Shown one piece after another: positions 1-64,000 of a stretch of DNA of 64,000 nucleotides; within the stretch, counting starts at the first letter, position 1, and every line of letters begins with the position of its first letter. Under the pieces are notes generated by a model, which saw nothing but the letters and a program-made list of their open reading frames with translations, had not been told where the DNA came from and searched no databases. This stretch comes from Campylobacteraceae bacterium. Its GTDB lineage: Bacteria > Campylobacterota > Campylobacteria > Campylobacterales > Sulfurovaceae. A program made the position numbers and the translations under genes. Where the stretch lies: the NCBI GenBank assembly GCA_027065045.1, contig JAMOOX010000087.1, forward strand, positions 30,912 through 94,911, in the 5' to 3' direction.

Positions 1-710
1 ATTAATAGATTTGTTTCTATATCTCTACCTGTTACTAATGAGTAGCTTAAATCTGCATTTAAAAAGTCTTTCATATCAATATGTGCTACATCATCAATAG
101 ATATATTCTCTAATGCTTTTGGCTTAAACTCTTGTGGTATTAATTTTCTATTTAATCCTACACTAAGGTCTCTAGCTACTCCATTAATACTTAGACAATC
201 ACCACGGTTAGCAGTAAGTTCAATCTCTATAATAGTATCAGCAATAGTTAAATATTGAGATAGTTCTTTACCTACAATAAGCTCTCCAATAGAGTCATCT
301 AATATCATAATCCCATCATTGAGTTCAGGTAATCCCAACTCACTAGATGAACAAACCATACCAAAGCTATCTACATCTCTTAAAACAGCCTCTTTAATCT
401 CAAAATCATCTCCAAGTTTTGCCCCAATAGTTGCTACGGCTACAAATTTAGCATCAACTACATTTTTTGCACCACATACAATTTGAACTGGCTCATCTGC
501 TCCAATATTAATACTACAAACATTTAATTTATCAGCATTAGGATGTTTGCTACAAGATAAAATCTCTCCAACTACAACTCCCTTTGGAATTGTTATATCT
601 TTTATACTATCTACCTCTAAACCAATAGAGTTTAAACATCTATAAATATCATCATTACTAATTCTATCAAGGTCAAGATACTCACTTAACCAACTTTTTG
701 TTACTATCAT
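1..710 (-). CDS. pheT: phenylalanine--tRNA ligase beta subunit, N-terminal part (gene runs off the window start)
   Basis: My translation of the minus strand from the ATG at 710 gives [35 protein letters not shown]...[17 protein letters not shown], a tRNA-binding domain. Its start overlaps the pheS stop as ATGA. It is absent from the ORF track because it is open at the window edge. Confidence 0.85.
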
Positions 711-1699
711 CTAAACTGCTCCATTAGTCTAATATCTCCCTCAAAAAGAGTCCTCAAATCTGGTACTCTATGTAAAAGCATAGCAAATCTCTCTATCCCT
801 AAACCAAAAGCATATCCACTTACATCTTTGTATCCAACAGCATCAAATACATTAGGGTCAACCACACCACAACCTAATACCTCTAACCAACCAGTATGAG
901 AACATATTCTACACCCTTTGGCTTCACAAAATATACAAGATATATCCACTTCAGCAGATGGTTCGGTAAAAGGGAAAAAACTAGGTCTAAATCTAACCTC
1001 TACATCTCCAAACATATATTGTAAAAAGTCAATTAAAATTGATTTAAGATTAGCAAAACTTACTACACCCTTTTTATCAACCACAAGCCCCTCTATTTGA
1101 TGAAACATTGGAGTATGGGTAACATCATAATCTCTTCTAAATACACTACCTGGGGCAATCATTCTAATTGGAGGAGTTGAGTTTTTCATAGTCCTAATTT
1201 GAACTGGTGATGTATGAGTTCTTAAAAGTTTCCCATCTCCACAAAAAAATGTATCTTGCATATCTCTAGCAGGGTGATATTTTGGTAGATTTAGAGCCTC
1301 AAAGTTATGAAAATCATCTTCTACCACTGGCCCACTCTCCACAGCAAAATTCATAGATACAAAATAGTCTATAATCTTATCCATAGTCTCCATCACAGGA
1401 TGAAGAGATGCTTTATTTGAGATATTTGAATACAAAGATACATCAATCTTTTCAGATTTCAAAATATTTTCTATCTCAATCTTTTTAACCTCTTTATATC
1501 TATCATCAAAAACAGATTGAAGCTTCTCTTTTTGCTCATTTAGATTTTGAGCAAAAGCCTTTTTCTCTTGTGGTGGAATATCTTTGAGTTTAATAAACTC
1601 TTTAGATAGTATCCCCCTCTTACCAAAAATCTCTATCCGTAAGCCCTCTAAAGCTTCAAGAGTATCAGCTTTTAATATATTATCTTTTAAATTTTCCAA
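707..1699 (-). CDS. pheS: phenylalanine--tRNA ligase alpha subunit
   Basis: 330 aa with class II aaRS motifs ([25 protein letters not shown]), directly upstream of pheT. Confidence 0.95.
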
Positions 1700-1822
1700 A
1701 ATAACCTCTTAATTACTATTTATTAGAGAGGATTTTACCTAAAAATTGCTTTATTCCAAAACTATAAATCATTTTCAAAGAAAAAAACACTATAATTACA
1801 AAAAAAGATTAAAAGGGATTAT

Positions 1823-2704
1823 TTGTTAATTAGTGTACCTGCAACTAGTGCTAACTTAGGGCCTGGTTTTGATTCATTAGGATTAGCTATTGATTTGAGA
1901 AATGAGATTATTATTACTCCATCAAAGTTTTTAAGTTTATCAACAATAGGAGAGGGTTCTAATAATCCAAAGATTAAGAAGAATACACTATTTCTAAGCA
2001 TTTTTAATGAAAATTATAAAAGATTAACAAATAGAAGTGATAATTTTAGGTTTGAATTTATTAATAATATTCCAATTTCAAGAGGTTTAGGTAGTTCGTC
2101 TGCTGTAATTGTGGCATCTATTACAGCAGCTTATGCTATGTCTAAAACTAAGTATAATAAGAGAGAGATTTTAAATTTAGCTCTTAAATATGAGCATCAT
2201 CCTGATAATATTACTCCTGCTGTTATGGGTGGGTTTAATGTGGCTTGTGTTGATAATGATAAGGTTTATAGCAAAAAAAGACGGTTACCTGATTATCTAA
2301 AAGCAGTTGTAGTTGTGCCAAACAAGACAATTTCAACTGCTCGTTCTCGTACAATTCTACCAAATCAATATAAAGCAGAGGAGACTGTCTATTCGCTCTC
2401 TCGTAGTGCATTTATGACATCTGTGTTTATGAGTGAGTCGTGGGATTTGCTTCGTGTGGCATCACAAGATAAGTTACATCAAACTAGAAGAATGAAAGCT
2501 ATGCCAGAGCTTTTTGATGTACAAAAGACTGCACTTGATAATGGTGCTTTGATGAGTACACTCTCTGGGAGTGGTTCTACATTTTTTAGTTTATGTTATG
2601 ATAAAGATGTTAATAAGGTGGCAAAGAAGCTAAAAGATAAATTTCCAAGATTTAGAGTTATGACAAAGTCTTTGGATAATTATGGTGTTACAACAAAGAG
2701 TTAA
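1823..2704 (+). CDS. thrB: homoserine kinase
   Basis: GHMP kinase signature: [16 protein letters not shown] and [14 protein letters not shown] start with an AAGGGA RBS upstream. Confidence 0.9.
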
Positions 2705-2726
2705 ACTCTTTTAAGGTATAATTACA

Positions 2727-2960
2727 TTGCAAAAATCCAAACCTATGAGAATGTGTATATCCTGTCGTATAAGAAATGAACAAAATAGTATGTTGAGATT
2801 ACAATATATAGAAGATAAGGTTATCTCATATAGAGGTTATGGAAGAAGTTTTTATATCTGTGTTAGTTGTACCTGCAATCCAAAAAAAATCAAAGGTTTA
2901 ACGAAGCGTTTTAAACAAGATGAAGAGCTTTTTGTTAAGTTTTTAAAGGAGCGAAAATAA
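2727..2960 (+). CDS. YlxR/DUF448 family RNA-binding protein
   Basis: Small basic protein with R(M)CISCR...LLR motif, in the conserved position immediately upstream of infB. The start could be the TTG at 2727 or the ATG at 2745. Confidence 0.75.
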   Translation: MQKSKPMRMCISCRIRNEQNSMLRLQYIEDKVISYRGYGRSFYICVSCTCNPKKIKGLTKRFKQDEELFVKFLKERK

Positions 2961-5492
2961 ATGGGTAAAGTAAAAATCCTAGAGATAGCTGCAGAGGCTG
3001 GAAAGTCAAATGCAGTATTATTAGACAAAGCTAAAGAGTTAGGCTTTGATGTAAAAGTAGCAAATAGTACAGTGAGCGAAGAACAAGCAGAAATACTTGT
3101 AAATTATGTAATTGATGGAACACTTCCTGATGGTTTTAAAAAACCTGTAAAGAAATCTAAAATTACTGTAAGTAAAAAAATTACAGCAGTAAAAAAAGAG
3201 ACTCCTAAAGTTGTAGGAGATGTAGAGAAATCTACTGAAACAAAAGGAGAAGCTTCAGATGATAGTAAAGCTGAAGAGGTACCAAAAGAGGCAGAGAAGC
3301 CGAAGATAAAGCTAAGAACTAAAAAATCTTTATCTCGTGGTGGAATTACAGTTGTAAAAAGAGCTAGACCTCTAAAGAAAAAAGCACCAATTCAATCAAT
3401 GGAAAGCTCTTCTACTCCTAAAAAGAAAAAGCCAAAGAAGAGTGGAGCAACTGCTAAAGATAGTGGTAAAAGACTAGAGATTATGAGTAGTGGCAACTTT
3501 GGTGGTGGTACAGAACTATTTGCTGAAGAGGAAGTAGTGTTACTTGACTTTTCTGATAAAAATATCTATGAAGATATGAAAAGACAAGAACAAAAGAGAA
3601 AAGAGGGTAACAAGCAAAGAGGTATGATTAATAATGGTTCTAACAAGCATTTTAATAACAGACCTAAAAGTATCAAGCGTTCAAGTAGAAAAAGAAAGAA
3701 TTACAATAAAATAGAAGAGGATATTGTAGTTAGTTCTATTGAGATACCTGAAGATGTAAGAGTATATGAGTTTGCTGAAAAAGTAGGTAAAAATGTAGGA
3801 GAGGTTGTAAAAGTTCTTTTCACACTTGGGACTATGGTTACCAAAAATGACTTTTTGGATAAAGACTCTATTGAGATATTAGCAGAAGAGTTTGAAGTAG
3901 AAGTAACTATTATTAATCCTCTTGATGCTCTTGATTACTCTAATGCTTATGATGATGAAGAGATTGATGAGACTCTATTAGAAGAGAGACCTCCTGTAAT
4001 TACAATTATGGGGCATGTTGACCATGGTAAGACTTCACTTCTTGATAAGATTAGAGAGACAAAAGTAGTAGATAAAGAAGCAGGTGGAATTACACAACAT
4101 GTTGGTGCTTATCAAGTAGAAAAAAGTGGTAAAAAAATCACATTTATTGATACTCCAGGACATGCTGCCTTTACAGAGATGAGAGCAAGAGGAACACAAG
4201 CCACTGATATAGTTTTAATTATTATCGCAGCAGATGATGGGATTAAACCTCAAACAAAAGAGGCAATTTCTCATGCAAAAGATGCAAATGTGCCAATTAT
4301 TGTAGTAATTACTAAGATAGATAAAGAGTCTGCTAATGTAGATATGGTAAAATCTCAACTATCAGAACATAATCTTCTTACAGTTGATTGGGGTGGAGAG
4401 ATAGAGTCTGTAAATGTATCATCTCACTCGGGAGAGGGAATTGATGAACTACTTGATGTAATTTTAATTCAAGCAGAAGTTATGGAACTTCAAGCATCTC
4501 CTAGTAGAAAAGCTAAAGCTATTGTAGTAGAGAGTTCATTAGAAAAAGGCTTTGGTGCTGTTGCTAATGTAATTATGAAAGATGGTACTCTAAGCATTGG
4601 AGATAGTATTGTAGTTGGTACTACTTATGGTAAAGTAAGAACTCTAGTTAATGACCATGGTAAAAGCGTAAAATCAATAGGACCTAGTACTCCTGCTTCT
4701 GTAATGGGATTAAATGAAGTACCAACTGCTGGTGAAATTTTGATGTCTATGGATAGTGAAAAAGAGACAAAAGAGTTGGCTCAAAAAAGATATGACCATA
4801 AAAGAGCAAAAGAGCTTTCAAGAAGTACAAAAGCAACTCTTGATGATTTATCATCTCTTATTGCAGAGGGACAACTTAAATCTCTTCCTGTTATTATCAA
4901 AACAGATGTTCAAGGTTCACTAGAAGCTATCAAAGGCTCATTAGAGAAACTTAAAAATGAAGAGGTTAAAGTTAATATTATTCACGAAGGTGTTGGTGGA
5001 GTTACAGAGAGTGATGTAGCATTGGCAAGTGCTAGTGAGCATACAGTAATTTTAGGATTTAATGTTCGCCCAACAGGAAGTGTAAAAAAGAGAGCAAAAG
5101 AGCTTGGAATTGAGATTAAATCATACTCAATTATCTATGAACTTATTGATGATGTAAAAGCATTCTTGGGTGGTATGATGTCCCCTGTATTAAGCGAAGA
5201 GGTTACAGGACAAGCTGAAGTAAGAGAGACTTTTATTGTAGATAAAGTTGGAACTATTGCTGGTTGTAAAGTAACTGATGGTAGTATTATCCGTGGTGGT
5301 GGTGCTAGACTTATTCGTGATGGTGTGGTTGTATATGAGAGTACAATTAGTTCTCTTAAGAGATTTAATGATGATGCAAGAGAAGTTAAAAATGGATATG
5401 AGTGTGGTATAATGTTGGCTAACTATAATGATATTAAAGTTGGAGATTTTATTGAGACATTCAAAGAGGTAGAAGAAAAAGCATCACTATGA
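2961..5492 (+). CDS. infB: translation initiation factor IF-2
   Basis: 843 aa. GTPase motifs GHVDHGKTSLLD, DTPGH and TKID, with a Lys-rich N-terminal region. Confidence 0.97.
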   Translation: MGKVKILEIAAEAGKSNAVLLDKAKELGFDVKVANSTVSEEQAEILVNYVIDGTLPDGFKKPVKKSKITVSKKITAVKKETPKVVGDVEKSTETKGEASDDSKAEEVPKEAEKPKIKLRTKKSLSRGGITVVKRARPLKKKAPIQSMESSSTPKKKKPKKSGATAKDSGKRLEIMSSGNFGGGTELFAEEEVVLLDFSDKNIYEDMKRQEQKRKEGNKQRGMINNGSNKHFNNRPKSIKRSSRKRKNYNKIEEDIVVSSIEIPEDVRVYEFAEKVGKNVGEVVKVLFTLGTMVTKNDFLDKDSIEILAEEFEVEVTIINPLDALDYSNAYDDEEIDETLLEERPPVITIMGHVDHGKTSLLDKIRETKVVDKEAGGITQHVGAYQVEKSGKKITFIDTPGHAAFTEMRARGTQATDIVLIIIAADDGIKPQTKEAISHAKDANVPIIVVITKIDKESANVDMVKSQLSEHNLLTVDWGGEIESVNVSSHSGEGIDELLDVILIQAEVMELQASPSRKAKAIVVESSLEKGFGAVANVIMKDGTLSIGDSIVVGTTYGKVRTLVNDHGKSVKSIGPSTPASVMGLNEVPTAGEILMSMDSEKETKELAQKRYDHKRAKELSRSTKATLDDLSSLIAEGQLKSLPVIIKTDVQGSLEAIKGSLEKLKNEEVKVNIIHEGVGGVTESDVALASASEHTVILGFNVRPTGSVKKRAKELGIEIKSYSIIYELIDDVKAFLGGMMSPVLSEEVTGQAEVRETFIVDKVGTIAGCKVTDGSIIRGGGARLIRDGVVVYESTISSLKRFNDDAREVKNGYECGIMLANYNDIKVGDFIETFKEVEEKASL

Positions 5493-5842
5493 CAAACGAA
5501 GAGATTAAAAGACATAGAGTAGAGTCAATTTTAAAAGAGATTATTCCAGAGGCATTGAGTTCGCTTGATGATAGTAGGATTAACTCTCTACTTGTTACAG
5601 AAGTAGTATGTTCTAAAGGTAGAAGTAATGCAAAAGTTTATCTTGATAAGTCATTTCTTACTCCTCAAGAACAAGGTGAAGCACTAAAACAGCTTAGAAA
5701 AGTGGGTGGATTTATTCAAAACCACTGTAAAAGTAGTGAGGGGTGGTTTAAAGCACCTATCTTTACTTTTGAGTTTGATGAGCAGTTAGAGTATATTACA
5801 AAAATGGAAGATTTATTTAAACAAATTAGTGCAAAATCATAA
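5489..5842 (+). CDS. rbfA: ribosome-binding factor A
   Basis: 117 aa. ATGA overlap with infB, conserved infB-rbfA-rimP order, RbfA-like sequence. Confidence 0.85.
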   Translation: MTNEEIKRHRVESILKEIIPEALSSLDDSRINSLLVTEVVCSKGRSNAKVYLDKSFLTPQEQGEALKQLRKVGGFIQNHCKSSEGWFKAPIFTFEFDEQLEYITKMEDLFKQISAKS

Positions 5843-5854
5843 AAGGATAAGATT

Positions 5855-6289
5855 ATGAATTTAGATATTGAAATAGAAAAAATAGTAAATATAAATGGTG
5901 CTAATTTATATGACACAGAGATAGTTACAGAACATGAAAACAGTATATTTAGAGTATATGTAACTAAAGAGGGTGGGATTAGCCTTGACTTATGTGCCTC
6001 TATATCCAGAGAACTTTCACCATTTTTAGATGTTTATCCTCCTATGAGTGCTAAATATACTCTTGAAGTAAGCTCACCAGGTATTGAGCGAAAACTTACA
6101 AAATTATCACATTTTAAATCATCTATTGGAGAGAAGATAAAAACCAAAATATTTGGTGATGGTAAAGTAAAAGGTGTTTTAAAATCAGTAGATAAAGATG
6201 GATTTGAAATAAAGTATAAAGATGGCACAATCAGTAAGTTAAGGTATGATAGTGTAGGTACAACAAAGACTTATTATGAGTGGATTTAA
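5855..6289 (+). CDS. rimP: ribosome maturation factor RimP
   Basis: 144 aa with the LEVSSPGIERKL motif typical of RimP. Confidence 0.85.
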   Translation: MNLDIEIEKIVNINGANLYDTEIVTEHENSIFRVYVTKEGGISLDLCASISRELSPFLDVYPPMSAKYTLEVSSPGIERKLTKLSHFKSSIGEKIKTKIFGDGKVKGVLKSVDKDGFEIKYKDGTISKLRYDSVGTTKTYYEWI

Positions 6290-7292
6290 TGATAAAATAT
6301 TGATGAATCTTGCTATCTATAAAGCATGGAAATATCAAGGTTTTACATATCCTAACCCTGCAGTGGGAGCTTTGGTTGTAGATGGTAAAGGTGAGATTGT
6401 AGCAATAGAGGCTCACCAAAAAGCAGGGACTTCTCACGCAGAAGTTTTGGCACTGCTTAGTGCTTATGAAGAGATAACGAATCAAAAACTTCCCATAGAT
6501 AAACTAAACCCAATTTTAGCACATAGATTTTTGACTACTTACTCTAACGATATATTCAAAGATTGTACAATTTATGTAACACTTGAACCATGTTCTCATA
6601 TTGGCAAAACTCCATCATGTGCATCACTACTTATTGATATTGGAATTAAAAGAGTGGTTGTATCTACAACAGACCCAATATCCTCTCATAGTGGTGGAAT
6701 TGATATAATGAAATATCAAGGGATTCAAGTTACAGTTGGGGTAGAAGAAGAGAAAGCAAAAGAATTAATTGAGCCATTTTTAATATGGCAAAGTAGAGCT
6801 TTCGTTCTATTTAAAATAGCTCAAACTTTTAATGGAAAGATAGGTGGTGGGTATCTAAGTTGTAAAAGCTCACTTACTCATACTCACAAACTACGAGAGG
6901 TTAGCAATAAAATATTAATTGGTGGAAATACAGTAAGAGTAGATAGACCAAGACTTGATTGTAGATTTTTAAAAGAGGCCATATCTCCTGATGTTTATAT
7001 ATATTCAAGTGCTGATAATTTTGATAGAGATACACCACTATTTAATATTCCTCATAGAACCGTAGAAATAGGAGATGATTTAAGCTTTTTAGATAATCCA
7101 TCATTTGTAATTATAGAGGGAGGAGAGGGAATGCTTAATGCCATCAAAGATAAAATAGATTGGCTTTTAATTTATCAAACATCTACTGTATCTACAAATG
7201 AAACAGATTATAAATTAAATCTCAAGACACAATCCTTACACCAACGAAAAATAGGAAAAGATGTAATGCTATGGAGCAAAGCCTTAAAATAG
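6276..7292 (+). CDS. ribD: bifunctional riboflavin biosynthesis deaminase/reductase
   Basis: CMP/dCMP deaminase zinc motifs HAEVLAL and TLEPCSHIGKTPSC, followed by a C-terminal reductase-like half. Confidence 0.85.
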   Translation: MSGFNDKILMNLAIYKAWKYQGFTYPNPAVGALVVDGKGEIVAIEAHQKAGTSHAEVLALLSAYEEITNQKLPIDKLNPILAHRFLTTYSNDIFKDCTIYVTLEPCSHIGKTPSCASLLIDIGIKRVVVSTTDPISSHSGGIDIMKYQGIQVTVGVEEEKAKELIEPFLIWQSRAFVLFKIAQTFNGKIGGGYLSCKSSLTHTHKLREVSNKILIGGNTVRVDRPRLDCRFLKEAISPDVYIYSSADNFDRDTPLFNIPHRTVEIGDDLSFLDNPSFVIIEGGEGMLNAIKDKIDWLLIYQTSTVSTNETDYKLNLKTQSLHQRKIGKDVMLWSKALK

Positions 7293-7304
7293 GAGCTTAA
7301 ATTT

Positions 7305-8618
7305 ATGACTATAGAACTTAAAAATATTGGAATGATTAAAGAGGCTATCGTTAAGATAGATGGATTAACTGTTATTGCTGGGGAGAATGATACAGGGAAG
7401 AGTACCGTTGGAAAAGTAATATTTTCTCTAATCAAAGCGAGTAGTAGATATAAAGAAGATTTAGAAGAAAATAAAGAAAAACAGATATTTGCAAAAATTG
7501 AACAAATCTATTTTAAATTAAGAAGAGAAATAGATTTTTCAAATAGATTAGACTTAAGAGAACAATTTTTTCCACCTATATTTAAAATGGATGTAGATAG
7601 ACAAGGTAGTATAGCTATTGAGAAAAGATTAGATTTTATATATACTTCAAATAATATATCTGAAAATTTTAATATTTTTAATAAAATAGAAAATGATTTA
7701 AATCAGTTATTAAAAATAATTAATACGGAAGATAAAATAGAGGATATGCAAAAAAGAGCATTTCAAAAAGTATTAATTTCTGAATTTAAAGGAAAAATTA
7801 CAAATCTTAACTCTACTAATAAATCAAAAATCAAAATATTTGATGGTCAAAACCCAATATTAAATGTAACTATTAGAGATAATAAAATTACAAAATTTGA
7901 AGTTTATGATAGATTATATTTTAATGATGCTACTTTTATTGAGAGTCCCATCTCTTTGCAACTCTCTGAACTTATAGATAATTCTAAAACTTATTTTGAA
8001 AATATAGAGAAACCTCTTAATAGGCAACCGAATATATCTCTACATATTAAAGATTTAAATGAAAAATTAAAAGAGTCATCTTATAATGAGGATTTATTGG
8101 ATTTAGATATAATATTTAGTGATTTAGATATAAATACTTTAAATAATAATTTATCTAATACTATGAATGGAAATATTAAATATCATAAAAAAACTAAAGA
8201 TTTTATCTATATATCAAATGGTAATAGTTTTTATAGCATTAATACTGCTACTGGAATTAAATCGTTTGGTATTATTCAAATGCTTCTAAAAAGTGGTTAT
8301 ATAAATAAAAATTCTCTTTTGATTTTAGATGAACCTGAAGTACATCTACATCCAAAATGGCAATTAAAATATGCTAAGTTTATAGTTAAGTTAGTTGAAA
8401 ATAATATTAATGTTTTGGTTACTTCTCATAGTCCATATATGATAGAGGCTTTAAAAAGATATTCTGAACTAGAAAATATAGAACAAAAAACAAACTTTTA
8501 TTTAGCAAAAGATGGATATATAGAGCATCAAGATAGTTTAGAGAATATTTTTGAAAAATTAGCTCTTCCTATGAGGGAGTTAAAAAAACTAAAAATGGCA
8601 AAATACTTAAATGATTAA
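7305..8618 (+). CDS. ABC-type (AAA_15/AAA_21-like, OLD/PtuA/AriA-class) ATPase
   Basis: Walker A GENDTGKST lies near the N-terminus. A roughly 300-aa Asn/Lys/Ile-rich helical insert follows, then a C-terminal LLILDEPEVHLHPKWQ...VTSHSPYM block (Walker B/D-loop/H-loop). An AGGAG RBS lies 12 nt after the ribD stop. Confidence 0.8.
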   Translation: MTIELKNIGMIKEAIVKIDGLTVIAGENDTGKSTVGKVIFSLIKASSRYKEDLEENKEKQIFAKIEQIYFKLRREIDFSNRLDLREQFFPPIFKMDVDRQGSIAIEKRLDFIYTSNNISENFNIFNKIENDLNQLLKIINTEDKIEDMQKRAFQKVLISEFKGKITNLNSTNKSKIKIFDGQNPILNVTIRDNKITKFEVYDRLYFNDATFIESPISLQLSELIDNSKTYFENIEKPLNRQPNISLHIKDLNEKLKESSYNEDLLDLDIIFSDLDINTLNNNLSNTMNGNIKYHKKTKDFIYISNGNSFYSINTATGIKSFGIIQMLLKSGYINKNSLLILDEPEVHLHPKWQLKYAKFIVKLVENNINVLVTSHSPYMIEALKRYSELENIEQKTNFYLAKDGYIEHQDSLENIFEKLALPMRELKKLKMAKYLND

Positions 8619-9141
8619 AAAAGCTCTTTCTCAATTAAGCTATGATAAGAAAAACAACATTATAGTTTGCAACTATATCAATACTTTTATTGATTTAGAT
8701 GATACAAAAGGCATTTTGAAAAAATCTCAATCCCCTAATTCTCCTGATATGTTGTATATTGATAAAAATAAAAAAGAAATATGGTTTGTAGAATTTAAAT
8801 CTTCTAATCATAAATCTTTAAATTCATGGAAAGAAAAATCTAAATTAAGAAAAAAGATTTTTTCAGGTCTTTTTTTAATTTATGAAATTTTTTGTAAAGA
8901 AAGTTGTCTTTATAAAGAGTATGATAAATTTTATTTTATTGCCTACAATAAAGAAAAGATAGAAAGTAGTGAAGATGAGCTTTTAGATATGTTTGAAGAT
9001 TTTTCTAGTCGTTCTATTGAGTTTGGATTAGAGGATTTAAAACCACAATTTGTAAAAGATATTTTTACAGAGGATTGTGATGAGTTAAAAAAACTTTTTC
9101 AAAAAAGATTTAATATTGAATTTATAAAGGAAACAAAATGA
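8611..9141 (+). CDS. hypothetical protein with candidate PD-(D/E)xK nuclease motif
   Basis: 176 aa. The motif SPD46[15 protein letters not shown]61-F-K63 looks like a beta-hairpin PD...ExK. The start overlaps the ATPase stop by 8 nt (ATGATTAA) and the stop overlaps the glyQ ATG (ATGA). Confidence 0.55.
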
Positions 9142-10031
9142 ATAAAAACACATTAACATTTAGTCAAATACTACTAAAACTACAACTATACTGGGCAGAC
9201 CAAGGGTGTAATATAGTACAACCCTACGATATACCAGCAGGTGCAGGGACATTTCACCCTGCTACACTTCTAAGAAGTTTAGATAGCAAACCATGGAGTA
9301 CAGCCTATGTAGCACCATCACGAAGACCAACTGATGGACGATATGGAGAAAACCCAAATAGATTAGGGGCATATTATCAATTTCAAGCACTTATCAAACC
9401 ATCTCCTGATAATATTCAAGAGCTTTATCTCAAGTCATTAGAGTATTTAGGACTTGATTTATCACAGCATGATATTAGATTTGTAGAGGATAATTGGGAA
9501 TCCCCAACTCTTGGTGCCTGGGGACTTGGTTGGGAAGTTTGGCTTGATGGTATGGAAGTTACTCAATTTACATATTTTCAACAGGTTGGAGGAATTGCTT
9601 GTAACCCAGTAGCAGTTGAGATTACTTATGGAACAGAGCGACTTGCTATGTATCTTCAAGGAGTTGAATCCGTATTTGATATTGTATGGAATAGACAAGG
9701 TGATAATATCACAACTTATGCCGATGTTCATAAAGAGAGTGAGTATGAGTTTAGTAAATATCACTTTGAAGTAGCCACAGTAGAGAAGCTATTTAAAGAT
9801 TTTGAAGATGCTTCTAATGAGTGTAGATTATGTCTTGAAAATGAGTTGCCACTACCTGCTTATGATGAGTGTATGAAAGCATCTCATTCCTTTAATGTCC
9901 TTGATGCTAGAAAAGCTATATCACAAGCTCAAAGACAAAATTATATACTTAAAGTTAGAGAACTCTCTATTGGTTGTGCTAAGCTTTATAAAGAACAAGA
10001 GGCTGAAAGAGAAAAAACCCAGATTTTATGA
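9138..10031 (+). CDS. glyQ: glycine--tRNA ligase alpha subunit
   Basis: 297 aa. [18 protein letters not shown]...[11 protein letters not shown] is highly characteristic of GlyQ. Confidence 0.97.
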
Positions 10032-10144
10032 AGTTTCTTCAAAACATAAAAATAGATTTTAAATCAAAGAGAATTCATAAAAATGAATATGATAAAATTA
10101 TTGACCCTTATAAACATATTGCAGAAAGAATTGCTAAAAAGTAA
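10028..10144 (+). CDS. possible 38-aa Lys-rich small protein
   Basis: My translation is [38 protein letters not shown]. The ATG overlaps the glyQ TGA (ATGA coupling). No recognisable family. Confidence 0.2.
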
Positions 10145-10410
10145 GAGGAGAGAATAAGTTACCTCACAGCAATTTATTTTCTCACTATAGTCATTATAAT
10201 AATTAGAGTAGCACATAGAAAAGAAATTTATTAAGCTTAAAAGCGAACAAGGTAATACTTACAATTATTCAAGCTTTTAATTTGCATAAAGTAAAATTAA
10301 AAGAATATAATAAAACAAGAAAAAATTAATTATTATAAATATAAATCATAATTTTAGTTAAAATTAAACAATATTAGTTTATACTTTAACTATAAAGTAA
10401 AGGATTAATA

Positions 10411-10644
10411 ATGACTGTAAGTGCAAAAGATTTAAGATTTAATATATCTATGCTTTTTGATGTATTGAGTAAAGGTGAAGAGATACTTATTACTTATAGA
10501 GGTAAAGCAAAGGCTAAACTTATCTCTTATAATAATTTAAAAGAGGAAAAAAGTGATGCCATTTTTGGATTATGAAAAGATAGAGATGAGGATGTAAATA
10601 GTATAGTAAAAAATATGAGAAAAGGTCGTAATTTTGATATATGA
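10411..10644 (+). pseudogene. Phd/YefM-type antitoxin (VapB-like) interrupted by an in-frame TGA
   Basis: My translation is MTVSAKDLRFNISMLFDVLSKGEEILITYRGKAKAKLISYNNLKEEKSDAIFGL*KDRDEDVNSIVKNMRKGRNFDI. The stop at 10573-10575 sits where related antitoxins have FG(L/M)WKD, consistent with TGG->TGA. Confidence 0.6.
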
Positions 10645-10817
10645 TAAACTACTTGATACAGATGTAATTATTTGGTATCTAAGAGGTAATCAAAATGCTT
10701 ATGACCTTATTCATAATATTGGTGAGTTTGCTATATTATGGTATGACACTTTATACAGCTAATGATAAACATTATAAAGTGATTAAAGAGTTAGATATTT
10801 TTGTATTTAGACCATAA
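10641..10817 (+). pseudogene. PIN-domain VapC toxin remnant (frameshifted, internally deleted)
   Basis: ATG at 10641 reads MINYLIQM*. The +2 frame reads DKLLDTDVIIWYLRGNQNAYDLIHNIGEFAIL (PIN N-terminus). A third frame reads YTANDKHYKVIKELDIFVFRP* (PIN C-terminus). The middle of the domain is missing. Confidence 0.55.
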
Positions 10818-10830
10818 AGAAAGGAACAGT

Positions 10831-11547
10831 ATGAAACTCCAAGAGATATACAACAAATTAGACGAAATCAGTCCATTTGACCTACAAGAAAGATGGGATA
10901 ATAGTGGATTAATTATTGGAAATATGGATAGTAATATAGAAAAAATTATATTATCTATCGATATTGATGAAGATTTACTTCTCAAAAGTGATAAAGATGT
11001 GCTTTTTATAGTCCATCATCCTTTGATATTTGATGGGCTTAAATCTTTGGATTTTGCTAAATATCCTGCAAAGTTAATTAAAATTATGATAGAAAAAAAT
11101 CAATCTTTGATTGCTATGCATACAAATTTTGATAAAACTCATCTTAATCGATATGTTTTTGAAGAGGTTTTGGATTTAGAGATAGCTAGTTTTGAAGATT
11201 TTTTATCTGTTTCTAATAAAGTTTTTACTAGAAGAGAGCTTATATCTTTGGTTAAAAGTAGGTTTGATATTGATAAGGTTAGAGTTGTTAATCCCAAAGA
11301 GAAGATACGAGGAGTTGCCTTAACTACGGGAGCAGGGGCCTCTTTGATGGATAGAGTGAGTGTGGATTGTTTGCTTACTGGGGATATAAAATATCATGAT
11401 GCAATCAAGGCAAAATCGCAAGATTTGATGATGATTGATATTGGACATTATGAGAGTGAGCAGTTTTTTGGGGAGGTGCTAAAAATGGAGTTGGAAAATT
11501 TACCTATTTTAGCTATAATTTCAAATTCGCAAAACCCATTTCATTAG
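10831..11547 (+). CDS. Nif3-like dinuclear metal centre protein (YbgI family)
   Basis: MKLQEIYNKLDEISPF..., with HHPLIF, HTNFD and GHYESE motifs. I prefer the ATG at 10831 over the track start at 10801. Confidence 0.85.
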   Translation: MKLQEIYNKLDEISPFDLQERWDNSGLIIGNMDSNIEKIILSIDIDEDLLLKSDKDVLFIVHHPLIFDGLKSLDFAKYPAKLIKIMIEKNQSLIAMHTNFDKTHLNRYVFEEVLDLEIASFEDFLSVSNKVFTRRELISLVKSRFDIDKVRVVNPKEKIRGVALTTGAGASLMDRVSVDCLLTGDIKYHDAIKAKSQDLMMIDIGHYESEQFFGEVLKMELENLPILAIISNSQNPFH

Positions 11548-11565
11548 AGTGCTAAAGGATAAGAA

Positions 11566-12285
11566 TTGAATAATGATTTAACAGAGTTAATAAAGTTATC
11601 AGATATAGATAAATCTATTGATAGCTTTTCACCAAAAATAGAGTCTGCAAACAAAAAGCTAGAAAAAGCTAAAGCTAAATTAGATAGTATTGTAGAAAAT
11701 AGAGATGCAACTAATCAATTAATAGAAGATAACAAAAGCAAAGTATCTGAATTTGAAAATCAGTTAGAGATGCTAAATCAACAATTAAAAGATATTACAA
11801 AAAAGAATAAAATTGTAACTACTGAAAAAGAGTTAAAGGCACTTACTTTAGAAGAGGAAATTGCAAAAGAGAAGATGACTTTTGCAAATGAAGAGATAGA
11901 AAAACTTCAAGATATTAATGAAAAAAAATCTATTGAATTAGATGAGTTTCAAGAAGAGATTGATAGAGAGAGTGCATTAGTTGATGCTATTATTCAAGAA
12001 GTAGCAGAGACAACTTCTGATATTGATAGTAAAAAGAGTGCTTTGTATGGCAAAAGAGAAGAGGTAACAGTAGGAATTAAACCAAATGTTCTTCAATTCT
12101 ATGAGAGAATTAGAATGTGGGCTAGAAATAGTGCTATTGTACCTATGAGAAAACAGGCTTGTTATGGTTGTTTTATGAAATTAAATGACAAGACTTATGC
12201 AGATATAATCAAAGCACAAGAGATTGTAACTTGTCCTCATTGTGATAGAATTATATATATGGAACCAGTAGAGGAAGAAGAGTAA
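11566..12285 (+). CDS. coiled-coil C4 zinc-ribbon protein (COG1579/HP0958-like)
   Basis: Long coiled coil followed by CYGCF...CPHCDRIIY. The pairing with the Nif3 gene is conserved. Confidence 0.75.
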   Translation: MNNDLTELIKLSDIDKSIDSFSPKIESANKKLEKAKAKLDSIVENRDATNQLIEDNKSKVSEFENQLEMLNQQLKDITKKNKIVTTEKELKALTLEEEIAKEKMTFANEEIEKLQDINEKKSIELDEFQEEIDRESALVDAIIQEVAETTSDIDSKKSALYGKREEVTVGIKPNVLQFYERIRMWARNSAIVPMRKQACYGCFMKLNDKTYADIIKAQEIVTCPHCDRIIYMEPVEEEE

Positions 12286-12288
12286 TCT

Positions 12289-13452
12289 TTGTTTAATATA
12301 ATATATACTATTGTTATCTTGATAGTATATATTATCTCTATCGCTTTTATTATAATATTCTCATTTAAAGATAAATATAAACAATCCCTACCATCACGAT
12401 TTTTTTTACGAAACAATCCTAAACTAAAACCAAATGGTATATGGTTTCACTCCTGTTCTTTAGGAGAGGCAAAAGCAATCAAACCACTTATTGATAAATT
12501 TAATATAGATGATATTCGTCTAACTACTACTACAAATACAGGATTTGGTGAAATATCTAAATATAGCTCACAGAGTCGTTATCTTCCTTTTGAGATACTA
12601 TTACCATTTTGGATAAAACCTCAAAAAACTCTTGTAATTATGGAGGCTGAATATTGGTATATGCTATTTTTATTATCTAAACTTTATGGTGCTAAGATAG
12701 TCTTAATTAATGCTAGAATGAGTGATAACTCTTATAAAAATTATCTAAGATTTAGATGGTTTTATCGTAAAATATTTGCATTTGTAGATAAGATTTATGC
12801 TCAAAGTGATATAGATAGAGATAGATTAGAGACTCTTGGTGCTACAAATATAGAGGTAATAGGTAATATCAAACTCTATAAATTGCCACAAACTACAAGA
12901 GAACTAGATAAACCAAACTCACTTATAGTTACTGGGGCAAGTACTCACAGTGGAGAGGATATTTTAATATTAGAGGCATTTAAAAAATTTAAAGAAAAAA
13001 ATACAAATGCTAAACTTATTTTAGTACCTCGTCATAATTTTGATAAAATTGTAGATTTAGCTAATAATTTTGCTAATATAAATCAGTTATCATTTTCACA
13101 ATATTCACAAGATAAAAGCCTAAATAGTGATATAATAGTTGTAGATATGTTGGGAGAACTTATTAATATATACTCTATTAGTGATATTGTTATTATTGGT
13201 GGTTCATTTATAGATGGGATAGGTGGGCATAATGTAGCAGAGGCATCTCAATTTGGTTGTAAGATAATATCAGGTAAATACTATTTTAACCAAAAAGATA
13301 TATATCGTTCTGTTAGTGGGATTAAAATTATAGATAAAAGTATGCTATATCAGACTCTTTTAGATTATCAAAATTTATCATCTACCAAAGTATTAGTTAA
13401 GTGTGATATAGAACCTATCTTATCTACTATTGATGATTATATCCATAGATAG
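12289..13452 (+). CDS. waaA: 3-deoxy-D-manno-octulosonic acid (Kdo) transferase
   Basis: N-terminal TM helix, WFHSCSLGEAKAIKPLI motif, GT30-like C-terminal half (GGSF..GGHN). Confidence 0.85.
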   Translation: MFNIIYTIVILIVYIISIAFIIIFSFKDKYKQSLPSRFFLRNNPKLKPNGIWFHSCSLGEAKAIKPLIDKFNIDDIRLTTTTNTGFGEISKYSSQSRYLPFEILLPFWIKPQKTLVIMEAEYWYMLFLLSKLYGAKIVLINARMSDNSYKNYLRFRWFYRKIFAFVDKIYAQSDIDRDRLETLGATNIEVIGNIKLYKLPQTTRELDKPNSLIVTGASTHSGEDILILEAFKKFKEKNTNAKLILVPRHNFDKIVDLANNFANINQLSFSQYSQDKSLNSDIIVVDMLGELINIYSISDIVIIGGSFIDGIGGHNVAEASQFGCKIISGKYYFNQKDIYRSVSGIKIIDKSMLYQTLLDYQNLSSTKVLVKCDIEPILSTIDDYIHR

Positions 13453-14335
13453 AAAAATTAGATTTACCACCTTTTTTAGCCATATACATCGCTTTATCTG
13501 CTAGTTTTAATAACAAATCTATATCTAAAGTATCTTGGATATATCTACTAATTCCTATACTAGCAGATACTTTTAGTATATTTTCATTGTATATAAGAGG
13601 TATAGAGGTGGCATCTATAATCTTTTGTGCTAATATGTTGAGATTATCTATATCTACTATATCTTTGATAATTATAACAAACTCATCTCCTCCTAATCTA
13701 GCAAATATATCATCTTTTCTTATCATTTTTGATATATTAGATACGACCCATTTTAATATTTCATCTCCTGCTTTATGTCCATAATTATCATTAATTGGTT
13801 TAAAATTATCTAAATCTATAAAAAATAGAGAAAAAGTAGATTTATTATCTCTAAGTTGAGCTAAACTTTGATTAAAAGAGAGGCGATTTTTTATTTTTGT
13901 TAGTTCGTCATAGTGTGCTAGATTATATAAAATCTTTTTATCTCTATCTTTCTCTATTTTCTCTTTTAAACTAGCAGTAACTTCTAATAGTTTTTCATTA
14001 AACTTATCAATATCAATTGGTTTAGATATAAATCCATTTGCTCCATAATTTAATGCCTCCATCAAATTATTTTTATCTCCAAATGCAGAAGTGATAATAA
14101 TCATTTGTTCTTTGTCAATTGATTTTATCTGTTTAATCATATCAATACCATTTAACTTTGGCATATTTAAATCTGTAACAATAATATCAGGTTTTTTAGA
14201 TTTATATATCTCTATACCCTCTTCACCATTAAAGGCTTGATAAAACTCTTTGACCTCATCAGAGAGATAAAATTTCATATACTCTTGTGTATCTTTATCA
14301 TCCTCTACATATAAAAGTGTAAAATCTTGTAACAT
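13427..14335 (-). CDS. response regulator / diguanylate cyclase (REC-GGDEF)
   Basis: The receiver has DIIVTDLNMPKLNG. The GGDEF domain has an intact RLGGDEF and an RKDD (RxxD) I-site 5 aa upstream. Confidence 0.9.
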   Translation of the reverse strand: MLQDFTLLYVEDDKDTQEYMKFYLSDEVKEFYQAFNGEEGIEIYKSKKPDIIVTDLNMPKLNGIDMIKQIKSIDKEQMIIITSAFGDKNNLMEALNYGANGFISKPIDIDKFNEKLLEVTASLKEKIEKDRDKKILYNLAHYDELTKIKNRLSFNQSLAQLRDNKSTFSLFFIDLDNFKPINDNYGHKAGDEILKWVVSNISKMIRKDDIFARLGGDEFVIIIKDIVDIDNLNILAQKIIDATSIPLIYNENILKVSASIGISRYIQDTLDIDLLLKLADKAMYMAKKGGKSNFSIYGYNHQ

Positions 14336-14336
14336 A

Positions 14337-15956
14337 CTATATACTCCTATTTAAAACTATTTCAAATGTTGTAATGCCATCTATACTAGATGCTTTTATG
14401 CTTCCTCTCATATGCTCTTCTATAATTATTTTTGTCATATAAAGTCCTACTCCTGTACCATTTTTTTCATTTTTTGTAGAAAAATATGGGTCAAATATTC
14501 GCTCAATTATATCATTTGGTATCCCACCTGCATTATCTTTGATATATAATTTAATATGCTTCTCTTCTATTTTATAATAGATATTAATCAACGCATTTTC
14601 TATTTTATTTTCTATCAAGGCATCTTTTGCATTATTGATAATATTAATAATAGATTGCCCTAGCTTATTGGGATACCCATCAACAAAACAGCCATCACAC
14701 TCACTTACTTGTAGTTTTATACTATTTTTTGTAAGTATAGGAGATACTATTGATATAGAATTATTTATGCTATCATGAAGATTAAATATTTTTTTATCTA
14801 CCTCTGGTTTGAAAAAGTTTCTAAATTCATCAATAGTATCAGACATATATTTAATCTGCTTTTGTGATGATTGTTCAAAATAATCCATAATATTATCATT
14901 TATTTTACCTCTTTTATACTTCAATATAATTGTTTGGCTAATTAATGATAGATTATTTAGAGGTTGTCTCCATTGATGGGCTATCATACTTATCATCTCT
15001 CCCATTTGAGCCAATCTTGATTGTTGTAACATTAACAGTTGTTGTTCTCTATTTTTGGCTACCTCTTGCTTGATTGTATCTTTTAAATATTTTTCTCTTG
15101 TTTTATTCTCTTCAAATAAAACACCTGATATTAAAGCCAAAGATATATGGACAAGTATAAAAAAATTGATATTAATAATATTATCTACCATAGAGTGAAT
15201 AGCAAAAGCACCCACTCCAATATATACACTATAAGTTGATACCATAGCTATTACCACAGGTAGGGCAACACCATATAATAGCCCCCTCCTAGAGATTATT
15301 AATATTACAGCAGGTATAGTAAAAGTAAGTAGTAGTGATAAATTCTCTAAAATAATCTTCAACTCTAAAATATATATAAAAATAGTAAAGAGGAGTATAT
15401 ATAATAGATACTCATATATATTTATCTTTTTATAATGTATTAGTATCAATAATATAAATGGAGTAAATAACAATTGCCCCATTATATTACCAAACCACCA
15501 TGAAAAAAGAGATGATAAATAAGAAATATTTTCTAACTCATTGCTAATATATAAAACATAATTACCCAAAATAGAACTAAATGGTTGTAGTATAAAAATA
15601 ATAATCATAACTAACCCCAAAACATCTCTTAGAGTTAATAGATTTTTATGTAAATTATATCTATTAAATATAACCACTCCAATAACTGCCTCTAAAGCAT
15701 TGATAATAGAGATAAAAAAAGATGGAATAAAATCCAACGAACAACTAGATGCTAATATAAATTGTCCTATAAATATACCTAACCATACTCTTTTACCCCA
15801 AAATATAGCTGAAGCTAATGCTAATCCCTCTGATGCAAATATTACAATTGTAACAATAGTATCTTCTTGTAATATAGAAAAACTAACTTTTCCTAGCAAA
15901 AAATATCCGATGGATATAAATATAGTTAAAATTAAGTACTCTCTATTATATTTCAA
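14337..15956 (-). CDS. membrane sensor histidine kinase (MASE1-like N-terminal multi-TM domain)
   Basis: About 8 TM helices, H-box IAHQWRQPLN, and ATPase N/G boxes (NNAKDA, GTGVGLYM). Adjacent to the REC-GGDEF gene, which starts 2 nt downstream on the same strand. Confidence 0.85.
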   Translation of the reverse strand: MKYNREYLILTIFISIGYFLLGKVSFSILQEDTIVTIVIFASEGLALASAIFWGKRVWLGIFIGQFILASSCSLDFIPSFFISIINALEAVIGVVIFNRYNLHKNLLTLRDVLGLVMIIIFILQPFSSILGNYVLYISNELENISYLSSLFSWWFGNIMGQLLFTPFILLILIHYKKINIYEYLLYILLFTIFIYILELKIILENLSLLLTFTIPAVILIISRRGLLYGVALPVVIAMVSTYSVYIGVGAFAIHSMVDNIININFFILVHISLALISGVLFEENKTREKYLKDTIKQEVAKNREQQLLMLQQSRLAQMGEMISMIAHQWRQPLNNLSLISQTIILKYKRGKINDNIMDYFEQSSQKQIKYMSDTIDEFRNFFKPEVDKKIFNLHDSINNSISIVSPILTKNSIKLQVSECDGCFVDGYPNKLGQSIINIINNAKDALIENKIENALINIYYKIEEKHIKLYIKDNAGGIPNDIIERIFDPYFSTKNEKNGTGVGLYMTKIIIEEHMRGSIKASSIDGITTFEIVLNRSI

Positions 15957-15992
15957 TTTATCTCTCCTATTTTAAGTTGAGTTTTTGCTAAA

Positions 15993-16355
15993 TTATATTA
16001 ATATTATATATCCAACAAATAACCATATTACACCAACCATCATAATGGTAATAAATACTACACTACTACCCAAATCTTTTGCCTCTTTGGCTAATGGGTG
16101 TATCTCGGTGGTTACTAAATCCACCACCCTCTCAATAGCACTATTAACAAGTTCTGCTATTAGTACCAAAAAGAGAGATGATGATAAAATCATCTGATAT
16201 GGAGTCTCAATAGGTATTATAAATATTGCTACTTGAAGTATTATAAATATAATCAACTCAATTTGAAATGATTTCTCATATTTAAATGCTATTTTCAACC
16301 CATTAATGGCATAAGATGTATTATTAAATAGATGATACTTTGGTTTATTTGTCAA
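15993..16355 (-). CDS. dgkA: diacylglycerol kinase
   Basis: 120 aa with 3 TM helices and the DgkA motifs NTSYAINGL...FQIEL...LVLIAELVNSAIE. Confidence 0.85.
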   Translation of the reverse strand: MTNKPKYHLFNNTSYAINGLKIAFKYEKSFQIELIIFIILQVAIFIIPIETPYQMILSSSLFLVLIAELVNSAIERVVDLVTTEIHPLAKEAKDLGSSVVFITIMMVGVIWLFVGYIILI

Positions 16356-16735
16356 AATAGTTCCTTATTTTTTATTATGCTTTTTAGGTATAATAGTCTT
16401 TACATGATTTCCATGTTGAGTAAGTACAATAAAACCTTTTTTTTAAAGCTTTTTTTTGTAAATCATCACTAAAAATTTTACCTGCAATAGCACCTTGAAT
16501 TTTATAATTTTTAAATGCTGGATGGAATTCATAAAATTCTTCTATAATTTTATCTAACTAAGCTTTGTTGTTTAACTTTATTTTTAACCTCTATAGTTGT
16601 TTTAGTAATTCCATCAAGATGAATACCTAAAGATTTTAGTTTTTTATCTGTAGCCTTTTGAGACTCTTTTAATTCCAATATAGCTTTAGCTAAATCTTCT
16701 GATGTTATCACAGCTTACTCCTTTTATATCTAAAA

Positions 16736-18076
16736 TTAATAATACTCTACCACTTTTTCCATACTCAAAGCCCCATCAAATAGAGTCTTCTCATCAAATA
16801 CCTTGGCAATTAGTTGTAATCCTATTGGCATACTATTACTATCTTTTGCCACTGGGATTGATATAGCTGGTAATCCTGCTAAATTTACACCAATAGTGTA
16901 CATATCACTCTTATACATCTCTAATGGGTCTTTACTTGAACCAATTTTAGGTGCTGTTGTAGGTGCTACTGGAGATAATATCAAATCAGCCTCTTGGAAT
17001 ATCGCATTAAACTCATCTCTTATTAAGTGTCTTACTTTTTGGGCTTTTAGATAATAAGCATCATAATATCCTGATGATAATACAAAGTTTCCTAAAAGTA
17101 TTCTTCTTTTTACTTCATCTCCAAACCCTTTGCTTCTTGTTTGGATAAATGTATCAGATAAATTACTTCCCTCTTCTCTACTTCCATATCTAATTCCATC
17201 ATATCTAGCAAGGTTTGTAGTAGCTTCAGCAGTAGCCACAATATAATAAGTTGCTATATCATATTTTGTATTTGTCATATTTTTATGGATTATTGTATGC
17301 CCTGCCTCTTGAAGCTTAGATAGAGTATCATTAAATGCTTTTTGTATCTCCTCATCTGCTTCGCTAATATAGTTATCAATTACAGCAATAGTTAATTTAC
17401 GATTACTATCAAGATTTGGATATATCTTCTTATCATCTCTATTAGCACTTGTAGAGTCTTTCTCATCATAGCCTACAATAGCATCATAGAGTATAGCACT
17501 ATCTTCAACATTTTGTGTAATTGGTCCAATCTGGTCAAGGCTTGAAGAGTAGGCACTAAGCCCATAACGGCTCACTCTTCCATAAGTTGGTTTCATTCCT
17601 ACACAACCACAATATGAAGCAGGTTGTCTAATACTCCCACCTGTATCACTTCCCAAAGCACAAATAGCTATCCCACCTGCTACAGCAGCAGCACTTCCAC
17701 CACTACTCCCCCCAGGTGTATGAGCCAAATTATGAGGATTTAGAGTCTTACCATAAAAACTACTCTCTGTTGTAGAACCCATAGCAAATTCGTCCATATT
17801 TGCCCTACCAAATGGAGCTAATCCATTTAATTTAAGGTTTTTAATCGCAGTTGCTTCATAAGGGGCAATATAGCCTTGAAGGATTTTAGAGGCACTTGTT
17901 ACACTCCACCCCTCTACTTGAATATTATCTTTGATAAGTACCGGCACACCATCACCACTACTATTAAAATCTATATAAGCATTTAATCCACCATCAATAG
18001 CTTTTTGCTTCATCTCCTCTTTTAATTTATCTAATTCATCTTGATTTTTTGTTAATGCCTCTTTTAAGGTAATCAT
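16736..18076 (-). CDS. gatA: Asp-tRNA(Asn)/Glu-tRNA(Gln) amidotransferase subunit A
   Basis: Amidase signature [12 protein letters not shown]...[12 protein letters not shown]. The MITLKEAL start at 18076 is preferred over the track start at 18100. Confidence 0.93.
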
Positions 18077-18261
18077 ATATAATCCTCTTACAAATTTCAT
18101 TTATAAGGATTATACAAAAGTCTAATTTATAAGGTGTTGAAATATCTAATATTTTAAAGAGTTATTTACAATCAATTATATATCTTATATATACGAGGCG
18201 TTGAATATACACTAAATTTATGCTATACTACCAACCTGTAAATGTAAATATAGCCAAAACA

Positions 18262-18605
18262 GTTTGCGAACTTTTTAGCTAAGTTTATTTTAAGCTAAAA
18301 TCACGATATACCCCTAAAAATGGGAGTTTAGTAGATTTTACCCAATTTTCAAAAAGTTCGCAAACCTAAGCTTTTTGAAAAGCACCAAGGAGGTTTGCGA
18401 ACTTTAAGTTTATTTTAAGATAAAACCCCCCGTATTTACGGCTTATGGGAGCTTAAGAGAACCTAAAAGTTCGTAAATTAACTTTTTGGACTACTACCCA
18501 AAGAGGTTTGCGAACTTTTTTGACCCCTCAAACCCCCTAAAAATGGGAGATTTAAGAAAAAACCAAGCTAAGTTTGTATATAATTTGACTTAGGTTTGCG
18601 AACTT
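18262..18605. repeat. tandem, degenerate ~90-130-bp repeat units anchored by the 12-mer GTTTGCGAACTT
   Basis: The exact 12-mer occurs at 18262, 18393, 18506 and 18594 (+). Its reverse complement AAGTTCGCAAAC is at 18354, and a degenerate copy AAGTTCGTAAAT is at 18467. The units also share AAGTTTATTTTAAG-TAAAA and CCCCTAAAAATGGGAG blocks. No ORF is present. Confidence 0.8.
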
Positions 18606-18684
18606 TTTTGCATTGTTCCATAAAATCGTACTGTTTTGTAGATTAATTTTTTTGGAAATTTAATAGTTTTATGATTATAAGGCT

Positions 18685-18866
18685 ATTTATATACCTATGA
18701 CCCGAATTAGGGGATTGAAACAAATCTTCTTCAGAGGCTAAAACACTATTGTTAGATTTATATACCTATGACCCGAATTAGGGGATTGAAACTTGTCTTT
18801 CCAAGTAAGCATACCATCTTTTCGGAAAGATTTATATACCTATGACCCGAATTAGGGGATTGAAAC
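18685..18866 (+). CRISPR. orphan CRISPR mini-array (3 identical 37-bp repeats, 2 spacers)
   Basis: The repeat ATTTATATACCTATGACCCGAATTAGGGGATTGAAAC occurs at 18685-18721, 18756-18792 and 18830-18866. The 34-bp and 37-bp spacers are unrelated to each other. An AT-rich leader-like stretch lies upstream. A 4th repeat, if present at about 18902-18938, is strongly degenerate. Confidence 0.8.
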
Positions 18867-19057
18867 CCTATTCTGAAAGTCAAATACTTAAACTCTTTAT
18901 TAGACTTCTTGCAAAACTTGGGAACTGATGCTTTAGCTTCAGTAGGTATTTAGTGAGGCTGAAGCCAAAGAGCAATAATCATTAAGTCATTGGTATTGAA
19001 AGCTTACTTGCCTATTAGGAGTGGGTGCTAAATGGTTACAATATTTTTAACATAAAA

Positions 19058-19447
19058 TTAAAACTCTTGTCTAATCTTATTTAATACTCTATCAAATGCT
19101 CCATCTTCATCATCTTTAAAATCACTTTGGACTTTATAATAACAATTTAATCCATTTGATATAGTAACTCTAATATATCCATTAAAATCACTTCCTACAC
19201 TTTTGACAATTGGATTATTACAATCTCTAATATGATATTTAAGTAGTTGGACTCTATATTTACAACTTTTATTATCTTCAAATCTAAAAGCATTTTGAAG
19301 TCTTTTTTTATCGCTATCTTTTATTAACATATCATAGCTAAGACAATTTAGAGTCTCTTTCTTGGTGCAAAATTTATCATAGATTGGGAAATCTTCTTGA
19401 CAACTTATAAATATAATAGATGTTAATATAAATATAATATTTCTCAT
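19058..19447 (-). CDS. hypothetical lipoprotein
   Basis: Signal peptide with a lipobox (IIFISC). No recognisable domain. Confidence 0.6.
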   Translation of the reverse strand: MRNIIFILTSIIFISCQEDFPIYDKFCTKKETLNCLSYDMLIKDSDKKRLQNAFRFEDNKSCKYRVQLLKYHIRDCNNPIVKSVGSDFNGYIRVTISNGLNCYYKVQSDFKDDEDGAFDRVLNKIRQEF

Positions 19448-20196
19448 TTTTTATCTTTTTTTAGTGATGCTATAAACTTATCTCTAATAGATATTGGAAT
19501 AAAAGATAGAAGCTTGATAATAATAAAAAATCTTTTTGGGAATTTATAACATCTTTTACTATTTTCAATAGCATATATAATTCTTTTTATTCCTTGTTGA
19601 GTAGTTAAAATAAATGGCATTTGAAAGTTGTTTTTATCTGTCATTGGAGATTTGATAAATCCTGGTAAGATATTGATTACTTCAATTGCATTTGGTTTGA
19701 GTAGGGTTCTTAATCCTTGTGCATAAGCATTTAAAGCCCTCTTAGAGCTACTATAAGCAATAGAACTTGGCATTGTAATAATTGAGGCTAAAGATGATAT
19801 TAAAACTATTTTAGAGCCTTGATTGAGAGAGGGGATTAAATGCTCTAATAAGGCATGGACGGATAAGAAATTTACATCTACTACTTTTTTTAAATCTTTA
19901 AAAGAGCTATATCCATTATGGGAATGTCCTAATGATATACCTGCATTTGCAATTATCATATCTATTATTGGCTCTTTTTGAGCTATCTCTTGAGTTATTT
20001 TTTGTAATTTATCAAAATCACTTACATCAACTTGATAAATTTCAACACTATTTGCACCAAGTAGTTTTAGTTCTTTTGATAGAGAAGATAATTTATCCTC
20101 TCTTCTTGATAATAAATATAAATTATTATTAGGTGCATAATACCTGCTTAATTCTCTACCTATACCAGAACTCGCACCTGTGATAATTATTATCAT
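19444..20196 (-). CDS. SDR family oxidoreductase
   Basis: TGASSGIGRE Rossmann motif and YSSSK catalytic motif. Confidence 0.85.
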   Translation of the reverse strand: MIIIITGASSGIGRELSRYYAPNNNLYLLSRREDKLSSLSKELKLLGANSVEIYQVDVSDFDKLQKITQEIAQKEPIIDMIIANAGISLGHSHNGYSSFKDLKKVVDVNFLSVHALLEHLIPSLNQGSKIVLISSLASIITMPSSIAYSSSKRALNAYAQGLRTLLKPNAIEVINILPGFIKSPMTDKNNFQMPFILTTQQGIKRIIYAIENSKRCYKFPKRFFIIIKLLSFIPISIRDKFIASLKKDKK

Positions 20197-20233
20197 TTTT
20201 TTATATCCAATAAAATGGTTTTAATAAACTTTT

Positions 20234-20307
20234 GGTGGGATTCTCCCACCCTACATAAAATATAATTATCATTTTAAAAGCAACTCGTAGGGTGGGTGAA
20301 ACCCACC
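20234..20307. repeat. inverted pair of GC-rich hairpin elements (REP-like)
   Basis: GGTGGGATTCTCCCACCCTAC at 20234-20254 and GTAGGGTGGGTGAAACCCACC at 20287-20307 are inverted copies of one 21-nt motif. Each is itself a 6-7-bp hairpin, and they stand out as GC-rich in an AT-rich spacer. Confidence 0.6.
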
Positions 20308-20326
20308 ATTATTAAATAATTATATA

Positions 20327-21400
20327 TTATCTTGATACATAATCAGCAATTAATGAACCAATCTCACTTGTAGCACAAACCTCTTTTGCATCATAAGCAC
20401 TAATATCACCAGTTCTATAACCCTCACTCAATACCTTATGAATAGCATCATCAATTCTTTGAGATGCTTCATCTTCACCTAAAGCATACTTAAGCATCAT
20501 AGATACACTTGAGATTGTGGCTAATGGATTGGCTATTCCTTGTCCTGCAATATCTGGGGCAGAACCGTGGATTGGCTCAAATAGTCCTACTTTATTACCT
20601 GTACTTGCACTTGGTAATAGTCCAATAGAACCACTTAGCATACTAGCAGCATCACTTAAAATATCTCCAAAAATATTTCCTGTTAAAATAACATCAAACT
20701 GTTTTGGTTCTCTAATAAGTTGCATAGCAGCATTATCTACATACATATGAGTAAGTTCAACTTCAGGATAATCTTTGGCTACATCTTCTACAATATCTCT
20801 CCAAAATTGACTCACTTCTAGTACATTTGCTTTATCAACAGAACATACTCTTTTATCTCTTTTCATAGCTATATCAAATGCTACTTTGGCAATTCTTACT
20901 ACCTCTTCTCTTGTATAAATCATAGTATTGTATGCTTTATCTTCTAAGTTTTCTCTAGGTTCTCCAAAATATATTCCACCAGTAAGTTCTCTAACTACCA
21001 TTAAATCTACACCTTGGATAACGCTTGGTTTTAAAGTAGAAGCATTGATAAGTTCATCATATACCATAGCAGGGCGTAAGTTTGCATAAGTCCCCATAGC
21101 TTTTCTAAGTCCTAAAAGTCCAGTTTCAGGGCGTAAATGTCTCTCTAAATTATCCCATTTTGGCCCACCAATTGCACCAAATAAAACAGCATCACATTTT
21201 TGCACACCTTTGATAGTCTCATCAGGTAGAGGTACGCCTGTCTCATCAATAGCGATACCACCTAGTAAAAACTCTTCATAATTTACTTCAAAGTTCATTT
21301 TTGTAGATACTGCATCTAATACTTTTACAGCCTCTTCAATAATCTCAGGGCCTATCCCATCCCCTTTGATAATACCTATTTTATATATTTTATTACCCAT
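20327..21400 (-). CDS. leuB: 3-isopropylmalate dehydrogenase
   Basis: 357 aa with typical LeuB sequence ([26 protein letters not shown]). Confidence 0.95.
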
Positions 21401-21898
21401 TTATAGACTCCTACTTATCTCTTCTTTTGCAAAGTTAATTAATCCACCAGCATTTACAAGTTCTTGCATAAATTCAGGAATAGCTCTAAATTTATAAGTT
21501 TTATTAGTTGTGATATTAATCACCTCTCCACTATCCATATCTACTTTTATTACATCACCCTCATTAATTTGAGATGACTCTTCAAGCTCAAATATAGGTA
21601 GTCCCATATTAAAGGCATTTCTATAGAAAATTCTTGCAAATGTAGGTGCTATAATAGCAGATACACCAGCATATTTTAGAGCAATTGGAGCATGTTCTCT
21701 ACTACTACCACACCCAAAATTCTCTCCAGCAACTATTATATCACCCTCTTGCATTTTTTTTACAAAATCAGGGTCGGCATCTTCCATCACATACTTAGCT
21801 AACTCTTTTGGGTCGCTTGTATTTAAATATCGTGCAGCTATAATCAGGTCTGTATCAATATTATCACCAAATTTCCAAACTTTACCTTCCAAATGCAA
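21401..21898 (-). CDS. leuD: 3-isopropylmalate dehydratase small subunit
   Basis: 165 aa with the GENFGCGSSREHAP motif, adjacent to leuB. Confidence 0.9.
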   Translation of the reverse strand: MHLEGKVWKFGDNIDTDLIIAARYLNTSDPKELAKYVMEDADPDFVKKMQEGDIIVAGENFGCGSSREHAPIALKYAGVSAIIAPTFARIFYRNAFNMGLPIFELEESSQINEGDVIKVDMDSGEVINITTNKTYKFRAIPEFMQELVNAGGLINFAKEEISRSL

Positions 21899-22020
21899 TC
21901 CTTTAGTTTTTAAATAATTCTAACATTTTATCTGAAAAACATTAAAATACCAAACTTATCTAAAATGAGGTGCTATTATTGTATAATTAATAGATGAAAA
22001 AAGTTTTATAAAGGTAGGGT

Positions 22021-23742
22021 TTGAAACATTTAATTGAATTTATAGAAAAAACAGATATAAAAAATACCAAAATATATAAAGAGTTAAATCGTAGTAAAAA
22101 AGAGGCTCAAATATTAAAATTTGTAACTCAAAAGTATATAGAGGGTTTTGATGTTGTCTCAATTAGAGAGATTATCAAAACAAACTCATCTAAAAAAGAG
22201 TTGAAATCTCTAAAGCTTCTTACAGAGATTAAAAATTTAATTGATTTAGAGTGGATTAGACCAATAGAGTTTATAAGTGCTAATAGTAGTAGTGATTTGA
22301 AACTACAACTACTTAGCTTGGATATTACACTAAGTTTATCATTTTTACAGTTATTAGAAAATGGTAGCTTGGATGTAAAACTGCCTGATAATAGAGCATA
22401 TAGCGACCATTTAGAGTATCTTCAAGACCAATTTGAGATAATATCACTACTACATAAAATATCTATATCTAATAGAAACTCTATTGATAGATTAGGAGAT
22501 AAATTAACTCAACTCAAAGAGAGAGTAGAGAACAGAATAAAATTATCTACTAAGCCTCTAATAGTAGAAGAGTTTATCAAATCTAAAAAACTTGAAAATA
22601 ATCAAAGAGTAATATTTCTAGCACTTCTTAAAGAGGAGTATAGTGGTAGTGAGGGTGGAGGATTGAGAGATATGAACTCTCTACTTGCTTTAATCTCAAA
22701 TAGTGAATATGAGAAGATTAAAAATCGTGCATTATTAGAAGATGGGGCATATTTAATTACTAATAATATTATAGATTATGAAGAGATACTCAATCCTTTT
22801 GGTGGGATTAGTCGCTCATTTTATCTACAAGATGAGATAATGAAAGAGATAATATATCCAAATCAAAAGAAAAAAATCAAAAAAGTTAAAATCAATGATT
22901 TGATAGAAAAGCAGGATATTTTTGAGTATTTAGAAGCCAAAACAAATTTAGAAGATGTAGTATTACATCAAGATACAAGAGATATATTAAGTAGATTACA
23001 AAAGCAAATTGATAAAAATGTACTCAAAAAGCTTAGAGATTGGGGAATTAAAAGTAGCAATCATAAAAGTATTGATGCCAAAATAATATTTTATGGACAC
23101 TCAGGTACAGGTAAGACTATGACAGCAGTTAGCCTAGCTAAGACTCTTAAAAAACCAATTTTAAGTTTTGATTGTTCCAAAATTTTATCAATGTATGTAG
23201 GAGAGAGTGAAAAAAATGTCCGTAAAATATTTGATGATTTTAGAGCAATATCTCAAAAAATAGAGGATAAACCAATCTTGCTACTCAATGAAGCAGACCA
23301 ATTTCTAAGTAGTAGAAGTGAGGGTGCAGGAAGTAGTGCAGATAAAATGCACAATCAAATGCAAAATATATTCTTAGAACAGATTGAGAGGTTTGATGGG
23401 ATACTAATAGCTACTACAAACCTATTAGATAATATAGACAAAGCATTTTCAAGACGATTTAACTACAAAGTAGAGTTTAAAAAACCAGATATATCTCAAA
23501 GAGTAAGATTATGGCAATTTATGCTACCAGAGAATGCTGATTATGAAGAGGGATTTGATATAAATAGATTAGCCAAATATGACCTTACAGGTGGGCAGAT
23601 AAATTTAATTATCAAAAATAGTGCATATAGAGTAGCTGTGCGAGATGAGAGTATATTTAAGATAGAAGATTTTATAGATGAGATAAAAAGAGAACTAGGA
23701 AGTAGTTTTGGGAATGATATTAATATGGGGTTTAAGGTTTAA
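22021..23742 (+). CDS. AAA+ (classical FtsH/Cdc48-clade) ATPase with a ~330-aa uncharacterised N-terminal region
   Basis: Walker A GHSGTGKTM, Walker B ILLLNEADQF, sensor-1 and arginine-finger region TTNLLDNIDKAFSRRF. The N-terminal two thirds has no motif I can recognise. Confidence 0.8.
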   Translation: MKHLIEFIEKTDIKNTKIYKELNRSKKEAQILKFVTQKYIEGFDVVSIREIIKTNSSKKELKSLKLLTEIKNLIDLEWIRPIEFISANSSSDLKLQLLSLDITLSLSFLQLLENGSLDVKLPDNRAYSDHLEYLQDQFEIISLLHKISISNRNSIDRLGDKLTQLKERVENRIKLSTKPLIVEEFIKSKKLENNQRVIFLALLKEEYSGSEGGGLRDMNSLLALISNSEYEKIKNRALLEDGAYLITNNIIDYEEILNPFGGISRSFYLQDEIMKEIIYPNQKKKIKKVKINDLIEKQDIFEYLEAKTNLEDVVLHQDTRDILSRLQKQIDKNVLKKLRDWGIKSSNHKSIDAKIIFYGHSGTGKTMTAVSLAKTLKKPILSFDCSKILSMYVGESEKNVRKIFDDFRAISQKIEDKPILLLNEADQFLSSRSEGAGSSADKMHNQMQNIFLEQIERFDGILIATTNLLDNIDKAFSRRFNYKVEFKKPDISQRVRLWQFMLPENADYEEGFDINRLAKYDLTGGQINLIIKNSAYRVAVRDESIFKIEDFIDEIKRELGSSFGNDINMGFKV

Positions 23743-23829
23743 AATAATTTTGAATTAAAAGTTTATTATATTGTAATATTAAACCTCTTTATGATATTAT
23801 ATTGTAATACTTATAATAGAGGATTGATA

Positions 23830-25197
23830 ATGTTTAAAGAGATTATAATTATATCATCACTTTTTTTGATAGGGTGTGGAGGTGGTAGTTTTAGTGATGG
23901 ACTTCCAACACAACCTACAAATACAACTACTCAAATTAATATCGCTACTCCAAGCATACCCATACAAATAGAACAAAATAGTACCACTCCTGATATTGAA
24001 AATAATATTACTACAGATACAACTCCACCATTAAACTCTAATAGTACGGTAGTAGATAATAGCCCCATAGATACTATTGTAGATACAAATAGTTCTATCC
24101 AAAATGAGGATAATATAACAATAGAAGATAATAATGAAACAGACTCTACAGATAATAATATCACTAACGAAAACAATACTACACAAGAAGAAGAACCACC
24201 ATTAATAGTAGAAAACAATGATACACGCCCAAATATTATTTTGGTTCATGGATTAAATAGTGGAGCATCGGCTTGGAATATAATTGAAGTTGAGTTATCA
24301 AATTATATGAGAGTAGATGATAATTTAAGTGTAGAGGTAGCTGTAGATATTAATATATTTGATAATGCTAAATGTTTTGATGGTGCAGTTGATGATGAGA
24401 TTTTTTGTAATAATCTTTCAAATATAAAATCCCAAAATAAATATAGAAGTATTGCAAATGATAAAGTATTTGGATTGAAAAAGGGTGATTTTGATGTAAC
24501 ACAAGTAGAGTATCATATTAATAACAATATTCCAACTCAATCTATCTTAGAGAAACAAAAAGTATTTTCTATCAACTTTTCTAACTCAAATCAATTATCT
24601 TTTGATGCCCAAGGGTATGAACTTAAAAAGATGATAGATGATATATCTACTCATACAGGTATTAATAACTTTATACTTATTGGACACTCTATGGGAGGAT
24701 TGGCAATTAGAGCATATATTCAAAACGAAGAGCATAAATTAATTGAAAAAGTAATTACTCTAAATACTCCTCATTTAGGTGGTAATGGTGGGACATATAA
24801 TGAAGTTACCCAAAATGCTGGAGTAAACCTTGCTAATGATAGTAAATCATATCAGATTTTAAACTCTAATACAACAGATAAATATACAAATATCAAATTA
24901 TATTATCTAGGTTATAGCAATGATATTAGTGGTGAGGGAGATGATTTATACTTCTCATCAGGAGATGGTGTTGTAGATATTGGTAGTCAAATGGGATTAA
25001 ATACCCCTGCCCCACACCGTGTAATATTTTCACCAAATGCACAAACATTAGATACATTTCAATATATCTCATCAACAGCCACAAAAGAGTGGGATGATGA
25101 ATCAATAGAGATAAATGATTTAGGAGAGTTTGCACATAGTGAAGTATTAAAAGATATAGATTATATATATGTGATATTAGATATTATTAAAAATTAG
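23830..25197 (+). CDS. lipoprotein with alpha/beta-hydrolase (lipase/esterase-like) domain
   Basis: Lipobox at MFKEIIIISSLFLIGC, then a Thr/Asn-rich low-complexity linker, then ILVHGLNSGASAW and the nucleophile elbow GHSMGG. The ATG at 23830 with a GAGGA RBS is preferred over 23791. Confidence 0.7.
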   Translation: MFKEIIIISSLFLIGCGGGSFSDGLPTQPTNTTTQINIATPSIPIQIEQNSTTPDIENNITTDTTPPLNSNSTVVDNSPIDTIVDTNSSIQNEDNITIEDNNETDSTDNNITNENNTTQEEEPPLIVENNDTRPNIILVHGLNSGASAWNIIEVELSNYMRVDDNLSVEVAVDINIFDNAKCFDGAVDDEIFCNNLSNIKSQNKYRSIANDKVFGLKKGDFDVTQVEYHINNNIPTQSILEKQKVFSINFSNSNQLSFDAQGYELKKMIDDISTHTGINNFILIGHSMGGLAIRAYIQNEEHKLIEKVITLNTPHLGGNGGTYNEVTQNAGVNLANDSKSYQILNSNTTDKYTNIKLYYLGYSNDISGEGDDLYFSSGDGVVDIGSQMGLNTPAPHRVIFSPNAQTLDTFQYISSTATKEWDDESIEINDLGEFAHSEVLKDIDYIYVILDIIKN

Positions 25198-26831
25198 ATA
25201 TTTAATATATACTCTCCTACACGAAAAGAGTTAGCATATATTGTCCAAGTATAAGGCAAAGAACCACCCGTTGGCATAAAGCTACCATCTGTTACAAAAA
25301 GATTTTTGATTTCGTGGGTTTGACAATATTTATTTAATACAGATGTTTGAGGATTATCTCCAAAACGACATCCACCTGCTTGTAGATTTGATGGTGGATA
25401 TGGTGAAATAGATATATTAATATCTTTTGCCCCCATCTCTATTAGAAGTTTTTTGGCTTTTTGAGCTAAGATATTGGCTATTTTTAGATTATGTGGGTGA
25501 GAACCTATACGAATATTAGCCACAGGTACTCCATAAATATCTCTATATTTATCATCTACACTTACAAAGCAGTTATCATTAGGTAACCAATCATTAAATA
25601 TTTCAAAATTAACTCTTCTTGTTTTTGTAAATTTATAAAATATCTTATCTTGAAGCTTTTCACCCCAAATCAACTCTCCATCTTGCCATCTCTCTTTGAT
25701 TGCTTTAGATATTGGATTGGCATGTTCAAATAATAAATCAATAATACCACCTTTTACTCCATCTATCTCATACCAATCACAAAGTGAGCGATTAACAAAT
25801 AGCCCCTCTTTCATAAGTTCATCTATAGGCATAGAGTTAAAATCAAACCCTCCACTACCTACACCACCTGCTGAAAAGAGTATATTTTTGCCTACTTGAT
25901 TACTATTATTAGCCAATCCATTTGGAAAATTTAGAGATTTTGAATTTAGAAGTAATCTACAACTCTCTACTGCTTGATTGGCCACTACAAAGATTTTGGC
26001 TTTTATATAATGCTCTTTTAATGTTTGAGTATCAATATATATGGCTTTTGTTACTTTTTTATTTTTCTCTTCTAATTTTTTGACAAATGCTGATGTAATA
26101 ATAGTTAAATTACCACTCTTAAGAGCAGGTTCTAAAAGAGAAACCCTTGCACTCCCTTTTGCTCCACTACTACACCCATAACTTCCACAATAGTTTGAGT
26201 AGTAGCAGTTATCTCTTTTATCTTTTGGCTTAGATATAATAGCTCGTGGTGTCTTATATGGTATAAACCCCAATTTATGACAGCTCTTATCAATAAGCTT
26301 AGATATAGGGTGTTCGTCTAATGGAGGATATGGAAAATTTGGTGTGCTTCGTGGTTCGTGATATTTATGTGGAGTAACCTCTCCTGATATACCCACTAAT
26401 CTCTCTACCTTTTCATAATATGGTTCAAGCTCACTATAATCAATCACCCAATCCATAATATTAGCCCCTTTTATCTCTGGATAAGTTGATTTAAGTCTAA
26501 AATCATTTGGTTTAAAACGATGAAAATATCCACTCATAAAGTTAGAAGAACCACCCACAACATTACCATTGAAAAAACTATTTTCACTATCATAAGTTGC
26601 TGTTTTTATCCATTTTTCATCTTCTAAACTCTCAATAGTATGATAAGATTCTTTGAGATTTGGCGTAATAATATCTCTTTTACAATAAGCTATCTCATCT
26701 TTTGAAAAATCTTTTTCTCTATAAAAAAGCCCTCTCTCTAAAACTACTACTTTTTTACCACTCATAGCCAAAGTATAAGCAACACCGCTCCCACCAACAC
26801 CACTTCCAATAATACATACATCATATATCAT
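25194..26831 (-). CDS. GMC family FAD-dependent oxidoreductase
   Basis: N-terminal VCIIGSGVGGSGVA dinucleotide fold and a GMC C-terminal region. Overlaps the upstream small-subunit gene. Confidence 0.85.
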   Translation of the reverse strand: MIYDVCIIGSGVGGSGVAYTLAMSGKKVVVLERGLFYREKDFSKDEIAYCKRDIITPNLKESYHTIESLEDEKWIKTATYDSENSFFNGNVVGGSSNFMSGYFHRFKPNDFRLKSTYPEIKGANIMDWVIDYSELEPYYEKVERLVGISGEVTPHKYHEPRSTPNFPYPPLDEHPISKLIDKSCHKLGFIPYKTPRAIISKPKDKRDNCYYSNYCGSYGCSSGAKGSARVSLLEPALKSGNLTIITSAFVKKLEEKNKKVTKAIYIDTQTLKEHYIKAKIFVVANQAVESCRLLLNSKSLNFPNGLANNSNQVGKNILFSAGGVGSGGFDFNSMPIDELMKEGLFVNRSLCDWYEIDGVKGGIIDLLFEHANPISKAIKERWQDGELIWGEKLQDKIFYKFTKTRRVNFEIFNDWLPNDNCFVSVDDKYRDIYGVPVANIRIGSHPHNLKIANILAQKAKKLLIEMGAKDINISISPYPPSNLQAGGCRFGDNPQTSVLNKYCQTHEIKNLFVTDGSFMPTGGSLPYTWTIYANSFRVGEYILNI

Positions 26832-27355
26832 ACTATCTCCCCAAATGGTTTTTGTGGTTTAGGTTTGCCACTATGATGCCCCAACCATCTCCACCCTAAT
26901 TCATCTCTATTCCCTCCATATATAGGGTCGCTTAATAGAGCCTCTATCGTATAATATAATAGAAGCGATAACCAATTTTTATTTTTTTGACTTTTGGATA
27001 TAAAGTTTTTAAGTGCTTTATCCTTATCTATCGCATTCATACTCAAAAAATCTCTCTCCTCTTCTATCAATAGATTTGTTCCATAAATCAAGAACTTTAA
27101 ATCAAACTCTACAAAAGATGAATGAGAAGATACCCTTAATAGATAATTAGTAGCCCCAAACTCCAAAGCAGATGGTGCTTCTAATCCCTTAGGAAAAAGT
27201 ACATCTTGAATAGCCTGAATTATTTTAAATGGCTTAATATCAATTGGAGATATTGAGTATTGAGGCATTAATACTAATATTGTACCACTAATAATAGAAG
27301 AGGTTATAAATACTCGTCTTGTTACCCCGTCAAAGCTTATTAGTTCTCTTGGCAT
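26828..27355 (-). CDS. gluconate 2-dehydrogenase subunit 3-like protein (small subunit of the GMC oxidoreductase)
   Basis: Twin-arginine-like N-terminus (TRRVFITSS) and the characteristic DPIYGGNRDELGWRWLGH motif. ATGA-type overlap with the GMC gene. Confidence 0.75.
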   Translation of the reverse strand: MPRELISFDGVTRRVFITSSIISGTILVLMPQYSISPIDIKPFKIIQAIQDVLFPKGLEAPSALEFGATNYLLRVSSHSSFVEFDLKFLIYGTNLLIEEERDFLSMNAIDKDKALKNFISKSQKNKNWLSLLLYYTIEALLSDPIYGGNRDELGWRWLGHHSGKPKPQKPFGEIV

Positions 27356-27372
27356 CTTTTTCCTTTTTTATT

Positions 27373-27692
27373 CTAATCCCCACAAGGAGTCTCATACTCT
27401 TGATAATAACTCCCACTAATTCCTGTAAAATAGTGATGATGGCTAGATCCTATTACTATAATTCTCTTAGATAGTGCAAGATGAGTATAAGCATATTTGC
27501 TGTAAATCCACTATATATATACCCTGCATGAGGGACTATTATAGCTCTTGATACAATATCTTTTATTTTTATATCCTCTTTTATATTTGCACTAAATTTT
27601 TTGAAATAGCTAGATATTTTACTACAATTATCAGGATAAAATAGCCCATTTACAGATGCTAATCTTTTGGATTGCATATTATTTCTCCTCAT
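27373..27692 (-). pseudogene. AmmeMemoRadiSam system protein B (Memo-like) remnant, frameshifted and truncated
   Basis: The track ORF at 27456-27692 gives ASVNGLFYPDN...IIVPHAGYIYSG, a Memo N-terminus, and then stops. The next frame continues RIIVIGSSHHHYFTGISGSYYQEYETPCGD*. Only about 110 codons of a normally longer Memo-family gene survive. Confidence 0.6.
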
Positions 27693-27837
27693 ATTTAGTA
27701 GCTTGATAGAGTTTAATATTAGGATAACTCTCTCTAGCCTTTGCCAACTCTATAAAAATCTCACCCATAATCTAACTCCTTGAATAATAAGTTATAAGCG
27801 ATATTATATAAGATATTAGATAAAATTCCAAATCTTT

Positions 27838-27923
27838 AGAGAGGTGTCCGAGTGGTCGAAGGTGCAGACCTGGAACGTCTGTGTAGTTTTCTACCGAGGG
27901 TTCGAATCCCTTCCTCTCTGCCA
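27838..27923 (+). tRNA. tRNA-Ser (anticodon GGA)
   Basis: Acceptor stem AGAGAGG/CCTCTCT plus G-CCA, D-arm GTCCGAGTGGTCGAAGG, and anticodon stem CAGAC/GTCTG with loop CTGGAAC. It also has a long variable arm and a GGGTTCGAATCCC T-arm. Confidence 0.9.
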
Positions 27924-28020
27924 TATTATCAACTTTATTAAAAATATCACCAAATTCTTAATCAAGCAAACAGCTTTCAAAATAAAATGGATAAAATAGA
28001 TTATAGCTCTTCTACTCAAA

Positions 28021-28563
28021 TCACCTTTGTTTTGTCGTATTAAAGATACCTATTTCTCTATTTTTATATACATTATTTGAATTAAATATTTTACCATTCA
28101 TAGCAATATATACACCATTATCAAGATAATCTACTGCACCAATAGCAGTACCAAAATTAAATAATCCATCAGAGTGATTTATACTATATGGTATCATAGC
28201 ACCTATTAGTATTATTACTTTATTTATGTTATAAGATGATATATATTTAGCACTCTCTACCATTGTATCTGTGCCATGAGTGATGATTATATGTTTAGTT
28301 GTAGATATTTTGATAGCTTTTAGAATATCTTCTCTATCTTGAAGAGTTATATCTAAGGAGTCTTTTAGAAAAAGTGTTGTGGTTTGTATATCTCTATCTA
28401 CTCTTGATTGAGTTAATATTTGTGGGATATATGAAGTTTGGTTGAAATCTACTTCACCTGTAAGCATATTATATTTTTTATCAATAGTACCACCAGTGAT
28501 AATAATATTAATTGGATTATTCGTGGGCGAAGATGCCCACAAGTTTTTACAATCTTGATTCAT
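28021..28563 (-). CDS. short asparaginase-family protein
   Basis: [12 protein letters not shown] and IITHGTDTM, the asparaginase/glutaminase N-domain threonine motifs. The ATG at 28563 is preferred, because the track's longer start runs through rpsU. Confidence 0.65.
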
Positions 28564-28759
28564 ATCTTCTAAGCATAAATAGCTTTTTGAGGATTTTCTT
28601 ACGAGTTGCAATTTTCTCTTTTTTCTTCTTTTCAGTAGCAGTTTCATAGTATTGTCTAGCTCTTGCTTCTGTTACAATTAAGTTTCTATCACATTGTCTT
28701 TTGAATTTTCTATAAGCATCATCAAAAGAATCTCTTGAATTTAGTACAATTCCTGGCAT
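28547..28759 (-). CDS. rpsU: 30S ribosomal protein S21
   Basis: [26 protein letters not shown]...RRYESRL is typical bS21. Confidence 0.92.
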
Positions 28760-28953
28760 AAAAGTCACCCCCTCTCTAATCTAAATTTTCTATATATTTA
28801 TAGAAATAATTAATAAGATAGAATTATATCTAAAAAATATTTTGTTATGCTTATTTAGGTAATAGAAATTTTATCTAATTGAGCATCTATATTTCATTAG
28901 GTTATAACTAAGTTTTAGATAAAATATATGTAATAATAATGCTTGGAGAAAAT

Positions 28954-31900
28954 ATGGCTGAATATGGTGCTAGTAATATTAAAGTCCTTAAGGGATTAGA
29001 GGCAGTTAGAAAACGCCCAGGAATGTATATTGGTGATACTGCTTCAAAAGGTCTTCATCATCTAATATATGAAGTTGTAGATAACTCTATCGATGAGGCT
29101 ATGGCAGGATTTTGTGATACTATTAAGGTTACACTTACCAAAGATGGTACTGCTATTATAGAAGATAATGGTAGAGGTATCCCTGTAGCAGAGCATCCAA
29201 CAGAGAAGATTTCCGCAGCGACTGTGGTTTTGACTGTGCTTCATGCTGGAGGGAAGTTTGATAAAGATACTTATAAAGTATCTGGTGGGCTTCATGGTGT
29301 GGGTGTATCTGTTGTAAATGCACTTAGTGCAGATTTACATTTAGAGGTTTTTAAAGATGGGTATAGTTATACTCAAAGCTTCAAAGAGGGTATTCCTCAA
29401 GAGGATTTAATTCAAGGTGATAAGAGTAGAAAACATGGTACAAAGATAGAATTTTTACCTGATGAGACTATTTTTAAAGAGGGAATTATATTTGATTATA
29501 ATATTCTTGCTAAAAGATTTAAAGAGTTAGCATATCTAAATCCTAAAATTACCATTAAATTTAAAGATGAAAGAAGTAATAAAAGTGAGGTATATCACTT
29601 TGAGGGAGGACTTAAAGAGTTTGTAGATGATTTAAATAAGAATGAACCAATATCTTCTACACAATTTTTTCAAGGTAAGTCTGATGATATAGAGATAGAT
29701 ATTGCTATTATGTACTCTAATAGTGATAGTGATAGAGTAGTATCATTTGTAAATAATATCAAAACTGCCGATGGTGGTACTCATGAAGCAGGATTTAGAG
29801 CAGGGACTACAAGAAGTATATCTCAATATATATCCAAAAATGCCAATGCCAAAGAGAAAGGTACTAAGATTACAGGAGATGATACCAAAGAGGGATTAGT
29901 GGCTGTTGTATCTGTAAGAGTACCTGAACCACAATTTGAGGGGCAAACTAAAGGTAAGTTAGGTTCTAGTTATGTTAAACCATTAGTTCAAAAGTTTATA
30001 TATGAACAGTTTAATAAGTTTCTTGAAGAGACTCCATTAGAGGCAAAAGCTATTATGGCTCATACAATCTTAGCAGCCAAAGGTAGAGATGCAGCTAAAA
30101 GAGCCAAAGATTTAGTCAAACGAAAAGACTCTATGAGTATAGGCACACTTCCTGGGAAATTAGCAGATTGTCAAAGCAAAGACCCTGCTTTATCTGAAAT
30201 TTACCTTGTGGAAGGGGATAGTGCTGGTGGGTGTTTTACTGGTGATACTCAAATATCTTTAGCAGATGGAAGAGATTTATCATTTTTAGATTTAATAGAA
30301 GAGTATAAAGAGGGTAAAGAGAATTTTTGTTACACAATTAAAGATGATGGTTCTATTGGAATAGAAAAAATACTACACCCTAGAAAAACAAAATCAAATA
30401 CTACTCTTGTTGAAGTAACATTAGATAATGGGAAAAAGATTAGATGTACTCCTGAACATAAATTTATGATAAGAGATGGAGAGTATATTGAAGCTCAAAA
30501 TTTAGAGAATGGGCAGAGTTTAATGCCACTTTATAAAAAATTATCTAAAATTGAGAATAGAGTTACTATTGATGGTTATGAGATGGTTTTAAATCCTAAA
30601 AATTCTAAATGGATATTTACTCATATGTTATCTAATAATTGGAATTTAGAAAAAGGTATTTATGATAAGATTGAAAAAGCACATAAACACCATATAGATT
30701 TTAATAAATTAAATAATAATCCAACTAATTTAATTTTATTATCTGCTGATGCACATTTAAAATTACATCAAAAACATATATCTAAAACTTTACATACAAA
30801 AGAGGCGAAAGAGAAAGCAAAAAAGGCTCATCAAACAATAGAATATAAATTAAACGCTAGTAAAATTTCAAAAAAATATTCAAAAATATTATCTCAAAAA
30901 GCCAAAAAACAGTGGGAAGATGAGAATTATAAAGAGTATATGAAAAATAAATATTTAGAATTTTATCAGACAAATGCTCAATATAGAGAGAACCTTTTAA
31001 ATAGATTAGATAATGCTCAAAGAGAGTATTGGTCTAAAGAAGAGAATAGAGTAAAGCAATCTAAAAAAACTACTGATTATTATATAAGTAATCCAAAAGC
31101 TAGAGAGATTTTATCTCAAAAAGCTAAGGAGCAGTGGAGTAGTGAAGAGTTAAGAGAGTGGAGAGCTAAAAAAACTAAAGAGCAAATGTCTAATCCTGAT
31201 AATCTTAAGAGGAAGTTAGCCACAGAGAAAAAAACTAGAATAAAAAATAGTTTAGAACTTTTAAATAGAGTTGGTATAGATAATTATGAAGAGTATAGAA
31301 AAAATGATAGAAGAGTTTTTAAAATAGATACACTTATTTCTAAAATTAATGAGAGTGAAAATAATTTTAATTTCTTAAGTAATCAAGATTTAATTTCTAG
31401 TGATTTATATACATATAATCATAAAGTTATATCTGTTCAAAAATTATCTATAAAAGAGGATGTTTATGATATAGAAGTCCCAAATACACATAATTTCGCT
31501 TTGTCCTCTGGAGTATTTGTCCATAATTCTGCCAAACAAGGAAGAGATAGAGTATTCCAAGCTATTCTACCTCTAAAAGGTAAGATTTTAAATGTAGAAA
31601 AAGCACGATTAGAAAAAATCTTAAAATCTGATGAGATTAAAAATATGATTACTGCCCTTGGTTGTGGTATAGGTGATGAGTTTAATGAAGAGAAGCTTCG
31701 TTATCATAAAGTTATTATTATGACTGATGCTGATGTTGATGGTAGTCATATTCAGACACTTCTTATGACATTCTTTTTTAGATTTCTTAAGCCTATTATT
31801 GAAAAAGGTTATTTATATCTTGCTCAACCTCCTCTTTATCGTTATAAAAAGGGTAAAAATGAGACATATCTCAAAGATGATAGAGAGTTAAATGAGTTTT

Positions 31901-32568
31901 TGATAGAACATGGTATAACTATAATAGAGAGTGATACAATGGGGGATAATGATTTAATTGATTTATTTAAATTGGTATCTTATTATAAAAGTACGCTAAA
32001 TGAGATAGAGAGACGATACTCTATGCCTGAAGTTTTGAAATATTTAATAGAAAATTCTAATATATTTAATGAAGATACATTTATTGAAAAAACTTTAGAT
32101 ATAGAGGAGTATATCAATTCTCTTGGATTTAATATTTTAAATAGAGAGAGTAGTGAGAATAAAATTCATCTTTTTGTTCAGACTAATGATGGATTAGAGG
32201 AGTTACTTATTGATAAAGAGCTATTTAATGACCCTCATTTTGAAGAGGCTATATCTTTGTATCATAAGATAGATGGTAGGATTACCCAAGAGTTCAAAGA
32301 TAAAGATATGTTGAAACTTCTTACAAAAGTAGAGAGTTATGCCAAAAAAGGTGCATATATCCAAAGATATAAAGGGCTTGGAGAGATGAACCCAGAACAG
32401 CTTTGGGAGACTACAATGACACCAGAAAATAGAGTGCTTCTAAAAGTTGTAATTGATGATGACCAAGAAGCTAGTGATACATTCTCTCTATTTATGGGAG
32501 ATGAGGTAGAACCACGAAGGAACTATATTGAATCTCATGCAAAAGATGTTAAACATTTGGATGTTTAA
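28954..32568 (+). CDS. gyrB: DNA gyrase subunit B, interrupted by an in-frame intein
   Basis: MAEYGASNIKVLKGLEAVRKRPGMYIGD start, with GHKL ATPase and TOPRIM motifs. The exteins total about 772 aa and join as EGDSAGG|SAKQGRD. Confidence 0.95.
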   Translation: MAEYGASNIKVLKGLEAVRKRPGMYIGDTASKGLHHLIYEVVDNSIDEAMAGFCDTIKVTLTKDGTAIIEDNGRGIPVAEHPTEKISAATVVLTVLHAGGKFDKDTYKVSGGLHGVGVSVVNALSADLHLEVFKDGYSYTQSFKEGIPQEDLIQGDKSRKHGTKIEFLPDETIFKEGIIFDYNILAKRFKELAYLNPKITIKFKDERSNKSEVYHFEGGLKEFVDDLNKNEPISSTQFFQGKSDDIEIDIAIMYSNSDSDRVVSFVNNIKTADGGTHEAGFRAGTTRSISQYISKNANAKEKGTKITGDDTKEGLVAVVSVRVPEPQFEGQTKGKLGSSYVKPLVQKFIYEQFNKFLEETPLEAKAIMAHTILAAKGRDAAKRAKDLVKRKDSMSIGTLPGKLADCQSKDPALSEIYLVEGDSAGGCFTGDTQISLADGRDLSFLDLIEEYKEGKENFCYTIKDDGSIGIEKILHPRKTKSNTTLVEVTLDNGKKIRCTPEHKFMIRDGEYIEAQNLENGQSLMPLYKKLSKIENRVTIDGYEMVLNPKNSKWIFTHMLSNNWNLEKGIYDKIEKAHKHHIDFNKLNNNPTNLILLSADAHLKLHQKHISKTLHTKEAKEKAKKAHQTIEYKLNASKISKKYSKILSQKAKKQWEDENYKEYMKNKYLEFYQTNAQYRENLLNRLDNAQREYWSKEENRVKQSKKTTDYYISNPKAREILSQKAKEQWSSEELREWRAKKTKEQMSNPDNLKRKLATEKKTRIKNSLELLNRVGIDNYEEYRKNDRRVFKIDTLISKINESENNFNFLSNQDLISSDLYTYNHKVISVQKLSIKEDVYDIEVPNTHNFALSSGVFVHNSAKQGRDRVFQAILPLKGKILNVEKARLEKILKSDEIKNMITALGCGIGDEFNEEKLRYHKVIIMTDADVDGSHIQTLLMTFFFRFLKPIIEKGYLYLAQPPLYRYKKGKNETYLKDDRELNEFLIEHGITIIESDTMGDNDLIDLFKLVSYYKSTLNEIERRYSMPEVLKYLIENSNIFNEDTFIEKTLDIEEYINSLGFNILNRESSENKIHLFVQTNDGLEELLIDKELFNDPHFEEAISLYHKIDGRITQEFKDKDMLKLLTKVESYAKKGAYIQRYKGLGEMNPEQLWETTMTPENRVLLKVVIDDDQEASDTFSLFMGDEVEPRRNYIESHAKDVKHLDV
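30232..31527 (+). mobile_element. GyrB intein (432 aa) with HNH-type endonuclease core
   Basis: Block A is CFTGDTQISLADG (Cys1 codon at 30232) and block B is RCTPEHKF. Blocks F/G are VYDIEVPNTHNFALSSGVFVHN followed by +1 Ser (Asn codon at 31525-31527). The central HNH-like motif is HKHHIDFNKLNNNPTNLILLSADAHLKLH. Confidence 0.85.
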
Positions 32569-33980
32569 TGCTTTTATCTACACTATTAGAACGAGAGAGG
32601 CGATTTAAAATCGCACTAAGAGCAGGTATTCCTGCTTTGGTATTTATTTTTGTAATTTTGTATATTTTATTTGTTCAAGATACAAATATTGTTGTATCTA
32701 TTAAAGATAGTTTAGTTGTAGCAGGTATTGTATTTACTACCATATATTTTATATATTTTATGATAGAACTTGCTACTAAAGGTACTCTACTTGATAAAGA
32801 GACAGATGGATTTAATCAAAATGCTTTTATAGATATAGTCAAACATAAAAAACCCAAAACCATAGCACTTTTAGTGATTAAAAATTTAGACTCTATAGGA
32901 GAGAATTATGGATATAAAAATTTAAATATTACTCTAAATGATATTATAGATTCTCTTGATATATTTTTGGCTCAATATGGAGTAAAAAATATTATTATAG
33001 GGCGATATAGCAGGTCAAAATTTATATTAGCACTTGATAAGGATACCAAAGATATAGAAGAGATTTTGCATAAATTTACCAAAAACTATAACTCTATCAA
33101 AAATATAGAGATAGATTATATATTTTCTGTAATTGCAAATAATCATAAAGAGAGTGTTACTAAAATGATTAATCTAATAGATATTGATGCTAGTAGCAAA
33201 AAGAAAAAGCAGATTATTGTCAAAGATAGCAAAAAAGAGATAGAACTAGAAGATGCTATCAAAGATGCCCTTGATACTCAATCTCTAGCATTTACATTTA
33301 GACCACTGCTTAATAGTTCTACTGATAAAATTGATATTTATACTATCTCTATCAAAATGATTTTAAGAGACCAAAAAGAGCTACTACCACGAGTATATCT
33401 TCCTGTGATTAATCGTTTGGGATTGGGGCAAATTTATGATTTAGCCGTTGTAAAACAGGTTGCTCATACGGCATCATTAATTGATGATAGTATATCTTTG
33501 AGCTTTAATTTATCTCCATTTTCTATTAGAGATAGAGGTTTTTTGAGAAATGCTTTAAATATTATTAAAGCAGATGATATATCTCCTAATCGTATGATTA
33601 TAGAGATATATGAGAAAAATACTCACCATAATATGAGTAATTATCTTAAAATATTGGATAATATTAGAAATAAAGGTATTAGAATTTCAATAGATAATTT
33701 TGGTTCATCAAACTCATCATTTGATTATATAAAATATTTTAAATTTGATATGGTTCAATTTGATAGAGATTTTACTAAAAATATTGATGATAAGAATTCT
33801 CTTGCTATGTTTAATTCACTACTAAAGATGTGTAAAGAGTTAAATATTACAACAATAGCAAAATGGGTAGATGATGATACTCAAAAAGAGAAACTTAAAA
33901 AATTAAATGTAGATTATATGCAAGGTTTTGGTATTAAAAAACCAATTAGTAGAAGAGAACTTATAATGAAATATAGTTAG
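32568..33980 (+). CDS. membrane protein with GGDEF-like and degenerate EAL domains
   Basis: 2 TM helices. The EAL-domain landmarks are recognisable but altered: SIK in place of EAL, DNFG in place of DDFG, QFD in place of KxD. The ATG overlaps the gyrB stop (TAATG). Confidence 0.7.
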   Translation: MLLSTLLERERRFKIALRAGIPALVFIFVILYILFVQDTNIVVSIKDSLVVAGIVFTTIYFIYFMIELATKGTLLDKETDGFNQNAFIDIVKHKKPKTIALLVIKNLDSIGENYGYKNLNITLNDIIDSLDIFLAQYGVKNIIIGRYSRSKFILALDKDTKDIEEILHKFTKNYNSIKNIEIDYIFSVIANNHKESVTKMINLIDIDASSKKKKQIIVKDSKKEIELEDAIKDALDTQSLAFTFRPLLNSSTDKIDIYTISIKMILRDQKELLPRVYLPVINRLGLGQIYDLAVVKQVAHTASLIDDSISLSFNLSPFSIRDRGFLRNALNIIKADDISPNRMIIEIYEKNTHHNMSNYLKILDNIRNKGIRISIDNFGSSNSSFDYIKYFKFDMVQFDRDFTKNIDDKNSLAMFNSLLKMCKELNITTIAKWVDDDTQKEKLKKLNVDYMQGFGIKKPISRRELIMKYS

Positions 33981-33987
33981 ATAATAT

Positions 33988-34533
33988 ATGATAAGATTAG
34001 GTTCAAACTCTCCGACTAGAGCAAAAATATTAAGAGATAACTCTATTGAGTTTATTCAAAATGGTGGAAGTTTTGATGAGGATTTAATTACTACAACTAA
34101 TCCAAAAGAGTTTGTAGTAGAGGCAACAAAGGGTAAATATAGTGAATTATTTGCAAAATATGGTTGTGAGGATATGCCTCTTCTTGTATCAGATACAGTT
34201 GTAACCTGTGATAATAGACTCTTGCGAAAAGCTAAAAATAGGCAAGATGCAAGAGAGATGTTAGAACTTCAAAGTAATAATTATACAACTATTATAACTT
34301 GTATGATATTCAAATCTCTAAATAGCTATATATTTGATATATCTTATACCACATATAAATTTAAAGAGTTTAATATAGATGATTTAAATAAATATATAGA
34401 GAGTGGAGAGTGTATGGGAAAAGCAGGTGCTATAATGGTAGAGGGATTTTGTAAGCCTTATATAGAGAGTGTAGATGGATATGAATCTACTGCTATGGGG
34501 CTTTCTATAGAGAAACTGCTACCATTTTTGTAA
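33988..34533 (+). CDS. maf: Maf-like nucleoside triphosphate pyrophosphatase
   Basis: IRLGSNSPTRAKIL N-terminus, size and the C-terminal GKAGAIMVEG-like motif. Confidence 0.75.
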   Translation: MIRLGSNSPTRAKILRDNSIEFIQNGGSFDEDLITTTNPKEFVVEATKGKYSELFAKYGCEDMPLLVSDTVVTCDNRLLRKAKNRQDAREMLELQSNNYTTIITCMIFKSLNSYIFDISYTTYKFKEFNIDDLNKYIESGECMGKAGAIMVEGFCKPYIESVDGYESTAMGLSIEKLLPFL

Positions 34534-34599
34534 TATATACTTATAATTTACGCTTTTAACCCTTAATATGTTAAAATTTCATAATTTAAAAAAAGGATT

Positions 34600-35790
34600 A
34601 TGATTTTGGAAAATTTATCTGATGTTTCTTATGTATTAAATACATTTTTTACACTTTTTTCTATGGTATTAATTATATTTATGGTACCTGGATTTGCTAT
34701 GCTTGAAGCTGGATTAGTAAGAAGTAAAAATGTAACATCAGTACTTACTGCAAATACCATGATTTATGCTATTGCATCTTTAGCATTTTTACTTGTTGGT
34801 TACTCTTTGGCTTTTGGTAGTTGGGAAAATGACTCTATGAGTAAATGGGCTGCATTTCTATTTCAGATGGCATTTGTAGGTAAGATTATTAATATTATGA
34901 GTGGTGGTGTGAGTGAGAGAATTAAAATCTTGCCTTTGGCTCTTTTTGCAATAATTATGTCTGCTATTATATACCCTATGGTTGTAAATGTATCTTGGGG
35001 TGCAGATATGATTAGTGGTACATTTTTGGATTTAGATTTTTATGATTTGGCTGGTTCTACTGTAATTCACTCTACGGGTGGTTGGGCATTACTAGCTGCT
35101 ATTATGATAATGGGTGCTAGAAAAGGAAGATACCGTAAAAATGGTAAAATCCAACCAATACCTGCTTCAAATATTCCATTAGTTACTCTTGGTGCATTTT
35201 TATTATGGATTGGTTGGTTTGGATTTAATGGTGGTAGTGTAGGAAGTATCGCTTCAAAAGAGAGTGCAGATGCAGTAGCATTAACTATTATGAATACCAA
35301 TACGGCAGGATTAGCAGGTGCTCTAGTGGCATTTGTTGTTATGTATATTAAATATCGTAAATTTGATATTACAATGATGCTTAATGGTGCATTAGGTGGT
35401 CTTGTAGCAATTACTGCTGGACCTGATTTATATAATATATATCTACCTATTTTAATTGGTGGTATTGGTGGTGGATTAGTGATATTAGCCGTGCCATTTT
35501 TTGATAAATTAAAATTTGATGACCCAGTGGGTGCTTTATCAGTTCATCTTGTAAATGGTATATGGGGTACACTTGCTGTTGGTATCTTTGCTAGTAGTGA
35601 TGAAATATCTCTAATGGGACAAATAAAAGCAATTATTGTAGTAGCTATATTTGTATTTACTACATCTTATATTGTATTATATCTTATTAATAAGATATTA
35701 CCACTAAGAGTTGAAGAAGAGGATGAGTATAAAGGTCTTGATTTGTCTGAATGTGGAATGGAGAGTTATCCAGAGTTTGTAAAATCTTAA
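34600..35790 (+). CDS. amt: ammonium transporter
   Basis: About 11 TM helices with Amt signatures (GFAMLEAGLVRSKN, DLAGSTVIHSTGGW, WFGFNGGS). Confidence 0.93.
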   Translation: MILENLSDVSYVLNTFFTLFSMVLIIFMVPGFAMLEAGLVRSKNVTSVLTANTMIYAIASLAFLLVGYSLAFGSWENDSMSKWAAFLFQMAFVGKIINIMSGGVSERIKILPLALFAIIMSAIIYPMVVNVSWGADMISGTFLDLDFYDLAGSTVIHSTGGWALLAAIMIMGARKGRYRKNGKIQPIPASNIPLVTLGAFLLWIGWFGFNGGSVGSIASKESADAVALTIMNTNTAGLAGALVAFVVMYIKYRKFDITMMLNGALGGLVAITAGPDLYNIYLPILIGGIGGGLVILAVPFFDKLKFDDPVGALSVHLVNGIWGTLAVGIFASSDEISLMGQIKAIIVVAIFVFTTSYIVLYLINKILPLRVEEEDEYKGLDLSECGMESYPEFVKS

Positions 35791-35793
35791 TAA

Positions 35794-36147
<354 letters not shown>

Positions 36148-36152
36148 AGTAT

Positions 36153-36176
36153 AAATAGGGATTCTTCTCCCTATTT
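36153..36176 (+). terminator. possible hairpin terminator after the P-II gene
   Basis: AAATAGGGA-ttcttc-TCCCTATTT, a 9-bp stem 5 nt after the stop codon. There is no long U-tract beyond the stem. Confidence 0.4.
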
Positions 36177-36417
36177 AAGAGTTCATTAATTATCTTATTC
36201 CAAAATTATTATTTTCAATATATTTTCATTAAACTTTAGATAAGATTTCTAATAAATTCAAATTTTAAAGTTAGTCTGAAAGATATATCATTAATTGGTG
36301 ATGATGATTTAGTTAATATAGACTCTTTTAAAAAACACCTACAGCCGATTTCAAGATAGTAATAAATTAAGAGTGTAGTAAACCAAAAAATAATGATAAA
36401 TTAGTACAGCTTATGGA

Positions 36418-36600
36418 GTGTTTACCCGATGGTGGGACACCACATCATCTTCAAGATGTATTCACCCAAAAGCACCACGACCATTAACAACAAGAGAGGG
36501 TGCAAGAATACAATGTTTTCCAGATAATTATATATTTTATGGTTCAAGAAGTTCAAAAAATTTACAAATAGGTAATGCTGTACTACATTTTTATCAATAG
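36418..36600 (+). pseudogene. C-terminal relic of a C5 DNA cytosine methyltransferase
   Basis: [41 protein letters not shown] matches the motif IX-X region (RxLTxRExARxQxFPDxxxF...QIGNAV). The catalytic N-terminal motifs (PC, ENV) are absent, and upstream frames are broken by stops. Confidence 0.7.
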
Positions 36601-36735
36601 CTTTAAAAAACTCAATCAAACAATATTTAATATCTTTATAAAACAAATGCTTAATAAATATAATTATAAAATAATTTTTATTCCTATTTCATATAAATTA
36701 GGTACAATATTTACATTAAAATATTAGGAGCTTTA

Positions 36736-37650
36736 ATGAGAATATCAAAAATTATAACAACTACAATTATGCTTTTTACTCTTTCGTATTCAACTCACTC
36801 TTTTAAAAACTACTCGGATATATGTGAAAATAGTGATGAAAATAGCTGTTTAAATAACTCTGATGAGGTTCGTAATCTTCAACTTGCTTTAAACTCTGAT
36901 AAACATCTTAATCTCAACCTTAAACCTGATGGTAGATGGGGAGATAATACCAAAAATGCTGTAGAGAAGTTTCAAGAATTATATAATATCACACCTATCA
37001 AGGGATATGTAGGTGCAAAAACTAAAAAAAAATTAGATATGCTTTATAGTAATCTAAAACTTCCTAAAATTACTCATAAAACATCTTCTAAAAAAGTATC
37101 TAGTAGTCTATGTTATGCTGATTTTAAACGAACTACAAATCTAAGAAAAAGCTATAAAGTATTCAAAGACAGAAGACTTTTAAGTCAAGCAAATGGTAGA
37201 AATACAAAGCTAAAAGTAGATATATCTCAACAGAGAATAAATCTATATGTAAATGGTAAGGTAGCACTCTCTTCTCCTTGTACAACAGGGGCTAAACGAA
37301 AGCTAGAACCAAATACAAGAATAATTAGAGACCAACGGACACCAAAAGGTACATTTAAAATCAAAGAGAAAATTGCTGATAAGCGTTCAAGTATCTTTGG
37401 TAAATATTATATTAATGGTAGAATGGTTTATAAAGGTGATAGAAGAAAATATAGAGGTCCAAAAGCCAAATATGTAGGTGCATCTCTAAAGCATTGGATG
37501 AGATTAACAAATGGTGGTATTGGTCTTCATGCTAGTAAATATGTAAAAAGATACCCTGGGACAAATGGGTGTATTAGACTACCTCATAAAGTGGCAAAAG
37601 TTCTATTTTCAAAAGTAACTACAGGTACGCAAGTGAGTATTGTTAATTAA
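36736..37650 (+). CDS. L,D-transpeptidase (YkuD) with N-terminal peptidoglycan-binding domain
   Basis: Signal peptide, then a PG_binding_1-like VRNLQLALN...DGRWGDNTKNAVEKFQ, then a YkuD active-site block GIGLHAS...GTNGCIRLPH. Confidence 0.85.
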   Translation: MRISKIITTTIMLFTLSYSTHSFKNYSDICENSDENSCLNNSDEVRNLQLALNSDKHLNLNLKPDGRWGDNTKNAVEKFQELYNITPIKGYVGAKTKKKLDMLYSNLKLPKITHKTSSKKVSSSLCYADFKRTTNLRKSYKVFKDRRLLSQANGRNTKLKVDISQQRINLYVNGKVALSSPCTTGAKRKLEPNTRIIRDQRTPKGTFKIKEKIADKRSSIFGKYYINGRMVYKGDRRKYRGPKAKYVGASLKHWMRLTNGGIGLHASKYVKRYPGTNGCIRLPHKVAKVLFSKVTTGTQVSIVN

Positions 37651-37661
37651 GCAAATTATAT

Positions 37662-37688
37662 AAAAGGTTTGGTTTTAACAAACCTTTT
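37662..37688 (+). terminator. rho-independent terminator candidate
   Basis: AAAAGGTTTG-gttttaa-CAAACCTTTT, a 10-bp stem followed by T/A-rich sequence, 12 nt after the L,D-transpeptidase stop. Confidence 0.6.
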
Positions 37689-37864
37689 ATATTAAATTAA
37701 TATTACCTATGTTATAATTTCTCCATACAAATAAAATATAGATACAAATCTTTCTTAACAATTCCAAATAATTTATTAAAATTTAAATTTTGCCTATTTT
37801 ATTGGGTATTCTCTTAATTTTTATAAATTTTTCACACATTACATATAAAATCAAGGACATTAAA

Positions 37865-40405
37865 ATGGACAGCAATATGATGAATACAATACATTTAAAT
37901 ATTAAAAATATATTACCTAAAATACTTACACCTATTATAACAAGTACAAATCAAAATACTTTTGTAGGTAGAAGTAAAGAGGTTGAGATAATTGATAAGT
38001 TCTTTGGTATTAGTAATGCCTTAGTCTTAGTTAGTTCACTTTCTGGTGTGGGTAAAAGCTCACTAGCTTCTCACTATTTAGAACTTCATAGAGAGGAGTT
38101 TGATTATTATGGTTATGTCAAAATTAATGATAGTTTTCGTCAAAGTTTCACATCATCATTTAAAATTTCACTAGGATTAGAACAGGGTAGATTAGATGAC
38201 CTATTTATTGAAGCTATTACAAAACTTAGTTATTTAGAGGGAAAAAAATTTCTTATTATAGATAATTCACAAGGTATAGAACTTCCATCTAATAAGATTA
38301 ATTTAGTTTTAAATCTAATCAACAAAGATTTCAAAATCTTATTTATATCAAATTCTAAAATTAAAGATATTAGAGATTATGAGATAGGTACATTGAGTAT
38401 TGATGATGCTTCTGCTCTTTTTATCAACTATTGTCCTACAAATGAGATAGAGAAAGTCAAGAAGATAGTCTCATATTGTGGTTATCATACATTTTTTCTA
38501 AAGCTTCTTGCAAAAAGAATTAGGAGTAATGAATATAATCTTGATGATATTATTGCAAAATTTGAAAACAAAGAGTTAATTTCACTACAAGATGGTGATA
38601 TTAATATGATTATAAATAGTAATATCCAAAAACTACTATTTATGCAACAATTAGATATTGAGTATATGACTCTATTAAAACGACTATCAGCACTACCTTC
38701 TATTGAAATAAAAGCTAATTTTATAAAAGAGTTACTAAAAGAAGAAGTAGAAGAGAAGTTAAATTCATTAGTATCTTGGGGGTGGATAAGTAAAAGAGGT
38801 GATAGCTATAAGTTACATCATATATTAAAAAACTATATATTAAACTATAATCATGCAACATTTAATGATATAGCCTCTATCGTAGAGTATTTTAATATGC
38901 TAATTAGCGATAGTCATTCAGCAGAAGCAGTAATAAATGCAAAGAAAAATCTTCTCTATCTAAAATCTCTTAAGATTATTTTACAAACATTTGATATTCA
39001 ACATAGTACAATTTCAACCTTTTATGAGAACTTAGGTAATATATATTATCATCTAGGTGAGTATGATAAAGCTCTTGAAATTTCACATAAATCTCTTAAA
39101 CTTTTGATAAAGGCAAATGGTGAAGATAGTATAAAAGTAGCTCAAAATTATAATGATTTAGGATTGGTTTATAAATCTAAAAAAGATTATGGAAGAGCCT
39201 TATCTCTTCTTAAAAAAGCACTTCTTATCCGTATCAAACTATTAGGCAATACCCATATTAATACAGCTAGAAGTTATAATAATGTAGGATTAGTTTATAG
39301 ATTAAGTGGTAATTATGATGAAGCATTGAAGTATTTTAATAAAGGATTAGTGATAAATGAGTCTATTTTAGGAAAATACTCTATCAATATATCATATATT
39401 TATAATAACATAGCCCTTACTTATCAAGAAATTTTAGATTATAAAAAGGCTCAACTGTTTTTTCAAAAAGCAATCAAAATAAGAGAAAAACATTTAGGCA
39501 AAAATCATTTAGATACAGCTATGGCATATAGTAATCTAGCAATTCTTTATAGAGATATTAAAAAATACTCAAGAGCATTATCACTACTAAAAAAATCAAT
39601 AGAGATTTATACAACAATATTAGGTGAGACTCATCAAAGGAGTATATCTAATTATAATAAAATGGCACTAATTTATCAAGATATGAATAGTGAGCAGTTA
39701 GCTATGGATTATATCAAAAAGGTTCTCAAAATCAAGCTAACTACTCTAGGAGAGTATCACCCTAAAACTGCACTTGCTTATAATAATCTAGGATTGATGT
39801 ATCTTTCAAAAAATGATTATAGTGGGGCTAGACAACTATTTAAAAAAGCTTTTTCAATTCTTAAAAATATTTTAGGAGAGTCTAATTTAGATACAGCACT
39901 TGTAAGATATAACTTAGCCATTACTCACTTTTTAATGAAAGATTATCAATATGCTAGACCAATATTTACAAAAGCATTAGATACATATGAAGAAATTTTG
40001 GGAATATCACATCCTAAAACAATTAGAATTAAAAATTCACTAGCAGTAGTTTATGCACAGCTTTTAAGAGATGATAAAGCAATGGAGATATATTATGAGA
40101 GTATTGTTATATCACAAGATAGAGATTTAAATACAGCACTTAGCTACCATAATATAGCAACTCTACTATTTAATAAAGAGGAGTATCAAGAGTCTTATGA
40201 GAATATGCTAGAGTGCGTAGAGATTAGAAGCAAACTATTAAGTAAAAAAGATTCATCTCTAATAAATGCCAAAAATAAACTTACAATTATGAAAGATATA
40301 TTAAATAAACTTCAAAATAGTAGAAAAATAGATGATTTTTTGAAATTTAAATTAGACTTTTTTGTAAGTGATAAAACCTTAGATAATTTACTTGTGATGA
40401 GATAA
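37865..40405 (+). CDS. P-loop NTPase (NB-ARC/STAND-like) fused to a long TPR array, paralogue 1
   Basis: FVGRSKEVEIIDKF, then Walker A LSGVGKSS and Walker B KFLIIDNS. About 10 kinesin-light-chain-type TPR_12 repeats follow (A..YNNLGLVY...Y..AL..L.KAL.I....LG..H..TA). The ATG at 37865 with an AAGGA RBS is preferred over the TTG at 37790. Confidence 0.8.
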   Translation: MDSNMMNTIHLNIKNILPKILTPIITSTNQNTFVGRSKEVEIIDKFFGISNALVLVSSLSGVGKSSLASHYLELHREEFDYYGYVKINDSFRQSFTSSFKISLGLEQGRLDDLFIEAITKLSYLEGKKFLIIDNSQGIELPSNKINLVLNLINKDFKILFISNSKIKDIRDYEIGTLSIDDASALFINYCPTNEIEKVKKIVSYCGYHTFFLKLLAKRIRSNEYNLDDIIAKFENKELISLQDGDINMIINSNIQKLLFMQQLDIEYMTLLKRLSALPSIEIKANFIKELLKEEVEEKLNSLVSWGWISKRGDSYKLHHILKNYILNYNHATFNDIASIVEYFNMLISDSHSAEAVINAKKNLLYLKSLKIILQTFDIQHSTISTFYENLGNIYYHLGEYDKALEISHKSLKLLIKANGEDSIKVAQNYNDLGLVYKSKKDYGRALSLLKKALLIRIKLLGNTHINTARSYNNVGLVYRLSGNYDEALKYFNKGLVINESILGKYSINISYIYNNIALTYQEILDYKKAQLFFQKAIKIREKHLGKNHLDTAMAYSNLAILYRDIKKYSRALSLLKKSIEIYTTILGETHQRSISNYNKMALIYQDMNSEQLAMDYIKKVLKIKLTTLGEYHPKTALAYNNLGLMYLSKNDYSGARQLFKKAFSILKNILGESNLDTALVRYNLAITHFLMKDYQYARPIFTKALDTYEEILGISHPKTIRIKNSLAVVYAQLLRDDKAMEIYYESIVISQDRDLNTALSYHNIATLLFNKEEYQESYENMLECVEIRSKLLSKKDSSLINAKNKLTIMKDILNKLQNSRKIDDFLKFKLDFFVSDKTLDNLLVMR

Positions 40406-40444
40406 GATTATATTCAATTAATATTATTTGTGATATAATATATA

Positions 40445-42976
40445 ATGTTTAAGAAAAACCATATATGTTTGATGCCAAAAAAAACATTTAAAGTACTTAC
40501 TCCTATTGTAACACATATAAATAAAAATACTTTTGTAGGTAGAGCTAAAGAGGTAGATATAATTGATAAATTTTTTACTATTAGTAATGCTTTGGTACTT
40601 ACAAGTGATATTGGTGGTGTTGGTAGGAGTAGCTTAGCTTCTCACTATTTAGATATTAATATAAATAAATTTGATTATTATGGTTATATTAAAATTAATG
40701 ATAGTTTTCGTCAAAGTTTTACATCATCATTTAAAGAGTCATTATCACTAGAACAAAATAGTTTAAATGACCTATTTATTGAAGCTATTACAAAACTTGG
40801 AAATTTAAATGGTAATAAATTTCTTATTATAGATAACTCCAAAGGTATAGAAGTATCTAAACATAAACTAAATCTAATTTTAAATCTAATTAATAAAAAT
40901 TTTAAAATACTTTTTATATCTAATAAAAAAATCAAAGATATTAGAGATTATGAGATAGGTGCATTGAGTGTTGATGATGCTCTACAACTATTTATCAACT
41001 ATTGTCCTACATCCCAAAAAAAGAGTGTAGAGAAAATAGTAGAATATTGTGGTTATCATACATTCTTTATTAAATTATTAGCAAAAAGAGTTTATAGTAG
41101 TGGATATAACTTAGATAAAATTATAGATATGTTTAATTCCAAGCAGTTAATGCCTTTGAAAAAAGGAAATATTATGCTTCTTATTAATATCAATATTCAA
41201 AAACTATTTTTTATGCAAAAATTAGATAGAGAGTGTATATCTCTTCTTAAGAAATTATCAGCCCTACCATCTATTGAGATTAGTTCAGATTTTATATCTA
41301 TACTACTCAAAGATAAGCTTAGAGATAAATTAGAAGCTTTGGCATTTTTTGGGTGGATTAGTAAGCAAGGTAATGGTTATAAACTCCATCACATAGTAAA
41401 AAATCATATATTAAATTATAATCATGCTACATTTAATGATATAACATATATAGTTGAGTATTTTAATCATTTAATCAAGGATAGTTATTCCAAAGAGGCT
41501 TTAATAAATGCTAAAAAAAATCTTTTATATTTTAAATCACTAAATAGTATTTTACAAAGATTTGATATTCAGCATGATAAAATATCAACATTTTATCAAA
41601 ACTTAGCTAGTATATATCATCAATTAGGAGAAGATAATAAAGCTATTGAAATTTTAAATAAATCACTTGTTAATAATAAACACTCTCTTAAAGGAGCTAA
41701 AAATTATAATAATTTAGGTCTAATATATAAATCATCAAAAGAGTATAAAAATGCACTATATTGGCTCAATAAATCACTTAATATTAGAATAGATATATTG
41801 GGTGAATTTAATATTGAAACAGCTAGAAGTTATAATAATGTAGGATTGATATATAGATTAATTGGTAACTATGAAAAGGCTTTTATATATTTTAATAAAT
41901 CTCTAAATATCAAAGATAAACTTTTAGATAAGTATGATATTGAAAGGTCATATCTATATCATAATATGGCACTTACTTATCAACAAATATTAGATTATAA
42001 AAAAGCTCAATTCTATTTCCAAAAAGTTATTAAAATTAGAGAAAAATATTTAGGTAAAAATAGCTTAGAGACTGCAATGGGATATAGTAATCTAGCACTT
42101 TTATATAGAGATATAAATAAACACTCAATGGCACTATCTTTACTAAAAAAATCTATCAAAATTTATAAAAATAATTTGGGAGAAGAGCATCAAAAGAGTG
42201 TATATAACTACAATTATATTGCACAAATATATAAAGATATAAATAGTGATGATTTAGCGATGCATTATATTAAAAAAGTTCTTAAGATTGATTTAACTCA
42301 TCTAGGAGAGTATCATCCTAAAACTGCTCTTGCATATAATAATTTAGGATTATTATATCTTTCAAAAAATAATTATACTCAATCAAAAGCATTTTTTGTT
42401 AAATCTATATCAATACTTAAAAATATATTAGGAGAAGAGCATTTAGATTGTGCCATAATAAGTGTAAATTTAGCTATTAGCAAATATTTTATAAAAGATT
42501 ATATAGATAGCAAAAGAATTTTAATCAAAGCATTAAATACCTATGAAAATATCTTAGGAATATTACATCCCAAAACACTCTCCCTTCAAAATCTTTTAGC
42601 TTTACTATTTGCTAAATTAAATAGATATGATAAAGCATTAGATATCTACCATCAAAGTATTAATCATTCAAAATCTGTTATAAAAGATGGAGATTTAAAT
42701 ACAGCACTTAGCTATCATAATATTTCTATTATATTTTTACATATAAAAGAGTATGAAAAAGCCTTAATTAATATGCAAAAATGTGTAGATATAAGATTAA
42801 GACTACTACCAAGAAAAGATAAATATTTATTAAACACCATAGATAAAATGATTATAATAAAAAATCTTTTATACAAAGAAAAAAAATGTAGAGAAGTCGA
42901 TGATTTTATAGAGTTAGATTTTGATATATTTACAAGTGATAAACATTTAGATAACCTTTTTATGATGAGGGAGTAA
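40445..42976 (+). CDS. P-loop NTPase (NB-ARC/STAND-like) + TPR array, paralogue 2 (Walker A Lys replaced by Arg)
   Basis: Collinear with paralogue 1 along its whole length and roughly two-thirds identical by eye. Walker A reads IGGVGRSS (AGG codon at 40625-40627). Walker B is KFLIIDNS. Confidence 0.8.
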   Translation: MFKKNHICLMPKKTFKVLTPIVTHINKNTFVGRAKEVDIIDKFFTISNALVLTSDIGGVGRSSLASHYLDININKFDYYGYIKINDSFRQSFTSSFKESLSLEQNSLNDLFIEAITKLGNLNGNKFLIIDNSKGIEVSKHKLNLILNLINKNFKILFISNKKIKDIRDYEIGALSVDDALQLFINYCPTSQKKSVEKIVEYCGYHTFFIKLLAKRVYSSGYNLDKIIDMFNSKQLMPLKKGNIMLLININIQKLFFMQKLDRECISLLKKLSALPSIEISSDFISILLKDKLRDKLEALAFFGWISKQGNGYKLHHIVKNHILNYNHATFNDITYIVEYFNHLIKDSYSKEALINAKKNLLYFKSLNSILQRFDIQHDKISTFYQNLASIYHQLGEDNKAIEILNKSLVNNKHSLKGAKNYNNLGLIYKSSKEYKNALYWLNKSLNIRIDILGEFNIETARSYNNVGLIYRLIGNYEKAFIYFNKSLNIKDKLLDKYDIERSYLYHNMALTYQQILDYKKAQFYFQKVIKIREKYLGKNSLETAMGYSNLALLYRDINKHSMALSLLKKSIKIYKNNLGEEHQKSVYNYNYIAQIYKDINSDDLAMHYIKKVLKIDLTHLGEYHPKTALAYNNLGLLYLSKNNYTQSKAFFVKSISILKNILGEEHLDCAIISVNLAISKYFIKDYIDSKRILIKALNTYENILGILHPKTLSLQNLLALLFAKLNRYDKALDIYHQSINHSKSVIKDGDLNTALSYHNISIIFLHIKEYEKALINMQKCVDIRLRLLPRKDKYLLNTIDKMIIIKNLLYKEKKCREVDDFIELDFDIFTSDKHLDNLFMMRE

Positions 42977-43033
42977 TATAGTTATCTAAATTATAATATA
43001 TTTTACCAATAGCACAAGATATAAAACTATTTA

Positions 43034-43390
43034 CTAAACTCTAACCTGCTTTAAAGCACTCTCAACCAAAAATGTACTACGGTTAATATTATGACTTTTA
43101 GCATAACTATCAATTTTTTCAAGAGCATAGATAGGTACTGTTATATTAATTCTCTTTGTTTTCATTAGATGAGATGGCTCTTTTATCTCTTCACCATTTT
43201 CCAAAGCAACCTCTAAATAACAAGAAAATGCTGATTTAACATCATTTATTGCCTCTTCTATAGTCTCTCCATCACCCATAACACCTTTAAAATCTTTATA
43301 ATAAGCAAAATATCCACCACCATCTTGTGAAGTTATTTTTCGTATTATTATCTCATAGTCTAAGTTTAGATAGTAATTTATTGTTTTCAT
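43034..43390 (-). CDS. hicB: HicB-family antitoxin with C-terminal ribbon-helix-helix domain
   Basis: The N-terminal HicB fold-like segment reads YEIIIRKITSQDGGGYFAYYKDFKGVMGDGETIEEAINDVKSA. The C-terminal RHH/CopG-like segment reads KRINITVPIYALEKIDSYAKSHNINRSTFLVESA. The ATG at 43390 with an AAGGAA RBS is preferred. Confidence 0.75.
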   Translation of the reverse strand: MKTINYYLNLDYEIIIRKITSQDGGGYFAYYKDFKGVMGDGETIEEAINDVKSAFSCYLEVALENGEEIKEPSHLMKTKRINITVPIYALEKIDSYAKSHNINRSTFLVESALKQVRV

Positions 43391-43418
43391 ATTAAGTTCC
43401 TTATATATCATAATAATA

Positions 43419-43436
43419 TGTATAAATTATTATACA
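43419..43436. promoter_or_regulatory. palindromic operator candidate in the hicB/hicA divergent promoter region
   Basis: TGTATAA-atta-TTATACA, with perfect 7-bp arms, lies 29 bp upstream of the hicB start. It is a plausible RHH-repressor site. Confidence 0.4.
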
Positions 43437-43527
43437 CATATATATCTTTAAAAATATTAAATTTCAATCTAAACCTAATAAAAATAATAATATAATCTAT
43501 TTTGAAACTATACTCAAGGATTTTATA

Positions 43528-43761
43528 ATGAGTAAAAAAGAAAAATTATTAAATGCTATAAAAAATAACCCTAAAAATGTAAGATTTGAAGATTTAAAAA
43601 AAGTTTTGGAAGATATAGGATATAAAGGAATTAATCGTGGTGGTAGTCATTATATTTTTACAAAAAACAATAATATATCATTAACTATTCCATATAAAAA
43701 ACCTGTAAAAATAATTTATGTAAAACAAGTTATCAAAATAATTGAAGAGGAGAGAATTTAA
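43528..43761 (+). CDS. hicA: HicA-family (YcfA-like) mRNA interferase toxin
   Basis: 77 aa. FEDLKKVLEDIGYKGINRGGSHYIFTK... fits the HicA dsRBD-like fold with the conserved G-S-H. Confidence 0.75.
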   Translation: MSKKEKLLNAIKNNPKNVRFEDLKKVLEDIGYKGINRGGSHYIFTKNNNISLTIPYKKPVKIIYVKQVIKIIEEERI

Positions 43762-43790
43762 ACTCTCTCCTCTATACTAAAAGAGACTAA

Positions 43791-45968
43791 TTATATAGCA
43801 TCAATAATAGAATTTAAAGTAGCAGATGGTCTCATAGCCTTCTCTGCTAACTCATCATTAGGGTGGTAGTATCCACCAATATCTTGTGCATTTCCTTCCA
43901 TTGCTAACAACTCTTCAATAATTTTAGCTTCATTATCTTGTAATGCTTTTGCAACAGGAGCAAATTTTTCTGCTAATGCAGGTACTTCTGTTTGTTTAGC
44001 TAGTGCATCTGCCCAATATTGAGCTACAAAGAAATGAGAAGCTTTGTTATCTGGTTCTCCACATTTTCTGCTTGGTGCTTTGTTGTTATCAAGGTAACCA
44101 TCATTTGCAATATCAAGAGCATTTGTAACTGCTTGAAGCTCTGCTGAATCATGCTTTTTAGCGATAAATCTTAGAGACTCTGCTAATGCTAAGAACTCTC
44201 CTAAACTATCCCATCTTAAATGACCCTCTGCTAAGAATTGGTCAACATGTTTTGGAGCTGAACCACCTGCACCAGTTTCATATAATCCACCACCTGCTAG
44301 TAAAGGAACGATTGAAAGCATTTTAGCACTAGTGCCTAGCTCTAAAATTGGGTACATATCTGTTAAGTGGTCTCTTAATACATTTCCAGTTACTGCGATT
44401 GTATTTTCACCAGCTCTTACTCTTGCATTTGTAAATCTTGTTGCAGATGTGATGTCCATAAATTGAATATCTAAACCATCTGTATCAAGGTCAGCTAGGT
44501 AAGTTTTTGCTTTTTTAATCATCTGTGCATCATGAGCTCTATTTTCATCTAACCAAAAAATTACAGGAACTTGCTCGATTTGACCTCTCTCAACTGCTAG
44601 TCTTACCCAGTCTTTGATTGGAATATCTTTTGCTCTACTCATTCTCCAAATATCACCTGCTTCACAATCAAAGCTCATAAGTTCTGTACCATCTTGGGCT
44701 GTTACAGTTACTTTCCCTGCCTCTGCTAATTCAAATGTAGTTGGATGAGAACCATACTCTTCTGCTTTTTGAGCCATAAGACCAACATTTGCCATTGAAC
44801 CCATTGTTGTAACATCATATTGACCATTTTTAACACAATCAGCCACCATTTCAGCATGGAACATTGCATAAGTAGAATCAGGAACAACAGCTACACACTC
44901 TTTTGCATCACCATTTCTATTCCACTGCTTACCACCTTCTCTTACAACAACAGGCATAGAAGCATCAATAATTACATCATTTGATGCATTAAAGTTTGTT
45001 GTACCTTTATCACTATCAACCATTGCGATTTCAGGATTATCAGACTCTACTACTGCTTGAAATGCCTCTTTGATTTCATTTTCAAGTGCATGACCTGCTA
45101 TTTTTTGCTCTAAATCACTCATACCTTGATTTGGATTTACATTAAGTTGGGCGAATGTATCTGCATATTTATCAAATACATCTTGGAAGAATACTGTAAA
45201 TGCGTGACCAAACATAATTGGGTCAGAGATTTTCATCATTGTAGCTTTAAGGTGAATTGACCATAAAACTCCATTCTCTTTTGCATCTTCAATTGATTTT
45301 GCTATAAATGTTTTAAGTTTAGCAACAGACATAAATGTACCATCTAAAACCTCTTTATCAATAGCATCAATTGTTGCTAACTCATTTCCATTAAGAGCTA
45401 TAGTAACTTTTTGACCTTTTTCCATAGTAACTGATTGTTCATTTCCATAGAAATCACCATCACCTGCCATATGAGCAACATAAGATTTTGGATTTTCTGG
45501 GAATGCTTTTAGTCTATGTGGGTTGTTTTGTGCAAATTTCTTAACAGCTTTTGCTGCTCTTCTATCTGAATTTCCCTCTCTTAGTACTGGATTAACAGCA
45601 CTTCCTAGACATACACTATATTTAGCTTGAATAGCCTCTTCTTCTGCATTTGCTGGGTTTTCAGGGTAAGAAGGAATATCAAAACCTTGACCTTGAAGCT
45701 CTGCAATACAATCTTTAAGTTGTCCAACAGATGCTGAAACATTTGGTAACTTAATAATATTTCCATCTTCTTCTAAAACAACTTCACCTAATTTAGATAA
45801 CTCATCTTCTGCTAAACCCATAGCTGATAAAACTCTACCTGCTAATGAAATATCAGAAGTAACAACATCAACTCCACCTGCTTTTGTAAATGCATTTACG
45901 ATTGGTAAAAGCGAATAAGTTGCTAATGCCGGTGCTTCATCTATTTTTGACCATATAATTTTTGACAT
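43791..45968 (-). CDS. icd: monomeric NADP-dependent isocitrate dehydrogenase
   Basis: 725 aa. MSKIIWSKIDEAPALATYSLLPIV... is the characteristic monomeric-IDH N-terminus, and the length fits. Confidence 0.93.
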   Translation of the reverse strand: MSKIIWSKIDEAPALATYSLLPIVNAFTKAGGVDVVTSDISLAGRVLSAMGLAEDELSKLGEVVLEEDGNIIKLPNVSASVGQLKDCIAELQGQGFDIPSYPENPANAEEEAIQAKYSVCLGSAVNPVLREGNSDRRAAKAVKKFAQNNPHRLKAFPENPKSYVAHMAGDGDFYGNEQSVTMEKGQKVTIALNGNELATIDAIDKEVLDGTFMSVAKLKTFIAKSIEDAKENGVLWSIHLKATMMKISDPIMFGHAFTVFFQDVFDKYADTFAQLNVNPNQGMSDLEQKIAGHALENEIKEAFQAVVESDNPEIAMVDSDKGTTNFNASNDVIIDASMPVVVREGGKQWNRNGDAKECVAVVPDSTYAMFHAEMVADCVKNGQYDVTTMGSMANVGLMAQKAEEYGSHPTTFELAEAGKVTVTAQDGTELMSFDCEAGDIWRMSRAKDIPIKDWVRLAVERGQIEQVPVIFWLDENRAHDAQMIKKAKTYLADLDTDGLDIQFMDITSATRFTNARVRAGENTIAVTGNVLRDHLTDMYPILELGTSAKMLSIVPLLAGGGLYETGAGGSAPKHVDQFLAEGHLRWDSLGEFLALAESLRFIAKKHDSAELQAVTNALDIANDGYLDNNKAPSRKCGEPDNKASHFFVAQYWADALAKQTEVPALAEKFAPVAKALQDNEAKIIEELLAMEGNAQDIGGYYHPNDELAEKAMRPSATLNSIIDAI

Positions 45969-46119
45969 ATTTATCTATCTCCTAGAAAAAATTTTAATAT
46001 ATTACAATATTATCACAAAGAGTGAATATAACTCATTTTGCTTATAACTTTTATAACTCTTTTTGAATATCTGTTTCATTTATACTCATAATATTTTATA
46101 GTGTTACTTTTTTACACAT

Positions 46120-46998
46120 CTATCTATATACTCTTAGAACTCTATCTATCATCAATTTTTGAGTTTTACTATCTCCATCTTGTGTCTCTATGTTAATATA
46201 TTTTGTACTATTTTTATTTAATACTACAAAATTAGACATAGAACAATCATTACGATTTGGATTGATTAGTTCATATTTGATATTAAGTCCTAGATTATTA
46301 AATCTTTTGACTTTATTATAATCTACCCCTTTTTTAGAGGCTAGATATATTAAGCTATCTTCATCTTTGAGACCTCTTTTATTACCTCTTAGAATATCAT
46401 TAGCTTTAAAACATTTTGTACTATTACTACAATGAAGCATAGATACACCTCCCCCACCTCCACTATCTCTATGCCCATTAGCATTACTATGAAGAGCTAG
46501 ATATGGCATATTTGGAGTTTTGAAATAATCTATAATTTTAAATATAGTATTACTATATAGTGGTGCTTTATATTTTTGACCTCTACATACTCTAGTAGTT
46601 TTTCTATCTACTCCAAAGTTGCGATTTGGGTCTTGATTTTTAAAGTATCTACTACCATTTGCTAATACAGATAAAAATCCTCCACCATATTTATTAGCTG
46701 AATATATAGCACTATCAAAAGCACTATTTTCATTATCATGAGGGAGATACCAAAATGCACCTTTTGGAGTATTTTCATTCCATACCAAAAGAAATCTCCA
46801 ATTATATATATGCTCTTTTAGTAACACTTCTTTGATACATAGAGAGGATAAATTATATCTATTTCGTTTTAAATCACTATATCTATTTATATCTGTAACC
46901 TCAATTGAGTGAATAGATGATAATTGTGATGGAAGAGGACAGTTCTTTGCATTTATTGATGTTAATAATATTAAAAATAATCCAATAACTCGTTTCAT
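46120..46998 (-). CDS. secreted hypothetical protein, possible M14-like zinc hydrolase
   Basis: Signal peptide, then an ordered H-D-N-E (HxxE), DPNRNF and LALHSNANGH, which resembles the M14 zinc-carboxypeptidase ligand pattern. A GGGGG loop is also present. The family assignment is tentative. Confidence 0.4.
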   Translation of the reverse strand: MKRVIGLFLILLTSINAKNCPLPSQLSSIHSIEVTDINRYSDLKRNRYNLSSLCIKEVLLKEHIYNWRFLLVWNENTPKGAFWYLPHDNENSAFDSAIYSANKYGGGFLSVLANGSRYFKNQDPNRNFGVDRKTTRVCRGQKYKAPLYSNTIFKIIDYFKTPNMPYLALHSNANGHRDSGGGGGVSMLHCSNSTKCFKANDILRGNKRGLKDEDSLIYLASKKGVDYNKVKRFNNLGLNIKYELINPNRNDCSMSNFVVLNKNSTKYINIETQDGDSKTQKLMIDRVLRVYR

Positions 46999-47080
46999 AA
47001 TGTAACTCCTTTAAAGAATAATTATACTCTTTTTTGTTATTATATCATTCTCAACTATATAATAACAAAGATTAATAAAA

Positions 47081-47965
47081 ATGATTAAACAATTGGCAAT
47101 AATTGGGGCAACAGCATCAGGAAAGAGTGGTATATCTATCAAACTAGCCCAAAAATTTAATGGATATATACTATCTTTAGATTCTCTATCAATATATAAA
47201 GAGATAGATATAGCATCTGCAAAACCTACTCTAAAAGAGAGAGAGGGGATAAAACATTTTGGAATAGATGAGATATATCCCAATGAACCTTTTAGTGTAA
47301 ATTCATTTATTGAGATATATATAAAGGCTTATAGTGAGGCTCTAAATGATAAAAAAAGTCTAATTATTGTAGGTGGAAGTAGCTTTTATCTAAAGGCTCT
47401 TATTGATGGATTAAGCCCATTACCTAAAATATCTAGTAGAACTATAAATCAAACAAATGAGGCTCTAAAAGATTTATCTAAAAGTTATAAAATGTTATAT
47501 AATATAGATATGGAGTATATGAAAAATATCAAAGAAAATGATAAATATAGAGTAGAAAAGGCTCTAAATATTTATTATGAAACAAACTCTACCCCATCAC
47601 AATACTTTAACTCAAATCCACCAATCAAAATTATCTCAAATGAGATACCTATATATGAGATAGAGACTCAAAGAGATATATTAAGAGAGAGAATAAGATT
47701 ACGCACCTATCAAATGATACAAAATGGATTAATCGATGAAGTAGCATATTTAGAAAAAAAATACTCAAGAGATTTAAATTCTATGAAATCTATTGGGATA
47801 AAAGAGGTATTAGAATATTTAGATGGAAACTACTCAAAAAATGAGATGATAGAAAAAATAATTATAAATACATCTAAACTAGCCAAAAGACAAACCACAT
47901 TTAATCAATCTCAATTTAACAATAAAACATCAATACCATTAGATAAAGTTATGGATAAAATATAA
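47081..47965 (+). CDS. miaA: tRNA dimethylallyltransferase
   Basis: P-loop IIGATASGKS; sequence and length match MiaA. Confidence 0.88.
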   Translation: MIKQLAIIGATASGKSGISIKLAQKFNGYILSLDSLSIYKEIDIASAKPTLKEREGIKHFGIDEIYPNEPFSVNSFIEIYIKAYSEALNDKKSLIIVGGSSFYLKALIDGLSPLPKISSRTINQTNEALKDLSKSYKMLYNIDMEYMKNIKENDKYRVEKALNIYYETNSTPSQYFNSNPPIKIISNEIPIYEIETQRDILRERIRLRTYQMIQNGLIDEVAYLEKKYSRDLNSMKSIGIKEVLEYLDGNYSKNEMIEKIIINTSKLAKRQTTFNQSQFNNKTSIPLDKVMDKI

Positions 47966-48150
47966 AAATAAATCTTAATAATGAAGAGATAGGGAGAGAG
48001 ATTAATATTTATATAGTATCATCAATGAGTAAAAGTAGTTTTTGAATTTGATTATTTATTATTATACCTGTATGAGTATATATAACTTTATGAAAGAAAA
48101 AAAGAGTAACAGACTTTATTATAAATAAATATTAATAAAGCCTATATATA

Positions 48151-49311
48151 TTAATCCATTTGTCGTCTAAGAAAAGTTGGAATATCTAAATGGTCATCAC
48201 CTTTACTACTTGCTCCATTTACTACCATTCTCTCTCTATTAAATAGTTCTCTAGGAGTTGGTTTATCAATAGTCTGTTTTTTAGGGGCTTTTGTTGTAAC
48301 ATTTGATTTCATTTTTTCTAAATCTTTTGCTTCAAAACCTGTTGCTATAATTGTAAGTTGAACGGCATCTATTGGAAGAGACTCATCAGTGGTTGTACCA
48401 AAGATTACATTTGCATCCTCATCTGCATTCTCTTCAATAGTCTCCATTGCATCACTCATCTCTAGCATTGGATACTCAGGATTGATATGAAAATGCACTA
48501 ATATACCCATTGCACCATTAATTGAAACATCATTTAATAGAGGTGATTCCATGGCCATTTTTGCAGCATTAATAGCAGCCCCTCCACCATCACTTTGACC
48601 TACACCCATAAGAGCCATACCCTTATGAGACATTACAGTTTTAACATCAGCAAAATCAAGGTTAATATCATTTTCACCATGAGAAAGAATTACATTAGAT
48701 ATTCCACCAACAGCTTGTGATAAAATATTATCTACTAACCTAAAGCTCTCTTTCATACCAAGATTTTTTTCAACAATAGATAGAAGTCTCTCATTTGGTA
48801 CTATAATAATACAATCACTCTCTGCTTTAAGTTCATCAAGACCAGCTAATGCTAGTTTAGTTCTTTTTCTACCTTCAAACTTAAATGGAGTAGTTACAAC
48901 TGATACAGTCAAAGCTCCAACATCTTTGGCAGCTTGTGCTATGATTGGAGCAGCACCAGTACCAGTACCACCTCCAAGTCCAGCAGAGATAAATACAATA
49001 TCAGAACCATCAAGAGCTTTTTTAGTCTCATCAAAGCTCTCTAACGCAGCATCTCTACCTTTTTCAGGTTGCATACCTGCACCAAGCCCTCTAGTAGCAT
49101 TGATACCTAATTGTAGTTTAGAACCTGCTAGGTTTGTACTTAATGCTTGTGCATCAGTATTTGCAGCGATTAAGTTAATATCTGCATTTCCCTCTGTAAT
49201 CATATGATTAATCATATTTCCACCACCACCACCTACACCAATAGCAGTAATTTGAGCACCTTCAACTGTTGTATCCATTCTAGTAATTTCTTTGATATCA
49301 AATTCTTCCAT
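48151..49311 (-). CDS. ftsZ: cell division protein FtsZ
   Basis: GVGGGGGNMINHM and GLGGGTGTGAAP tubulin signature; C-terminal DIPTFLRRQ peptide. Confidence 0.97.
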   Translation of the reverse strand: MEEFDIKEITRMDTTVEGAQITAIGVGGGGGNMINHMITEGNADINLIAANTDAQALSTNLAGSKLQLGINATRGLGAGMQPEKGRDAALESFDETKKALDGSDIVFISAGLGGGTGTGAAPIIAQAAKDVGALTVSVVTTPFKFEGRKRTKLALAGLDELKAESDCIIIVPNERLLSIVEKNLGMKESFRLVDNILSQAVGGISNVILSHGENDINLDFADVKTVMSHKGMALMGVGQSDGGGAAINAAKMAMESPLLNDVSINGAMGILVHFHINPEYPMLEMSDAMETIEENADEDANVIFGTTTDESLPIDAVQLTIIATGFEAKDLEKMKSNVTTKAPKKQTIDKPTPRELFNRERMVVNGASSKGDDHLDIPTFLRRQMD

Positions 49312-49325
49312 ATTTTTTTCCCTTG

Positions 49326-50726
49326 TTAAAATAACTGTTTAGCCCAATTTGTAAACTTCTTAAATGGATTGTTCTCTTCCATTGAAGTTGTTGATAACTC
49401 ATCTAATGAGAATCCTATATTATTTTTATCTGTTACTCTTGTTTGTTCTTCCAAACTATCTCTTCTTGTATCAGCTACCACCTCGTTGAGTTTTATATCT
49501 GATAATTGTGGGCTACTATCTTGTATAATATGATCTGATGATGATTTGGAATGAAGAAGTTCGTGAGTAATGTTTATTTCGTATTCTGTATTATATCCTG
49601 ATTTATATAAAAGTAAGCCTACAACAGTAGAAAATGATGGATCTTTTAGTTCATTAAATAATCCACTTACTTTTGATGGAAAAGCAACTCGTACAGGCAT
49701 ACCATCAAATATAACTTGTGCAAGTTCTCTTACACCTTTTAATTTTGTCATACCACCAGTAAGTACGATACCTGCACCTAATTGGTCTCTTAGCTTACTA
49801 TTATCAATTGATTTTTTGAGTAAAAGAAGAGTCTCTTCTACTCTTGATATTACAACTGAATATACAGTTTCTAGTGATACACTATTTGTATTTTGTTCAT
49901 CTCCAATAATAGGTAGGTCTATATACTCTTGTGATGGTTCTATTAGGTTTGCATGTCTAAGCTTGACATTTTCAGCTACTTGAAGAGGGGTATGTAGAGC
50001 CATAGATAAATCATTTGTGATATGATTTGAACCAACTCCCAAGAAGTCATTATATTTAATAGAACTTCCTGCATGGATTACAAGGTTTGAGGTCTGCCCT
50101 CCAATATCAATCACTGCCACATTAAGCTCTTTTTCATCTTCTGTAACAGTAGAGATTAAAGAGGCATAACCACTTACAACAATATTTTCTACCTCTACTC
50201 CTGCACCTTTAATCGCTTTTTGGAGGTTACTAATACTTGATTTTTGAGCTACAATTATATTAACATCAACCTCTAATCTATTAGCATTCATACCATAAGG
50301 GTCATCAATAAAACTCTGTTCATCAACTTTGAAATTATAAGGTAAAACATGTAATACACTATAATCATTTGGAATATCAGCATTATATAGTGCTGTTTGC
50401 ATTACTCTATTAATCTCTTTGATAGATATATCTCTATTAGTGCTTGGAATATTTACAATTCCACTAGAACCTATACTTTTAGCATAAGTATTTGATATTG
50501 AGACCGTCGCAGTAGATATGTTACTACCTGCTATTCTTTTGGCATCTCCTAGGGCTTTTCTTATAGACTTAGAAGCTTGTTCTATGTTTGTAATATTACC
50601 TTTTTTGACACCTTGAGATTTGGCAATTCCATGACCTATTATCTGTATTCTTTCGTTCTCAATCTCAGCTATAATTGCACAAATTTTTGTAGAACCTATA
50701 TCAATAGCTAAAATTGTTTCAGTCAC
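49326..50726 (-). CDS. ftsA: cell division protein FtsA
   Basis: Actin-like ATPase (AIDIGSTKICAII, VIDIGGQTSN), immediately upstream of ftsZ. Confidence 0.93.
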   Translation of the reverse strand: MTETILAIDIGSTKICAIIAEIENERIQIIGHGIAKSQGVKKGNITNIEQASKSIRKALGDAKRIAGSNISTATVSISNTYAKSIGSSGIVNIPSTNRDISIKEINRVMQTALYNADIPNDYSVLHVLPYNFKVDEQSFIDDPYGMNANRLEVDVNIIVAQKSSISNLQKAIKGAGVEVENIVVSGYASLISTVTEDEKELNVAVIDIGGQTSNLVIHAGSSIKYNDFLGVGSNHITNDLSMALHTPLQVAENVKLRHANLIEPSQEYIDLPIIGDEQNTNSVSLETVYSVVISRVEETLLLLKKSIDNSKLRDQLGAGIVLTGGMTKLKGVRELAQVIFDGMPVRVAFPSKVSGLFNELKDPSFSTVVGLLLYKSGYNTEYEINITHELLHSKSSSDHIIQDSSPQLSDIKLNEVVADTRRDSLEEQTRVTDKNNIGFSLDELSTTSMEENNPFKKFTNWAKQLF

Positions 50727-50727
50727 T

Positions 50728-52206
50728 TTATAATCCTTTTACAAATGTTTTGACTTCATATTTACCATTTAATTCTTTTAATAAATTAGCTTGAAAATCA
50801 TCATTTTTTATTTTATTCATTGTCTCTTGTATAATTTGTGAGTTATTATTATCGGTAGAAAATTTTTGTTCTATAATATTATAAACTACAATTTTATCCT
50901 CTAATTCAATCATTCCCTTAGACTCAGCTACTTTAAATAGTTGAGATACAAAACTACCACTCTCATTAGGAGTTAGACCATCTAAGATAACAAGCTTATC
51001 CAAAGACAAATACTCTGAAGTAATCATAACATTATTATCCTTAATACTATTTAATATATCTTTTGCTAATTCTTGCATTTTAGAACTTGTAACTAAACTT
51101 TGATAGTTTACTTTTGCTCTATCTCTTGCCTCTTCAAAGCTCATCTCTTGTGATTGAGTTATTTTAATAATTTTAATAGTAGCATATCTATCACCTACAA
51201 TTTGTGGTTTTATAATATCATTAATACTTTTACTAGCTATTTTATCCCATAGCTCTTTGCTAAATGTAGCAGAGTTTTTATCTAAAACTATAGTTTCACT
51301 CTTAGAAATTTTATCTTTTTTAAATGCTATATACTGTTTTTGAGCATCTTTTTTGATTTTTTTAAGCTTTAAATCTTTAATTACTATATCTTTTGCTTCA
51401 TCTAATGATAATTGTGTTGAGTTATCATTTATGTAATTAAAACTATTCTTTTGATAAAACTCTTCAATAGATTTATCATCTACTATAATATCTTTTGTAT
51501 CACTCCATACAACATCAAAACTATATTTAATAGGAGTCATATATGCCTCTCTATTTTTCTCCCAATACTCTTTTAACTCTTTTTCACTAATTGTGATATT
51601 AAGTTCTGGAGAGGTTGAAGATACTACTTTATATTTTATCTTATCTGTAAGGTTTAATGATGATTTTAAAATACTATTTTCATAATCTAAACTATCTGCT
51701 TTTAAAAGAGAAAAAAGTTTTTGAATTTTCATATCATCTCTAATAATATTTTCAAAAATAGTTGGTTTGACTCTTAATCTTTTGATATATTGGTTATAAA
51801 TTGCTTGATTAAATTTACCATCTTTTTGGAAACCTTTAATCTCTTTGATATTTTGTGCCAACTCTACATCTGTAACAATAATACCAAACTCATTAGCAAG
51901 ATTTAATATTCTAGCTTGAGTTTTGAGAGATTTAAAAGCTTGACCTATAAGATTCATCTTTTTAGCTTGTGCCTCATCAAATTTACCATCAAGCATAGAG
52001 TTATATTGCTGATATATATTTGAATAAGTCATATCTAATTTTGCTTGTGTAATCTCTACATCACCTACTTGTGCAACAGCACCAGTTTTTGAACCATAGT
52101 TATAACTACCCCAACCTACAAACCCTGCACCTATAAATGCTATTGTAGCTACCCAAATTGTTACAATTAAGTATCTATTATGTTTTTGCATCCAACTTAT
52201 CATCAA
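50728..52206 (-). CDS. PpiD/SurA-like periplasmic chaperone (peptidylprolyl isomerase family)
   Basis: N-terminal membrane anchor at MQKHNRYLIVTIWVATIAFIGAGFVGWG, typical of PpiD. Conserved position upstream of ftsA. Confidence 0.75.
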   Translation of the reverse strand: MMISWMQKHNRYLIVTIWVATIAFIGAGFVGWGSYNYGSKTGAVAQVGDVEITQAKLDMTYSNIYQQYNSMLDGKFDEAQAKKMNLIGQAFKSLKTQARILNLANEFGIIVTDVELAQNIKEIKGFQKDGKFNQAIYNQYIKRLRVKPTIFENIIRDDMKIQKLFSLLKADSLDYENSILKSSLNLTDKIKYKVVSSTSPELNITISEKELKEYWEKNREAYMTPIKYSFDVVWSDTKDIIVDDKSIEEFYQKNSFNYINDNSTQLSLDEAKDIVIKDLKLKKIKKDAQKQYIAFKKDKISKSETIVLDKNSATFSKELWDKIASKSINDIIKPQIVGDRYATIKIIKITQSQEMSFEEARDRAKVNYQSLVTSSKMQELAKDILNSIKDNNVMITSEYLSLDKLVILDGLTPNESGSFVSQLFKVAESKGMIELEDKIVVYNIIEQKFSTDNNNSQIIQETMNKIKNDDFQANLLKELNGKYEVKTFVKGL

Positions 52207-52275
52207 ATTACCTTATTTAAAATTTATTTGTTATTCTATTAAACTTGTTATTAATACCTATTTAATATTCACTAT

Positions 52276-53736
52276 TTAATCAAAAAGATATGAAAAGAAA
52301 CTTCTCTTAGAGTTTTGAAGTTTATCTCTAAGCTCTTTTGCTCGTTCAAGATTAGACTCCATCGCCTCTTCATAAAGTGAAATTGCTTTTTTTCTATCTT
52401 TTTTGATACCTATTCCATACTCATAAAACTGCCCTAAATCACAAATTGCCTCTACAAATCCATCAAGTGCTAAATCATTCATCTGAATAAATGCTTCAGC
52501 ATAATTTTGTTCTAATACATCGCCTTTGAAAAGTTCTCGTGAGAGTGCAAAATGAGCACTTTGGGCATCACTAATAGAAACTAAGAGTAAAATCTTACTA
52601 GCCTCTTCTAAATCACCATTTCTCTTAAACTCATCAAATTGCTTAAGTGCTATCTCAATATCTTTATCACTATAAGGCTGTTTAAATATTGATATTAAAT
52701 GTTTTATACTATCAAGTTCTGACTCTATTGGCTCTTTTTGAGGGAATCGTTTGATTATATTTTCAAATTTTTGTTCCAAAAATGCAATTGGTTGATAAAA
52801 ACCATCTTCATTTTGAAGACTCTCTGCTTTATTATCCTCTGTTAATGTAGAGTTTTTCTTTTTATCTTCTTGAATTTTTTGACGATAATAATCTTTGGCA
52901 ATATCATCAAGGTCATCATCTTCTATAATCAAATCATGTGAATAAGTATTACTCTCTTGTGGTTTATCATCTTCTTTTATCTCTTCTTCAAAAGTATAAT
53001 CTTTTGTATAAGATAATGGATTTGTATCATCTATTTGATTTTCTAACTTATTATCATAATACCAACTATTATAATTATTACTCTCCTCTAATCCATCATT
53101 TAAGTCTATTTTATCTTTATCTTCTTCTGTTATACTCTCTTGTTCTAACTCTTCTTTCTCAATATCATTTTCTATTGTCTCTTCATCAGGCTCTTTATTT
53201 TTAATATTCTCTTCTATTTTTTCTATCTCCTCTTCAAGCTCTTTATCTTCTTTATCAATAATATCTTCTTCTATTTTTTCTTCCTCTTCAACAAACCAAC
53301 TATTTTTAATAATTGTTGGTTCTTTTTTTTCTATCTCTTCTTCCTCTTTTTCTATCTTATGAAGTTGAGCCTCTTCCTCTTTTAACTCTTCTAATATCTC
53401 TTTTTCGCTCTCTATTTTTTCTACAACTGGATTTTGAACTACTATATTAGAAGCACCACTAGGAGTATTTTCAAAAAGTCCAAACTCCTCTATTACCGCC
53501 TCTTCTTCAGCTTTGACTTTACTATAATACTCATTTGTATATAACTCATTAGGATAAGCATTAATAGACATTACTGCCTTATAGTTATGTCCATTTCTAA
53601 TCAATGCTAATATATTTTTTACTTGTTGATTAATATTTAATGATTCTAATCGTTCTATCTGTAAATCTATTGATTGAATATCTTTAAGTTCTATTGATAA
53701 CTTTAATATTTTTAATCTTTTTATTATCTCTTCCAT
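52276..53736 (-). CDS. acidic hypothetical protein with C-terminal Sel1-like repeat
   Basis: The central region is a Glu/Lys/Ile-rich low-complexity stretch. The C-terminus GQFYEYGIGIKKDRKKAISLYEEA matches the Sel1 repeat consensus. Confidence 0.6.
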   Translation of the reverse strand: MEEIIKRLKILKLSIELKDIQSIDLQIERLESLNINQQVKNILALIRNGHNYKAVMSINAYPNELYTNEYYSKVKAEEEAVIEEFGLFENTPSGASNIVVQNPVVEKIESEKEILEELKEEEAQLHKIEKEEEEIEKKEPTIIKNSWFVEEEEKIEEDIIDKEDKELEEEIEKIEENIKNKEPDEETIENDIEKEELEQESITEEDKDKIDLNDGLEESNNYNSWYYDNKLENQIDDTNPLSYTKDYTFEEEIKEDDKPQESNTYSHDLIIEDDDLDDIAKDYYRQKIQEDKKKNSTLTEDNKAESLQNEDGFYQPIAFLEQKFENIIKRFPQKEPIESELDSIKHLISIFKQPYSDKDIEIALKQFDEFKRNGDLEEASKILLLVSISDAQSAHFALSRELFKGDVLEQNYAEAFIQMNDLALDGFVEAICDLGQFYEYGIGIKKDRKKAISLYEEAMESNLERAKELRDKLQNSKRSFFSYLFD

Positions 53737-53782
53737 TATAAAACTCTACTCCTTAATTAAAATTATTATACCAAAATTTTTA

Positions 53783-54805
53783 TTATATAATCATCATAGC
53801 ATCACCATAGCTATAAAATCTATATCTATTTTTAATTGCTTCTTGATAAAGTTCCAAACTTCTTTCTCTACCAATAAATGATGATACCAACATAATAAGT
53901 GTACTTTTAGGTAGATGAAAATTTGTAAGTAGGTAATCTACTTTGATTGGTTTATTATGAGGATTTAAAAACAAATCACACTCACCACTACTACTATTAC
54001 CCCTAGCATAATACTCTATTGTTCTTGTTACTGTTGTACCAATTGCTAATACTTTTCGTTTAGTATCTAATATTTTTTGAGTGGAATATGGGATATTATA
54101 ATACTCTGAATGCATTGGATGGGCTAAAATATTATCTACTTCAACTGGCTTGAATGTCCCACTTCCAACATGAAGAGTAATTTTATGAATATTATATTTA
54201 CTACTAAACTCTTCAAATAACTCTTTTGTGAAATGCAATGATGCTGTAGGTGATGCTACTGCACCTGAATTTGAGGCAAAAAGAGTTTGATAATCCTCTT
54301 TATCACTATCATTGTCTTCTCTTTGAATATATGGAGGTAGAGGTATATGACCTATATCATCTAAGATAGATATAACTTCTTCAAACATAAGTATCTTATC
54401 ATTTTGCTCAAATATAACCTCTCTTGAACCATCATCATTAAGAGTTAAAACTTTAGCACTAAGATTATTATCAAAATACACAATTGTACCTTTTTTGACC
54501 CTTCCTCTTATCATTACTAAATATCTATTATTATCAAGAGGTTTATTTAGTAAAAATTCCAACTTCCCACCACTTGGTTTTTTGCCATAAATTCTAGCTT
54601 TAATAACTTTTGTATCATTTAGAAATATATCACAATCATCAGGAATATAATCCATAATATCTCTAAAATAGGTATGTGTTATAGTATCATTAGCTCTATT
54701 ATAAATTAATAGTTTAGAACTATCTCTTGGATATAAAGGCTTAGTAGCGATTAACTCTGGAGGTAGAGTATAATCATAACTACTAGTTAATAGTTCTATA
54801 CTCAT
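53783..54805 (-). CDS. queA: S-adenosylmethionine:tRNA ribosyltransferase-isomerase
   Basis: 340 aa with typical QueA sequence (YDYTLPPELIA, LHVGSGTF, VGTTVTRT, FYSYGDAMMI). Confidence 0.93.
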   Translation of the reverse strand: MSIELLTSSYDYTLPPELIATKPLYPRDSSKLLIYNRANDTITHTYFRDIMDYIPDDCDIFLNDTKVIKARIYGKKPSGGKLEFLLNKPLDNNRYLVMIRGRVKKGTIVYFDNNLSAKVLTLNDDGSREVIFEQNDKILMFEEVISILDDIGHIPLPPYIQREDNDSDKEDYQTLFASNSGAVASPTASLHFTKELFEEFSSKYNIHKITLHVGSGTFKPVEVDNILAHPMHSEYYNIPYSTQKILDTKRKVLAIGTTVTRTIEYYARGNSSSGECDLFLNPHNKPIKVDYLLTNFHLPKSTLIMLVSSFIGRERSLELYQEAIKNRYRFYSYGDAMMII

Positions 54806-55405
54806 CTAATCAATAGTTCTACTAAGTGTTGTATTAATACTTTTAGAATTATAGACAGATATCTCATTAGCAATTCTTATTTTACTTGAACCATTATTTA
54901 CAGAACCTATAATATAATATGCTCCATTTGGCACACCATAAAATGCAAATTTACCACTATTATCTGATGTTGTAAATTTAAGATAGTTATATAATCTTGA
55001 ATCTGCTTTTGTAAGTTTATAACCTTTTATATAACTCTCACGATACCACTGTTTAGAGTAACTCGTTACAGGATTGAGATACAATCTTGTATTTTTAGCT
55101 AATATTTTTTTACCATATCCATCATCTAAATATATTTGACCTCTTACGGTGGCTCGTCCTCTTCTTGATAATCTATTATATTGAGCTATTGGGAAAGCTA
55201 CTCTAGGAAGTACCTTATCTTTTAGTTCTGTAGAGTCTGTTGTAGTTAGATTATCATCTTGACCCAATGCTGTAACATTTGTCTCATTTGCCCACTTCTC
55301 TCCACTATTATCCTCTTTTGGTTGTACTGCTATATTATTTCTTGTACAGTTAGAAAACAACAGTACAATTGATACAACTGATAATAATAATCTACTTCTA
55401 AACAT
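54806..55405 (-). CDS. lipoprotein with carboxypeptidase-regulatory-like beta-sandwich segment
   Basis: Lipobox LLFSNC. SGKFAFYGVPNGAYYIIGSV resembles CarboxypepD_reg-type domains. Confidence 0.55.
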   Translation of the reverse strand: MFRSRLLLSVVSIVLLFSNCTRNNIAVQPKEDNSGEKWANETNVTALGQDDNLTTTDSTELKDKVLPRVAFPIAQYNRLSRRGRATVRGQIYLDDGYGKKILAKNTRLYLNPVTSYSKQWYRESYIKGYKLTKADSRLYNYLKFTTSDNSGKFAFYGVPNGAYYIIGSVNNGSSKIRIANEISVYNSKSINTTLSRTID

Positions 55406-55427
55406 ATAACTCTCCTTTTTTATATTT

Positions 55428-55796
55428 TTATACTGTCCACTGGTCTATTTTTTTAAATAGAACTTCCTCTTTGATAGGTTTTCTATGAAAATCATTTGCA
55501 CCTAAATCCATCACTTCACCTTTTCTTGTATCATCTGTTGATAATACAATTACAGGAATATGGTCAAACCTTGAATCAGTTCTAAATATTTTTAGAAACT
55601 CTACACCATCTAAAATTGGCATAATTATATCTAGTAAAATTATATCTATTGTCGTATCTGCTGTTACCTTATCTAGTGCATCTTGTCCATTTTCTGCCTC
55701 TATCATTTCTGATACGCTACTATTTTTCTTTAAAACACTTTTTAATAGCGTTCTGTTGATAAAATCATCATCAACAATTAGAACTTTTAAACCCAT
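55428..55796 (-). CDS. single-domain response regulator (CheY-like)
   Basis: KVLIVDDD...DIILLDIIMPILDG...VIVLS..., 122 aa. Confidence 0.9.
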   Translation of the reverse strand: MGLKVLIVDDDFINRTLLKSVLKKNSSVSEMIEAENGQDALDKVTADTTIDIILLDIIMPILDGVEFLKIFRTDSRFDHIPVIVLSTDDTRKGEVMDLGANDFHRKPIKEEVLFKKIDQWTV

Positions 55797-55798
55797 AC

Positions 55799-58700
55799 TT
55801 ACCCCTTATACTTTTTAATAATTTCTTCTACAATTGCTTTATTCATTTTACCCTCTAGCTCTTCACCTAGCGTAATACCTAGCGTATCAAATTTTGATTT
55901 CTTTGGTAAGATAATAGCTAAAGCATCTTTTTGTGCTTTAATAGAATCACTTACAAACTGTGCATCTGTAAATAGTATTCCATACTCATTAGTTGCAATT
56001 TTTGCATCTAAATTTGCAATATTATCAATTACTTCATACTCATTACCAGTATTTTTAATCATTGTTGATAACATTCTAACCTCTAATAGGCTCTTTTTTG
56101 CTATCAATATTTTATTAGCTAACTCTTTTTTCTTAGGAGTCTCTACCTTAGGTGCTACCGTCTTCTCTACTAATTCATCTTTAGGCTCTGTTGGAGTCTC
56201 TTTAGATTTTCTTTTATTTGATTTATTTCCTGTGAGCTTACTTCTTCGTTCATCTCTCTGCTTCTCAAACTCATCTTTATCAATTTTTTGAGATTTATGA
56301 GATAAAAATTTATTTAGAACATAAACTAATTCTGTTGTCTCAATTGGCTTAGATACATACTCATCAAGCCCCTCTTTAAGGAATGCCTCTCTATCACCTT
56401 TAAGTGCATTTGCAGTTAAAGCAACGATAGGGATATGTTCAATCTCTTCATCTTTTTCATAATTAATAATCTCTCTTGTAGCTTCTAGCCCATCCATAAC
56501 AGGCATTTGAATATCCATAAAGATTAAATCATAACTTCCATTTCTTCGTTTCTCAAATGCCTCTAAACCATTGTTTGCTAAATCAATATCCATACCATGT
56601 TCACTTAAAACATGTTTGATAAGTTTTTGGTTAATAATATTATCTTCTGCTACTAATATCTTAGCATTAAATACAGTAGCTTGTTTCACTGCCTCTTCCT
56701 GTACTTTTTCTTCAATATGCTCAATTTTTTGAGATGCATTTTTTAAAGCACCTTTTAATTTAGTTACCGTAACAGGTTTGAAAATAACATTATCATTATT
56801 GATACCTAACTCCTCTATTTTTTTACGAGTTGTTACATTTGCCAATACAAATAGTTTCTCTTTCTCAATTTTACCCAAACTATCATAAATATTCTCATTA
56901 ATTTTATCTATATCTACCCAATAAGATTCACATTTATTTTGACTATGAAGACCTTTGAGTTCAGAAACTGCCGAGAAATTTTGTACTTTTGGAGTAAAGT
57001 GGTCAAAATATCTATCTATAAATTTATCAAGTGTTGTACGACTGTTATAATCTTCATACTTACATAATGATGTCTCTTTAAAGTTTGTATTTGTTACTCC
57101 TGTATCATCTATATCAATCTCTTCAAGAGGTAGTGAGAAGAAGAATTTAGTACCAACATCCTCTTCGCTAGTAAGTTCTAATCTTCCTCCCATTAGTTCT
57201 GTAAATTGACTAGAGATTGTAAGACCAAGTCCTGTACCACCATATTTTCTAGTAACAGAGGCATCAGCTTGTGAGAAGGCATCAAAAATTCTTGATTGCT
57301 GTTCAGCTGTCATACCAATACCATTATCAGAAACACTAAATGTAATTTTTGAATTTAAATCATTATCATCTTTTGTTTTAACTATCTCAACATTAATTTC
57401 ACCCTCATAACCTGTAAACTTAATTGCATTACTCATTAGATTAATTAGAACCTCTTTAATCTTAGTAGGGTCACCTTTAAGTTTAATAGGAATTGTAGGG
57501 TCCATATAGAAGTTAAGGTCAATATTCTTTTCAGCCGCACCAACTGCATAAGTCTCAACTGCACTCTCAAACTCTTCGTAAGAGTTGAATATAATATTCT
57601 CTATCTCAATCTTATTACTCTCAATTTTAGAAAGGTCTAGAATATTATTAATAATACTTAGTAGATTTTCTGAACTTTTATCAATAATTCCCAAAAACTC
57701 TGCTTGTTCTGGTGTGGTATCGGTAGATTTCAAAAGTTCTGTAAATCCAACAATACCATTTAATGGTGTTCTAATCTCATGCGACATATTAGCTAGAAAC
57801 AGTGATTTAGCCTCATTAGCTTCAAATGCCATTTTTTTATCTTTTTTGGCATTTTCAATTAGTGATTCCAAAAATTGATAAGCTGTTTTTGTACCTTTAT
57901 GAGTATTAAGGTCAATATTTTCAATTGATTCAATATCATCAATATCAGAATCAGTAGATTTTGCTTCACTAACTGCTTTATTAATTACATCTTCTAGTTC
58001 TTTAATATTATTACTAATATCTCTAGCTGTTCTAAAGCCCATAAAGAGTAATATAGTACTAAATACCCATAATCCAAGTGAAATATATAAAATACTCTGT
58101 TGTTCTACTAGATAATCTTGACTAGCCTTTTCTAACTCTTGATATATACGCTTTTGTGCTTTAGATAAAATTGATATTCTATCTGTTTGTGCAGTAAACC
58201 ACTCTTTACCAGTAATATCATATTTACCTGTATTAATTTGTGATTGGACAGATGCAATCATACTATCTAATTTTTTTAGAGTATATCTATTTTTAGGGTC
58301 ATTATATATAGAAGCTATAGATTTTCTTATAGATGATTCATTAATATGTTTTGGTTGAAATATATGAGATTGAATATTATACGAATCCCACATAGACATC
58401 TCATCTTTATTTAATTTAAGCCTTTTAGTAATATAATATGAGATAAAAGCTCTTGATAATCCAGCATTCTCTTTTGCAATATATAGTTGAACATGTGTCT
58501 GTAATAGAGCATTGATTTTACTATTTAATGTAAATTTATTAATCTGAACTAGAGAATCTAAAACGGGATTAATAATATTTTTAGTATAGTCTATAGCAAA
58601 AATTGTTTTAAAGTCACTATCATCACTATCAACTTTGGCTCGTGCTCTATTTATAAGTTTTAATTTATCAATAGCATTTTGATATGATATAGTCTTGACC

Positions 58701-59068
58701 ATATCATAACTATCTTTCATAGTTGGAACATATTGTAAATAATCTATATTTTTATCTACTATATTCTCTTGTGAACTACCTATAAATTCAGAAGCTAGTT
58801 TAATAGATGAGTTTAATTTAGCTCTTTGATTTTCAAGTTTTCCCAAAAACTCTTTTTTATCTGATGCTATATATAGAGAAGAGAATCCCCTCTCTTTTCC
58901 TAAATCCAATAAGACTTCATCTAAAAATTTATTTTTTTTAATTACATTCTCTAATGAAAGAGATTCATAGTATTTAACACCTGTTGTTACAACAAAATAA
59001 CCCGATAATGTAAATAGTAATGAGATTGGTATAAAACCAATCAACTTTAATCTGCCTTTAATAGTCAT
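55799..59068 (-). CDS. hybrid sensor histidine kinase / response regulator with periplasmic NIT-like sensor domain
   Basis: A TM helix is followed by LGKERGFSSLYIAS and KENAGLSRAFISYY, the paired NIT-type motifs, then a second TM helix. Next come H-box MSHEIRTPLNGI, N/G boxes and a receiver (DLIFMDIQMPVMDG). An extra ~190-aa C-terminal region follows. Confidence 0.85.
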   Translation of the reverse strand: MTIKGRLKLIGFIPISLLFTLSGYFVVTTGVKYYESLSLENVIKKNKFLDEVLLDLGKERGFSSLYIASDKKEFLGKLENQRAKLNSSIKLASEFIGSSQENIVDKNIDYLQYVPTMKDSYDMVKTISYQNAIDKLKLINRARAKVDSDDSDFKTIFAIDYTKNIINPVLDSLVQINKFTLNSKINALLQTHVQLYIAKENAGLSRAFISYYITKRLKLNKDEMSMWDSYNIQSHIFQPKHINESSIRKSIASIYNDPKNRYTLKKLDSMIASVQSQINTGKYDITGKEWFTAQTDRISILSKAQKRIYQELEKASQDYLVEQQSILYISLGLWVFSTILLFMGFRTARDISNNIKELEDVINKAVSEAKSTDSDIDDIESIENIDLNTHKGTKTAYQFLESLIENAKKDKKMAFEANEAKSLFLANMSHEIRTPLNGIVGFTELLKSTDTTPEQAEFLGIIDKSSENLLSIINNILDLSKIESNKIEIENIIFNSYEEFESAVETYAVGAAEKNIDLNFYMDPTIPIKLKGDPTKIKEVLINLMSNAIKFTGYEGEINVEIVKTKDDNDLNSKITFSVSDNGIGMTAEQQSRIFDAFSQADASVTRKYGGTGLGLTISSQFTELMGGRLELTSEEDVGTKFFFSLPLEEIDIDDTGVTNTNFKETSLCKYEDYNSRTTLDKFIDRYFDHFTPKVQNFSAVSELKGLHSQNKCESYWVDIDKINENIYDSLGKIEKEKLFVLANVTTRKKIEELGINNDNVIFKPVTVTKLKGALKNASQKIEHIEEKVQEEAVKQATVFNAKILVAEDNIINQKLIKHVLSEHGMDIDLANNGLEAFEKRRNGSYDLIFMDIQMPVMDGLEATREIINYEKDEEIEHIPIVALTANALKGDREAFLKEGLDEYVSKPIETTELVYVLNKFLSHKSQKIDKDEFEKQRDERRSKLTGNKSNKRKSKETPTEPKDELVEKTVAPKVETPKKKELANKILIAKKSLLEVRMLSTMIKNTGNEYEVIDNIANLDAKIATNEYGILFTDAQFVSDSIKAQKDALAIILPKKSKFDTLGITLGEELEGKMNKAIVEEIIKKYKG

Positions 59069-59085
59069 TATAATCTGCCTCCATA

Positions 59086-61137
59086 TTAGTGTGCAATATT
59101 TTCCATAAAGAGTTTAAATGATAAGAATTGTCCCCAATATTTTTTGAGAAGTGGCTCAAATCTAGCTGGATTTTCACAATGTTGTATCTCTTCTAATGTC
59201 TCTGAAAGAGGTATAATTCGTAAATTACTAGAAGCCCCTTTTAACTTATGTCCTGTCTTTTGAATAGTATCAATATCACCCTCTGCAAAAGCCTTAATAA
59301 AAGTCTCTTTCTCTTCTACTGCTTGGTCAACAAAGTCATTTACAAACTCTTCAATCAAATCAACAGGAAGACTTAAATCATCTGCTGCCTCTTCTAATCT
59401 AAAGTCAAAATGGATAGGCTTAATACCATCTAGTTCTAAAGTTCCAAATCCTTGTGGCTCTTCCTCTTTAGGCTCTATTTTCTCTTCTACTTTCTTTTCT
59501 ATTGGTTCTTCTATCTCTTGAGGTTTTTCATTAGATACAGTAGTGATTTGTCCTAAACATTCAAAGTATATATCAACAAGCTCTTCTTCAAGATAATCTC
59601 TCTCTTGCATATCTACAAGTATCTCTTCTAAGTTTGCTATCTCTAAACTCTCTGCAATACTTTGCAACTCTTCTAAAGCTTCTTCTCTTGCAGATTTATC
59701 CTCTGAGCGTAAATCCTCATCACAAATAATAGATTTGTCTATAAATTCATTTAAAAAATCTTGATAATCAGTAGCAGATATTCCCATATCTTCACTTCTA
59801 TCATCTATATTTATCTCTATAGTATCATCACAATTATAATCTTTGATAGGTTTTTTCTCTATTTTTTTCTCTATTTTTTTCTCTACTTTTGGCTCTTCTT
59901 TAGGAGATACTTTATCTTCATCAATATCTAAAAGTAAATCTTTAATCTCCTCTACTTCTTCTTTGAGTTCCTCTTTTTGAGGAGTAGAGATAGGCTTTTC
60001 AACATCTAAAAGTAAATCATCAATATCTTCTATCTCCTCCTCTTCTACTTTAGGTTCTTCTTTTTTGGGTGCAGGTTCTTCAAGGTCTAAAAGTAAATCA
60101 TCAATCTCTTCAACCTCCTCCTCTTCTACCTTTGGCTCTTCTTTAGGAGATACTTTATCTTCATCAATATCTAAAAGTAAATCTTTAATCTCCTCTACCT
60201 CTTCTTTGACTTCCTCTTTTTGAGGAGTAGAGATAGGCTTTTCAACATCTAAAAGTAAATCATCAATCTCTTCAACCTCCTCCTCTTCTACCTTTGGCCC
60301 TTCTTTTTTAGGTGCAGGTTCTTCAAGGTCTAAAAGTAAATCATCAATCTCTTCAACCTCCTCCTCTTCTTCCTCTTCAATATCATCAATCTTTAGCTCT
60401 TCTTGAGGTGTAGGTTCTTCAATATCTAAAAGAAACTCATTACTCTCTTCAATTTCTACCTCTTCCTCTTCAATATCATCAATCTTTAGCTCTTCTTGAG
60501 GTGTAGGTTCTTCAATATCTAAAAGAAGCTCATTACTCTCTTCAAGCTCCTCTTCTTCTTTATTATCTTCTAATAATTTAGATAGAGTATCTTCAAATAA
60601 CTCCTCTTTAGGTTCAATAGTCTCTACTGATGGCTCTAATTTAGCCATTGTAGTTTTTGGATTTTGAAGTTCTTGACTAGCCTCTTCCAAATCTTGTTCT
60701 AATTGACTTTTTTTCTCTTCTATTATAGGTGTTTTTTTAATTGGTTTTGTAATAACTTCATCGTCATCATCATCAAAGAAAATACTAGGGATTTTCTTTT
60801 TAGGTTTTTTAGGTTCATCATCTAATAGAATATTTAATTTATTTACACTTTTTATGTCATCTTTTTTATCATTAGCTTTAGATTTAGATACAGTATTGTA
60901 TAACTTTACTAATATTATATCTCCAAAAGTTGTTTTGATAGTATATTCTTCATAAGCACTTTGAATTGTACTTACATCTGAAATAATTGTTAGTTTTCTA
61001 TCACTGATTTTAGTAATCTTTATATCATTATTGACTACCTTACTAAAGAGAATAGGCAGATTATCAATCTCCAAAATCTCCAATAGTTCATAGTCAGCAG
61101 CTACAATTTGTCTCTCTTGATTTAACATATAATACAT
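59086..61137 (-). CDS. HPt (histidine phosphotransfer) domain protein with a very large acidic repeat region
   Basis: The C-terminal QKTGHKLKGASSNLRI matches the HPt motif HxLKGxxxxxG. The middle ~350 aa is Glu/Asp/Leu-rich tandem repeats. The start may be 61137 or 61128. Confidence 0.75.
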   Translation of the reverse strand: MYYMLNQERQIVAADYELLEILEIDNLPILFSKVVNNDIKITKISDRKLTIISDVSTIQSAYEEYTIKTTFGDIILVKLYNTVSKSKANDKKDDIKSVNKLNILLDDEPKKPKKKIPSIFFDDDDDEVITKPIKKTPIIEEKKSQLEQDLEEASQELQNPKTTMAKLEPSVETIEPKEELFEDTLSKLLEDNKEEEELEESNELLLDIEEPTPQEELKIDDIEEEEVEIEESNEFLLDIEEPTPQEELKIDDIEEEEEEEVEEIDDLLLDLEEPAPKKEGPKVEEEEVEEIDDLLLDVEKPISTPQKEEVKEEVEEIKDLLLDIDEDKVSPKEEPKVEEEEVEEIDDLLLDLEEPAPKKEEPKVEEEEIEDIDDLLLDVEKPISTPQKEELKEEVEEIKDLLLDIDEDKVSPKEEPKVEKKIEKKIEKKPIKDYNCDDTIEINIDDRSEDMGISATDYQDFLNEFIDKSIICDEDLRSEDKSAREEALEELQSIAESLEIANLEEILVDMQERDYLEEELVDIYFECLGQITTVSNEKPQEIEEPIEKKVEEKIEPKEEEPQGFGTLELDGIKPIHFDFRLEEAADDLSLPVDLIEEFVNDFVDQAVEEKETFIKAFAEGDIDTIQKTGHKLKGASSNLRIIPLSETLEEIQHCENPARFEPLLKKYWGQFLSFKLFMENIAH
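59885..60560. repeat. in-frame coding tandem repeats inside the HPt gene
   Basis: Two near-identical 243-bp (81-codon) units run from about 59885-60127 and 60128-60370. Two 93-bp units follow at about 60375-60560. Boundaries are approximate. Confidence 0.8.
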
Positions 61138-61228
61138 ATCGGCTCTAGCCTCCTTAGTTATATTTTGTTATATTTGTGATTATTTTACTTAAGTTTATAA
61201 TAAAATAGCTAAATACCAATTGAATTTA

Positions 61229-63010
61229 TTAGTTATCTTTTAAAATTTTTGCTATTTTGATATTTGTAACATCTTTTATATCTTCAAATGATGATTTTTC
61301 TATTTCTTCAAATGTACCAAAAAAATTAATAAGCTTTTTAATCGTAACTTCACCTATACCTTTTTTGGATAATAAAGAGATTTTTTTATCATTTTCTCTC
61401 TTTAATTTACGATGATAACTTATAGCATATCTATGTGATTCATCTCTTGATCTCTGTATCCATTGTAATCTCTTATCACTAGGTGTGAGATTAAATATAT
61501 TATCTTTTGTATATATTTTATCTTTTGCCCTACCTTTAGCACGATTTGCTTTAGCATTTATTTTCTCTTTTGCAATAGCAATTACATCTAAATTAATATC
61601 TCTCTCTTTTAAAATATCAAAAGCTAAATTAAGATTGGCTAACCCTCCATCAAGTATCCATAAATCAGGTAAATTTCCACTCTCAATTCGTCTAAGTAGC
61701 ATCTCTCTCATCTGCCCATACTCATCACGACTATTAAGCCTATATCTTCTATAACTTGACTTATCCCATTCACCCTCATTCCATACCACCATACCACCTA
61801 CAATAGACTCACCACTAATATGAGAGTTATCAAAAGCCTCTACTCTAAATGGTACTCTTGATAGATTTAAAAGATGTGCAATATCTTGTTCTGTATCGCT
61901 ATTTCTATTATCTACTTTAAGTAACTCTTTGGCATTTTGCAAAGCTATATTAATAAGCTTTGCCCTACTCCCAATTTTGGGATATTTAATTGATACTTTT
62001 TGGGCTAATTTATCAGATAAAATAGACTCTATTTCTGCTATATCTTCAAAATCATCTCCCACTAATATATCAGTTGTAATAGATGGCATATCACTACTAT
62101 AAAATTCTAATAAAACCTGTTTATAAGCACTACTTTTATTATATATATGAGTCTCTCTAAAGTATGAATAGCTACTTGATATTATCTTACCACCTCTCAT
62201 AAAAAGCCTTACAACCACACCCCTATCATCACCATTGAGTATAACAAATATATCATAATTAGCACTACTAGCTAAATCAATTTGAGAAGATAGAGTAATC
62301 TTTTTGATAGACTCTATCATATCTCTCTTTTTCATAGCCTCTTCAAACTGCTCATTAGAGGCGAAACTCAACATTAAATCTTTAAGTTTTAATATTAAAT
62401 TTGCTCTATTTTCAATATCTTTTTTGGCACTATCAACTATTTTAATATACTCATCTCTACTCACCCTACCCTCACAAGGAGCAAGACATTTTTTAATCTG
62501 ATAAAATAGACAAGCCTTTTTACCTTTGAGACAACTGCTCTTTTGAACTAATGGATATATCTCATAAATAGCATTTAAAAGCTCTCTACCACCATTTGGA
62601 AATGGCCCATAATATTTAACTCCTTTAGACTTTATAACCTTTCTAGTAAGTTCAAATCGTGGAAACTCATCTAACTCATTAATATAAATATATGGATAGG
62701 TTTTATCATCTCTAAGTAAAATATTATACTTTGGTTTCAACTGCTTAATAAGAGAATTTTCCAATATCAAAGCATCATCTTCACTATCTACTATAATATA
62801 CTCTAATCTTATAGTCTCACTAAGCATCTTAATAATTCTACTTGAGAGCTTATTATTTATCCTAAATTCTGGATTAAATCTAAAATAACTTTTGACTCTA
62901 TTGCTAAGATTTTTTGCCTTTCCAACATACAATAATTTACCATCTTTATCAAAATATTGATATACACCTGCACTGTTAGGAAGAGATTTGATTTTTAGTT
63001 CAAGTTGCAT
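61229..63010 (-). CDS. uvrC: excinuclease ABC subunit C
   Basis: The GIY-YIG N-terminus is GVYQYFDKDGKLLYVGKAKNLSNRVKSYF. A UVR domain, an endonuclease V-like domain and a C-terminal HhH follow. Confidence 0.93.
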   Translation of the reverse strand: MQLELKIKSLPNSAGVYQYFDKDGKLLYVGKAKNLSNRVKSYFRFNPEFRINNKLSSRIIKMLSETIRLEYIIVDSEDDALILENSLIKQLKPKYNILLRDDKTYPYIYINELDEFPRFELTRKVIKSKGVKYYGPFPNGGRELLNAIYEIYPLVQKSSCLKGKKACLFYQIKKCLAPCEGRVSRDEYIKIVDSAKKDIENRANLILKLKDLMLSFASNEQFEEAMKKRDMIESIKKITLSSQIDLASSANYDIFVILNGDDRGVVVRLFMRGGKIISSSYSYFRETHIYNKSSAYKQVLLEFYSSDMPSITTDILVGDDFEDIAEIESILSDKLAQKVSIKYPKIGSRAKLINIALQNAKELLKVDNRNSDTEQDIAHLLNLSRVPFRVEAFDNSHISGESIVGGMVVWNEGEWDKSSYRRYRLNSRDEYGQMREMLLRRIESGNLPDLWILDGGLANLNLAFDILKERDINLDVIAIAKEKINAKANRAKGRAKDKIYTKDNIFNLTPSDKRLQWIQRSRDESHRYAISYHRKLKRENDKKISLLSKKGIGEVTIKKLINFFGTFEEIEKSSFEDIKDVTNIKIAKILKDN

Positions 63011-63456
63011 CTAATTTTTGCTTTAATATCATTAAATTTATCCAATATATCACTATTTAAACTAATAATCTCAAACTCCCCTGATGATTGTTCTAGATAA
63101 TATGGTACAGTAATCTCTATCTCATTACTCTCTTTGATAATTGAAATTTTATTAGAGTTAAATATTATTACCTCCTCTACATCAAAATCTTTGCATTTAA
63201 TATCATTTTGAGATAATATTTTAAATAAAGATTTAAATGTACCTTTATTATAATCTAACTCCATCTTAAACCCTGGGTGAGAGAGAGCAATAAAAAGCTT
63301 TTTTTCTCTAATATATACAAAAGCAATCGCTCTTTTAAATTTAGGATTTATTATAGATATAAATTTTTGATAACAGTAGTTTTTTTTGAGATTTTTAAAT
63401 TGCGGTTGATTTGTAAGATATGATACCATAGTATTAGCATCTAAAAATTTTCTCAT
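62995..63456 (-). CDS. DUF721 (DciA-like) domain protein
   Basis: 153 aa. The N-terminal pattern ...AIAFVYIREKKLFIALSHPGFKMELDY resembles DUF721 proteins. The assignment is tentative. Confidence 0.45.
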   Translation of the reverse strand: MRKFLDANTMVSYLTNQPQFKNLKKNYCYQKFISIINPKFKRAIAFVYIREKKLFIALSHPGFKMELDYNKGTFKSLFKILSQNDIKCKDFDVEEVIIFNSNKISIIKESNEIEITVPYYLEQSSGEFEIISLNSDILDKFNDIKAKIRCNLN

Positions 63457-63522
63457 ATATATTCTCTTATTTTTGATTTATTATATCCAATTTTTTGTTA
63501 TAATTTTACAAAGGATAAAATA

Positions 63523-64000
63523 ATGAAAATAAAAGCCTATGCTAAAGTAAATATATTTCTCAAAATTACAGGACATAAAGATGGGTATCATACCCTATTA
63601 TCTCGCTTTGTTAAAGTAAATAATCTATATGATGAGATAGAGTTTGTAGAGGCTAAGTGTGATAAATTCACTATTGAGGGGTGTGAATTTGTAGAAACTA
63701 AATCAAACACAATATATAAAGCATTTATAGCTTTGAATAACTATTGTGGAGATTTAGATTTACTAGAGTTTTTTTATAATCATAAAGTAGTAGTAACCAA
63801 AAACATCCCATCACAAGCAGGACTTGGTGGAGGAAGCAGTGATGGGGCTTATTTTATGCTTTTAGCAAATAGAGTATGTAATTTAGGTTTAGATATAGAT
63901 ACATTAGTCAAAATTGGCTCAACTATTGGAGCTGATTTTCCATTTTTTATATATAACTATAATAGTGCTAATGTATCAGGATTTGGAGAGATTGTAGAAA
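63523..64000 (+). CDS. ispE: 4-(cytidine 5'-diphospho)-2-C-methyl-D-erythritol kinase, N-terminal part (runs off window end)
   Basis: My translation is MKIKAYAKVNIFLKITGHKDGYHTLLSRF...KNIPSQAGLGGGSSDGA, with the GHMP kinase motif. Confidence 0.85.
   Translation, partial: MKIKAYAKVNIFLKITGHKDGYHTLLSRFVKVNNLYDEIEFVEAKCDKFTIEGCEFVETKSNTIYKAFIALNNYCGDLDLLEFFYNHKVVVTKNIPSQAGLGGGSSDGAYFMLLANRVCNLGLDIDTLVKIGSTIGADFPFFIYNYNSANVSGFGEIVE

Follow-up and report, generated by a model that had tools for sequence, protein, structure and literature searches.

An OLD-type ABC ATPase and a putative PD-(D/E)xK nuclease paired within a glyQ operon of a Campylobacteraceae bacterium

What are an ABC-type ATPase gene and a small gene with PD-(D/E)xK-like residues doing between ribD and glyQ? 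The two lie in a 64,000-nt stretch of Campylobacteraceae DNA (hereafter the window), for which an initial annotation proposed a translationally coupled two-gene module that might join an ATPase and a nuclease in a new combination. The coupled ABC-ATPase and PD-(D/E)xK-like module is supported. The combination itself is not new, having been validated as HEC-02, WonAB and PD-T4-4, each with an OLD-type ABC ATPase and a small PD-(D/E)xK protein. The window pair is a divergent, unannotated member of this known class, in which an OLD-type ABC ATPase accompanies a small stand-alone PD-(D/E)xK nuclease. New in it are the recurrent placement inside operons, copies in tandem and an ATPase of mosaic make-up whose C-terminal tail tracks the partner. 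ORFs, coordinates and motifs are as first described (437-aa ATPase, 176-aa ORF, Walker A, D46 and E61-F-K63), and the motif positions are invariant or nearly so. The features of the locus are:

7291..7304, + strand: spacer between ribD and the ATPase gene (ribD stop 7290-7292, ATPase ATG 7305, 12-nt gap)
7305..8618, + strand: ABC ATPase gene, 437 aa, OLD/PtuA-like
7380-7406, + strand: Walker A of the ATPase, residues 26-34 (G26-ENDTGKS-T34)
7440..8180, + strand: variable insert of the ATPase, residues ~46-292, candidate sensor part
8316-8339, + strand: Walker B of the ATPase, residues 338-345 (L338-LILDEPE-345)
8421-8438, + strand: H-loop of the ATPase, residues 373-378 (T373-SHSPY-378)
8437..8615, + strand: C-terminal extension of the ATPase, residues 378-437, putative docking surface for the small protein
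8611..8618, + strand: overlap of the ATPase stop and the small-gene start, 8 nt, ATGATTAA
8611..9141, + strand: gene of the small PD-(D/E)xK-like protein, 176 aa, stand-alone
8746-8748, 8791-8793, 8797-8799 and 8854-8856, + strand: candidate catalytic residues D46, E61, K63 and K82 of the small protein
9138..9141, + strand: overlap of the small-gene stop and the glyQ start, 4 nt, ATGA
9138..10031, + strand: glyQ, glycyl-tRNA synthetase alpha subunit (Pfam tRNA-synt_2e), context outside the module

Judged by homology, both ORFs are real genes, since homologues of the small protein fall into 70 clusters at 90% and 351 at 50% identity, and those of the ATPase number more than 3000. The 8-nt overlap between them suggests translational coupling, and a stop/start overlap or abutment is found at this junction in every related locus. 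Overlaps on both sides of the pair had been reported; the 4-nt one with glyQ is present, but on the ribD side there is a 12-nt gap, in which an AGGAG Shine-Dalgarno sequence can be read at 7291-7295, before the ATPase ATG. Promoter and terminator scans gave nothing above shuffled expectation, no Rfam family matched in window positions 1-16000, and a cluster look-up returned neither a name nor an accession for the window ATPase or the small protein. As had been noticed, AT content is higher in the pair than in the flanks (GC 0.228, against a window mean of 0.292 with an sd of 0.027 over stretches of equal size), but GC3 differs little (0.13-0.15 versus 0.17-0.19 in neighbour genes). The GC dip is therefore mostly a matter of Asn/Lys/Ile-rich protein composition, and foreign codon usage is not clear. 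The low GC had raised the possibility of a recent foreign origin, which was set aside as unproven in view of the nearly equal GC3.

The window ATPase belongs to the OLD/PtuA-like branch of ABC ATPases by its motifs, its Pfam scores and its fold. G26, K32 and S33, D342-E345 and H375 are invariant in an alignment of 40 homologues, and both AAA_15 (E 3e-16, 60.4 bits, cut-off 32.1) and AAA_21 (E 8.5e-13, 49.5 bits, cut-off 27) match above their Pfam cut-offs. The AlphaFold2 (AF2) model (pLDDT 87.4, pTM 0.83) gave 169 Foldseek matches at E<=1e-3. PtuA is the best of these (E 5.7e-8), and the top 19 comprise only chains of PtuA or of other retron-system (Eco8) ATPases; Rad50/SMC heads come next. 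PtuA is also the sole PDB sequence match, with similarity confined to the Walker B/H-loop region. With phrog_14430 the match is full length (E 3.7e-72). Among PADLOC models the ATPase matches HEC-02A (E 3.4e-28), PD-T4-4_A (4e-25) and AriA (6e-22); the HEC-02A model PDLC04214 is the best of 91 matches (96.9 bits) and covers mainly residues 276-396. When a profile of the window ATPase family is the query, Vibrio cholerae WonA reaches 67.7 bits (E 1.5e-22, small database), the tested HEC-02A 56 bits, other OLD-ABC ATPases 22-57 bits and HEC-01A just 8.9 bits. Aligned by hhalign, HEC-02A and the window ATPase family are related with 97% probability over 112 columns.

The ATPase is a mosaic, combining a hypervariable insert and a C-terminal tail that co-varies with the nuclease partner. 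In the AF2 model the insert contains a helical bundle (57-161) and a beta-rich part (174-212), and it is the lowest-GC stretch (about 0.20). In ATPases with a partner 70-78% identical to the small protein of the window, the insert is just 23-29% identical and spans 98-171 residues, against 251 in the window ATPase. The identity of the C-terminal extension follows that of the small partner (Spearman rho 0.79), whereas that of the ATPase core does not (rho -0.32). Because tail and partner co-vary, the extension is probably the surface on which the small nuclease docks. Two close ATPase homologues, L107 and L108, have no partner gene, and one partnerless homologue adjoins a prophage-type repressor.

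Is the partner a nuclease? By sequence and by model it looks like one: a putative PD-(D/E)xK nuclease, with weak sequence and fold matches mostly to enzymes of that kind. Across 125 diverse relatives of about 20-30% identity, D46, E61 and K82 do not vary and K63 hardly varies, and the conservation of these four at about 20% overall identity points to an active-site pattern, not a scaffold. The AF2 model, a confident one (pLDDT 83, pTM 0.80), places D46 just before strand 47-51, E61 and K63 in strand 56-63 and K82 on the following helix, in agreement with the beta-hairpin predicted earlier; the sequence thus has the PD-(D/E)xK arrangement of an acidic residue at a strand start and (D/E)xK in the next strand. 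The model core has just two strands between helices 1 and 2. A clearly non-nuclease fold, which the initial annotation had named among the outcomes that would count against it, was not obtained.

The sole Pfam match of the small protein is SduA_C (E 9.7e-4, 19.8 bits, threshold 27), over 61 residues that include D...ExK, and no PADLOC model matches it at E<=1, nor ten close and glyQ-linked relatives. HEC-02B models do appear among the 125 relatives, namely PDLC04226 in 19/125 and PDLC04217 in 13/125 (best E 3e-6), the PDLC04226 matches being limited to more distant family members. Other relatives match Cas4, CARF-PDDEXK, NERD, SduA_C, L_protein_N (bunyaviral endonuclease) and RE_TdeIII. By hhalign the family is related to that of HEC-02B with 24-50% probability, with C20, D46 and E61xK63 aligned and K82 set against K78, and a family HMM links the two at 15 bits. 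Against the small-protein profiles WonB scores 1-4 bits and the ‘novel REase’ sequences 0.5-13 bits. A Foldseek search of the PDB with the model returned nothing significant (best E 0.36, TM 0.24-0.32), although hantavirus and arenavirus endonucleases, MUS81, DdmD, Hachiman, FokI and XPF are among its non-significant top ranks, and the best viral match in BFVD (E 1e-3) is to uncharacterised proteins. Searched with a profile of the small family, the sequences of solved structures yielded nothing but a chance plasmepsin match. Neither HNH nor TOPRIM/DUF4435 was matched by the small protein in Pfam or PADLOC, and PD-T4-4_B was matched neither by it nor by any of its 125 relatives.

The pair is accessory, mobile and patchy at the glyQ locus, as the initial annotation had supposed in calling it accessory. 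Among the matches listed, it is present at 4/32 assessable Campylobacterota glyQ loci and absent from 28/32, the contig search behind these loci being a sample and not a census; glyQ itself is 70-93% identical across Campylobacterota, and the closest relative listed (L005, glyQ 93% identical) is without the pair. The two families co-occur at every locus examined and across phyla, with the ATPase directly upstream of the small gene in 25/25 distinct loci, among them gammaproteobacterial symbionts, a gut phage-like contig and an mraY-murD operon. At least 11 loci were confirmed in a metagenome search for the pair. The gut phage-like copy was reached only via the ATPase search, and a tblastn search of 50,697 phage records with the small protein had no hits. 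Copies of the pair in Campylobacterota are nearly always attached to glyQ, and the setting is a tight housekeeping operon, not a defence island.

It is to glyQ that the pair is linked, and not to ribD, which had been put forward as part of the context: glyQ lies directly 3' (overlapping or a few nt away) in 18 related loci of divergent Campylobacterota, among which the upstream neighbour is of three kinds. Operon sites comprise purE/ribD-glyQ, mraY-murD and aspS-nadA. The copy between mraY and murD is 70% identical and has no aminoacyl-tRNA synthetase (aaRS) gene nearby; in SUP05 symbionts the pair is downstream of aspS, in a hotspot with Fic, DarT-Macro and PemK. Some loci carry tandem paralogous pairs, and the partner types of genomes whose glyQ genes are 90% identical diverge by about 75%. 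Empty purE-glyQ sites have gaps of 12-25 nt with no scars; no decayed remnants of the pair were found in them, and the longer gaps hold a glutaredoxin-like gene. Apart from AT-rich chance matches, neither mobility genes nor repeats, direct or inverted, flank the pair, and nothing therefore points to an insertion mechanism.

Which described system comes closest? HEC-02 (Hma-embedded candidate 02) consists of the ABC ATPase HEC-02A and the NERD-like PD-(D/E)xK protein HEC-02B, and defence needs both genes (Payne et al., bioRxiv 10.1101/2024.01.29.577857). It shares with the window pair the gene order and the stop/start overlap, with proteins of 342-349 aa (ATPase) and 169-173 aa (PD-(D/E)xK); among PADLOC models HEC-02A fits the window ATPase best, and C20, the D, the ExK and a lysine on the following helix are conserved in both small-protein families. 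However, the match to HEC-02A falls mainly in the C-terminal third of the window ATPase, which has a 251-residue insert, and no HEC-02B model recognises the window small protein. A clean mapping of both proteins onto a named system, which the initial annotation would have taken as refuting it, is reached only halfway: the ATPase finds its best match in HEC-02A but the small protein matches no existing model. HEC-02 also sits inside Hma/McrBC-type defence islands, whereas window-type pairs occupy housekeeping operons.

WonAB, from the V. cholerae WASA-1 prophage, pairs an OLD-type ABC ATPase with a 16 kDa PD-(D/E)xK variant; both genes and both active sites are required, and mutants of the ATPase motifs or nuclease K71A lose defence (PMC12137116). 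WonB is toxic when overproduced, but only with active WonA present, and a simple toxin-antitoxin relation was ruled out; rRNA or tRNA is the suggested target, and WonB is predicted to bind the ATPase C-terminal extensions (PMC12137116). That predicted docking agrees with the tail/partner co-variation of the window family, and the 67.7-bit score of V. cholerae WonA relates the ATPases. Both systems also have phage connections, WonAB being prophage-borne while a window-type pair lies on a phage-like contig and a partnerless ATPase homologue in a prophage-like setting. In contrast, HMM comparison detects no similarity between WonB and the window small protein, and the WonB motif is E-L-K-G...Q where the window small family has E-F-K...K, with a downstream Lys instead of Gln. 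The ‘OLD-ABC ATPase + novel REase’ operon goes back to Krishnan et al. 2020 (cited in PMC12137116), who noted it first, and such operons often have the reverse gene order. Among the table rows of PMC12137116 covered here, SUP05 NZ_CP024634.1 is listed at another locus (MS2017_RS00600/605), and neither the homologue MS2017_1440 nor Sulfurovum appears.

The remaining systems share less. PD-T4-4 of E. coli is a two-gene ABC-ATPase and PD-(D/E)xK nuclease system (Vassallo et al. 2022, PMC9519451), and PD-T4-4_A ranks second among the PADLOC matches of the window ATPase (4e-25), but that match is limited to residues 277-412 and PD-T4-4_B has no matching counterpart. Septu and retron-Septu offer the closest solved structure to the ATPase model, PtuA, and the logic of an ATPase controlling a nuclease; PtuB, however, is an HNH nuclease and the window partner is PD-(D/E)xK-like, with no HNH match. 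In PARIS the ABC ATPase AriA is a scaffold that holds a separate nuclease, and AriA models match the window ATPase (6e-22, with a model that is essentially the generic AAA_15 profile), but AriB is of the TOPRIM/DUF4435 type, which the window partner does not match. SduA of Shedu is a PD-(D/E)xK nuclease and the SduA_C match lies over the D...ExK region of the window protein; unlike the window pair, Shedu is a single gene for a larger protein with no ABC ATPase partner, and the SduA_C (DUF4263) score stays below threshold.

We think it fairly probable that the pair is an accessory two-gene anti-phage module of the abortive-infection type, in the HEC-02/WonAB/PD-T4-4 class. Such a module would be transcribed constitutively with the surrounding housekeeping genes and its two products translated in a coupled fashion. 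From its fold, the ATPase would dimerise through the ABC head; its insert, which is observed to vary, may act as the sensor, and the co-varying C-terminal extension would carry the docked small nuclease. By analogy with characterised systems, a phage cue might cause ATP binding or hydrolysis to license the nuclease, with nucleic acid then cut and phage production halted. The target could be DNA or, as proposed for WonAB, RNA of the translation apparatus. The housekeeping-operon setting, the partnerless L107 and L108 and the lack of a clear GC3 sign of recent acquisition speak against this reading. So do the results for the small protein: no PADLOC match, weak HEC-02B links, no detectable similarity to WonB and no significant Foldseek match.

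Could the small protein instead be non-catalytic, a nucleic-acid-binding or adaptor subunit of the ATPase complex in a module that cleaves nothing? The model has no significant fold match to any solved nuclease, the window protein has no Pfam or PADLOC match above threshold, and its two-strand core departs from the textbook alpha-beta-beta-beta-alpha-beta order. This seems improbable nonetheless: an acidic-acidic-basic triad and a second lysine are kept at about 20% overall identity, D46, E61, K63 and K82 align with HEC-02B residues, the equivalent lysine K71 is essential in WonB, and the weak matches fall mainly on PD-(D/E)xK families. Another reading is a selfish, toxin-antitoxin-like addiction cassette, in which the ATPase restrains a nuclease toxin, deletion from between essential genes is hard and any anti-phage effect is secondary. 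Repeated placement between tightly coupled essential genes (purE/ribD-glyQ, mraY-murD, aspS-nadA) with no flanking mobility genes or repeats fits such a cassette, as do the toxin-antitoxin remnants that adjoin the locus, the toxicity of overproduced WonB and the Pfam label of AAA_21 (‘putative AbiEii toxin, type IV TA’). Yet the WonAB experiments ruled out a simple toxin-antitoxin relation, with WonB toxicity needing active WonA, and the clean empty purE-glyQ sites (12-25 nt, no scars) show that the cassette can be lost or absent harmlessly. Arms-race sensing accounts better for the hypervariable insert and the diversification in tandem, and we regard addiction, too, as having little chance of being the explanation.

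The attachment to glyQ invites another reading, namely a housekeeping role tied to glyQ or translation (RNA/tRNA processing or quality control), co-regulated with glycyl-tRNA synthetase and unrelated to immunity. Points in its favour are glyQ directly 3' of the pair in 18 divergent Campylobacterota loci behind three upstream neighbours, aspS upstream of the pair in SUP05 symbionts and the rRNA or tRNA suggested as the WonAB target. It is very improbable all the same, for most relatives, the closest included (among the matches listed), are without the pair; a 70%-identical copy resides in an mraY-murD operon with no aaRS gene nearby; partner types are about 75% different where glyQ is 90% identical; copies occur on a phage-like contig and a partnerless ATPase homologue lies beside a prophage-type repressor; and the canonical HEC-02 is in a defence island.

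With the anti-phage reading preferred, a sizeable family (about 350 nuclease-partner clusters at 50% identity) joins a class with three validated exemplars and extends its reach to chemolithotrophic Campylobacterota and to vent or symbiont Gammaproteobacteria. The window small protein and most of its relatives go unrecognised by Pfam and PADLOC, and operon-embedded cassettes would escape island-based defence discovery. The co-variation of tail and nuclease supports the docking geometry predicted for WonAB, and does so from sequence, with no recourse to a structural model; the mosaic ATPases illustrate a possible reshuffling of sensor and effector parts. The window pair leaves the mechanistic picture of the ATPase-nuclease class as it was.

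A more speculative and, in our judgement, unlikely proposal concerns lifestyle: that these cassettes forgo defence islands and insert between translationally coupled essential genes, where they gain constant expression and where imprecise deletion is costly, that they give rise to tandem paralogues and that their sensor and effector halves are swapped by recombination. By a bolder extension of it, drawn by analogy, the target may be the translation apparatus, as for WonB, and the strong linkage to aaRS genes may be functional, for instance through a tRNA target or sensing tied to the aaRS, rather than positional. A general aaRS link was also considered from the ‘cysteinyl-tRNA synthetase’ label of a HEC-02B record and set aside; the label looks spurious because the one record checked is in a defence island with no cysS nearby. 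Past glyQ, where a decayed vapBC had been described, a 42-aa PIN-like fragment has no Pfam match, but the antitoxin half stands, as a 54-aa Phd/YefM fragment adjoining it at 10411-10575 (Pfam E 1.9e-7).

The ATPase gene and the small-protein gene of this window form an obligate pair with coupled translation signals, and the pair probably belongs, as a divergent member without a model of its own, to a known class of anti-phage systems. The genes are arranged as follows:

6276-7292, + strand, ribD, upstream of the ATPase gene
7305-8618, + strand, ATPase ORF, 437 aa
8611-9141, + strand, small-protein ORF, 176 aa
9138-10031, + strand, glyQ, the next gene after the small ORF

The ORFs match the initial annotation; the overlaps measure 8 nt between ATPase and small protein and 4 nt between small protein and glyQ, and the motifs it quoted occupy columns that are invariant or nearly invariant in family alignments. 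Embedding by overlap on both sides holds at glyQ but not at ribD, where a 12-nt gap with an AGGAG ribosome-binding site precedes the ATPase. GC content averages 0.292 over the window but 0.228 in the pair, falling to 0.20 in the ATPase insert (the variable region, about residues 46-292). The third-position GC of the pair is only slightly below that of its neighbours, so the low value stems mainly from Asn/Lys/Ile-rich proteins, the insert especially. A 26-nt direct repeat (81% identical; 7321-7346 and 8600-8625) containing ATGATTAAA occurs once in the stretch encoding the ATPase N-terminus (G-M-I-K-E-A) and once where the small gene begins (M-I-K-K-A); in such AT-rich sequence it is probably a chance match.

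The larger protein has the motifs and fold of an ABC ATPase. It exceeds the Pfam thresholds for AAA_15 and AAA_21, and its top PADLOC models are HEC-02A (3.4e-28), PD-T4-4_A (4e-25) and AriA (6e-22), with PtuA, GajA and Old scoring lower. The phage protein family phrog_14430 covers its full length (3.7e-72). The AlphaFold2 model is confident (pLDDT 87, pTM 0.83); among solved structures it comes nearest to PtuA, from Septu and retron systems, and after that to Rad50/SMC heads. Sequence matches in the PDB are confined to the Walker B/H-loop region of PtuA.

The window small protein has no above-threshold match in Pfam, NCBIfam, PHROG or PADLOC; its sole profile hint is SduA_C (Shedu nuclease), which covers the motif region with a score below the cut-off. 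Its family consists of stand-alone proteins of roughly 150-200 aa, of which a word-indexed search yields 70 clusters (90% identity) and a full profile search 351 representatives (50% identity). This family conserves a D/E/K/K set: among 125 diverse members, which share about 20-30% identity with the window protein, D46, E61 and K82 never vary, and S10, D30, F62 and K63 hardly do. In a good AlphaFold2 model (pLDDT 83, pTM 0.80) D46 lies just ahead of strand 47-51, E61 and K63 within strand 56-63, and K82 on helix 73-93. Foldseek returned no significant match for this model, although its non-significant top ranks are rich in PD-(D/E)xK nucleases (bunyaviral and arenaviral cap-snatching endonucleases, MUS81, XPF, DdmD, the Hachiman defence complex 8zue, FokI and Bse634I). 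Scanning all 125 members likewise gave mostly PD-(D/E)xK families, including several HEC-02B models (the most-matched, PDLC04226, in 19 of 125; best E-value 3e-6), PDC-M29B, Cas4, CARF-PDDEXK, NERD, SduA_C, L_protein_N and RE_TdeIII. Together, the invariant motif and these converging weak matches make a putative PD-(D/E)xK assignment, the kind suggested at the outset, well supported, though the fold comparison does not prove it.

Is the combination new, as the initial annotation proposed? Its observation was confirmed and its interpretation was partly right, but the architecture is already known in HEC-02, WonAB and PD-T4-4. HEC-02 pairs an ABC ATPase with a NERD-like PD-(D/E)xK protein, and both genes are needed for anti-phage activity (bioRxiv 10.1101/2024.01.29.577857); the tested proteins have 342 and 169 aa, and a homologue from Halomonas is part of an Hma/McrBC-type island. 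WonAB, from a V. cholerae prophage, combines an OLD-type ABC ATPase with a 16-kDa PD-(D/E)xK variant; its defence is lost in ATPase-motif mutants and in the nuclease K71A mutant, and WonB toxicity requires active WonA (PMC12137116). Genomic DNA stays intact while translation stops, for which an rRNA or tRNA target was proposed, and the system falls within an "OLD-ABC ATPase + novel REase" operon family present in 0.96% of genomes (PMC12137116). PD-T4-4 (PMC9519451) is placed in the same class. Scored with the family profile of the window ATPase, WonA reaches 67.7 bits, HEC-02A 56, other OLD-ABC ATPases 22-57 and HEC-01A 9; the small-protein profile gives 15 bits for HEC-02B, up to 13 for the "novel REases" and 1-4 for WonB. 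When aligned with 41 HEC-02B sequences by hhalign (probability only 24-50%), the invariant HEC-02B residues line up with C20, D46, ExK and K82 of the window family. On these scores and this alignment the pair is filed under the HEC-02/WonAB/PD-T4-4 class, closest to HEC-02, as a class assignment and not as demonstrated membership of any named system. RefSeq/UniRef label some HEC-02B proteins "cysteinyl-tRNA synthetase" (WP_024108365.1; P0402; locus L109, 5001-5522); the one checked belongs to a defence island of DUF1156/DUF499/McrBC-like type, has no cysS in its vicinity and so seems to be mislabelled.

Co-occurrence of the two families extends well beyond the window. Each of the 25 distinct loci that encode a small-protein homologue also has, immediately upstream and in the same orientation, a gene for an ATPase homologue whose stop overlaps or abuts the small-gene start; these loci span Sulfurovum lithotrophicum, other Campylobacterota MAGs (one Nautiliaceae), SUP05-type Bathymodiolus symbionts and a gut phage-like contig. 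Two close ATPase homologues have no small partner. One of them (L107, about 7400-8200) adjoins a CI/LexA-like, prophage-type repressor, amid short unannotated ORFs in AT-rich DNA; this block borders GC-rich glycoside-hydrolase genes and is the edge of a prophage or, alternatively, an assembly chimera.

The distribution is accessory and mobile. Among the matches listed, the pair occupies the glyQ locus in 4 of 32 assessable species-level Campylobacterota genomes and is missing from the closest relative (glyQ 93% identical), whose purE-glyQ spacing is 12 nt; this rarity and absence mark it as accessory. No remnants of the pair were found in empty sites at the glyQ locus. ribD lies upstream in the window only; elsewhere purE, sometimes together with a glutaredoxin-like gene, or a different gene takes its place, and glyQ follows directly, by overlap or within a few nt, in at least 18 loci. 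The L097 pair (4061-5528; small protein 70% identical to that of the window) lies with overlaps between mraY and murD, its small-gene end abutting the murD start, which shows the cassette to be mobile between essential operons. SUP05 symbionts carry the pair between aspS and nadA, with Fic, DarT-Macro and PemK as neighbours. In Bathymodiolus SUP05-type symbionts (L086-L088, about 300-11000) this interval is a variable hotspot, which also holds several unknown genes and differs in its combination per genome. At least four small-partner types exist, and tandem arrays of two paralogous pairs occur at three loci, each pair with a different partner type:

L101/L102, 1569-4531, tandem pairs upstream of glyQ
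L104, 317-3432, tandem pairs upstream of glyQ
L100, 3-2776, tandem pairs, ending before any downstream gene

The upstream partner in L100 and L101 (181 aa, "CC" motif, D...E-E-K) was undetected by the family HMM.

The ATPase insert is hypervariable, and the C-terminal tail (residues 378-437) co-varies with the partner. ATPases whose partner is 70-78% identical to that of the window share 80-87% identity with the window ATPase over the C-terminal 60 residues and only 52-62% over the core, with unalignable inserts. Those of S. lithotrophicum and L015 have the long insert and core in common with the window (core 75-79%); their tails diverge from that of the window, and so do their partners. The more identical the tail, the more identical the partner (rho 0.79), a trend that core identity does not show (rho -0.32); the points are not independent. 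In the window ATPase the N-terminus, insert and core resemble the S. lithotrophicum type (L085, L015), and the last 60 residues and the partner resemble the short-insert type (L091-L104, type-A partners); it looks recombinant, with a breakpoint near the H-loop (about residue 377). These mosaic identities and the tail-partner correlation imply, at the level of sequence, that sensor and effector halves recombine and that the tail co-evolves with the nuclease. At the glyQ site the pair lies embedded in an operon, occurs in tandem and forms mosaics, a genomic habit that is interesting but mechanistically not new.

A shared strand, tiny gaps and the lack of a terminator-like site from ribD to glyQ (in a scan uninformative overall) suggest that the pair would be co-transcribed constitutively with the housekeeping genes. 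The ATPase may dimerise in an ATP-dependent manner, with its insert as the putative trigger sensor, and the nuclease would dock on the C-terminal extension and act under licence from the ATPase. It could then cut DNA or, as the WonAB case suggests, translation RNA, and so bring about abortive infection.

Other slots around glyQ also vary. In Sulfurospirillum, Campylobacter and related genomes (L017-L030), the purE-glyQ slot, 0.5-2 kb upstream of glyQ, holds a conserved gene of 155-163 aa (starting "MQTWLEIEEF..."), sometimes with additional small genes. The spacer between glyQ and the NIF3-family gene (10028-10800) contains:

10411-10575, Phd/YefM antitoxin fragment, 54 aa (Pfam 1.9e-7)
10634-10762, 42-aa ORF after the antitoxin fragment, its start "LDTDVIIWYLRG" resembling a PIN/VapC N-terminus

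The decayed vapBC reported past glyQ is thus borne out for the antitoxin, but the PIN-like ORF has no Pfam match. This spacer is therefore a second variable slot: it spans 770 bp in the window and roughly 1.7 kb in L006-L008, and it narrows to 10-40 bp across many of the other Campylobacterota.

Follow-up and report, generated by a model that had tools for sequence, protein, structure and literature searches.

A six-site leader found next to RT-Cas1/Cas2 modules of several phyla precedes a CRISPR mini-array in a Campylobacteraceae bacterium

A block of short repeated units in front of a three-repeat CRISPR array in a Campylobacteraceae bacterium is almost certainly the leader of this mini-array, one of a conserved family of leaders that accompany RT-Cas1/Cas2 modules for spacer acquisition. 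In the stretch of 64,000 nucleotides that was analysed, referred to as the window, the complete CRISPR leader (~431 bp) occupies 18254..18684 on the + strand and aligns over its full length with 15 other leaders. An earlier note had placed the block upstream of the CRISPR leader; it is the leader itself, bounded by a conserved CCAAAACA box before the first site and by a GCT at the leader–repeat junction (18682..18684, + strand) that is kept in most leaders aligned on repeat 1. All 15 aligned homologues begin directly after the stop codon of RT-cas1 or cas2 and end at repeat 1. The window leader is non-coding, and its homologues are cas-proximal and lie upstream of repeat 1, as is required of a CRISPR leader; the observation that no ORF fits the block is borne out by the lack of any ORF of at least 40 aa within 18101-18757.

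The 12-mer GTTTGCGAACTT is found on the + strand at 18262, 18393, 18506, and 18594 and on the − strand at 18354-18365, which amounts to five matches in the window against 0.14 expected from shuffled sequence, and a degenerate inverted copy, AAGTTCGTAAAT, covers 18467-18478. A sequence search therefore agrees with the earlier count of four direct copies and two inverted ones, of which one is exact and the other degenerate. The spacings of 131, 113, and 88 bp between the direct copies are as described, the proposed 15-bp stem (18262-18276 / 18351-18365) is 100% complementary, and both shared blocks, TAAGTTTATTTTAAG(C/A)TAAAA and CCCCTAAAAATGGGAG(T/A)TT, are real. Every copy is built on a 10-bp near-palindromic core, RTTTRCRAAC, which in the window reads GTTTGCGAAC. 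Site F1, with the extended form cAGTTTGCGAACTTTTT, lies at 18262..18271 (+ strand) and is the first element past the cas stop codon in cas-linked loci. It is followed by the inverted site R1 at 18356..18365 (− strand; GTTCGCAAAC on the + strand), by F2 at 18393..18402 (+ strand), whose core starts 37 bp past that of R1 (18356 to 18393), by the degenerate inverted site R2 at 18469..18478 (− strand; GTTCGTAAAT on the + strand), by F3 at 18506..18515 (+ strand), again 37 bp from core start to core start (18469 to 18506), and by F4 at 18594..18603 (+ strand), which starts 91 bp before repeat 1 (18594 to 18685). Three small palindromes on the + strand are interspersed: HP1 (CCCCTAAAAATGGG, 18311..18324) between F1 and R1, HP2 (CCGTATTTACGG, 18430..18441) between F2 and R2, and HP3 (CCCCCTAAAAATGGG, 18533..18547) between F3 and F4. 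A conserved box, ACTGTTTTGTAG (ACTGTTAAGT in relatives), is located at 18630..18641 (+ strand), at or just past the transcription start, which is predicted ~52 nt ahead of repeat 1. Across 16 aligned leaders, the element measures ~450 bp, and its conservation peaks are the six cores, three small GC-stem palindromes, the ACTGTTAAGT box, and the GCT. Palindromes resembling HP1, with a GC stem and an A+T loop, are present in other Campylobacterota leaders and not evident in distant phyla. The class to which the window leader belongs, termed here the RT-Cas1-type six-site leader, is defined in the present analysis by six RTTTRCRAAC-type sites ordered F-R-F-R-F-F, by an R-to-F spacing of 37±1 bp, and by a last site that precedes repeat 1 by about 91 bp, or by 11 or 22 bp more; the window leader has this order, this spacing, and the 91-bp distance.

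The same arrangement exists a second time in the genome. In a search of all 2.06 Mb, the 12-mer was found at three places only; five of its ten exact copies belong to the window leader, four to a cluster at C127:32420-32752, and the last stands alone on contig C30. In the C127 cluster, sites follow the F-R-F-R-F-F order and orientation of the window leader, and the cluster sits between the stop codon of cas2 and an array with a different repeat, GTTTCCCTGCTTATTTGTGGGGAGGTTATTTTAAGAC, which runs on into contig C56; upstream of it are genes for a Cmr set of type III-B, for an RT-Cas1 fusion of 705 aa, and for Cas2. This succession of cas2, cluster, and array identifies the units as a leader common to two arrays with unrelated repeats. 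The perceived echo of the CRISPR repeat within the units is not upheld, since identical units precede arrays whose repeats are unrelated. The suggestion of a fossil or alternative repeat array fails as well: spacings of 131, 113, and 88 bp in mixed orientations provide no regular spacer-like period, and the units, placed before two unrelated repeat families, do not track repeat sequence. The link to CRISPR, which would have been lost had the 12-mer been scattered genome-wide, stands. Along the C127 locus, the Cmr operon (L009:8412-9920 and 12320-13043) contains a CorA-like membrane protein as well as an MntA-like nucleotidyltransferase followed by a 137-aa gene, the latter two between a Cas10-like gene and the next Cmr gene. 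The solo site, AAAAAGTTCGCAAACC at C30:4014-4025, is followed by a ATTTTTGGGG palindrome and falls within a gap of 137 bp, with an L,D-transpeptidase-like gene on one side and an ORF of 76 aa without a family match on the other; a leader that has since been lost may have left it behind.

A wider survey revealed the same layout far beyond this genome. Among 60 relatives, a cluster of the exact 12-mer was found only in G029, the others being at chance level; G029 carries the motif in two CRISPR leaders, one after cas1-cas2 and the other after a cas1-type gene, where the array repeat is orthologous to that of the window. A scan of ~186,000 species genomes for the inverted pair yielded 86 loci, about 35 of them in Campylobacterota (Sulfurovum and vent MAGs, Nitratifractor, Wolinella, and Campylobacter concisus), and these Campylobacterota loci hold 4-6 sites directly after cas1 or cas2 and directly before the array. 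In at least 15 Campylobacterota loci the layout starts directly past the RT-cas1 or cas2 stop codon. When ORFs were clustered for loci with enough flank, a ~740-aa RT-Cas1 and Cas2 emerged as the sole common genes, in the orders RT-cas1, cas2, leader or cas2, RT-cas1, leader; the RT-Cas1 fusions adjoining leaders measure 705-770 aa. An RT-Cas1 protein search, which is not biased by the motif, gave matches in 36 of 401 Campylobacterota genomes. The nearest RT-Cas1 clades from this search have GTTTGCGAAC (GCGAAC) clusters, and other Campylobacterota clades display the same architecture with ATTTTCGAAC, TTTCTCGGAC, or ATTTTCCAAC as the core.

Metagenomes were searched with an RT-Cas1 profile, which returned 80 loci comprising full RT-Cas1 fusions and Cas1-only relatives, and the 10-mer with the most copies no farther than 550 bp from each array was then determined de novo. 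Ten-mers and a skeleton regular expression were used, an 8-mer search with one mismatch being too noisy in A+T-rich DNA. In most of about 24 RT-Cas1 loci, 4-7 copies of the de novo 10-mer were found in both orientations on the leader side, and the 10-mer was almost always a variant of TTTGCGAA or TTTTCGAA. RT-Cas1 proteins with this layout share as little as 25-33% identity with the query and derive from gut, rumen, and other samples. In about 21 Cas1-only loci, the same procedure mostly returned 2-3 copies of unrelated words (two loci reach 4), and the median number of TTT[GT]CGAA copies was 4 in RT-Cas1 leaders versus 1 in Cas1-only leaders (Mann-Whitney p=7e-6). Leaders of Cas1-only relatives hold 0-3 motif copies; where the motif is kept, its 1-3 copies all fall on the leader side. 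The nearest non-RT Cas1 relatives (L211:4400-4600, L212, and L228) exhibit a single TTCGCAAA-N27-TTTGCGAA pair at about -113..-166, and the six-site leader may descend from such a single R-N27-F pair. In L211, cas1 is followed by two further ORFs, the last of which is presumably Cas4-like, as judged by eye. L060, a MAG of the Brocadiaceae, and L061, an unclassified bin from the deep sea, have the same site order, and between-site similarity is absent. Two metagenomic loci (L187 and L188) encode fusions of 1,020-1,050 aa, probably Cas6-RT-Cas1, adjoining arrays, with 7-12 TTTTCGAA-type sites per locus.

When leaders are aligned on repeat 1, site positions agree within 1-2 bp across clades. The R-to-F spacing is 37±1 bp in all clades examined, and the 27 bp between the two cores are not conserved. 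In no fewer than 19 leaders of different clades, F4 precedes repeat 1 by 87-92 bp, and in others by ~101-104 bp or ~113-115 bp. The upstream sites move as a block: F3, R2, F2, and R1 are found 189, 226, 302, and 339 bp before repeat 1 in one set of leaders and 178, 215, 291, and 327 bp before it in a second set, a shift of ~11 bp or roughly one helical turn. The R-to-F distance was also considered as a repeat-length ruler, which finds no support within the small range of repeat lengths (35-37 nt), as it stays at 37±1 bp regardless of repeat length.

Such constancy makes it scarcely tenable that the block is a neutral relic without present function, be it a pile-up of MITE-like or duplicated elements or a decayed repeat array. 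Certain features are suggestive of such an origin: the F...R pairs resemble terminal inverted repeats that bound units of 80-100 bp, the three units are reminiscent of an old tandem triplication, and one solo copy occupies the non-coding gap on C30. Like MITEs and REP/BIME elements, moreover, the units are short, have inverted ends, and cluster in intergenic DNA. In contrast to such elements, they are not dispersed, lack target-site duplications, and always occur in a CRISPR leader in fixed order, the 12-mer being limited to two leaders and one solo site in 2.06 Mb. Order, orientation, and spacing have been kept across phyla where the intervening sequence has not, and the units are unlike both repeat families that they precede. 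The earlier proposal of a MITE pile-up is contradicted by this lack of dispersed copies and by the conservation of order and spacing across phyla. A sigma-54 promoter, an integron attC site, a dif/Xer site, a Tn7/CAST end, and a PurR-like operator (GCAAAC/GTTTGC half-sites) were likewise considered and rejected, as none of them fits the consensus or the context.

Inverted copies at constant distances might instead act as RNA or single-stranded DNA hairpins (R1:F2, R2:F3, or long F:R stems), either in a leader RNA to which the RT domain binds or as terminators insulating the cas operon from the array. The region folds far better than shuffled sequence (z = -6.3), it holds perfect inverted repeats of 15-20 bp, some F2:R2 pairs display G:U-compatible changes, and a promoter-like site on the + strand at 18201-18229 (TTGAAT-17-TATACT with a TG extension) is situated just upstream of F1, from where it could drive read-through into the leader, to judge by its sequence. 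In cas-linked leaders, a cas gene takes the place of this promoter-like site. A low folding energy is, however, the trivial outcome of inverted copies of one motif, and RNAalifold, applied to 16 leaders, returned only the trivial R1:F2 and F1:R2 helices with a covariation term of -0.49 kcal/mol. F3 and F4, the best-kept copies, lack a partner in inverted orientation; in L036, L111, and L097, R2 has degenerated without a compensating change; complementarity ends at the 10-bp core in distant leaders; and the constant 27-nt 'loop' has no conserved sequence. The sites also lie upstream of a conserved -10 box, and a terminator scan of the window leader detected no terminator-like site; in the C127 region the scan gave three sites, two of them on the minus strand over one small palindrome. 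As a Rfam scan of 17000-20500 at E≤1 returned no match and pair-specific covariation is absent, the structured small RNAs envisaged in the earlier note find no support, and hairpins in general are a quite improbable explanation of the layout.

The last site is placed with respect to a likely array promoter. A putative -10 box, TAAAAT, is found at 18621..18626 on the + strand (-64..-59 from repeat 1), at the same position as the extended -10 element TGTGATATAAT of the type-B leaders L149, L144, and L146, and a box at -64..-59 occurs in leaders of both type A (GCGAAC) and type B (TTCGAAC). Since the F4 core ends 17 bp upstream of this box in the window, and 16-17 bp upstream of it across leaders of both types, F4 takes the -35 position. 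Matches in a generic promoter scan were not above shuffle expectation in either leader. It is conceivable that a dedicated transcription factor, and not the integrase, uses the sites as operators and switches the array promoter on or off, the upstream copies serving as cooperative or looping sites. The distance from F4 to the -10 box, kept in type A and type B leaders including those with a perfect extended -10 element, suits a transcription factor equally well; the near-palindromic core is typical of dimeric regulators; and work on the V. vulnificus RT-Cas1 found leader promoter strength to be inversely related to acquisition. Yet no DNA-binding gene is common to the loci, RT-Cas1 and Cas2 alone being universal, and the genome has no copies of the site upstream of its cas operons. 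A transcription factor also leaves the base-pair-exact distances of the five upstream sites to repeat 1 unexplained, and it has to accommodate a genome in which two motif types coexist, each next to a separate RT-Cas1. A dedicated regulator is for these reasons considered unlikely. Among the four options offered before, regulator-binding sites controlling the array come closest nonetheless: the units behave like position-fixed sites of a protein-binding type, the last at the -35 position of a likely promoter, and the fossil array, the MITE, and the small RNA are not supported.

What reads the sites can be approached through their sequence variants. T2-4, C6, A8, and A9 of the core are kept in 94-96 of 96 sites. 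Position 7 is either G or A and is the same in all six copies of a given leader, the unpaired F3 and F4 included (column-wise permutation p<1e-4, a figure inflated by relatedness), and this concerted behaviour points to one reader for all copies. The core variants GCGAAC, TTCGAAC, and TCGGAC track the RT-Cas1 clade, and motif type requires 5 changes on the RT-Cas1 tree compared with 10.2 in shuffles. A Campylobacter-family genome, G111, possesses two RT-Cas1 loci with different variants, each leader beside its own RT-Cas1, and constitutes a natural test case of site specificity; its GCGAAC leader (G111:C33, L129) carries ATTTGCGAAC and its TTCGAAC leader (G111:C9, L149) carries ATTTTCGAAC. From these patterns we infer that the reader travels with the module. 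RT-Cas1 and Cas2 being the sole genes common to all loci, elimination leaves them as the candidate readers, and the presence of sites in Cas1-only relatives favours the Cas1/Cas2 part over the RT domain. Against a module-specific reading, leader and cas genes are linked, and co-inheritance alone could give the clade pattern; strict specificity is further weakened by G029, whose two leaders differ at one tolerated position only (GCGAAC vs GCAAAC).

The sites might be read not by a Cas protein but by a nucleoid or architectural protein of the host, such as HU or another host factor. Elsewhere, such work is done by IHF (types I-E and I-F), by Pyrococcus histones, and by HU in a type III-A system, and the Campylobacterota sites are flanked by A+T tracts. 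The same core, however, occurs in Campylobacterota, Brocadiaceae, and gut and rumen bacteria, always with RT-Cas1, and two motif variants coexist within one genome (G111). The present genome, which is 99.9% complete, encodes a single HU/IHF-family protein (PF00216) and no IHF pair. HU is not known to have sequence specificity of this kind, and a host reader is regarded as very improbable.

The reading preferred here is that the sites are docking sites for the RT-Cas1-Cas2 integrase of the module which overlap the array promoter, a proposal drawn from sequence comparison to which an even chance of being correct is assigned. The sites would be of an 'arm type', most likely bound by the Cas1/Cas2 part of RT-Cas1-Cas2, and the six together would fold the ~430 bp leader into a nucleoprotein complex that would place the integrase on the leader–repeat junction. 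New spacers would then enter at the first repeat without IHF, which is absent from this genome, and, with F4 at the -35 position, spacer uptake and transcription of the array could be coupled through site occupancy. Phage lambda attP and the ends of Tn7 and Mu have many oriented copies of a short site, placed at fixed spacing, which assemble a large nucleoprotein complex that delivers catalysis to a distant core. The likeness of these arm-type arrays to the six-site leader is proposed as an analogy only, given that the machinery is not homologous and that Cas1 is not known to have a separate arm-binding domain. In its fullest form, which is put forward tentatively and is somewhat less probable than not, the proposal holds that RT-Cas1-Cas2 of several phyla employ a self-sufficient leader 'integrasome' in which two R-N27-F pairs and two direct sites are read by Cas1/Cas2 and spaced to the base pair from the junction, the last site doubles as a -35 operator of the array promoter, and the variants act as address codes separating the arrays of two systems.

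Position-fixed leader motifs are well known from types I-E, I-F, II-A, I-A, and I-D and from archaeal systems. The type I-E and I-F leaders of E. coli and P. aeruginosa combine IHF sites with upstream integrase-contact motifs and inverted repeats, and the six-site leader resembles them in being non-coding and in having short motifs at fixed distances from the first repeat. In those systems the motifs are helically phased and fold the leader so that Cas1-Cas2 integrates at the leader–repeat junction. Despite this likeness, several differences exist: the six-site leader has six copies of a single 10-bp motif, spread over ~350 bp with orientations that follow a set pattern, the genome encodes no pair of the IHF type, and the family goes together with RT-Cas1 and type III systems. 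The RT-Cas1/Cas2 modules of Marinomonas mediterranea, Thiomicrospira (Cas6-RT-Cas1; PDB 7kft/7kfu), and Vibrio vulnificus (type III-D) employ the same protein partner. In contrast to these published modules, the RT-Cas1 of the present genome is without the YADD motif. Published work on RT-Cas1 has used 49-163 bp of leader or whole leaders, and no repeated leader motif is reported, including in the Thiomicrospira and V. vulnificus papers, both of which use leaders. When the literature, full texts included, was searched for leader motifs of RT-Cas1 systems and for the letters of the motif, primers and unrelated matches were all that was retrieved. The six-site layout, widespread next to RT-Cas1 in several phyla, appears to be undescribed.

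In the window itself, the leader is intact and adaptation genes are missing from its side. The mini-array (18685..18866, + strand) consists of three identical 37-nt repeats, ATTTATATACCTATGACCCGAATTAGGGGATTGAAAC, at 18685-18721, 18756-18792, and 18830-18866, which enclose two spacers at 18722-18755 (34 nt) and 18793-18829 (37 nt); the repeat is unique in the genome, and neither spacer has an exact match among viral contigs. Instead of RT-cas1 and cas2, which adjoin the C127 leader of the same genome, the upstream neighbour is the housekeeping gene gatA (16736..18100, − strand; TIGR00132, 574.8 bits). Past the last repeat, ~190 bp of non-coding DNA (18867-19057) separate the array from the next gene (19058-19447, − strand), whose 129-aa product has no family match. 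Remote arrays with a six-site leader are also found in L115 and L063.

In relatives, the repeat family of the mini-array, which ends in GGGGATTGAAAC, lies beside cas2-RT-cas1 together with a second effector set of type III. Contig C10 of the present genome holds homologues of this second effector set, with neither adaptation genes nor an array alongside. This cluster (C10:~6300-14900; L117:4290-12942), homologous to the genes that flank family-1 arrays in relatives and without an adjoining cas1, cas2, or array, encodes a Csx7-like RAMP protein, a TIGR04423 protein, a TIGR03986 RAMP protein, and a DxTHG/Csx1-like protein, and a Fic/Doc-like gene is embedded in it at L117:7296-8099. Because the repeat family adjoins homologous effectors together with cas2-RT-cas1 in relatives, the mini-array is best read as a remote array of the C10-type system that has kept its leader intact and has lost its own cas2/RT-cas1. 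With two spacers only and no adjacent cas genes, this copy may be inactive. The RT-Cas1 on C127, the sole one left, may serve the mini-array in trans, a possibility raised by the exact 12-mer common to both leaders. This protein (C127:29998-32112; L009:16999-19116) differs from a 69%-identical Sulfurovum homologue by a 40-aa in-frame deletion which removes the reverse-transcriptase catalytic motif FVRYADDFV and leaves the Cas1 domain intact, so that the capture of RNA-derived spacers has, judging from the gene sequence, probably been lost in this genome.

How Cas1-Cas2 selects the first repeat has been solved for few systems, namely by IHF in types I-E and I-F, by a leader-anchoring sequence in type II-A, and by histones or HU in a few others. 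RT-Cas1 systems record RNA and underlie transcriptional recording tools, and their leader element is not defined in the literature examined; the present analysis contributes a conserved six-site architecture, its fixed geometry, and the occurrence of two motif types in one genome. The length of leader that is needed to move RT-Cas1 recorders between hosts could be shown by the six-site result. For the organism itself, the 'orphan' array of the window is reclassified as a remote array with an intact RT-Cas1-type leader. For the family at large, if the fullest form of the docking proposal is true, GCGAAC, TTCGAAC, and TCGGAC would be address codes by which two RT-Cas1 systems in one cell write separate arrays.

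What the first reader, a model, noticed from the sequence alone, without database searches (positions are those of the whole stretch)
18685..18973. Orphan mini-CRISPR array with type I/III-style ATTGAAAC handle and no cas genes within the 64-kb window
Three perfectly identical 37-bp repeats flank two unique spacers (34 and 37 bp). The repeat ends in ATTGAAAC, the canonical 8-nt 5' handle left by Cas6 processing in many type I and III systems. No cas gene is visible anywhere in the window; the array lies between gatA and a lipoprotein gene. The perfect repeat identity argues against a long-dead relic. A possible degenerate terminal repeat lies at about 18902-18938 (TTGGGAACTGA versus TTAGGGGATTGA). 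An imperfect 13-bp hairpin (GCTTTAGCTTCAG...CTGAAGCCAAAGAGC) follows at 18930-18973. Small isolated arrays can be trans-served by a distant cas locus or act as regulatory or anti-mobile-element decoys.
Basis: partly seen in the sequence, partly recalled or inferred. Interest (0 to 1): 0.6.

Follow-up and report, generated by a model that had tools for sequence, protein, structure and literature searches.

The report
Small distant CRISPR array with leader
This is a real but very small CRISPR array (three repeats, two spacers) with its own complete leader; the cas genes that probably serve it sit elsewhere in the same genome, so it is an ordinary "distant" array, possibly caught just after gaining a spacer.

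Summary
Three identical 37-nt repeats (ATTTATATACCTATGACCCGAATTAGGGGATTGAAAC) lie at 18685, 18756 and 18830, with spacers of 34 and 37 nt. This repeat occurs nowhere else in the 2.06-Mb genome.

The array is not an orphan. Other contigs carry a cas6/type III-A plus III-D-like locus with cas1-cas2, a type III-B locus with RT-cas1/cas2, and a I-F-like locus. Three further arrays have a related 35-nt repeat.

Window 18254-18684 is a full-length 430-nt CRISPR leader with six TTTGCGAAC boxes. It is collinear with the leaders that follow RT-cas1/cas2 in this genome and in other Campylobacterota.

A closely related metagenome contig has the same leader (about 97% identical), the same repeat with one mismatch, and a different spacer. 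There it sits beside the type III accessory genes. A second assembly of this same organism is identical except that it lacks exactly the leader-proximal repeat plus spacer 1. That fits a recent polarised acquisition.

The proposed degenerate fourth repeat and the hairpin belong to a dispersed MITE-like element. No protospacer or self-target was found.

Verdict: a genuine, probably live, trans-served distant array, and a new member of a known kind.

The parts
18196..18234 (+). 39-nt promoter-like element (TTGAAT-17 nt-TATACT with TG) just upstream of the leader. Whether it belongs to the array unit is uncertain.
   Evidence: The promoter scan finds it. There is a 100% identical copy at C56:504-542 and a 95% copy in same-genus genome G002. 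It lies outside the block shared with the metagenome relative, whose homology starts at 18254.
18254..18684 (+). CRISPR leader of about 430 nt with six TTTGCGAAC boxes. Box cores lie at 18262-18271 (+), 18356-18365 (-), 18393-18402 (+), 18469-18477 (-, degenerate GTTCGTAAA), 18506-18515 (+) and 18594-18603 (+). Small G+C hairpins (CCCCTAAAAATGGG at 18311 and 18534; CCCCCCGTATTTACGG at about 18428) lie between boxes.
   Evidence: It is collinear over its full length with the leader after RT-cas1/cas2 on C127:32400-32837 and with the leader after RT-cas1 in family relative G020 (alignment A1, 72% column identity, all boxes in the same order and orientation). It is about 97% identical to metagenome contig Ga0256826_1022066. 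The same boxes lie between RT-cas1/cas2 and arrays in Sulfurimonas, Campylobacter concisus and others.
18685..18721 (+). Repeat 1, leader-proximal: ATTTATATACCTATGACCCGAATTAGGGGATTGAAAC
   Evidence: This repeat plus spacer 1 is the unit absent from the second assembly of the same organism.
18722..18755 (+). Spacer 1 (34 nt): AAATCTTCTTCAGAGGCTAAAACACTATTGTTAG
   Evidence: Unique in the genome. Absent from ENA ERZ27262656 k141_360399, which is otherwise 100% identical. No protospacer in phages, plasmids, IMG/VR or 400 genomes of the order.
18756..18792 (+). Repeat 2
18793..18829 (+). Spacer 2 (37 nt): TTGTCTTTCCAAGTAAGCATACCATCTTTTCGGAAAG
   Evidence: Unique in the genome. Present in both assemblies. 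No protospacer found.
18830..18866 (+). Repeat 3, the last one; a perfect copy
18867..18898 (+). Trailer of 32 nt with no repeat after it
   Evidence: No match to the repeat above shuffled controls anywhere in 18867-19057.
18899..19000 (+). Dispersed MITE-like element, not part of the array. Its inverted-repeat end is TTAGACTTCTTGCAAAACT and it holds an imperfect hairpin at 18930-18965.
   Evidence: Copies lie at C56:11756-11842, C132:14769-14856, C106:2718-2764, C93:26418-26489, C132:8266-8330 and C127:12473-12569. There are more than 10 copies each in same-genus genomes G001 and G002. Fold.

Best explanation
This is a genuine, minimal CRISPR locus made of a complete 430-nt leader plus three repeats and two spacers. 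It sits at least 47 kb from any cas gene, between gatA and a small lipoprotein-like gene.

Shown:
- The leader belongs to the conserved six-box (TTTGCRAAC) class that follows RT-cas1/cas2 in Campylobacterota.
- The repeat is a divergent member of the 35-37-nt ...TGACCCGAnnTnAGGGGATTGAAAC family that those loci use.
- The genome encodes Cas6, three type III effector modules and two candidate adaptation modules, all on other contigs.
- Spacer content differs between two assemblies of this organism, and differs again in a near relative.

Inferred mechanism:
1. The array is transcribed from the leader.
2. The pre-crRNA is cut by the genome's Cas6 (C119:1230-2057, at the head of the type III-A operon) 8 nt before the end of each repeat. 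This gives crRNAs with a 5' AUUGAAAC tag.
3. These crRNAs are loaded in trans into Csm and/or Cmr (and the III-D-like) complexes for transcription-dependent interference against unknown mobile elements.
4. New spacers enter at the leader end through RT-Cas1/Cas2 (matching leader) or the plain Cas1/Cas2 on C10 (closer repeat). Spacer 1 is the most recent gain.
For: Array anatomy.

Leader homology: the leader aligns end to end with the leader after RT-cas1/cas2 on C127 and with the leader after RT-cas1 in relative G020. The G020 array repeat, GTAGACAGACCAATGACCCGATTCAGGGGATTAAAAC, closely resembles this one. The same boxes lie upstream of arrays of this repeat family, downstream of RT-Cas1 proteins 41-42% identical to C127's, in Sulfurimonas and C. 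concisus.

cas genes in trans: type III-B with RT-Cas1/Cas2; cas6-csm1-5, a III-D-like module and cas1/cas2; RAMP hits only on C10 and C127.

Repeat relatedness: the 3' 24 nt of the repeat, covering the CCC/GGG mini-stem and the 8-nt tag, nearly match the cas-adjacent C10 repeat. Both fold the same way.

Cas association elsewhere: metagenome contig Ga0256826_1022066 carries the same leader (about 97% identical) and the same repeat with 1 mismatch, but a different spacer. There it lies right after homologues of the C10 locus's accessory ORFs, so the unit is cas-adjacent in that relative.

Spacer turnover: the second assembly, ERZ27262656 k141_360399, is 100% identical across 18080-19070 except for a clean 71-nt absence of the leader-proximal repeat plus spacer 1.

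Lineage-specific insertion: same-genus genomes have only 58-205 nt upstream of gatA and no array.

Trans service is normal here: two other arrays in this genome (C40, C75) also sit among housekeeping genes.
Against:
- No protospacer was found for either spacer.
- The 5' third of the repeat differs from the cas-adjacent repeat, so Cas6 and integrase compatibility is not assured.
- The Cas6 hit is below the family's curated cut-off (40 bits against 58.65).
- The leader matches the RT-Cas1 array, but that array uses an unrelated repeat.
- This genome's RT-Cas1 lacks the RT active-site segment.
- The one-unit difference between assemblies could also be a repeat-repeat deletion (an a priori 1 in 2 chance of hitting the leader-proximal unit) or an assembler choice.
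Confidence: 0.7

Rival explanations
1. Inert remnant. The leader plus a few repeats was moved or left behind by rearrangement of a type III locus, and is no longer transcribed, processed or extended. The difference between assemblies would be a recombinational loss of one unit.
For: - The array is very small.
- It lies in a junk-rich intergenic region next to a MITE-like element.
- No protospacers were found.
- Distant arrays are on average shorter, and some are decaying (PMC7145637).
- In the relative, the second repeat is already degenerate at its 3' end.
Against: - All three repeats are perfect.
- The 430-nt leader is about 97% conserved with a relative whose spacer is different.
- All six boxes are intact.
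- The unit that differs between assemblies is the leader-proximal one.
- Compatible cas genes are present.
Confidence: 0.22
2. Regulatory or decoy mini-array. Its crRNAs would guide type III or type I complexes to host or cas promoters by partial complementarity, as described for mini-arrays by Shmakov et al. (PMC10120712).
For: It is mini-array sized, and such elements are known.
Against: - Described regulatory mini-arrays sit inside cas loci, usually have degenerate repeat-like sequences, and have spacers partly matching cas or cargo promoters.
- Here the repeats are perfect and the locus is far from cas genes.
- The best genome-wide matches of the spacers (25/34 and 25/37) equal those of shuffled spacers (23-25), and none lies on a cas contig.
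Confidence: 0.05
3. Non-CRISPR tandem or dispersed repeat that happens to look like an array.
For: The region is full of other dispersed repeats.
Against: - The 37-mer occurs only here.
- It belongs to a repeat family found beside cas genes in many Campylobacterota.
- It carries a bona fide leader homologous to cas-adjacent leaders.
Confidence: 0.01

Closest known systems
Distant CRISPR arrays used in trans by cas loci elsewhere in the genome (Bernheim et al. 2019, PMC7145637; multi-array type III hosts such as Thermus thermophilus and Sulfolobus, from my own knowledge)
   Same: The array is more than 20 kb from any cas gene. Its repeat is of the same class as the cas-adjacent arrays in the same genome. 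It is shorter than cas-adjacent arrays.
   Different: It is unusually small (2 spacers). Its repeat is not identical to any cas-adjacent repeat in the genome: only the 3' two-thirds match. Its leader matches the leader of a different array (the III-B/RT-Cas1 one).
RT-Cas1/Cas2-associated type III arrays (Marinomonas mediterranea III-B; Vibrio vulnificus III-D, PMC6821258; PMC11014452)
   Same: The leader is homologous to leaders that directly follow RT-cas1/cas2 in this genome, in G020, in Sulfurimonas and in C. concisus. The repeats are 35-37 nt and the systems are type III.
   Different: No RT-cas1 is adjacent here. This genome's RT-Cas1 has lost the segment carrying the YADD box. As far as my searches went, the six-box leader architecture has not been described in the papers I found (not read in depth).
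Regulatory or viral mini-arrays (Shmakov et al. 2023, PMC10120712; virus-borne mini-arrays, from my own knowledge)
   Same: One to two spacers between repeats.
   Different: The repeats are perfect and a full leader is present. The flanks are chromosomal housekeeping genes. There is no partial match to cas promoters or host genes.

Membership tests
CRISPR array | Three or more near-identical direct repeats of 23-50 nt, regularly spaced by unique spacers of similar length | tested here: met
   Three identical 37-nt repeats with spacers of 34 and 37 nt. The spacers are unique in the genome.
CRISPR array | Repeat belongs to a family found next to cas genes | tested here: met
   The pattern GACCCG-N4-7-GGGGATTGAAAC occurs in many Campylobacterota arrays. 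The nearest relatives lie next to RT-cas1 in G020 and next to type III accessory genes in Ga0256826_1022066.
CRISPR array | A/T-rich leader on the side predicted by repeat orientation, homologous to leaders of cas-adjacent arrays | tested here: met
   Window 18254-18684 is collinear with the C127 and G020 leaders. The boxes are shared with the L030, L040 and L060 group of loci.
CRISPR array | Spacer content varies between strains, with polarity towards the leader | tested here: met
   ERZ27262656 lacks only the leader-proximal unit. The relative has a different spacer. This rests on only two comparisons, and deletion is not excluded.
CRISPR array | Transcribed and processed into crRNAs | not testable with these tools
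CRISPR array | Spacers match mobile elements | tested here: inconclusive
   There are only chance-level hits in phages and plasmids (E of 1 or more). There are no exact hits in IMG/VR. Spacer 1 is absent from 400 genomes of the order. The databases cover this environment poorly.
Orphan CRISPR array (no cognate cas genes in the genome) | Genome lacks cas genes | tested here: not met
   Three Cas1 hits, a Cas6, Csm1-5, Cmr2/4/5/6, a Csx10-like protein and Cas2 twice.
Distant array (sensu PMC7145637) | More than 20 kb from the nearest cas cluster, with a repeat type compatible with a cas cluster in trans | tested here: met
   The array lies 49.6 kb and 47 kb from the ends of contig C87, which has no Cas1, Cas6 or RAMP hit. 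The repeat's 3' part matches the repeat of the C10 type III array.
Regulatory mini-array (Shmakov et al.) | Spacer partially complementary to a cas or cargo promoter, and located within a cas locus | tested here: not met
   Best host matches equal those of shuffled controls, and the locus is not in a cas locus.
Type III crRNA source with an 8-nt 5' tag | Repeat ends in an 8-nt tag (AUUGAAAC) preceded by a small stem, and Cas6 is present | tested here: met
   The sequence ends ...GGGGATTGAAAC with a CCC/GGG stem. A Cas6 candidate is present, though below the curated cut-off. Actual cleavage was not tested.

The most novel reading that the evidence does not exclude
The 430-nt six-box leader plus a single repeat may be a portable 'array seed' that the (RT-)Cas1/Cas2 integrase recognises wherever it lands. 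On this reading the mini-array is a newborn ectopic array caught during its first acquisitions. It has one spacer in one assembly, two in the other, and a different single spacer in a near relative, where the same unit sits beside the type III genes. That would show how new CRISPR arrays are founded away from cas loci. It would also point to the TTTGCRAAC boxes as the sites that recruit the integrase or a host factor.
Probability: 0.2. Interest if true: 0.55.

Novelty: new member of a known kind. Interest (0 to 1): 0.3.

Why it matters
On its own this is an ordinary finding. About a quarter of CRISPR arrays lie far from cas genes, and most of those match a cas system encoded in trans (PMC7145637).

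Two points give it modest value. First, the one-unit, leader-end difference between two assemblies of the same organism offers a natural before-and-after pair for spacer acquisition in an uncultured Campylobacterota type III host. Second, it shows that the conserved six-box leader travels with the array as a discrete unit, with a sharp 5' boundary at CCAAAAC in four different contexts. That makes the unexplained TTTGCRAAC boxes a testable candidate for leader recognition in RT-Cas1-type systems.

Tried and rejected
- Rfam scan of 17000-20500: no family matched.
- Exact 28-nt repeat core in genome contigs and metagenome contigs: 0 hits. Only degenerate patterns found relatives.
- The repeat with up to 3 mismatches in 60 relatives: found only in the own genome.
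- Pfam Cas6 model PF01881: no hit in the genome. Only TIGR01877 gave a sub-threshold hit.
- Protospacer searches in phages, plasmids, IMG/VR, the own genome and 400 genomes of the order: nothing above chance. Spacer 2 was not run against the 400 genomes.
- Degenerate fourth repeat: rejected.
- Terminator scan: none found.
- Sigma-70 scan: no convincing promoter right at the leader-repeat junction. The only hit is the 18201-18229 element upstream of the leader.
- Looking for other samples carrying this locus through exact-protein look-ups: only one further assembly covered the array. A look-up for the C40 array's neighbour gave only a 1-kb contig.
- The organism's name was not established. Relatives that share the repeat and leader are Sulfurimonas, Sulfurovum and Campylobacter.

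Full report
**1. Observation**

Window 18685-18866 holds three 100% identical 37-nt direct repeats, ATTTATATACCTATGACCCGAATTAGGGGATTGAAAC. They start at 18685, 18756 and 18830. They are separated by unique spacers of 34 nt (18722-18755) and 37 nt (18793-18829). The bases on either side of the three copies differ, so the repeat is exactly 37 nt.

The window is C87:30912-94911 of a 2.06-Mb, 29.6% G+C draft genome in 164 contigs. A scan allowing up to 8 mismatches finds the 37-mer only at these three places. It is therefore not a dispersed repeat.

To the left lies gatA (TIGR00132, E 1e-172). To the right lies a 129-aa ORF with a lipobox-like N-terminus, followed by an SDR gene and leuB.

**2. 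The genome is not cas-less**

Cas1 models hit three contigs.

- C127:21411-32399 is a type III-B operon. It has a CorA-like gene, a short Cmr2/Cas10, Cmr4, Cmr5 and Cmr6, and ends in an RT-Cas1 fusion (705 aa) and Cas2.
- C119 (reverse complement) joins C10. The two contig ends encode the same Cas10 peptide. Together they give cas6-csm1-csm2-csm3-csm4-csm5 (III-A). After that come a III-D-like module (short Cas10, Csx7-like fused RAMP, TIGR03986 Csx10-like RAMP), accessory genes, cas1, cas2, a leader and an array.
- C143 carries a Cas1 next to a 28-nt I-F-like array.
- RAMP hits occur only on C10 and C127.

A simple array finder shows seven arrays:

| Repeat | Contigs |
|---|---|
| 35-nt ATTACAACATTGACCCGATTT(G/A)AGGGGATTGAAAC | C10, C40, C75 |
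| 37-nt GTTTCCCTGCTTATTTGTGGGGAGGTTATTTTAAGAC | end of C127, continuing on C56 |
| 28-nt I-F-like | C58, C143 |
| 37-nt mini-array repeat | C87 (this window) |

The mini-array repeat shares its 3' 24 nt with the C10-type repeat. That stretch covers TGACCCGA..T.AGGGGATTGAAAC, meaning the weak CCC/GGG stem and the 8-nt tag. Both repeats fold alike.

By eye, the C40 and C75 arrays also sit among housekeeping genes: exbB/exbD-like genes and atp genes for C40, an amidase, atpE and mgtE for C75. Arrays far from cas genes are therefore normal in this genome.

**3. The leader**

It is in fact the CRISPR leader.

Window 18254-18684 aligns end to end with two other leaders. The first is C127:32400-32837, the sequence between the cas2 stop codon and the first repeat of the III-B/RT-Cas1 array. 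The second lies between RT-cas1 and an array in a family-level relative (G020:C220). Mean column identity is 72%, and six TTTGC(G/A)AAC boxes sit in the same order and orientation (+ - + - + +).

The G020 array repeat, GTAGACAGACCAATGACCCGATTCAGGGGATTAAAAC, is 37 nt and very close to the mini-array repeat. Its locus is Cas10...Csx10-like-cas2-RT-cas1-leader-array.

The same 13-nt box (TTTGCRAACTTTT) occurs in three to five copies about 100 nt apart. It lies between a 745-aa RT-Cas1 (41-42% identical to C127's) plus Cas2 and arrays of the GACCCG...GGGGATTGAAAC family. This holds in Sulfurimonas sp. RIFOXYB12, several Campylobacter concisus strains, other Campylobacter MAGs and a Helicobacter MAG. 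An independent first-reader note on another genome describes the same boxes (e1-4188982).

The mini-array therefore carries the canonical leader for its repeat family. The leader is on the side expected from the ATTGAAAC orientation.

**4. Relatives of the unit**

No public genome or metagenome contig has the exact 28-nt repeat core. A degenerate pattern found contig Ga0256826_1022066.

That contig holds the same leader, about 97% identical, with homology starting sharply at CCAAAACAG (window 18254). It is followed by the repeat with one mismatch, one different spacer, and a second repeat that is degenerate at its 3' end.

In that contig the unit lies directly after close homologues of the 181-, 159- and 172-aa accessory ORFs of this genome's C10 type III locus. 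It is followed by a REP hairpin and a RAYT-type transposase gene. In a near relative, then, the same leader-array unit is cas-adjacent. This ties the repeat to that type III locus and shows that the unit has changed place.

Five genomes of the same genus have only 58-205 nt upstream of gatA, where examined. None shows an array there. The 957-nt intergenic region here is a lineage-specific insertion.

**5. Spacer turnover**

An exact-protein look-up of the neighbouring 129-aa ORF found a second assembly of the same organism: ENA ERZ27262656, contig k141_360399, 96,387 nt.

Across window 18080-19070 it is 100% identical except for a clean 71-nt absence. The missing piece is exactly repeat 1 plus spacer 1, the leader-proximal unit.

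This is what polarised spacer acquisition predicts. A repeat-repeat deletion would hit this unit or the other with equal chance, and an assembler's choice between co-existing alleles is also possible.

Three observations together favour a living array over a relic: the different spacer in the relative, the perfect repeats and the intact leader.

**6. Parts of the finding that fail**

The 'degenerate terminal repeat' (about 18902-18938) aligns to the repeat no better than shuffled sequence (17.5 against a median of 18.0).

That stretch and the 'hairpin' are one copy of a MITE-like element. Its inverted-repeat end is TTAGACTTCTTGCAAAACT and its long imperfect hairpin spans 18930-18965. The element has at least seven copies in this genome and more than ten in each of two congeners.

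One copy also abuts the far end of the C56/C127 array, but in the opposite orientation. The association is probably just accumulation of junk at array ends.

**7. Targets**

Neither spacer has a significant match in 50,697 phage records or 72,556 plasmids (best E of 1 or more). Exact 27-28-mers from each spacer are absent from IMG/VR. Spacer 1 is absent, at up to 3 mismatches, from 400 genomes of the order.

The best matches in the own genome are 25/34 and 25/37, equal to shuffled controls, and none lies on a cas contig. There is thus no sign of self-targeting or of a regulatory mini-array of the kind Shmakov et al. describe (PMC10120712).

**8. Mechanism**

Shown: the anatomy, the leader homology, compatible cas genes in trans, and variable spacer content.

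Inferred:
1. The array is transcribed from the leader.
2. The single recognisable Cas6 cuts 8 nt from the 3' end of each repeat.
3. AUUGAAAC-tagged crRNAs load into Csm, Cmr or III-D-like complexes.
4. Spacers enter at the leader end.

Which integrase acts is open. The leader matches the RT-Cas1 array, but the repeat is closer to that of the plain Cas1/Cas2 array. This genome's RT-Cas1 also lacks about 40 residues, including the F/YADD box present in all three homologues compared. If it acts here, it probably acts as an integrase only.

The function of the TTTGCRAAC boxes is unknown. All boxes change together (G to A) in G020. That fits sites for a DNA-binding protein (a host factor, the integrase or a regulator) as well as it fits hairpins.

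**9. Comparison and verdict**

In the terms of Bernheim et al. (PMC7145637), this is a 'distant' array, not an 'orphan'. In their survey about 23% of arrays are distant, and 75% of those match a cas subtype in trans. They also report that such arrays are shorter than cas-adjacent ones.

The locus is a new member of a known kind. Two features give it modest extra interest: the apparent capture of a one-spacer gain, and the discrete, relocatable leader-array unit.

Confidence that it is a true CRISPR array is about 0.95. Confidence that it currently works in trans as described is about 0.7.

Noticed in passing
G000 C127:29998-32115 (not in window): The RT-Cas1 fusion of the type III-B locus (705 aa) lacks about 40 residues that include the reverse-transcriptase F/YADD active-site box. 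All three homologues compared (Sulfurimonas, C. concisus, G020) have it. The reading frame stays open, so it is probably an RT-dead integrase.
   Followed up: partly
G000 C127:21411-25322 (not in window): The type III-B operon starts with a CorA-like membrane protein (502 aa) and has a short Cas10 (425 aa, no HD region). It also contains a nucleotidyltransferase/HEPN-like small gene pair. It resembles CorA-associated type III-B systems.
   Followed up: no
window 18899-19000; also C56:11756-11842, C132:14769-14856, C106:2718-2764, C93:26418-26489, C132:8266-8330, C127:12473-12569: A MITE-like element of about 70-100 nt with inverted ends (TAGACTTCTTGCAAAACT) and a long imperfect hairpin. It is abundant in two same-genus genomes (more than 10 copies each). 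Two copies abut the trailer ends of CRISPR arrays, in opposite orientations.
   Followed up: partly
window 18196-18234 and C56:504-542: A 39-nt stretch with a good extended -10 promoter-like site (TTGAAT-17 nt-TATACT) is 100% identical at both places, and 95% identical in a congener. On C56 it precedes a short ORF starting MPRKPRIDSAG (like the N-terminus of RAYT/IS200-type transposases) that overlaps a copy of the hairpin element.
   Followed up: no
G000 C40:671-2950 (not in window): A 30-repeat array with its leader sits between an exbB/tolQ-like gene and an exbD/tolR-like gene, next to the ATP synthase genes. It seems to split what is normally an operon.
   Followed up: no
G000 C119(rc)+C10 (not in window): A type III-A (cas6, csm1-5) module and a III-D-like module (second short Cas10, fused Csx7-like RAMP, Csx10-like RAMP) lie in tandem in one locus. 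They share a single cas1-cas2 and array.
   Followed up: partly
window about 59930-60510 (C87:90838-91416): Imperfect tandem repeats of about 100 nt (ATCTAAAAGTAAATC...CTCCTCTTC). They are probably a repetitive acidic protein-coding region on the minus strand. The array finder picked them up, but they are not CRISPR.
   Followed up: no
window 18428-18441; C10:21520-21535; C40:2735-2750; C75:875-890: The small hairpin CCGTATTTACGG inside this leader also occurs right next to the first repeat in the otherwise different, shorter leaders of the three 35-nt arrays.
   Followed up: no

Follow-up and report, generated by a model that had tools for sequence, protein, structure and literature searches.

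A complete gyrB intein with a predicted HNH endonuclease and a helical repeat array in a Sulfurovum-like member of the Campylobacterota

Introduction

In the stretch of DNA analysed here (64,000 nucleotides, referred to as the window), the gyrB open reading frame encodes 1209 amino acids, about 430 more than the GyrB proteins of close relatives. The questions raised by this locus are what the additional codons encode, how a normal gyrase could still be produced from the gene, and whether the inserted element could still move. A sequence-only reading had proposed an HNH-type intein within the TOPRIM motif of GyrB, probably active and mobile, and the present analysis followed up this proposal.

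Results

The insert was found where it had been proposed, at 30232-31527, in the part of gyrB, an essential gene, that encodes the metal-binding motif of the TOPRIM domain; the genome is that of a Sulfurovum-like member of the Campylobacterota. The gene is organised as follows:

28939..32568, + strand: gyrB, ORF of 1209 aa
28939..30231, + strand: gyrB N-extein, comprising the ATPase domain, the transducer domain and the first part of TOPRIM, as far as ...EGDSAGG
30232..31527, + strand: complete class-1 intein by its motifs, gyrB allele, 432 aa, from Cys1 to His431-Asn432
31528..32568, + strand: gyrB C-extein, beginning with the Ser+1 nucleophile (SAKQGRD...), with the remainder of TOPRIM, the proteobacterial insert and the C-terminal domain

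Bases 30232-31527 form 432 stop-free codons, starting with CFTGDT and ending with GVFVHN, and are followed by SAKQGRD. Removal of the insert joins ...YLVEGDSAGG to SAKQGRDRVFQAILPLKGK in frame, which restores EGDSAGG|SAKQGRD and results in a 777-aa GyrB, compared to 771-775 aa in close relatives; the same site is contiguous in P0122/L081 and in more than 118 GyrBs. The N-extein matched Pfam HATPase_c and DNA_gyraseB and the NCBIfam gyrB model TIGR01059 (919.8 bits), while Toprim, GyrB_hook and DNA_gyraseB_C from Pfam were matched in the C-extein. An assembly artefact or chimera was ruled out by the unbroken ORF, by an independent ENA contig that was identical at 5614/5615 nt over the gene and its flanks, and by homologs at the same site in three other Campylobacterota lineages. 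The public gene call for gyrB (P0121/L083) begins at 28954. No further inteins were found among the ten largest other ORFs in the window.

The splicing (Hint) domain is divided into two lobes at the ends of the insert:

30232..30546, + strand: Hint N-terminal splicing lobe, residues 1-105, with block A Cys1 and block B T73-x-x-H76
31417..31527, + strand: Hint C-terminal splicing lobe, residues 396-432, with block F D413 and block G H431-N432

The Cys1 of CFTGDT, the block B TPEH and the terminal VHN followed by Ser+1, which had been picked out by eye, were all present as part of a class-1 catalytic set consisting of C1, T73, H76 (TPEH being residues 73-76), D413, H431, N432 and S+1, and each of these residues was kept in 70/70 relatives. 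When the suggested check for a Hint fold was carried out with Pfam and NCBIfam profiles, both the N- and C-terminal splicing regions passed the curated cut-offs, with PF14890 at 85 bits (cut-off 35.8), TIGR01445 at 45 bits (24.5), spanning intein residues 1-80, and TIGR01443 at 29.5 bits (15.6), spanning residues 410-432. The AlphaFold2 model of the intein (pLDDT 87.5) could be superposed on the solved DnaE, DnaB, RecA and RadA inteins with E-values of about 1e-6, and its N-terminal lobe, with pLDDT of about 95-98, matched the fold of the DnaE, DnaB and RecA mini-inteins. Judged by these motifs and profiles, the insert is a canonical class-1 intein.

Between the two lobes, the intein begins with a putative nuclease:

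30547..30786, + strand: beta-hairpin lead-in and predicted HNH (beta-beta-alpha-metal) nuclease core, residues 106-185

The central HNH-like motif AHKHHIDFNKLNNNPTNLILLSADAHLKLH, also written HKHHIDFNKLNNNPTNL...AHLKLH, was placed at residues 150-179 (nt 30679-30768), against an earlier estimate of about 30680-30775. Pfam HNH_3 was below its gathering score in the window intein (18.6 vs 24.8 bits, E=0.0014), and was matched in 27/40 relatives at E<=0.1 (best 4.5e-5). Matches were also obtained with the PHROG HNH endonuclease profiles phrog_7545 (E=3.6e-9) and phrog_21964 (E=9.9e-7). As the Hint domain dominated the fold matches of the whole intein, leaving the nuclease unclassifiable, residues 93-395 were re-modelled alone for the fold searches. 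The top PDB match of this part was I-HmuI (1u3e), with a probability of 0.98 and a weak E-value of 0.084, and dozens of phage HNH homing endonucleases were matched in BFVD, down to E=1.2e-5. The beta-beta-alpha elements in the model are formed by strands 151-154 and 167-170 and helix 172-183. H153, H154, D156, N161, N162 and N166 were kept in 70/70 family members, and H175 and H179 in 69/70. Together, the profiles, the fold matches and the conserved H/N/H residues upheld the HNH assignment, and the centre of the intein is a predicted I-HmuI-like HNH endonuclease. A LAGLIDADG endonuclease was rejected because no LAGLIDADG family was matched in Pfam or NCBIfam scans of the protein, in line with the earlier remark that such motifs are absent; the solved LAGLIDADG inteins 1dq3 and 7qss appeared in the fold search only amid many mini-intein (Hint) matches, with E-values of about 1e-4.

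The nuclease core is followed by a basic helical region, presumed to be a DNA-recognition module:

30787..31416, + strand: basic all-helical array, residues 186-395, with 47 K+R vs 32 D+E
30886..30939, + strand: repeat copy 1, ILSQKAKKQWEDENYKEY, containing W228 (kept in 66/70)
31003..31056, + strand: repeat copy 2, RLDNAQREYWSKEENRVK, containing W267 (kept in 69/70)
31108..31161, + strand: repeat copy 3, ILSQKAKEQWSSEELREW, containing W302 (kept in 69/70) and W310
31159..31212, + strand: degenerate repeat copy 4, WRAKKTKEQMSNPDNLKR, residues 310-327, with a self-match of 32, within the shuffle range

The AlphaFold2 models showed long helices at about residues 190-356 and shorter ones up to 389, mostly with pLDDT of 80-98. 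The end of the array (about residues 366-395, ~30 residues) is a low-confidence, poorly conserved linker, in which the stretch 373-380 (~8 residues) is missing in most relatives. The best ungapped 16-aa self-match, LSQKAKKQWEDENYKE / LSQKAKEQWSSEELRE, scored 55, which was reached by 0/300 shuffles (mean 29.7, maximum 40), and a second pair, copy 2 vs copy 3, scored 43. The suggestion of at least three basic helical repeats was therefore well founded, with a fourth, weaker copy in addition. These copies share an [A/T]K-x-Q-W helix motif, present 3-4 times, in which the Trp is nearly invariant across bacteria and archaea; at residue 319, the window intein has Met, while the family has W in 65/70 and M in 4/70. 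The resemblance to NUMOD-type repeats that had also been suggested was not supported and was rejected, as Pfam NUMOD families were matched neither in the window intein (none at E<=1) nor in the 40 family members scanned, this protein and 39 relatives (none at E<=0.1). A single BFVD match named NUMOD4, aligned over 80 columns, was the sole hint of such a module. The fold search of solved structures gave no PDB match for the array, and no structure of an HNH-type intein was found in our PDB searches.

A sequence search with the intein returned 840 matches, nearly all of them GyrB. About 70 homologs are located at the identical site, with the junction EGDSAGG|C...VFVHN|S, in Campylobacterota, Patescibacteria, DPANN and other archaea, and the full ~430-aa architecture was retained in 66/70 family members. 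Degradation was seen in L063, where the HNH helix is missing, and in L060, L075 and L078, where parts of the helical array are gone. Homologous inteins are also carried by cyanobacterial GyrB proteins, such as Planktothrix P0032 (43% identity over 100% of the query), and proteins of this kind are routinely named 'intein-containing DNA gyrase subunit B' by NCBI. Earlier records of the gyrB intein allele come from Proteobacteria, Cyanobacteria and archaea (PMC4760082, PMC4071816). The proposed comparison with known GyrB intein sites gave the same insertion point, after the TOPRIM EGDSAGG and before S-A-K. The rarity implied by the sequence-only reading was overstated, since this is the classic gyrB allele and it is carried by at least three other Campylobacterota lineages. 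As the family has been known at exactly this site since the 1990s, the window intein is an ordinary new member of it.

The nearest relative, P0122/L081, has a precise empty site (...GAAGGTGATAGTGCAGGTGGT|TCAGCAAAACAGGGAAGAGAT... in L081), with exteins that are 90% identical in amino acids and 86.8% in nucleotides, so the alignment that had been proposed with an intein-less gyrB did reveal a clean presence/absence polymorphism. Intein carriers occur sporadically among more than 118 Sulfurovum-type GyrBs that lack the intein, and the nearest neighbour of every intein-bearing Campylobacterota GyrB is intein-less. A fixed clade trait was rejected, the nearest relatives being without the intein. 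Compared with L001-L003, the HNH core had a dN/dS of 0.04-0.20 and the helical array one of 0.14-0.30; because dS was saturated (>1) against the nearest intein relatives, these values are only approximate and the qualitative pN << pS was used (pN 0.09-0.13 vs pS 0.46-0.71 in the HNH core). By this measure, purifying selection acts on the endonuclease part.

Between L001 and L002, the intein was five-fold less diverged than the exteins at synonymous sites (p=8e-9), which points to a recent transfer in these relatives. Between the window and L001, the intein was 75% and the exteins were 79% identical, similar values that are equally compatible with old vertical inheritance and many losses. The GC content of the intein was 25.5% vs 32.9% for the exteins, and this difference may partly result from its Lys/Asn-rich composition.

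Discussion

The features of this locus are very probably those of a class-1 intein that is complete and bifunctional, belongs to the long-known gyrB allele and is inserted in frame in gyrB. From its motifs and homology, the Hint domain (residues 1-105 and 396-432) would excise the insert post-translationally. A thioester would be formed by Cys1 and attacked by Ser+1, and cyclisation of Asn432, helped by His431 together with Thr73/His76 of block B and Asp413 of block F, would be followed by ligation of the exteins to the normal 777-aa GyrB. Indirect support for such splicing of the gyrase precursor comes from the essential nature of gyrB and from the splicing of the allelic intein of Synechocystis.

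For the second function, the steps can be proposed by analogy with homing endonucleases. The released intein would carry the I-HmuI-like HNH nuclease (residues ~106-185), while the helical array (~186-395), with its 3-4 Trp-containing repeats, would most likely provide the sequence-specific DNA contacts. The nuclease module could then be expected to nick or cut an intein-less gyrB allele at or near the insertion site, the expected target being GAAGG(G/T)GATAGTGC(T/A)GGTGG(G/T)|TC(T/A)GC(C/A)AAACA(A/G)GGAAGAGAT, and recombinational repair would copy the intein into the cut allele. Cleavage and current mobility are what we infer from this analogy. The earlier description of the element as 'probably active, mobile' has gained indirect backing from the purifying selection, the empty site and the scattered distribution, activity itself being deduced. 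The intein is probably still mobile.

An immobile but splicing-competent intein, at a late stage of the homing cycle, would be an unlikely alternative, in which an inactive endonuclease is kept because precise deletion is hard, and the Hint domain must still work as gyrB is essential. Some relatives have reached such a state, with the HNH helix lost in L063 and parts of the array in L060, L075 and L078, and in the window intein itself the HNH_3 score is below the cut-off and the Trp at position 319 of repeat 4 is replaced by Met. However, the window intein has its full length and none of the conserved HNH residues is lost, its endonuclease shows purifying selection where a dead domain would drift, and the ~430-aa architecture persists in nearly the whole family. 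Selection of that strength, maintained over a cross-domain distribution, could also be expected if the endonuclease or helical module had been co-opted for a host or regulatory role and kept for that instead of homing, for example conditional splicing that tunes the gyrase supply or a DNA-binding role of the excised intein, and the clustering of inteins in replisome proteins has been discussed as possibly functional (PMC4760082). Co-option is, however, highly improbable here, as P0122 and the many other close Sulfurovum-type relatives do without the intein, its distribution is sporadic and not clade-wide, no sensor-like feature was seen in the sequence, and a homing element already accounts for all the features. 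A bifunctional homing intein is therefore the reading that we prefer.

Among the named inteins, the Ssp GyrB intein (Synechocystis sp. PCC 6803, InBase gyrB allele) is in the same host protein and, compared by its C-terminus, is identical to the window intein in the last six residues and the +1/+2 positions, GVFVHN|SA (PMC2794532). It splices in E. coli, and its putative endonuclease domain has been deleted to make a mini-intein (PMC3620165). Its host is a cyanobacterium, whereas the window host is a Sulfurovum-like member of the Campylobacterota; the GyrB inteins of Planktothrix, Waterburya and Pseudanabaena are 43-50% identical to the window intein over 72-100% of its length. In 1997, Dalgaard et al. 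reportedly assigned an HNH endonuclease to the Ssp GyrB intein, the first intein for which this was done; an explicit HNH statement for a GyrB intein was not found in our literature searches. Much closer are gyrB inteins of uncultured Campylobacterota, from the Campylobacteraceae MAGs L001/L002, the Sulfurovum MAG L003 and Campylobacterales P0001, with the same insertion site and architecture and 74-76% identity over the whole 432 aa, in host exteins that are only 77-81% identical to those of the window. As the Campylobacterota carriers are each nested among intein-less relatives, they are separate occurrences.

I-HmuI of Bacillus phage SPO1 is the best solved match to the nuclease (103 columns, 22% identity), covering the beta lead-in and a beta-beta-alpha-metal core that lacks zinc-binding cysteines. 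An intron encodes I-HmuI as a free-standing protein, whereas the HNH core of the window is inside a Hint domain; I-HmuI binds DNA through two helices and a helix-turn-helix domain, whereas the window core is followed by a helical repeat array of ~170 residues without a PDB counterpart. Homologous endonuclease modules (phmmer E about 1e-19 to 1e-44, 30-38% identity) are present in HNH inteins at other insertion sites in other host proteins, namely T4-like phage portal proteins, a phage 'terminase' and GyrA. These host proteins carry Intein_splicing, and the portal proteins also carry HNH_3 above its cut-off, up to 73.7 bits; among the BFVD models, those of a Bacillus phage SP-15 Hint protein and of a Siphoviridae terminase gave alignments of >300 columns. 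The helical module is common to inteins in gyrB, one gyrA, phage portal proteins and a phage protein annotated as terminase.

On its own, the intein finding means little. It does confirm that the 1209-aa gyrB is neither a misassembly nor a fusion and that the mature gyrase would be normal, and it extends the host range of the gyrB allele, found in bacteria and archaea alike and with many carriers in Patescibacteria and DPANN, to a Sulfurovum-like member of the Campylobacterota. What has been little explored is the conserved repeat array that belongs to the HNH module and has no structural precedent. Tentatively, residues ~186-395 may represent a modular repeat for DNA recognition in HNH homing endonucleases that had not been characterised before; if this is true, and a few base pairs are read by each repeat, the array could serve as a new scaffold for programmable recognition. 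In protein engineering, relatives of the Ssp GyrB intein serve as useful parts, and the window homolog, being intact and cleanly bounded, is a candidate part. The low-GC source organism, based on its Sulfurovum-like affiliation, is probably mesophilic.

The intein within gyrB and its splicing domain

The window encodes a GyrB that is interrupted by an intein, with the two features arranged as follows:

28939..32568, + strand: gyrB ORF, encoding a 1209-aa GyrB
30232-31527, + strand: intein, 432 aa, a stop-free translation with CFTGDT as its first residues and GVFVHN as its last

The insert is flanked by ...YLVEGDSAGG on the N side and by SAKQGRDRVFQAILPLKGK... on the C side, and without it GyrB would be 777 aa long, compared with 771-775 aa in close relatives. 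The sequence-only reading had described an HNH intein in the TOPRIM motif of GyrB; its observation was correct and its interpretation essentially correct. The motifs that it named were all located where it had placed them: TPEH occupies intein residues 73-76 and the HNH-like stretch residues 150-179 (nt 30679-30768), and the repeats are in place as well. The start of gyrB is ambiguous between 28939 (longest ORF, MLGENMAEY...) and 28954 (public gene call, MAEYGASN...), the latter agreeing with the N-termini of most GyrB relatives.

Curated splicing profiles all passed their cut-offs, namely Pfam Intein_splicing (85 bits; cut-off 35.8), NCBIfam intein_Nterm (45 bits; 24.5) and NCBIfam intein_Cterm (29.5 bits; 15.6), and sequence matches to solved structures were restricted to the two Hint lobes (DnaE, RadA, NrdJ and DnaB mini-inteins). 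The AlphaFold2 model, based on 40 homologs, had a mean pLDDT of 87.5 (95-98 in the Hint lobes), and its matches at E<=1e-3 comprised approximately 47 solved structures of inteins and Hint domains, which bears out the intein call. The class-1 catalytic set is complete (C1, T73, H76, D413, H431, N432 and Ser+1), each residue being invariant in 70/70 homologs.

The HNH core and the helical array

The centre of the intein is an HNH nuclease by sequence profiles and modelled fold, and its cutting activity is predicted. PHROG HNH endonuclease families matched residues ~110-201 at E=3.6e-9 and 9.9e-7. Pfam HNH_3 covered residues 153-174 below threshold (18.6 bits vs a gathering score of 24.8); it was matched individually in 27/40 members of the gyrB intein family, and phage portal-protein inteins with the homologous module reached up to 73.7 bits. 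In the intein model, two strands (151-154, 167-170) and the helix 172-183 form a beta-beta-alpha unit. When residues 93-395 were modelled separately (pLDDT 88.3), the best PDB match was I-HmuI (1u3e; probability 0.98, 103 columns, E=0.084), followed by Cas8-HNH and I-PpoI, while in BFVD dozens of phage HNH/homing endonucleases were matched (best E=1.2e-5). The residues H153, H154, D156, N161, N162, N166, H175 and H179 are kept in 69-70 of 70 homologs, and no LAGLIDADG domain was among the Pfam and NCBIfam matches of the intein-bearing GyrB; the earlier description of the centre as HNH and not LAGLIDADG holds.

Downstream of the core there is a basic array (47 K+R vs 32 D+E), modelled as long helices at ~190-356 and shorter ones up to residue 389. 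At least three copies of a basic helical motif had been proposed here, and the repetition is real; the top ungapped 16-residue self-match scored 55, a value reached by 0/300 shuffles (mean 29.7, max 40), with a second repeat pair at 43 and a weak fourth copy. The suggested likeness to NUMOD repeats was not supported, as no NUMOD match was found in any of the 40 family members scanned, including the window's intein. The repeats carry near-invariant tryptophans (W228, W267, W302 and W310); residue 319 is W in most relatives and Met in the window's intein. The fold search with the residues 93-395 model returned no PDB counterpart for the array, and this conserved Trp-repeat helical array is the sole aspect of the intein without clear precedent. 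By analogy to the DNA-binding extensions of I-HmuI-type enzymes, it probably recognises DNA.

Anatomy and homology were observed here, as were conservation, selection and polymorphism; for splicing and cleavage, we infer the following course. The precursor GyrB would be translated with the insert splitting the TOPRIM acidic motif, and the Hint domain would follow the class-1 pathway, from the Cys1 thioester through transesterification to Ser+1, Asn432 cyclisation and an O-N shift, resulting in mature GyrB. The free intein would then bind intein-less gyrB DNA via the helical array and its beta lead-in, the HNH centre would nick or cut close to the insertion point, and repair off an intein-containing copy would complete homing.

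Distribution, selection and possible transfer

The gyrB gene and its flanks are identical at 5614/5615 nt to an ENA metagenome contig (ERZ27262656 k141_360399), and the exteins are ~79-82% identical to Sulfurovum GyrBs. The nearest relative, P0122 (contigs L081/L082; extein identity 90.4% aa, 86.8% nt), is without the intein and contiguous at the insertion point, GAAGGTGATAGTGCAGGTGGT|TCAGCAAAACAGGGAAGAGAT; alignment to an intein-less gyrB, which had been proposed as a check, showed a precise presence/absence polymorphism. Among 122 Campylobacterota GyrB exteins, three carriers were compared (the window, the Campylobacteraceae MAG L001 and the Sulfurovum MAG L003). The nearest neighbours of all three are intein-less at 90-95% extein identity, and the carriers rank 75th-116th of 121 relative to one another. 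Because of these intein-less neighbours and the distance between carriers, the intein is sporadic and not a clade trait. The sequence-only reading was not aware of gyrB inteins being usual in this phylum; the intein is rare in Campylobacterota, yet not unique, being also carried by L001-L003, P0001 and P0048.

Against L001-L003, the HNH core showed pN of 0.09-0.13, pS of 0.46-0.71 and dN/dS of 0.04-0.20, with dN/dS of 0.14-0.30 for the helical array and 0.06-0.09 for the Hint lobes; as dS is saturated, these values indicate purifying selection on the intein, including core and array, only qualitatively. The GC content of the intein is 25.5%, vs 32.9% for the exteins.

Between L001 (3273-6903) and L002 (1-3631), a related Campylobacteraceae MAG, the inteins differ at 17/1302 nt (98.7% identity) and the gyrB exteins at 88/1769 nt (95.0%; Fisher p 8e-9; dS 0.05 vs 0.22-0.27), with identity dropping exactly where the intein begins and ends. 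Such a pattern would be expected after a recent transfer of the intein between lineages, or it could possibly be due to MAG chimerism. Internal deletions, in the endonuclease part only, are present in 4/70 relatives: L063 has lost the HNH alpha-helix (window-intein residues 172-192), while in L060, L075 and L078 the helical array is shorter by 53-91 residues. These shortened inteins (343-412 aa), from Nanoarchaeota, Shapirobacteria, Thermoplasmatota and Omnitrophota MAGs, are apparently decaying copies. With empty, intact and decaying members, the family fits the classical homing cycle, in which the window's copy, judged by its sequence, is in the intact state.

Relation to the known gyrB intein allele

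When the intein alone was used as query, 840 homologs were found, nearly all inside GyrB and many named 'intein-containing DNA gyrase subunit B' by NCBI, in hosts including Campylobacterales, Patescibacteria, Nanoarchaeota, cyanobacteria, Methanosarcinales and Omnitrophota. A genome scan (one per species) gave 80 loci. The two junctions could be resolved in 70 of them and read E-G-D-S-A-G-G | C ... (V/I)FVHN | S in 70/70, and 66 carry full-length inteins (430-436 aa). The window's intein belongs to this gyrB intein allele and would work like other HNH homing elements. Dalgaard et al. in 1997 reportedly made this allele the first intein with an HNH endonuclease assigned. In protein engineering, the GyrB intein of Synechocystis serves as a standard tool.

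That prototype, the Ssp GyrB intein, ends in GVFVHN followed by S-A (PMC2794532), identical to the window's intein end and +1/+2 residues, and it splices in E. coli, also yielding a mini-intein after deletion of its putative endonuclease domain (PMC3620165). The window's intein differs from it in host phylum and is ~43-50% identical to cyanobacterial GyrB inteins. GyrB inteins were already listed for Actinobacteria, Chloroflexi, Cyanobacteria and Proteobacteria (PMC4760082), and the allele spans Halobacteria, Bacteria and other Euryarchaeota (PMC4071816).

The allele was heavily represented in small-genome lineages (Patescibacteria/CPR, DPANN Woesearchaeota, Pacearchaeota and Nanoarchaeota; L004-L080) among the 80 genomes recovered, a sample that may be biased as the scan patterns were built from the window's intein as query; the Patescibacteria/DPANN inteins are ~43-53% identical to it. 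The HNH module that bears the Trp-repeat array was also found in a GyrA intein (P0315) and in inteins of phage T4-like portal proteins (P0260, P0297, P0291 and P0293), which are 1500-2800 aa long with 2-6 Hint stretches apiece, that is, several inteins per protein. BFVD models of a Bacillus phage SP-15 Hint protein and a Siphoviridae 'terminase' aligned over >300 columns, and these structure matches suggest that both may carry the module.

Other features in the window

32568-33980, + strand: 470-aa gene, starting at the final base of the gyrB stop codon (1-nt overlap)
27838-27923, + strand: tRNA-Ser (GGA), the sole RNA family match in the window
37790-40405 and 40445-42976, + strand: two adjoining large TPR-repeat proteins, 871 and 843 aa (TPR_12, TPR_10, <=275 bits)
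55799-59068, - strand: hybrid sensor kinase, 1088 aa, with N-terminal NIT (nitrate/nitrite-sensing), HisKA, HATPase and receiver domains
59086-61137: Hpt-domain protein, adjoining the hybrid sensor kinase

In its public call, the 470-aa gene encodes an EAL domain, and its overlap with gyrB suggests translational coupling or co-transcription. Immediately upstream of gyrB, public calls on the identical contig place asparaginase-like and ribosomal protein S21 genes on the minus strand. The two TPR-repeat proteins are probably tandem paralogs.
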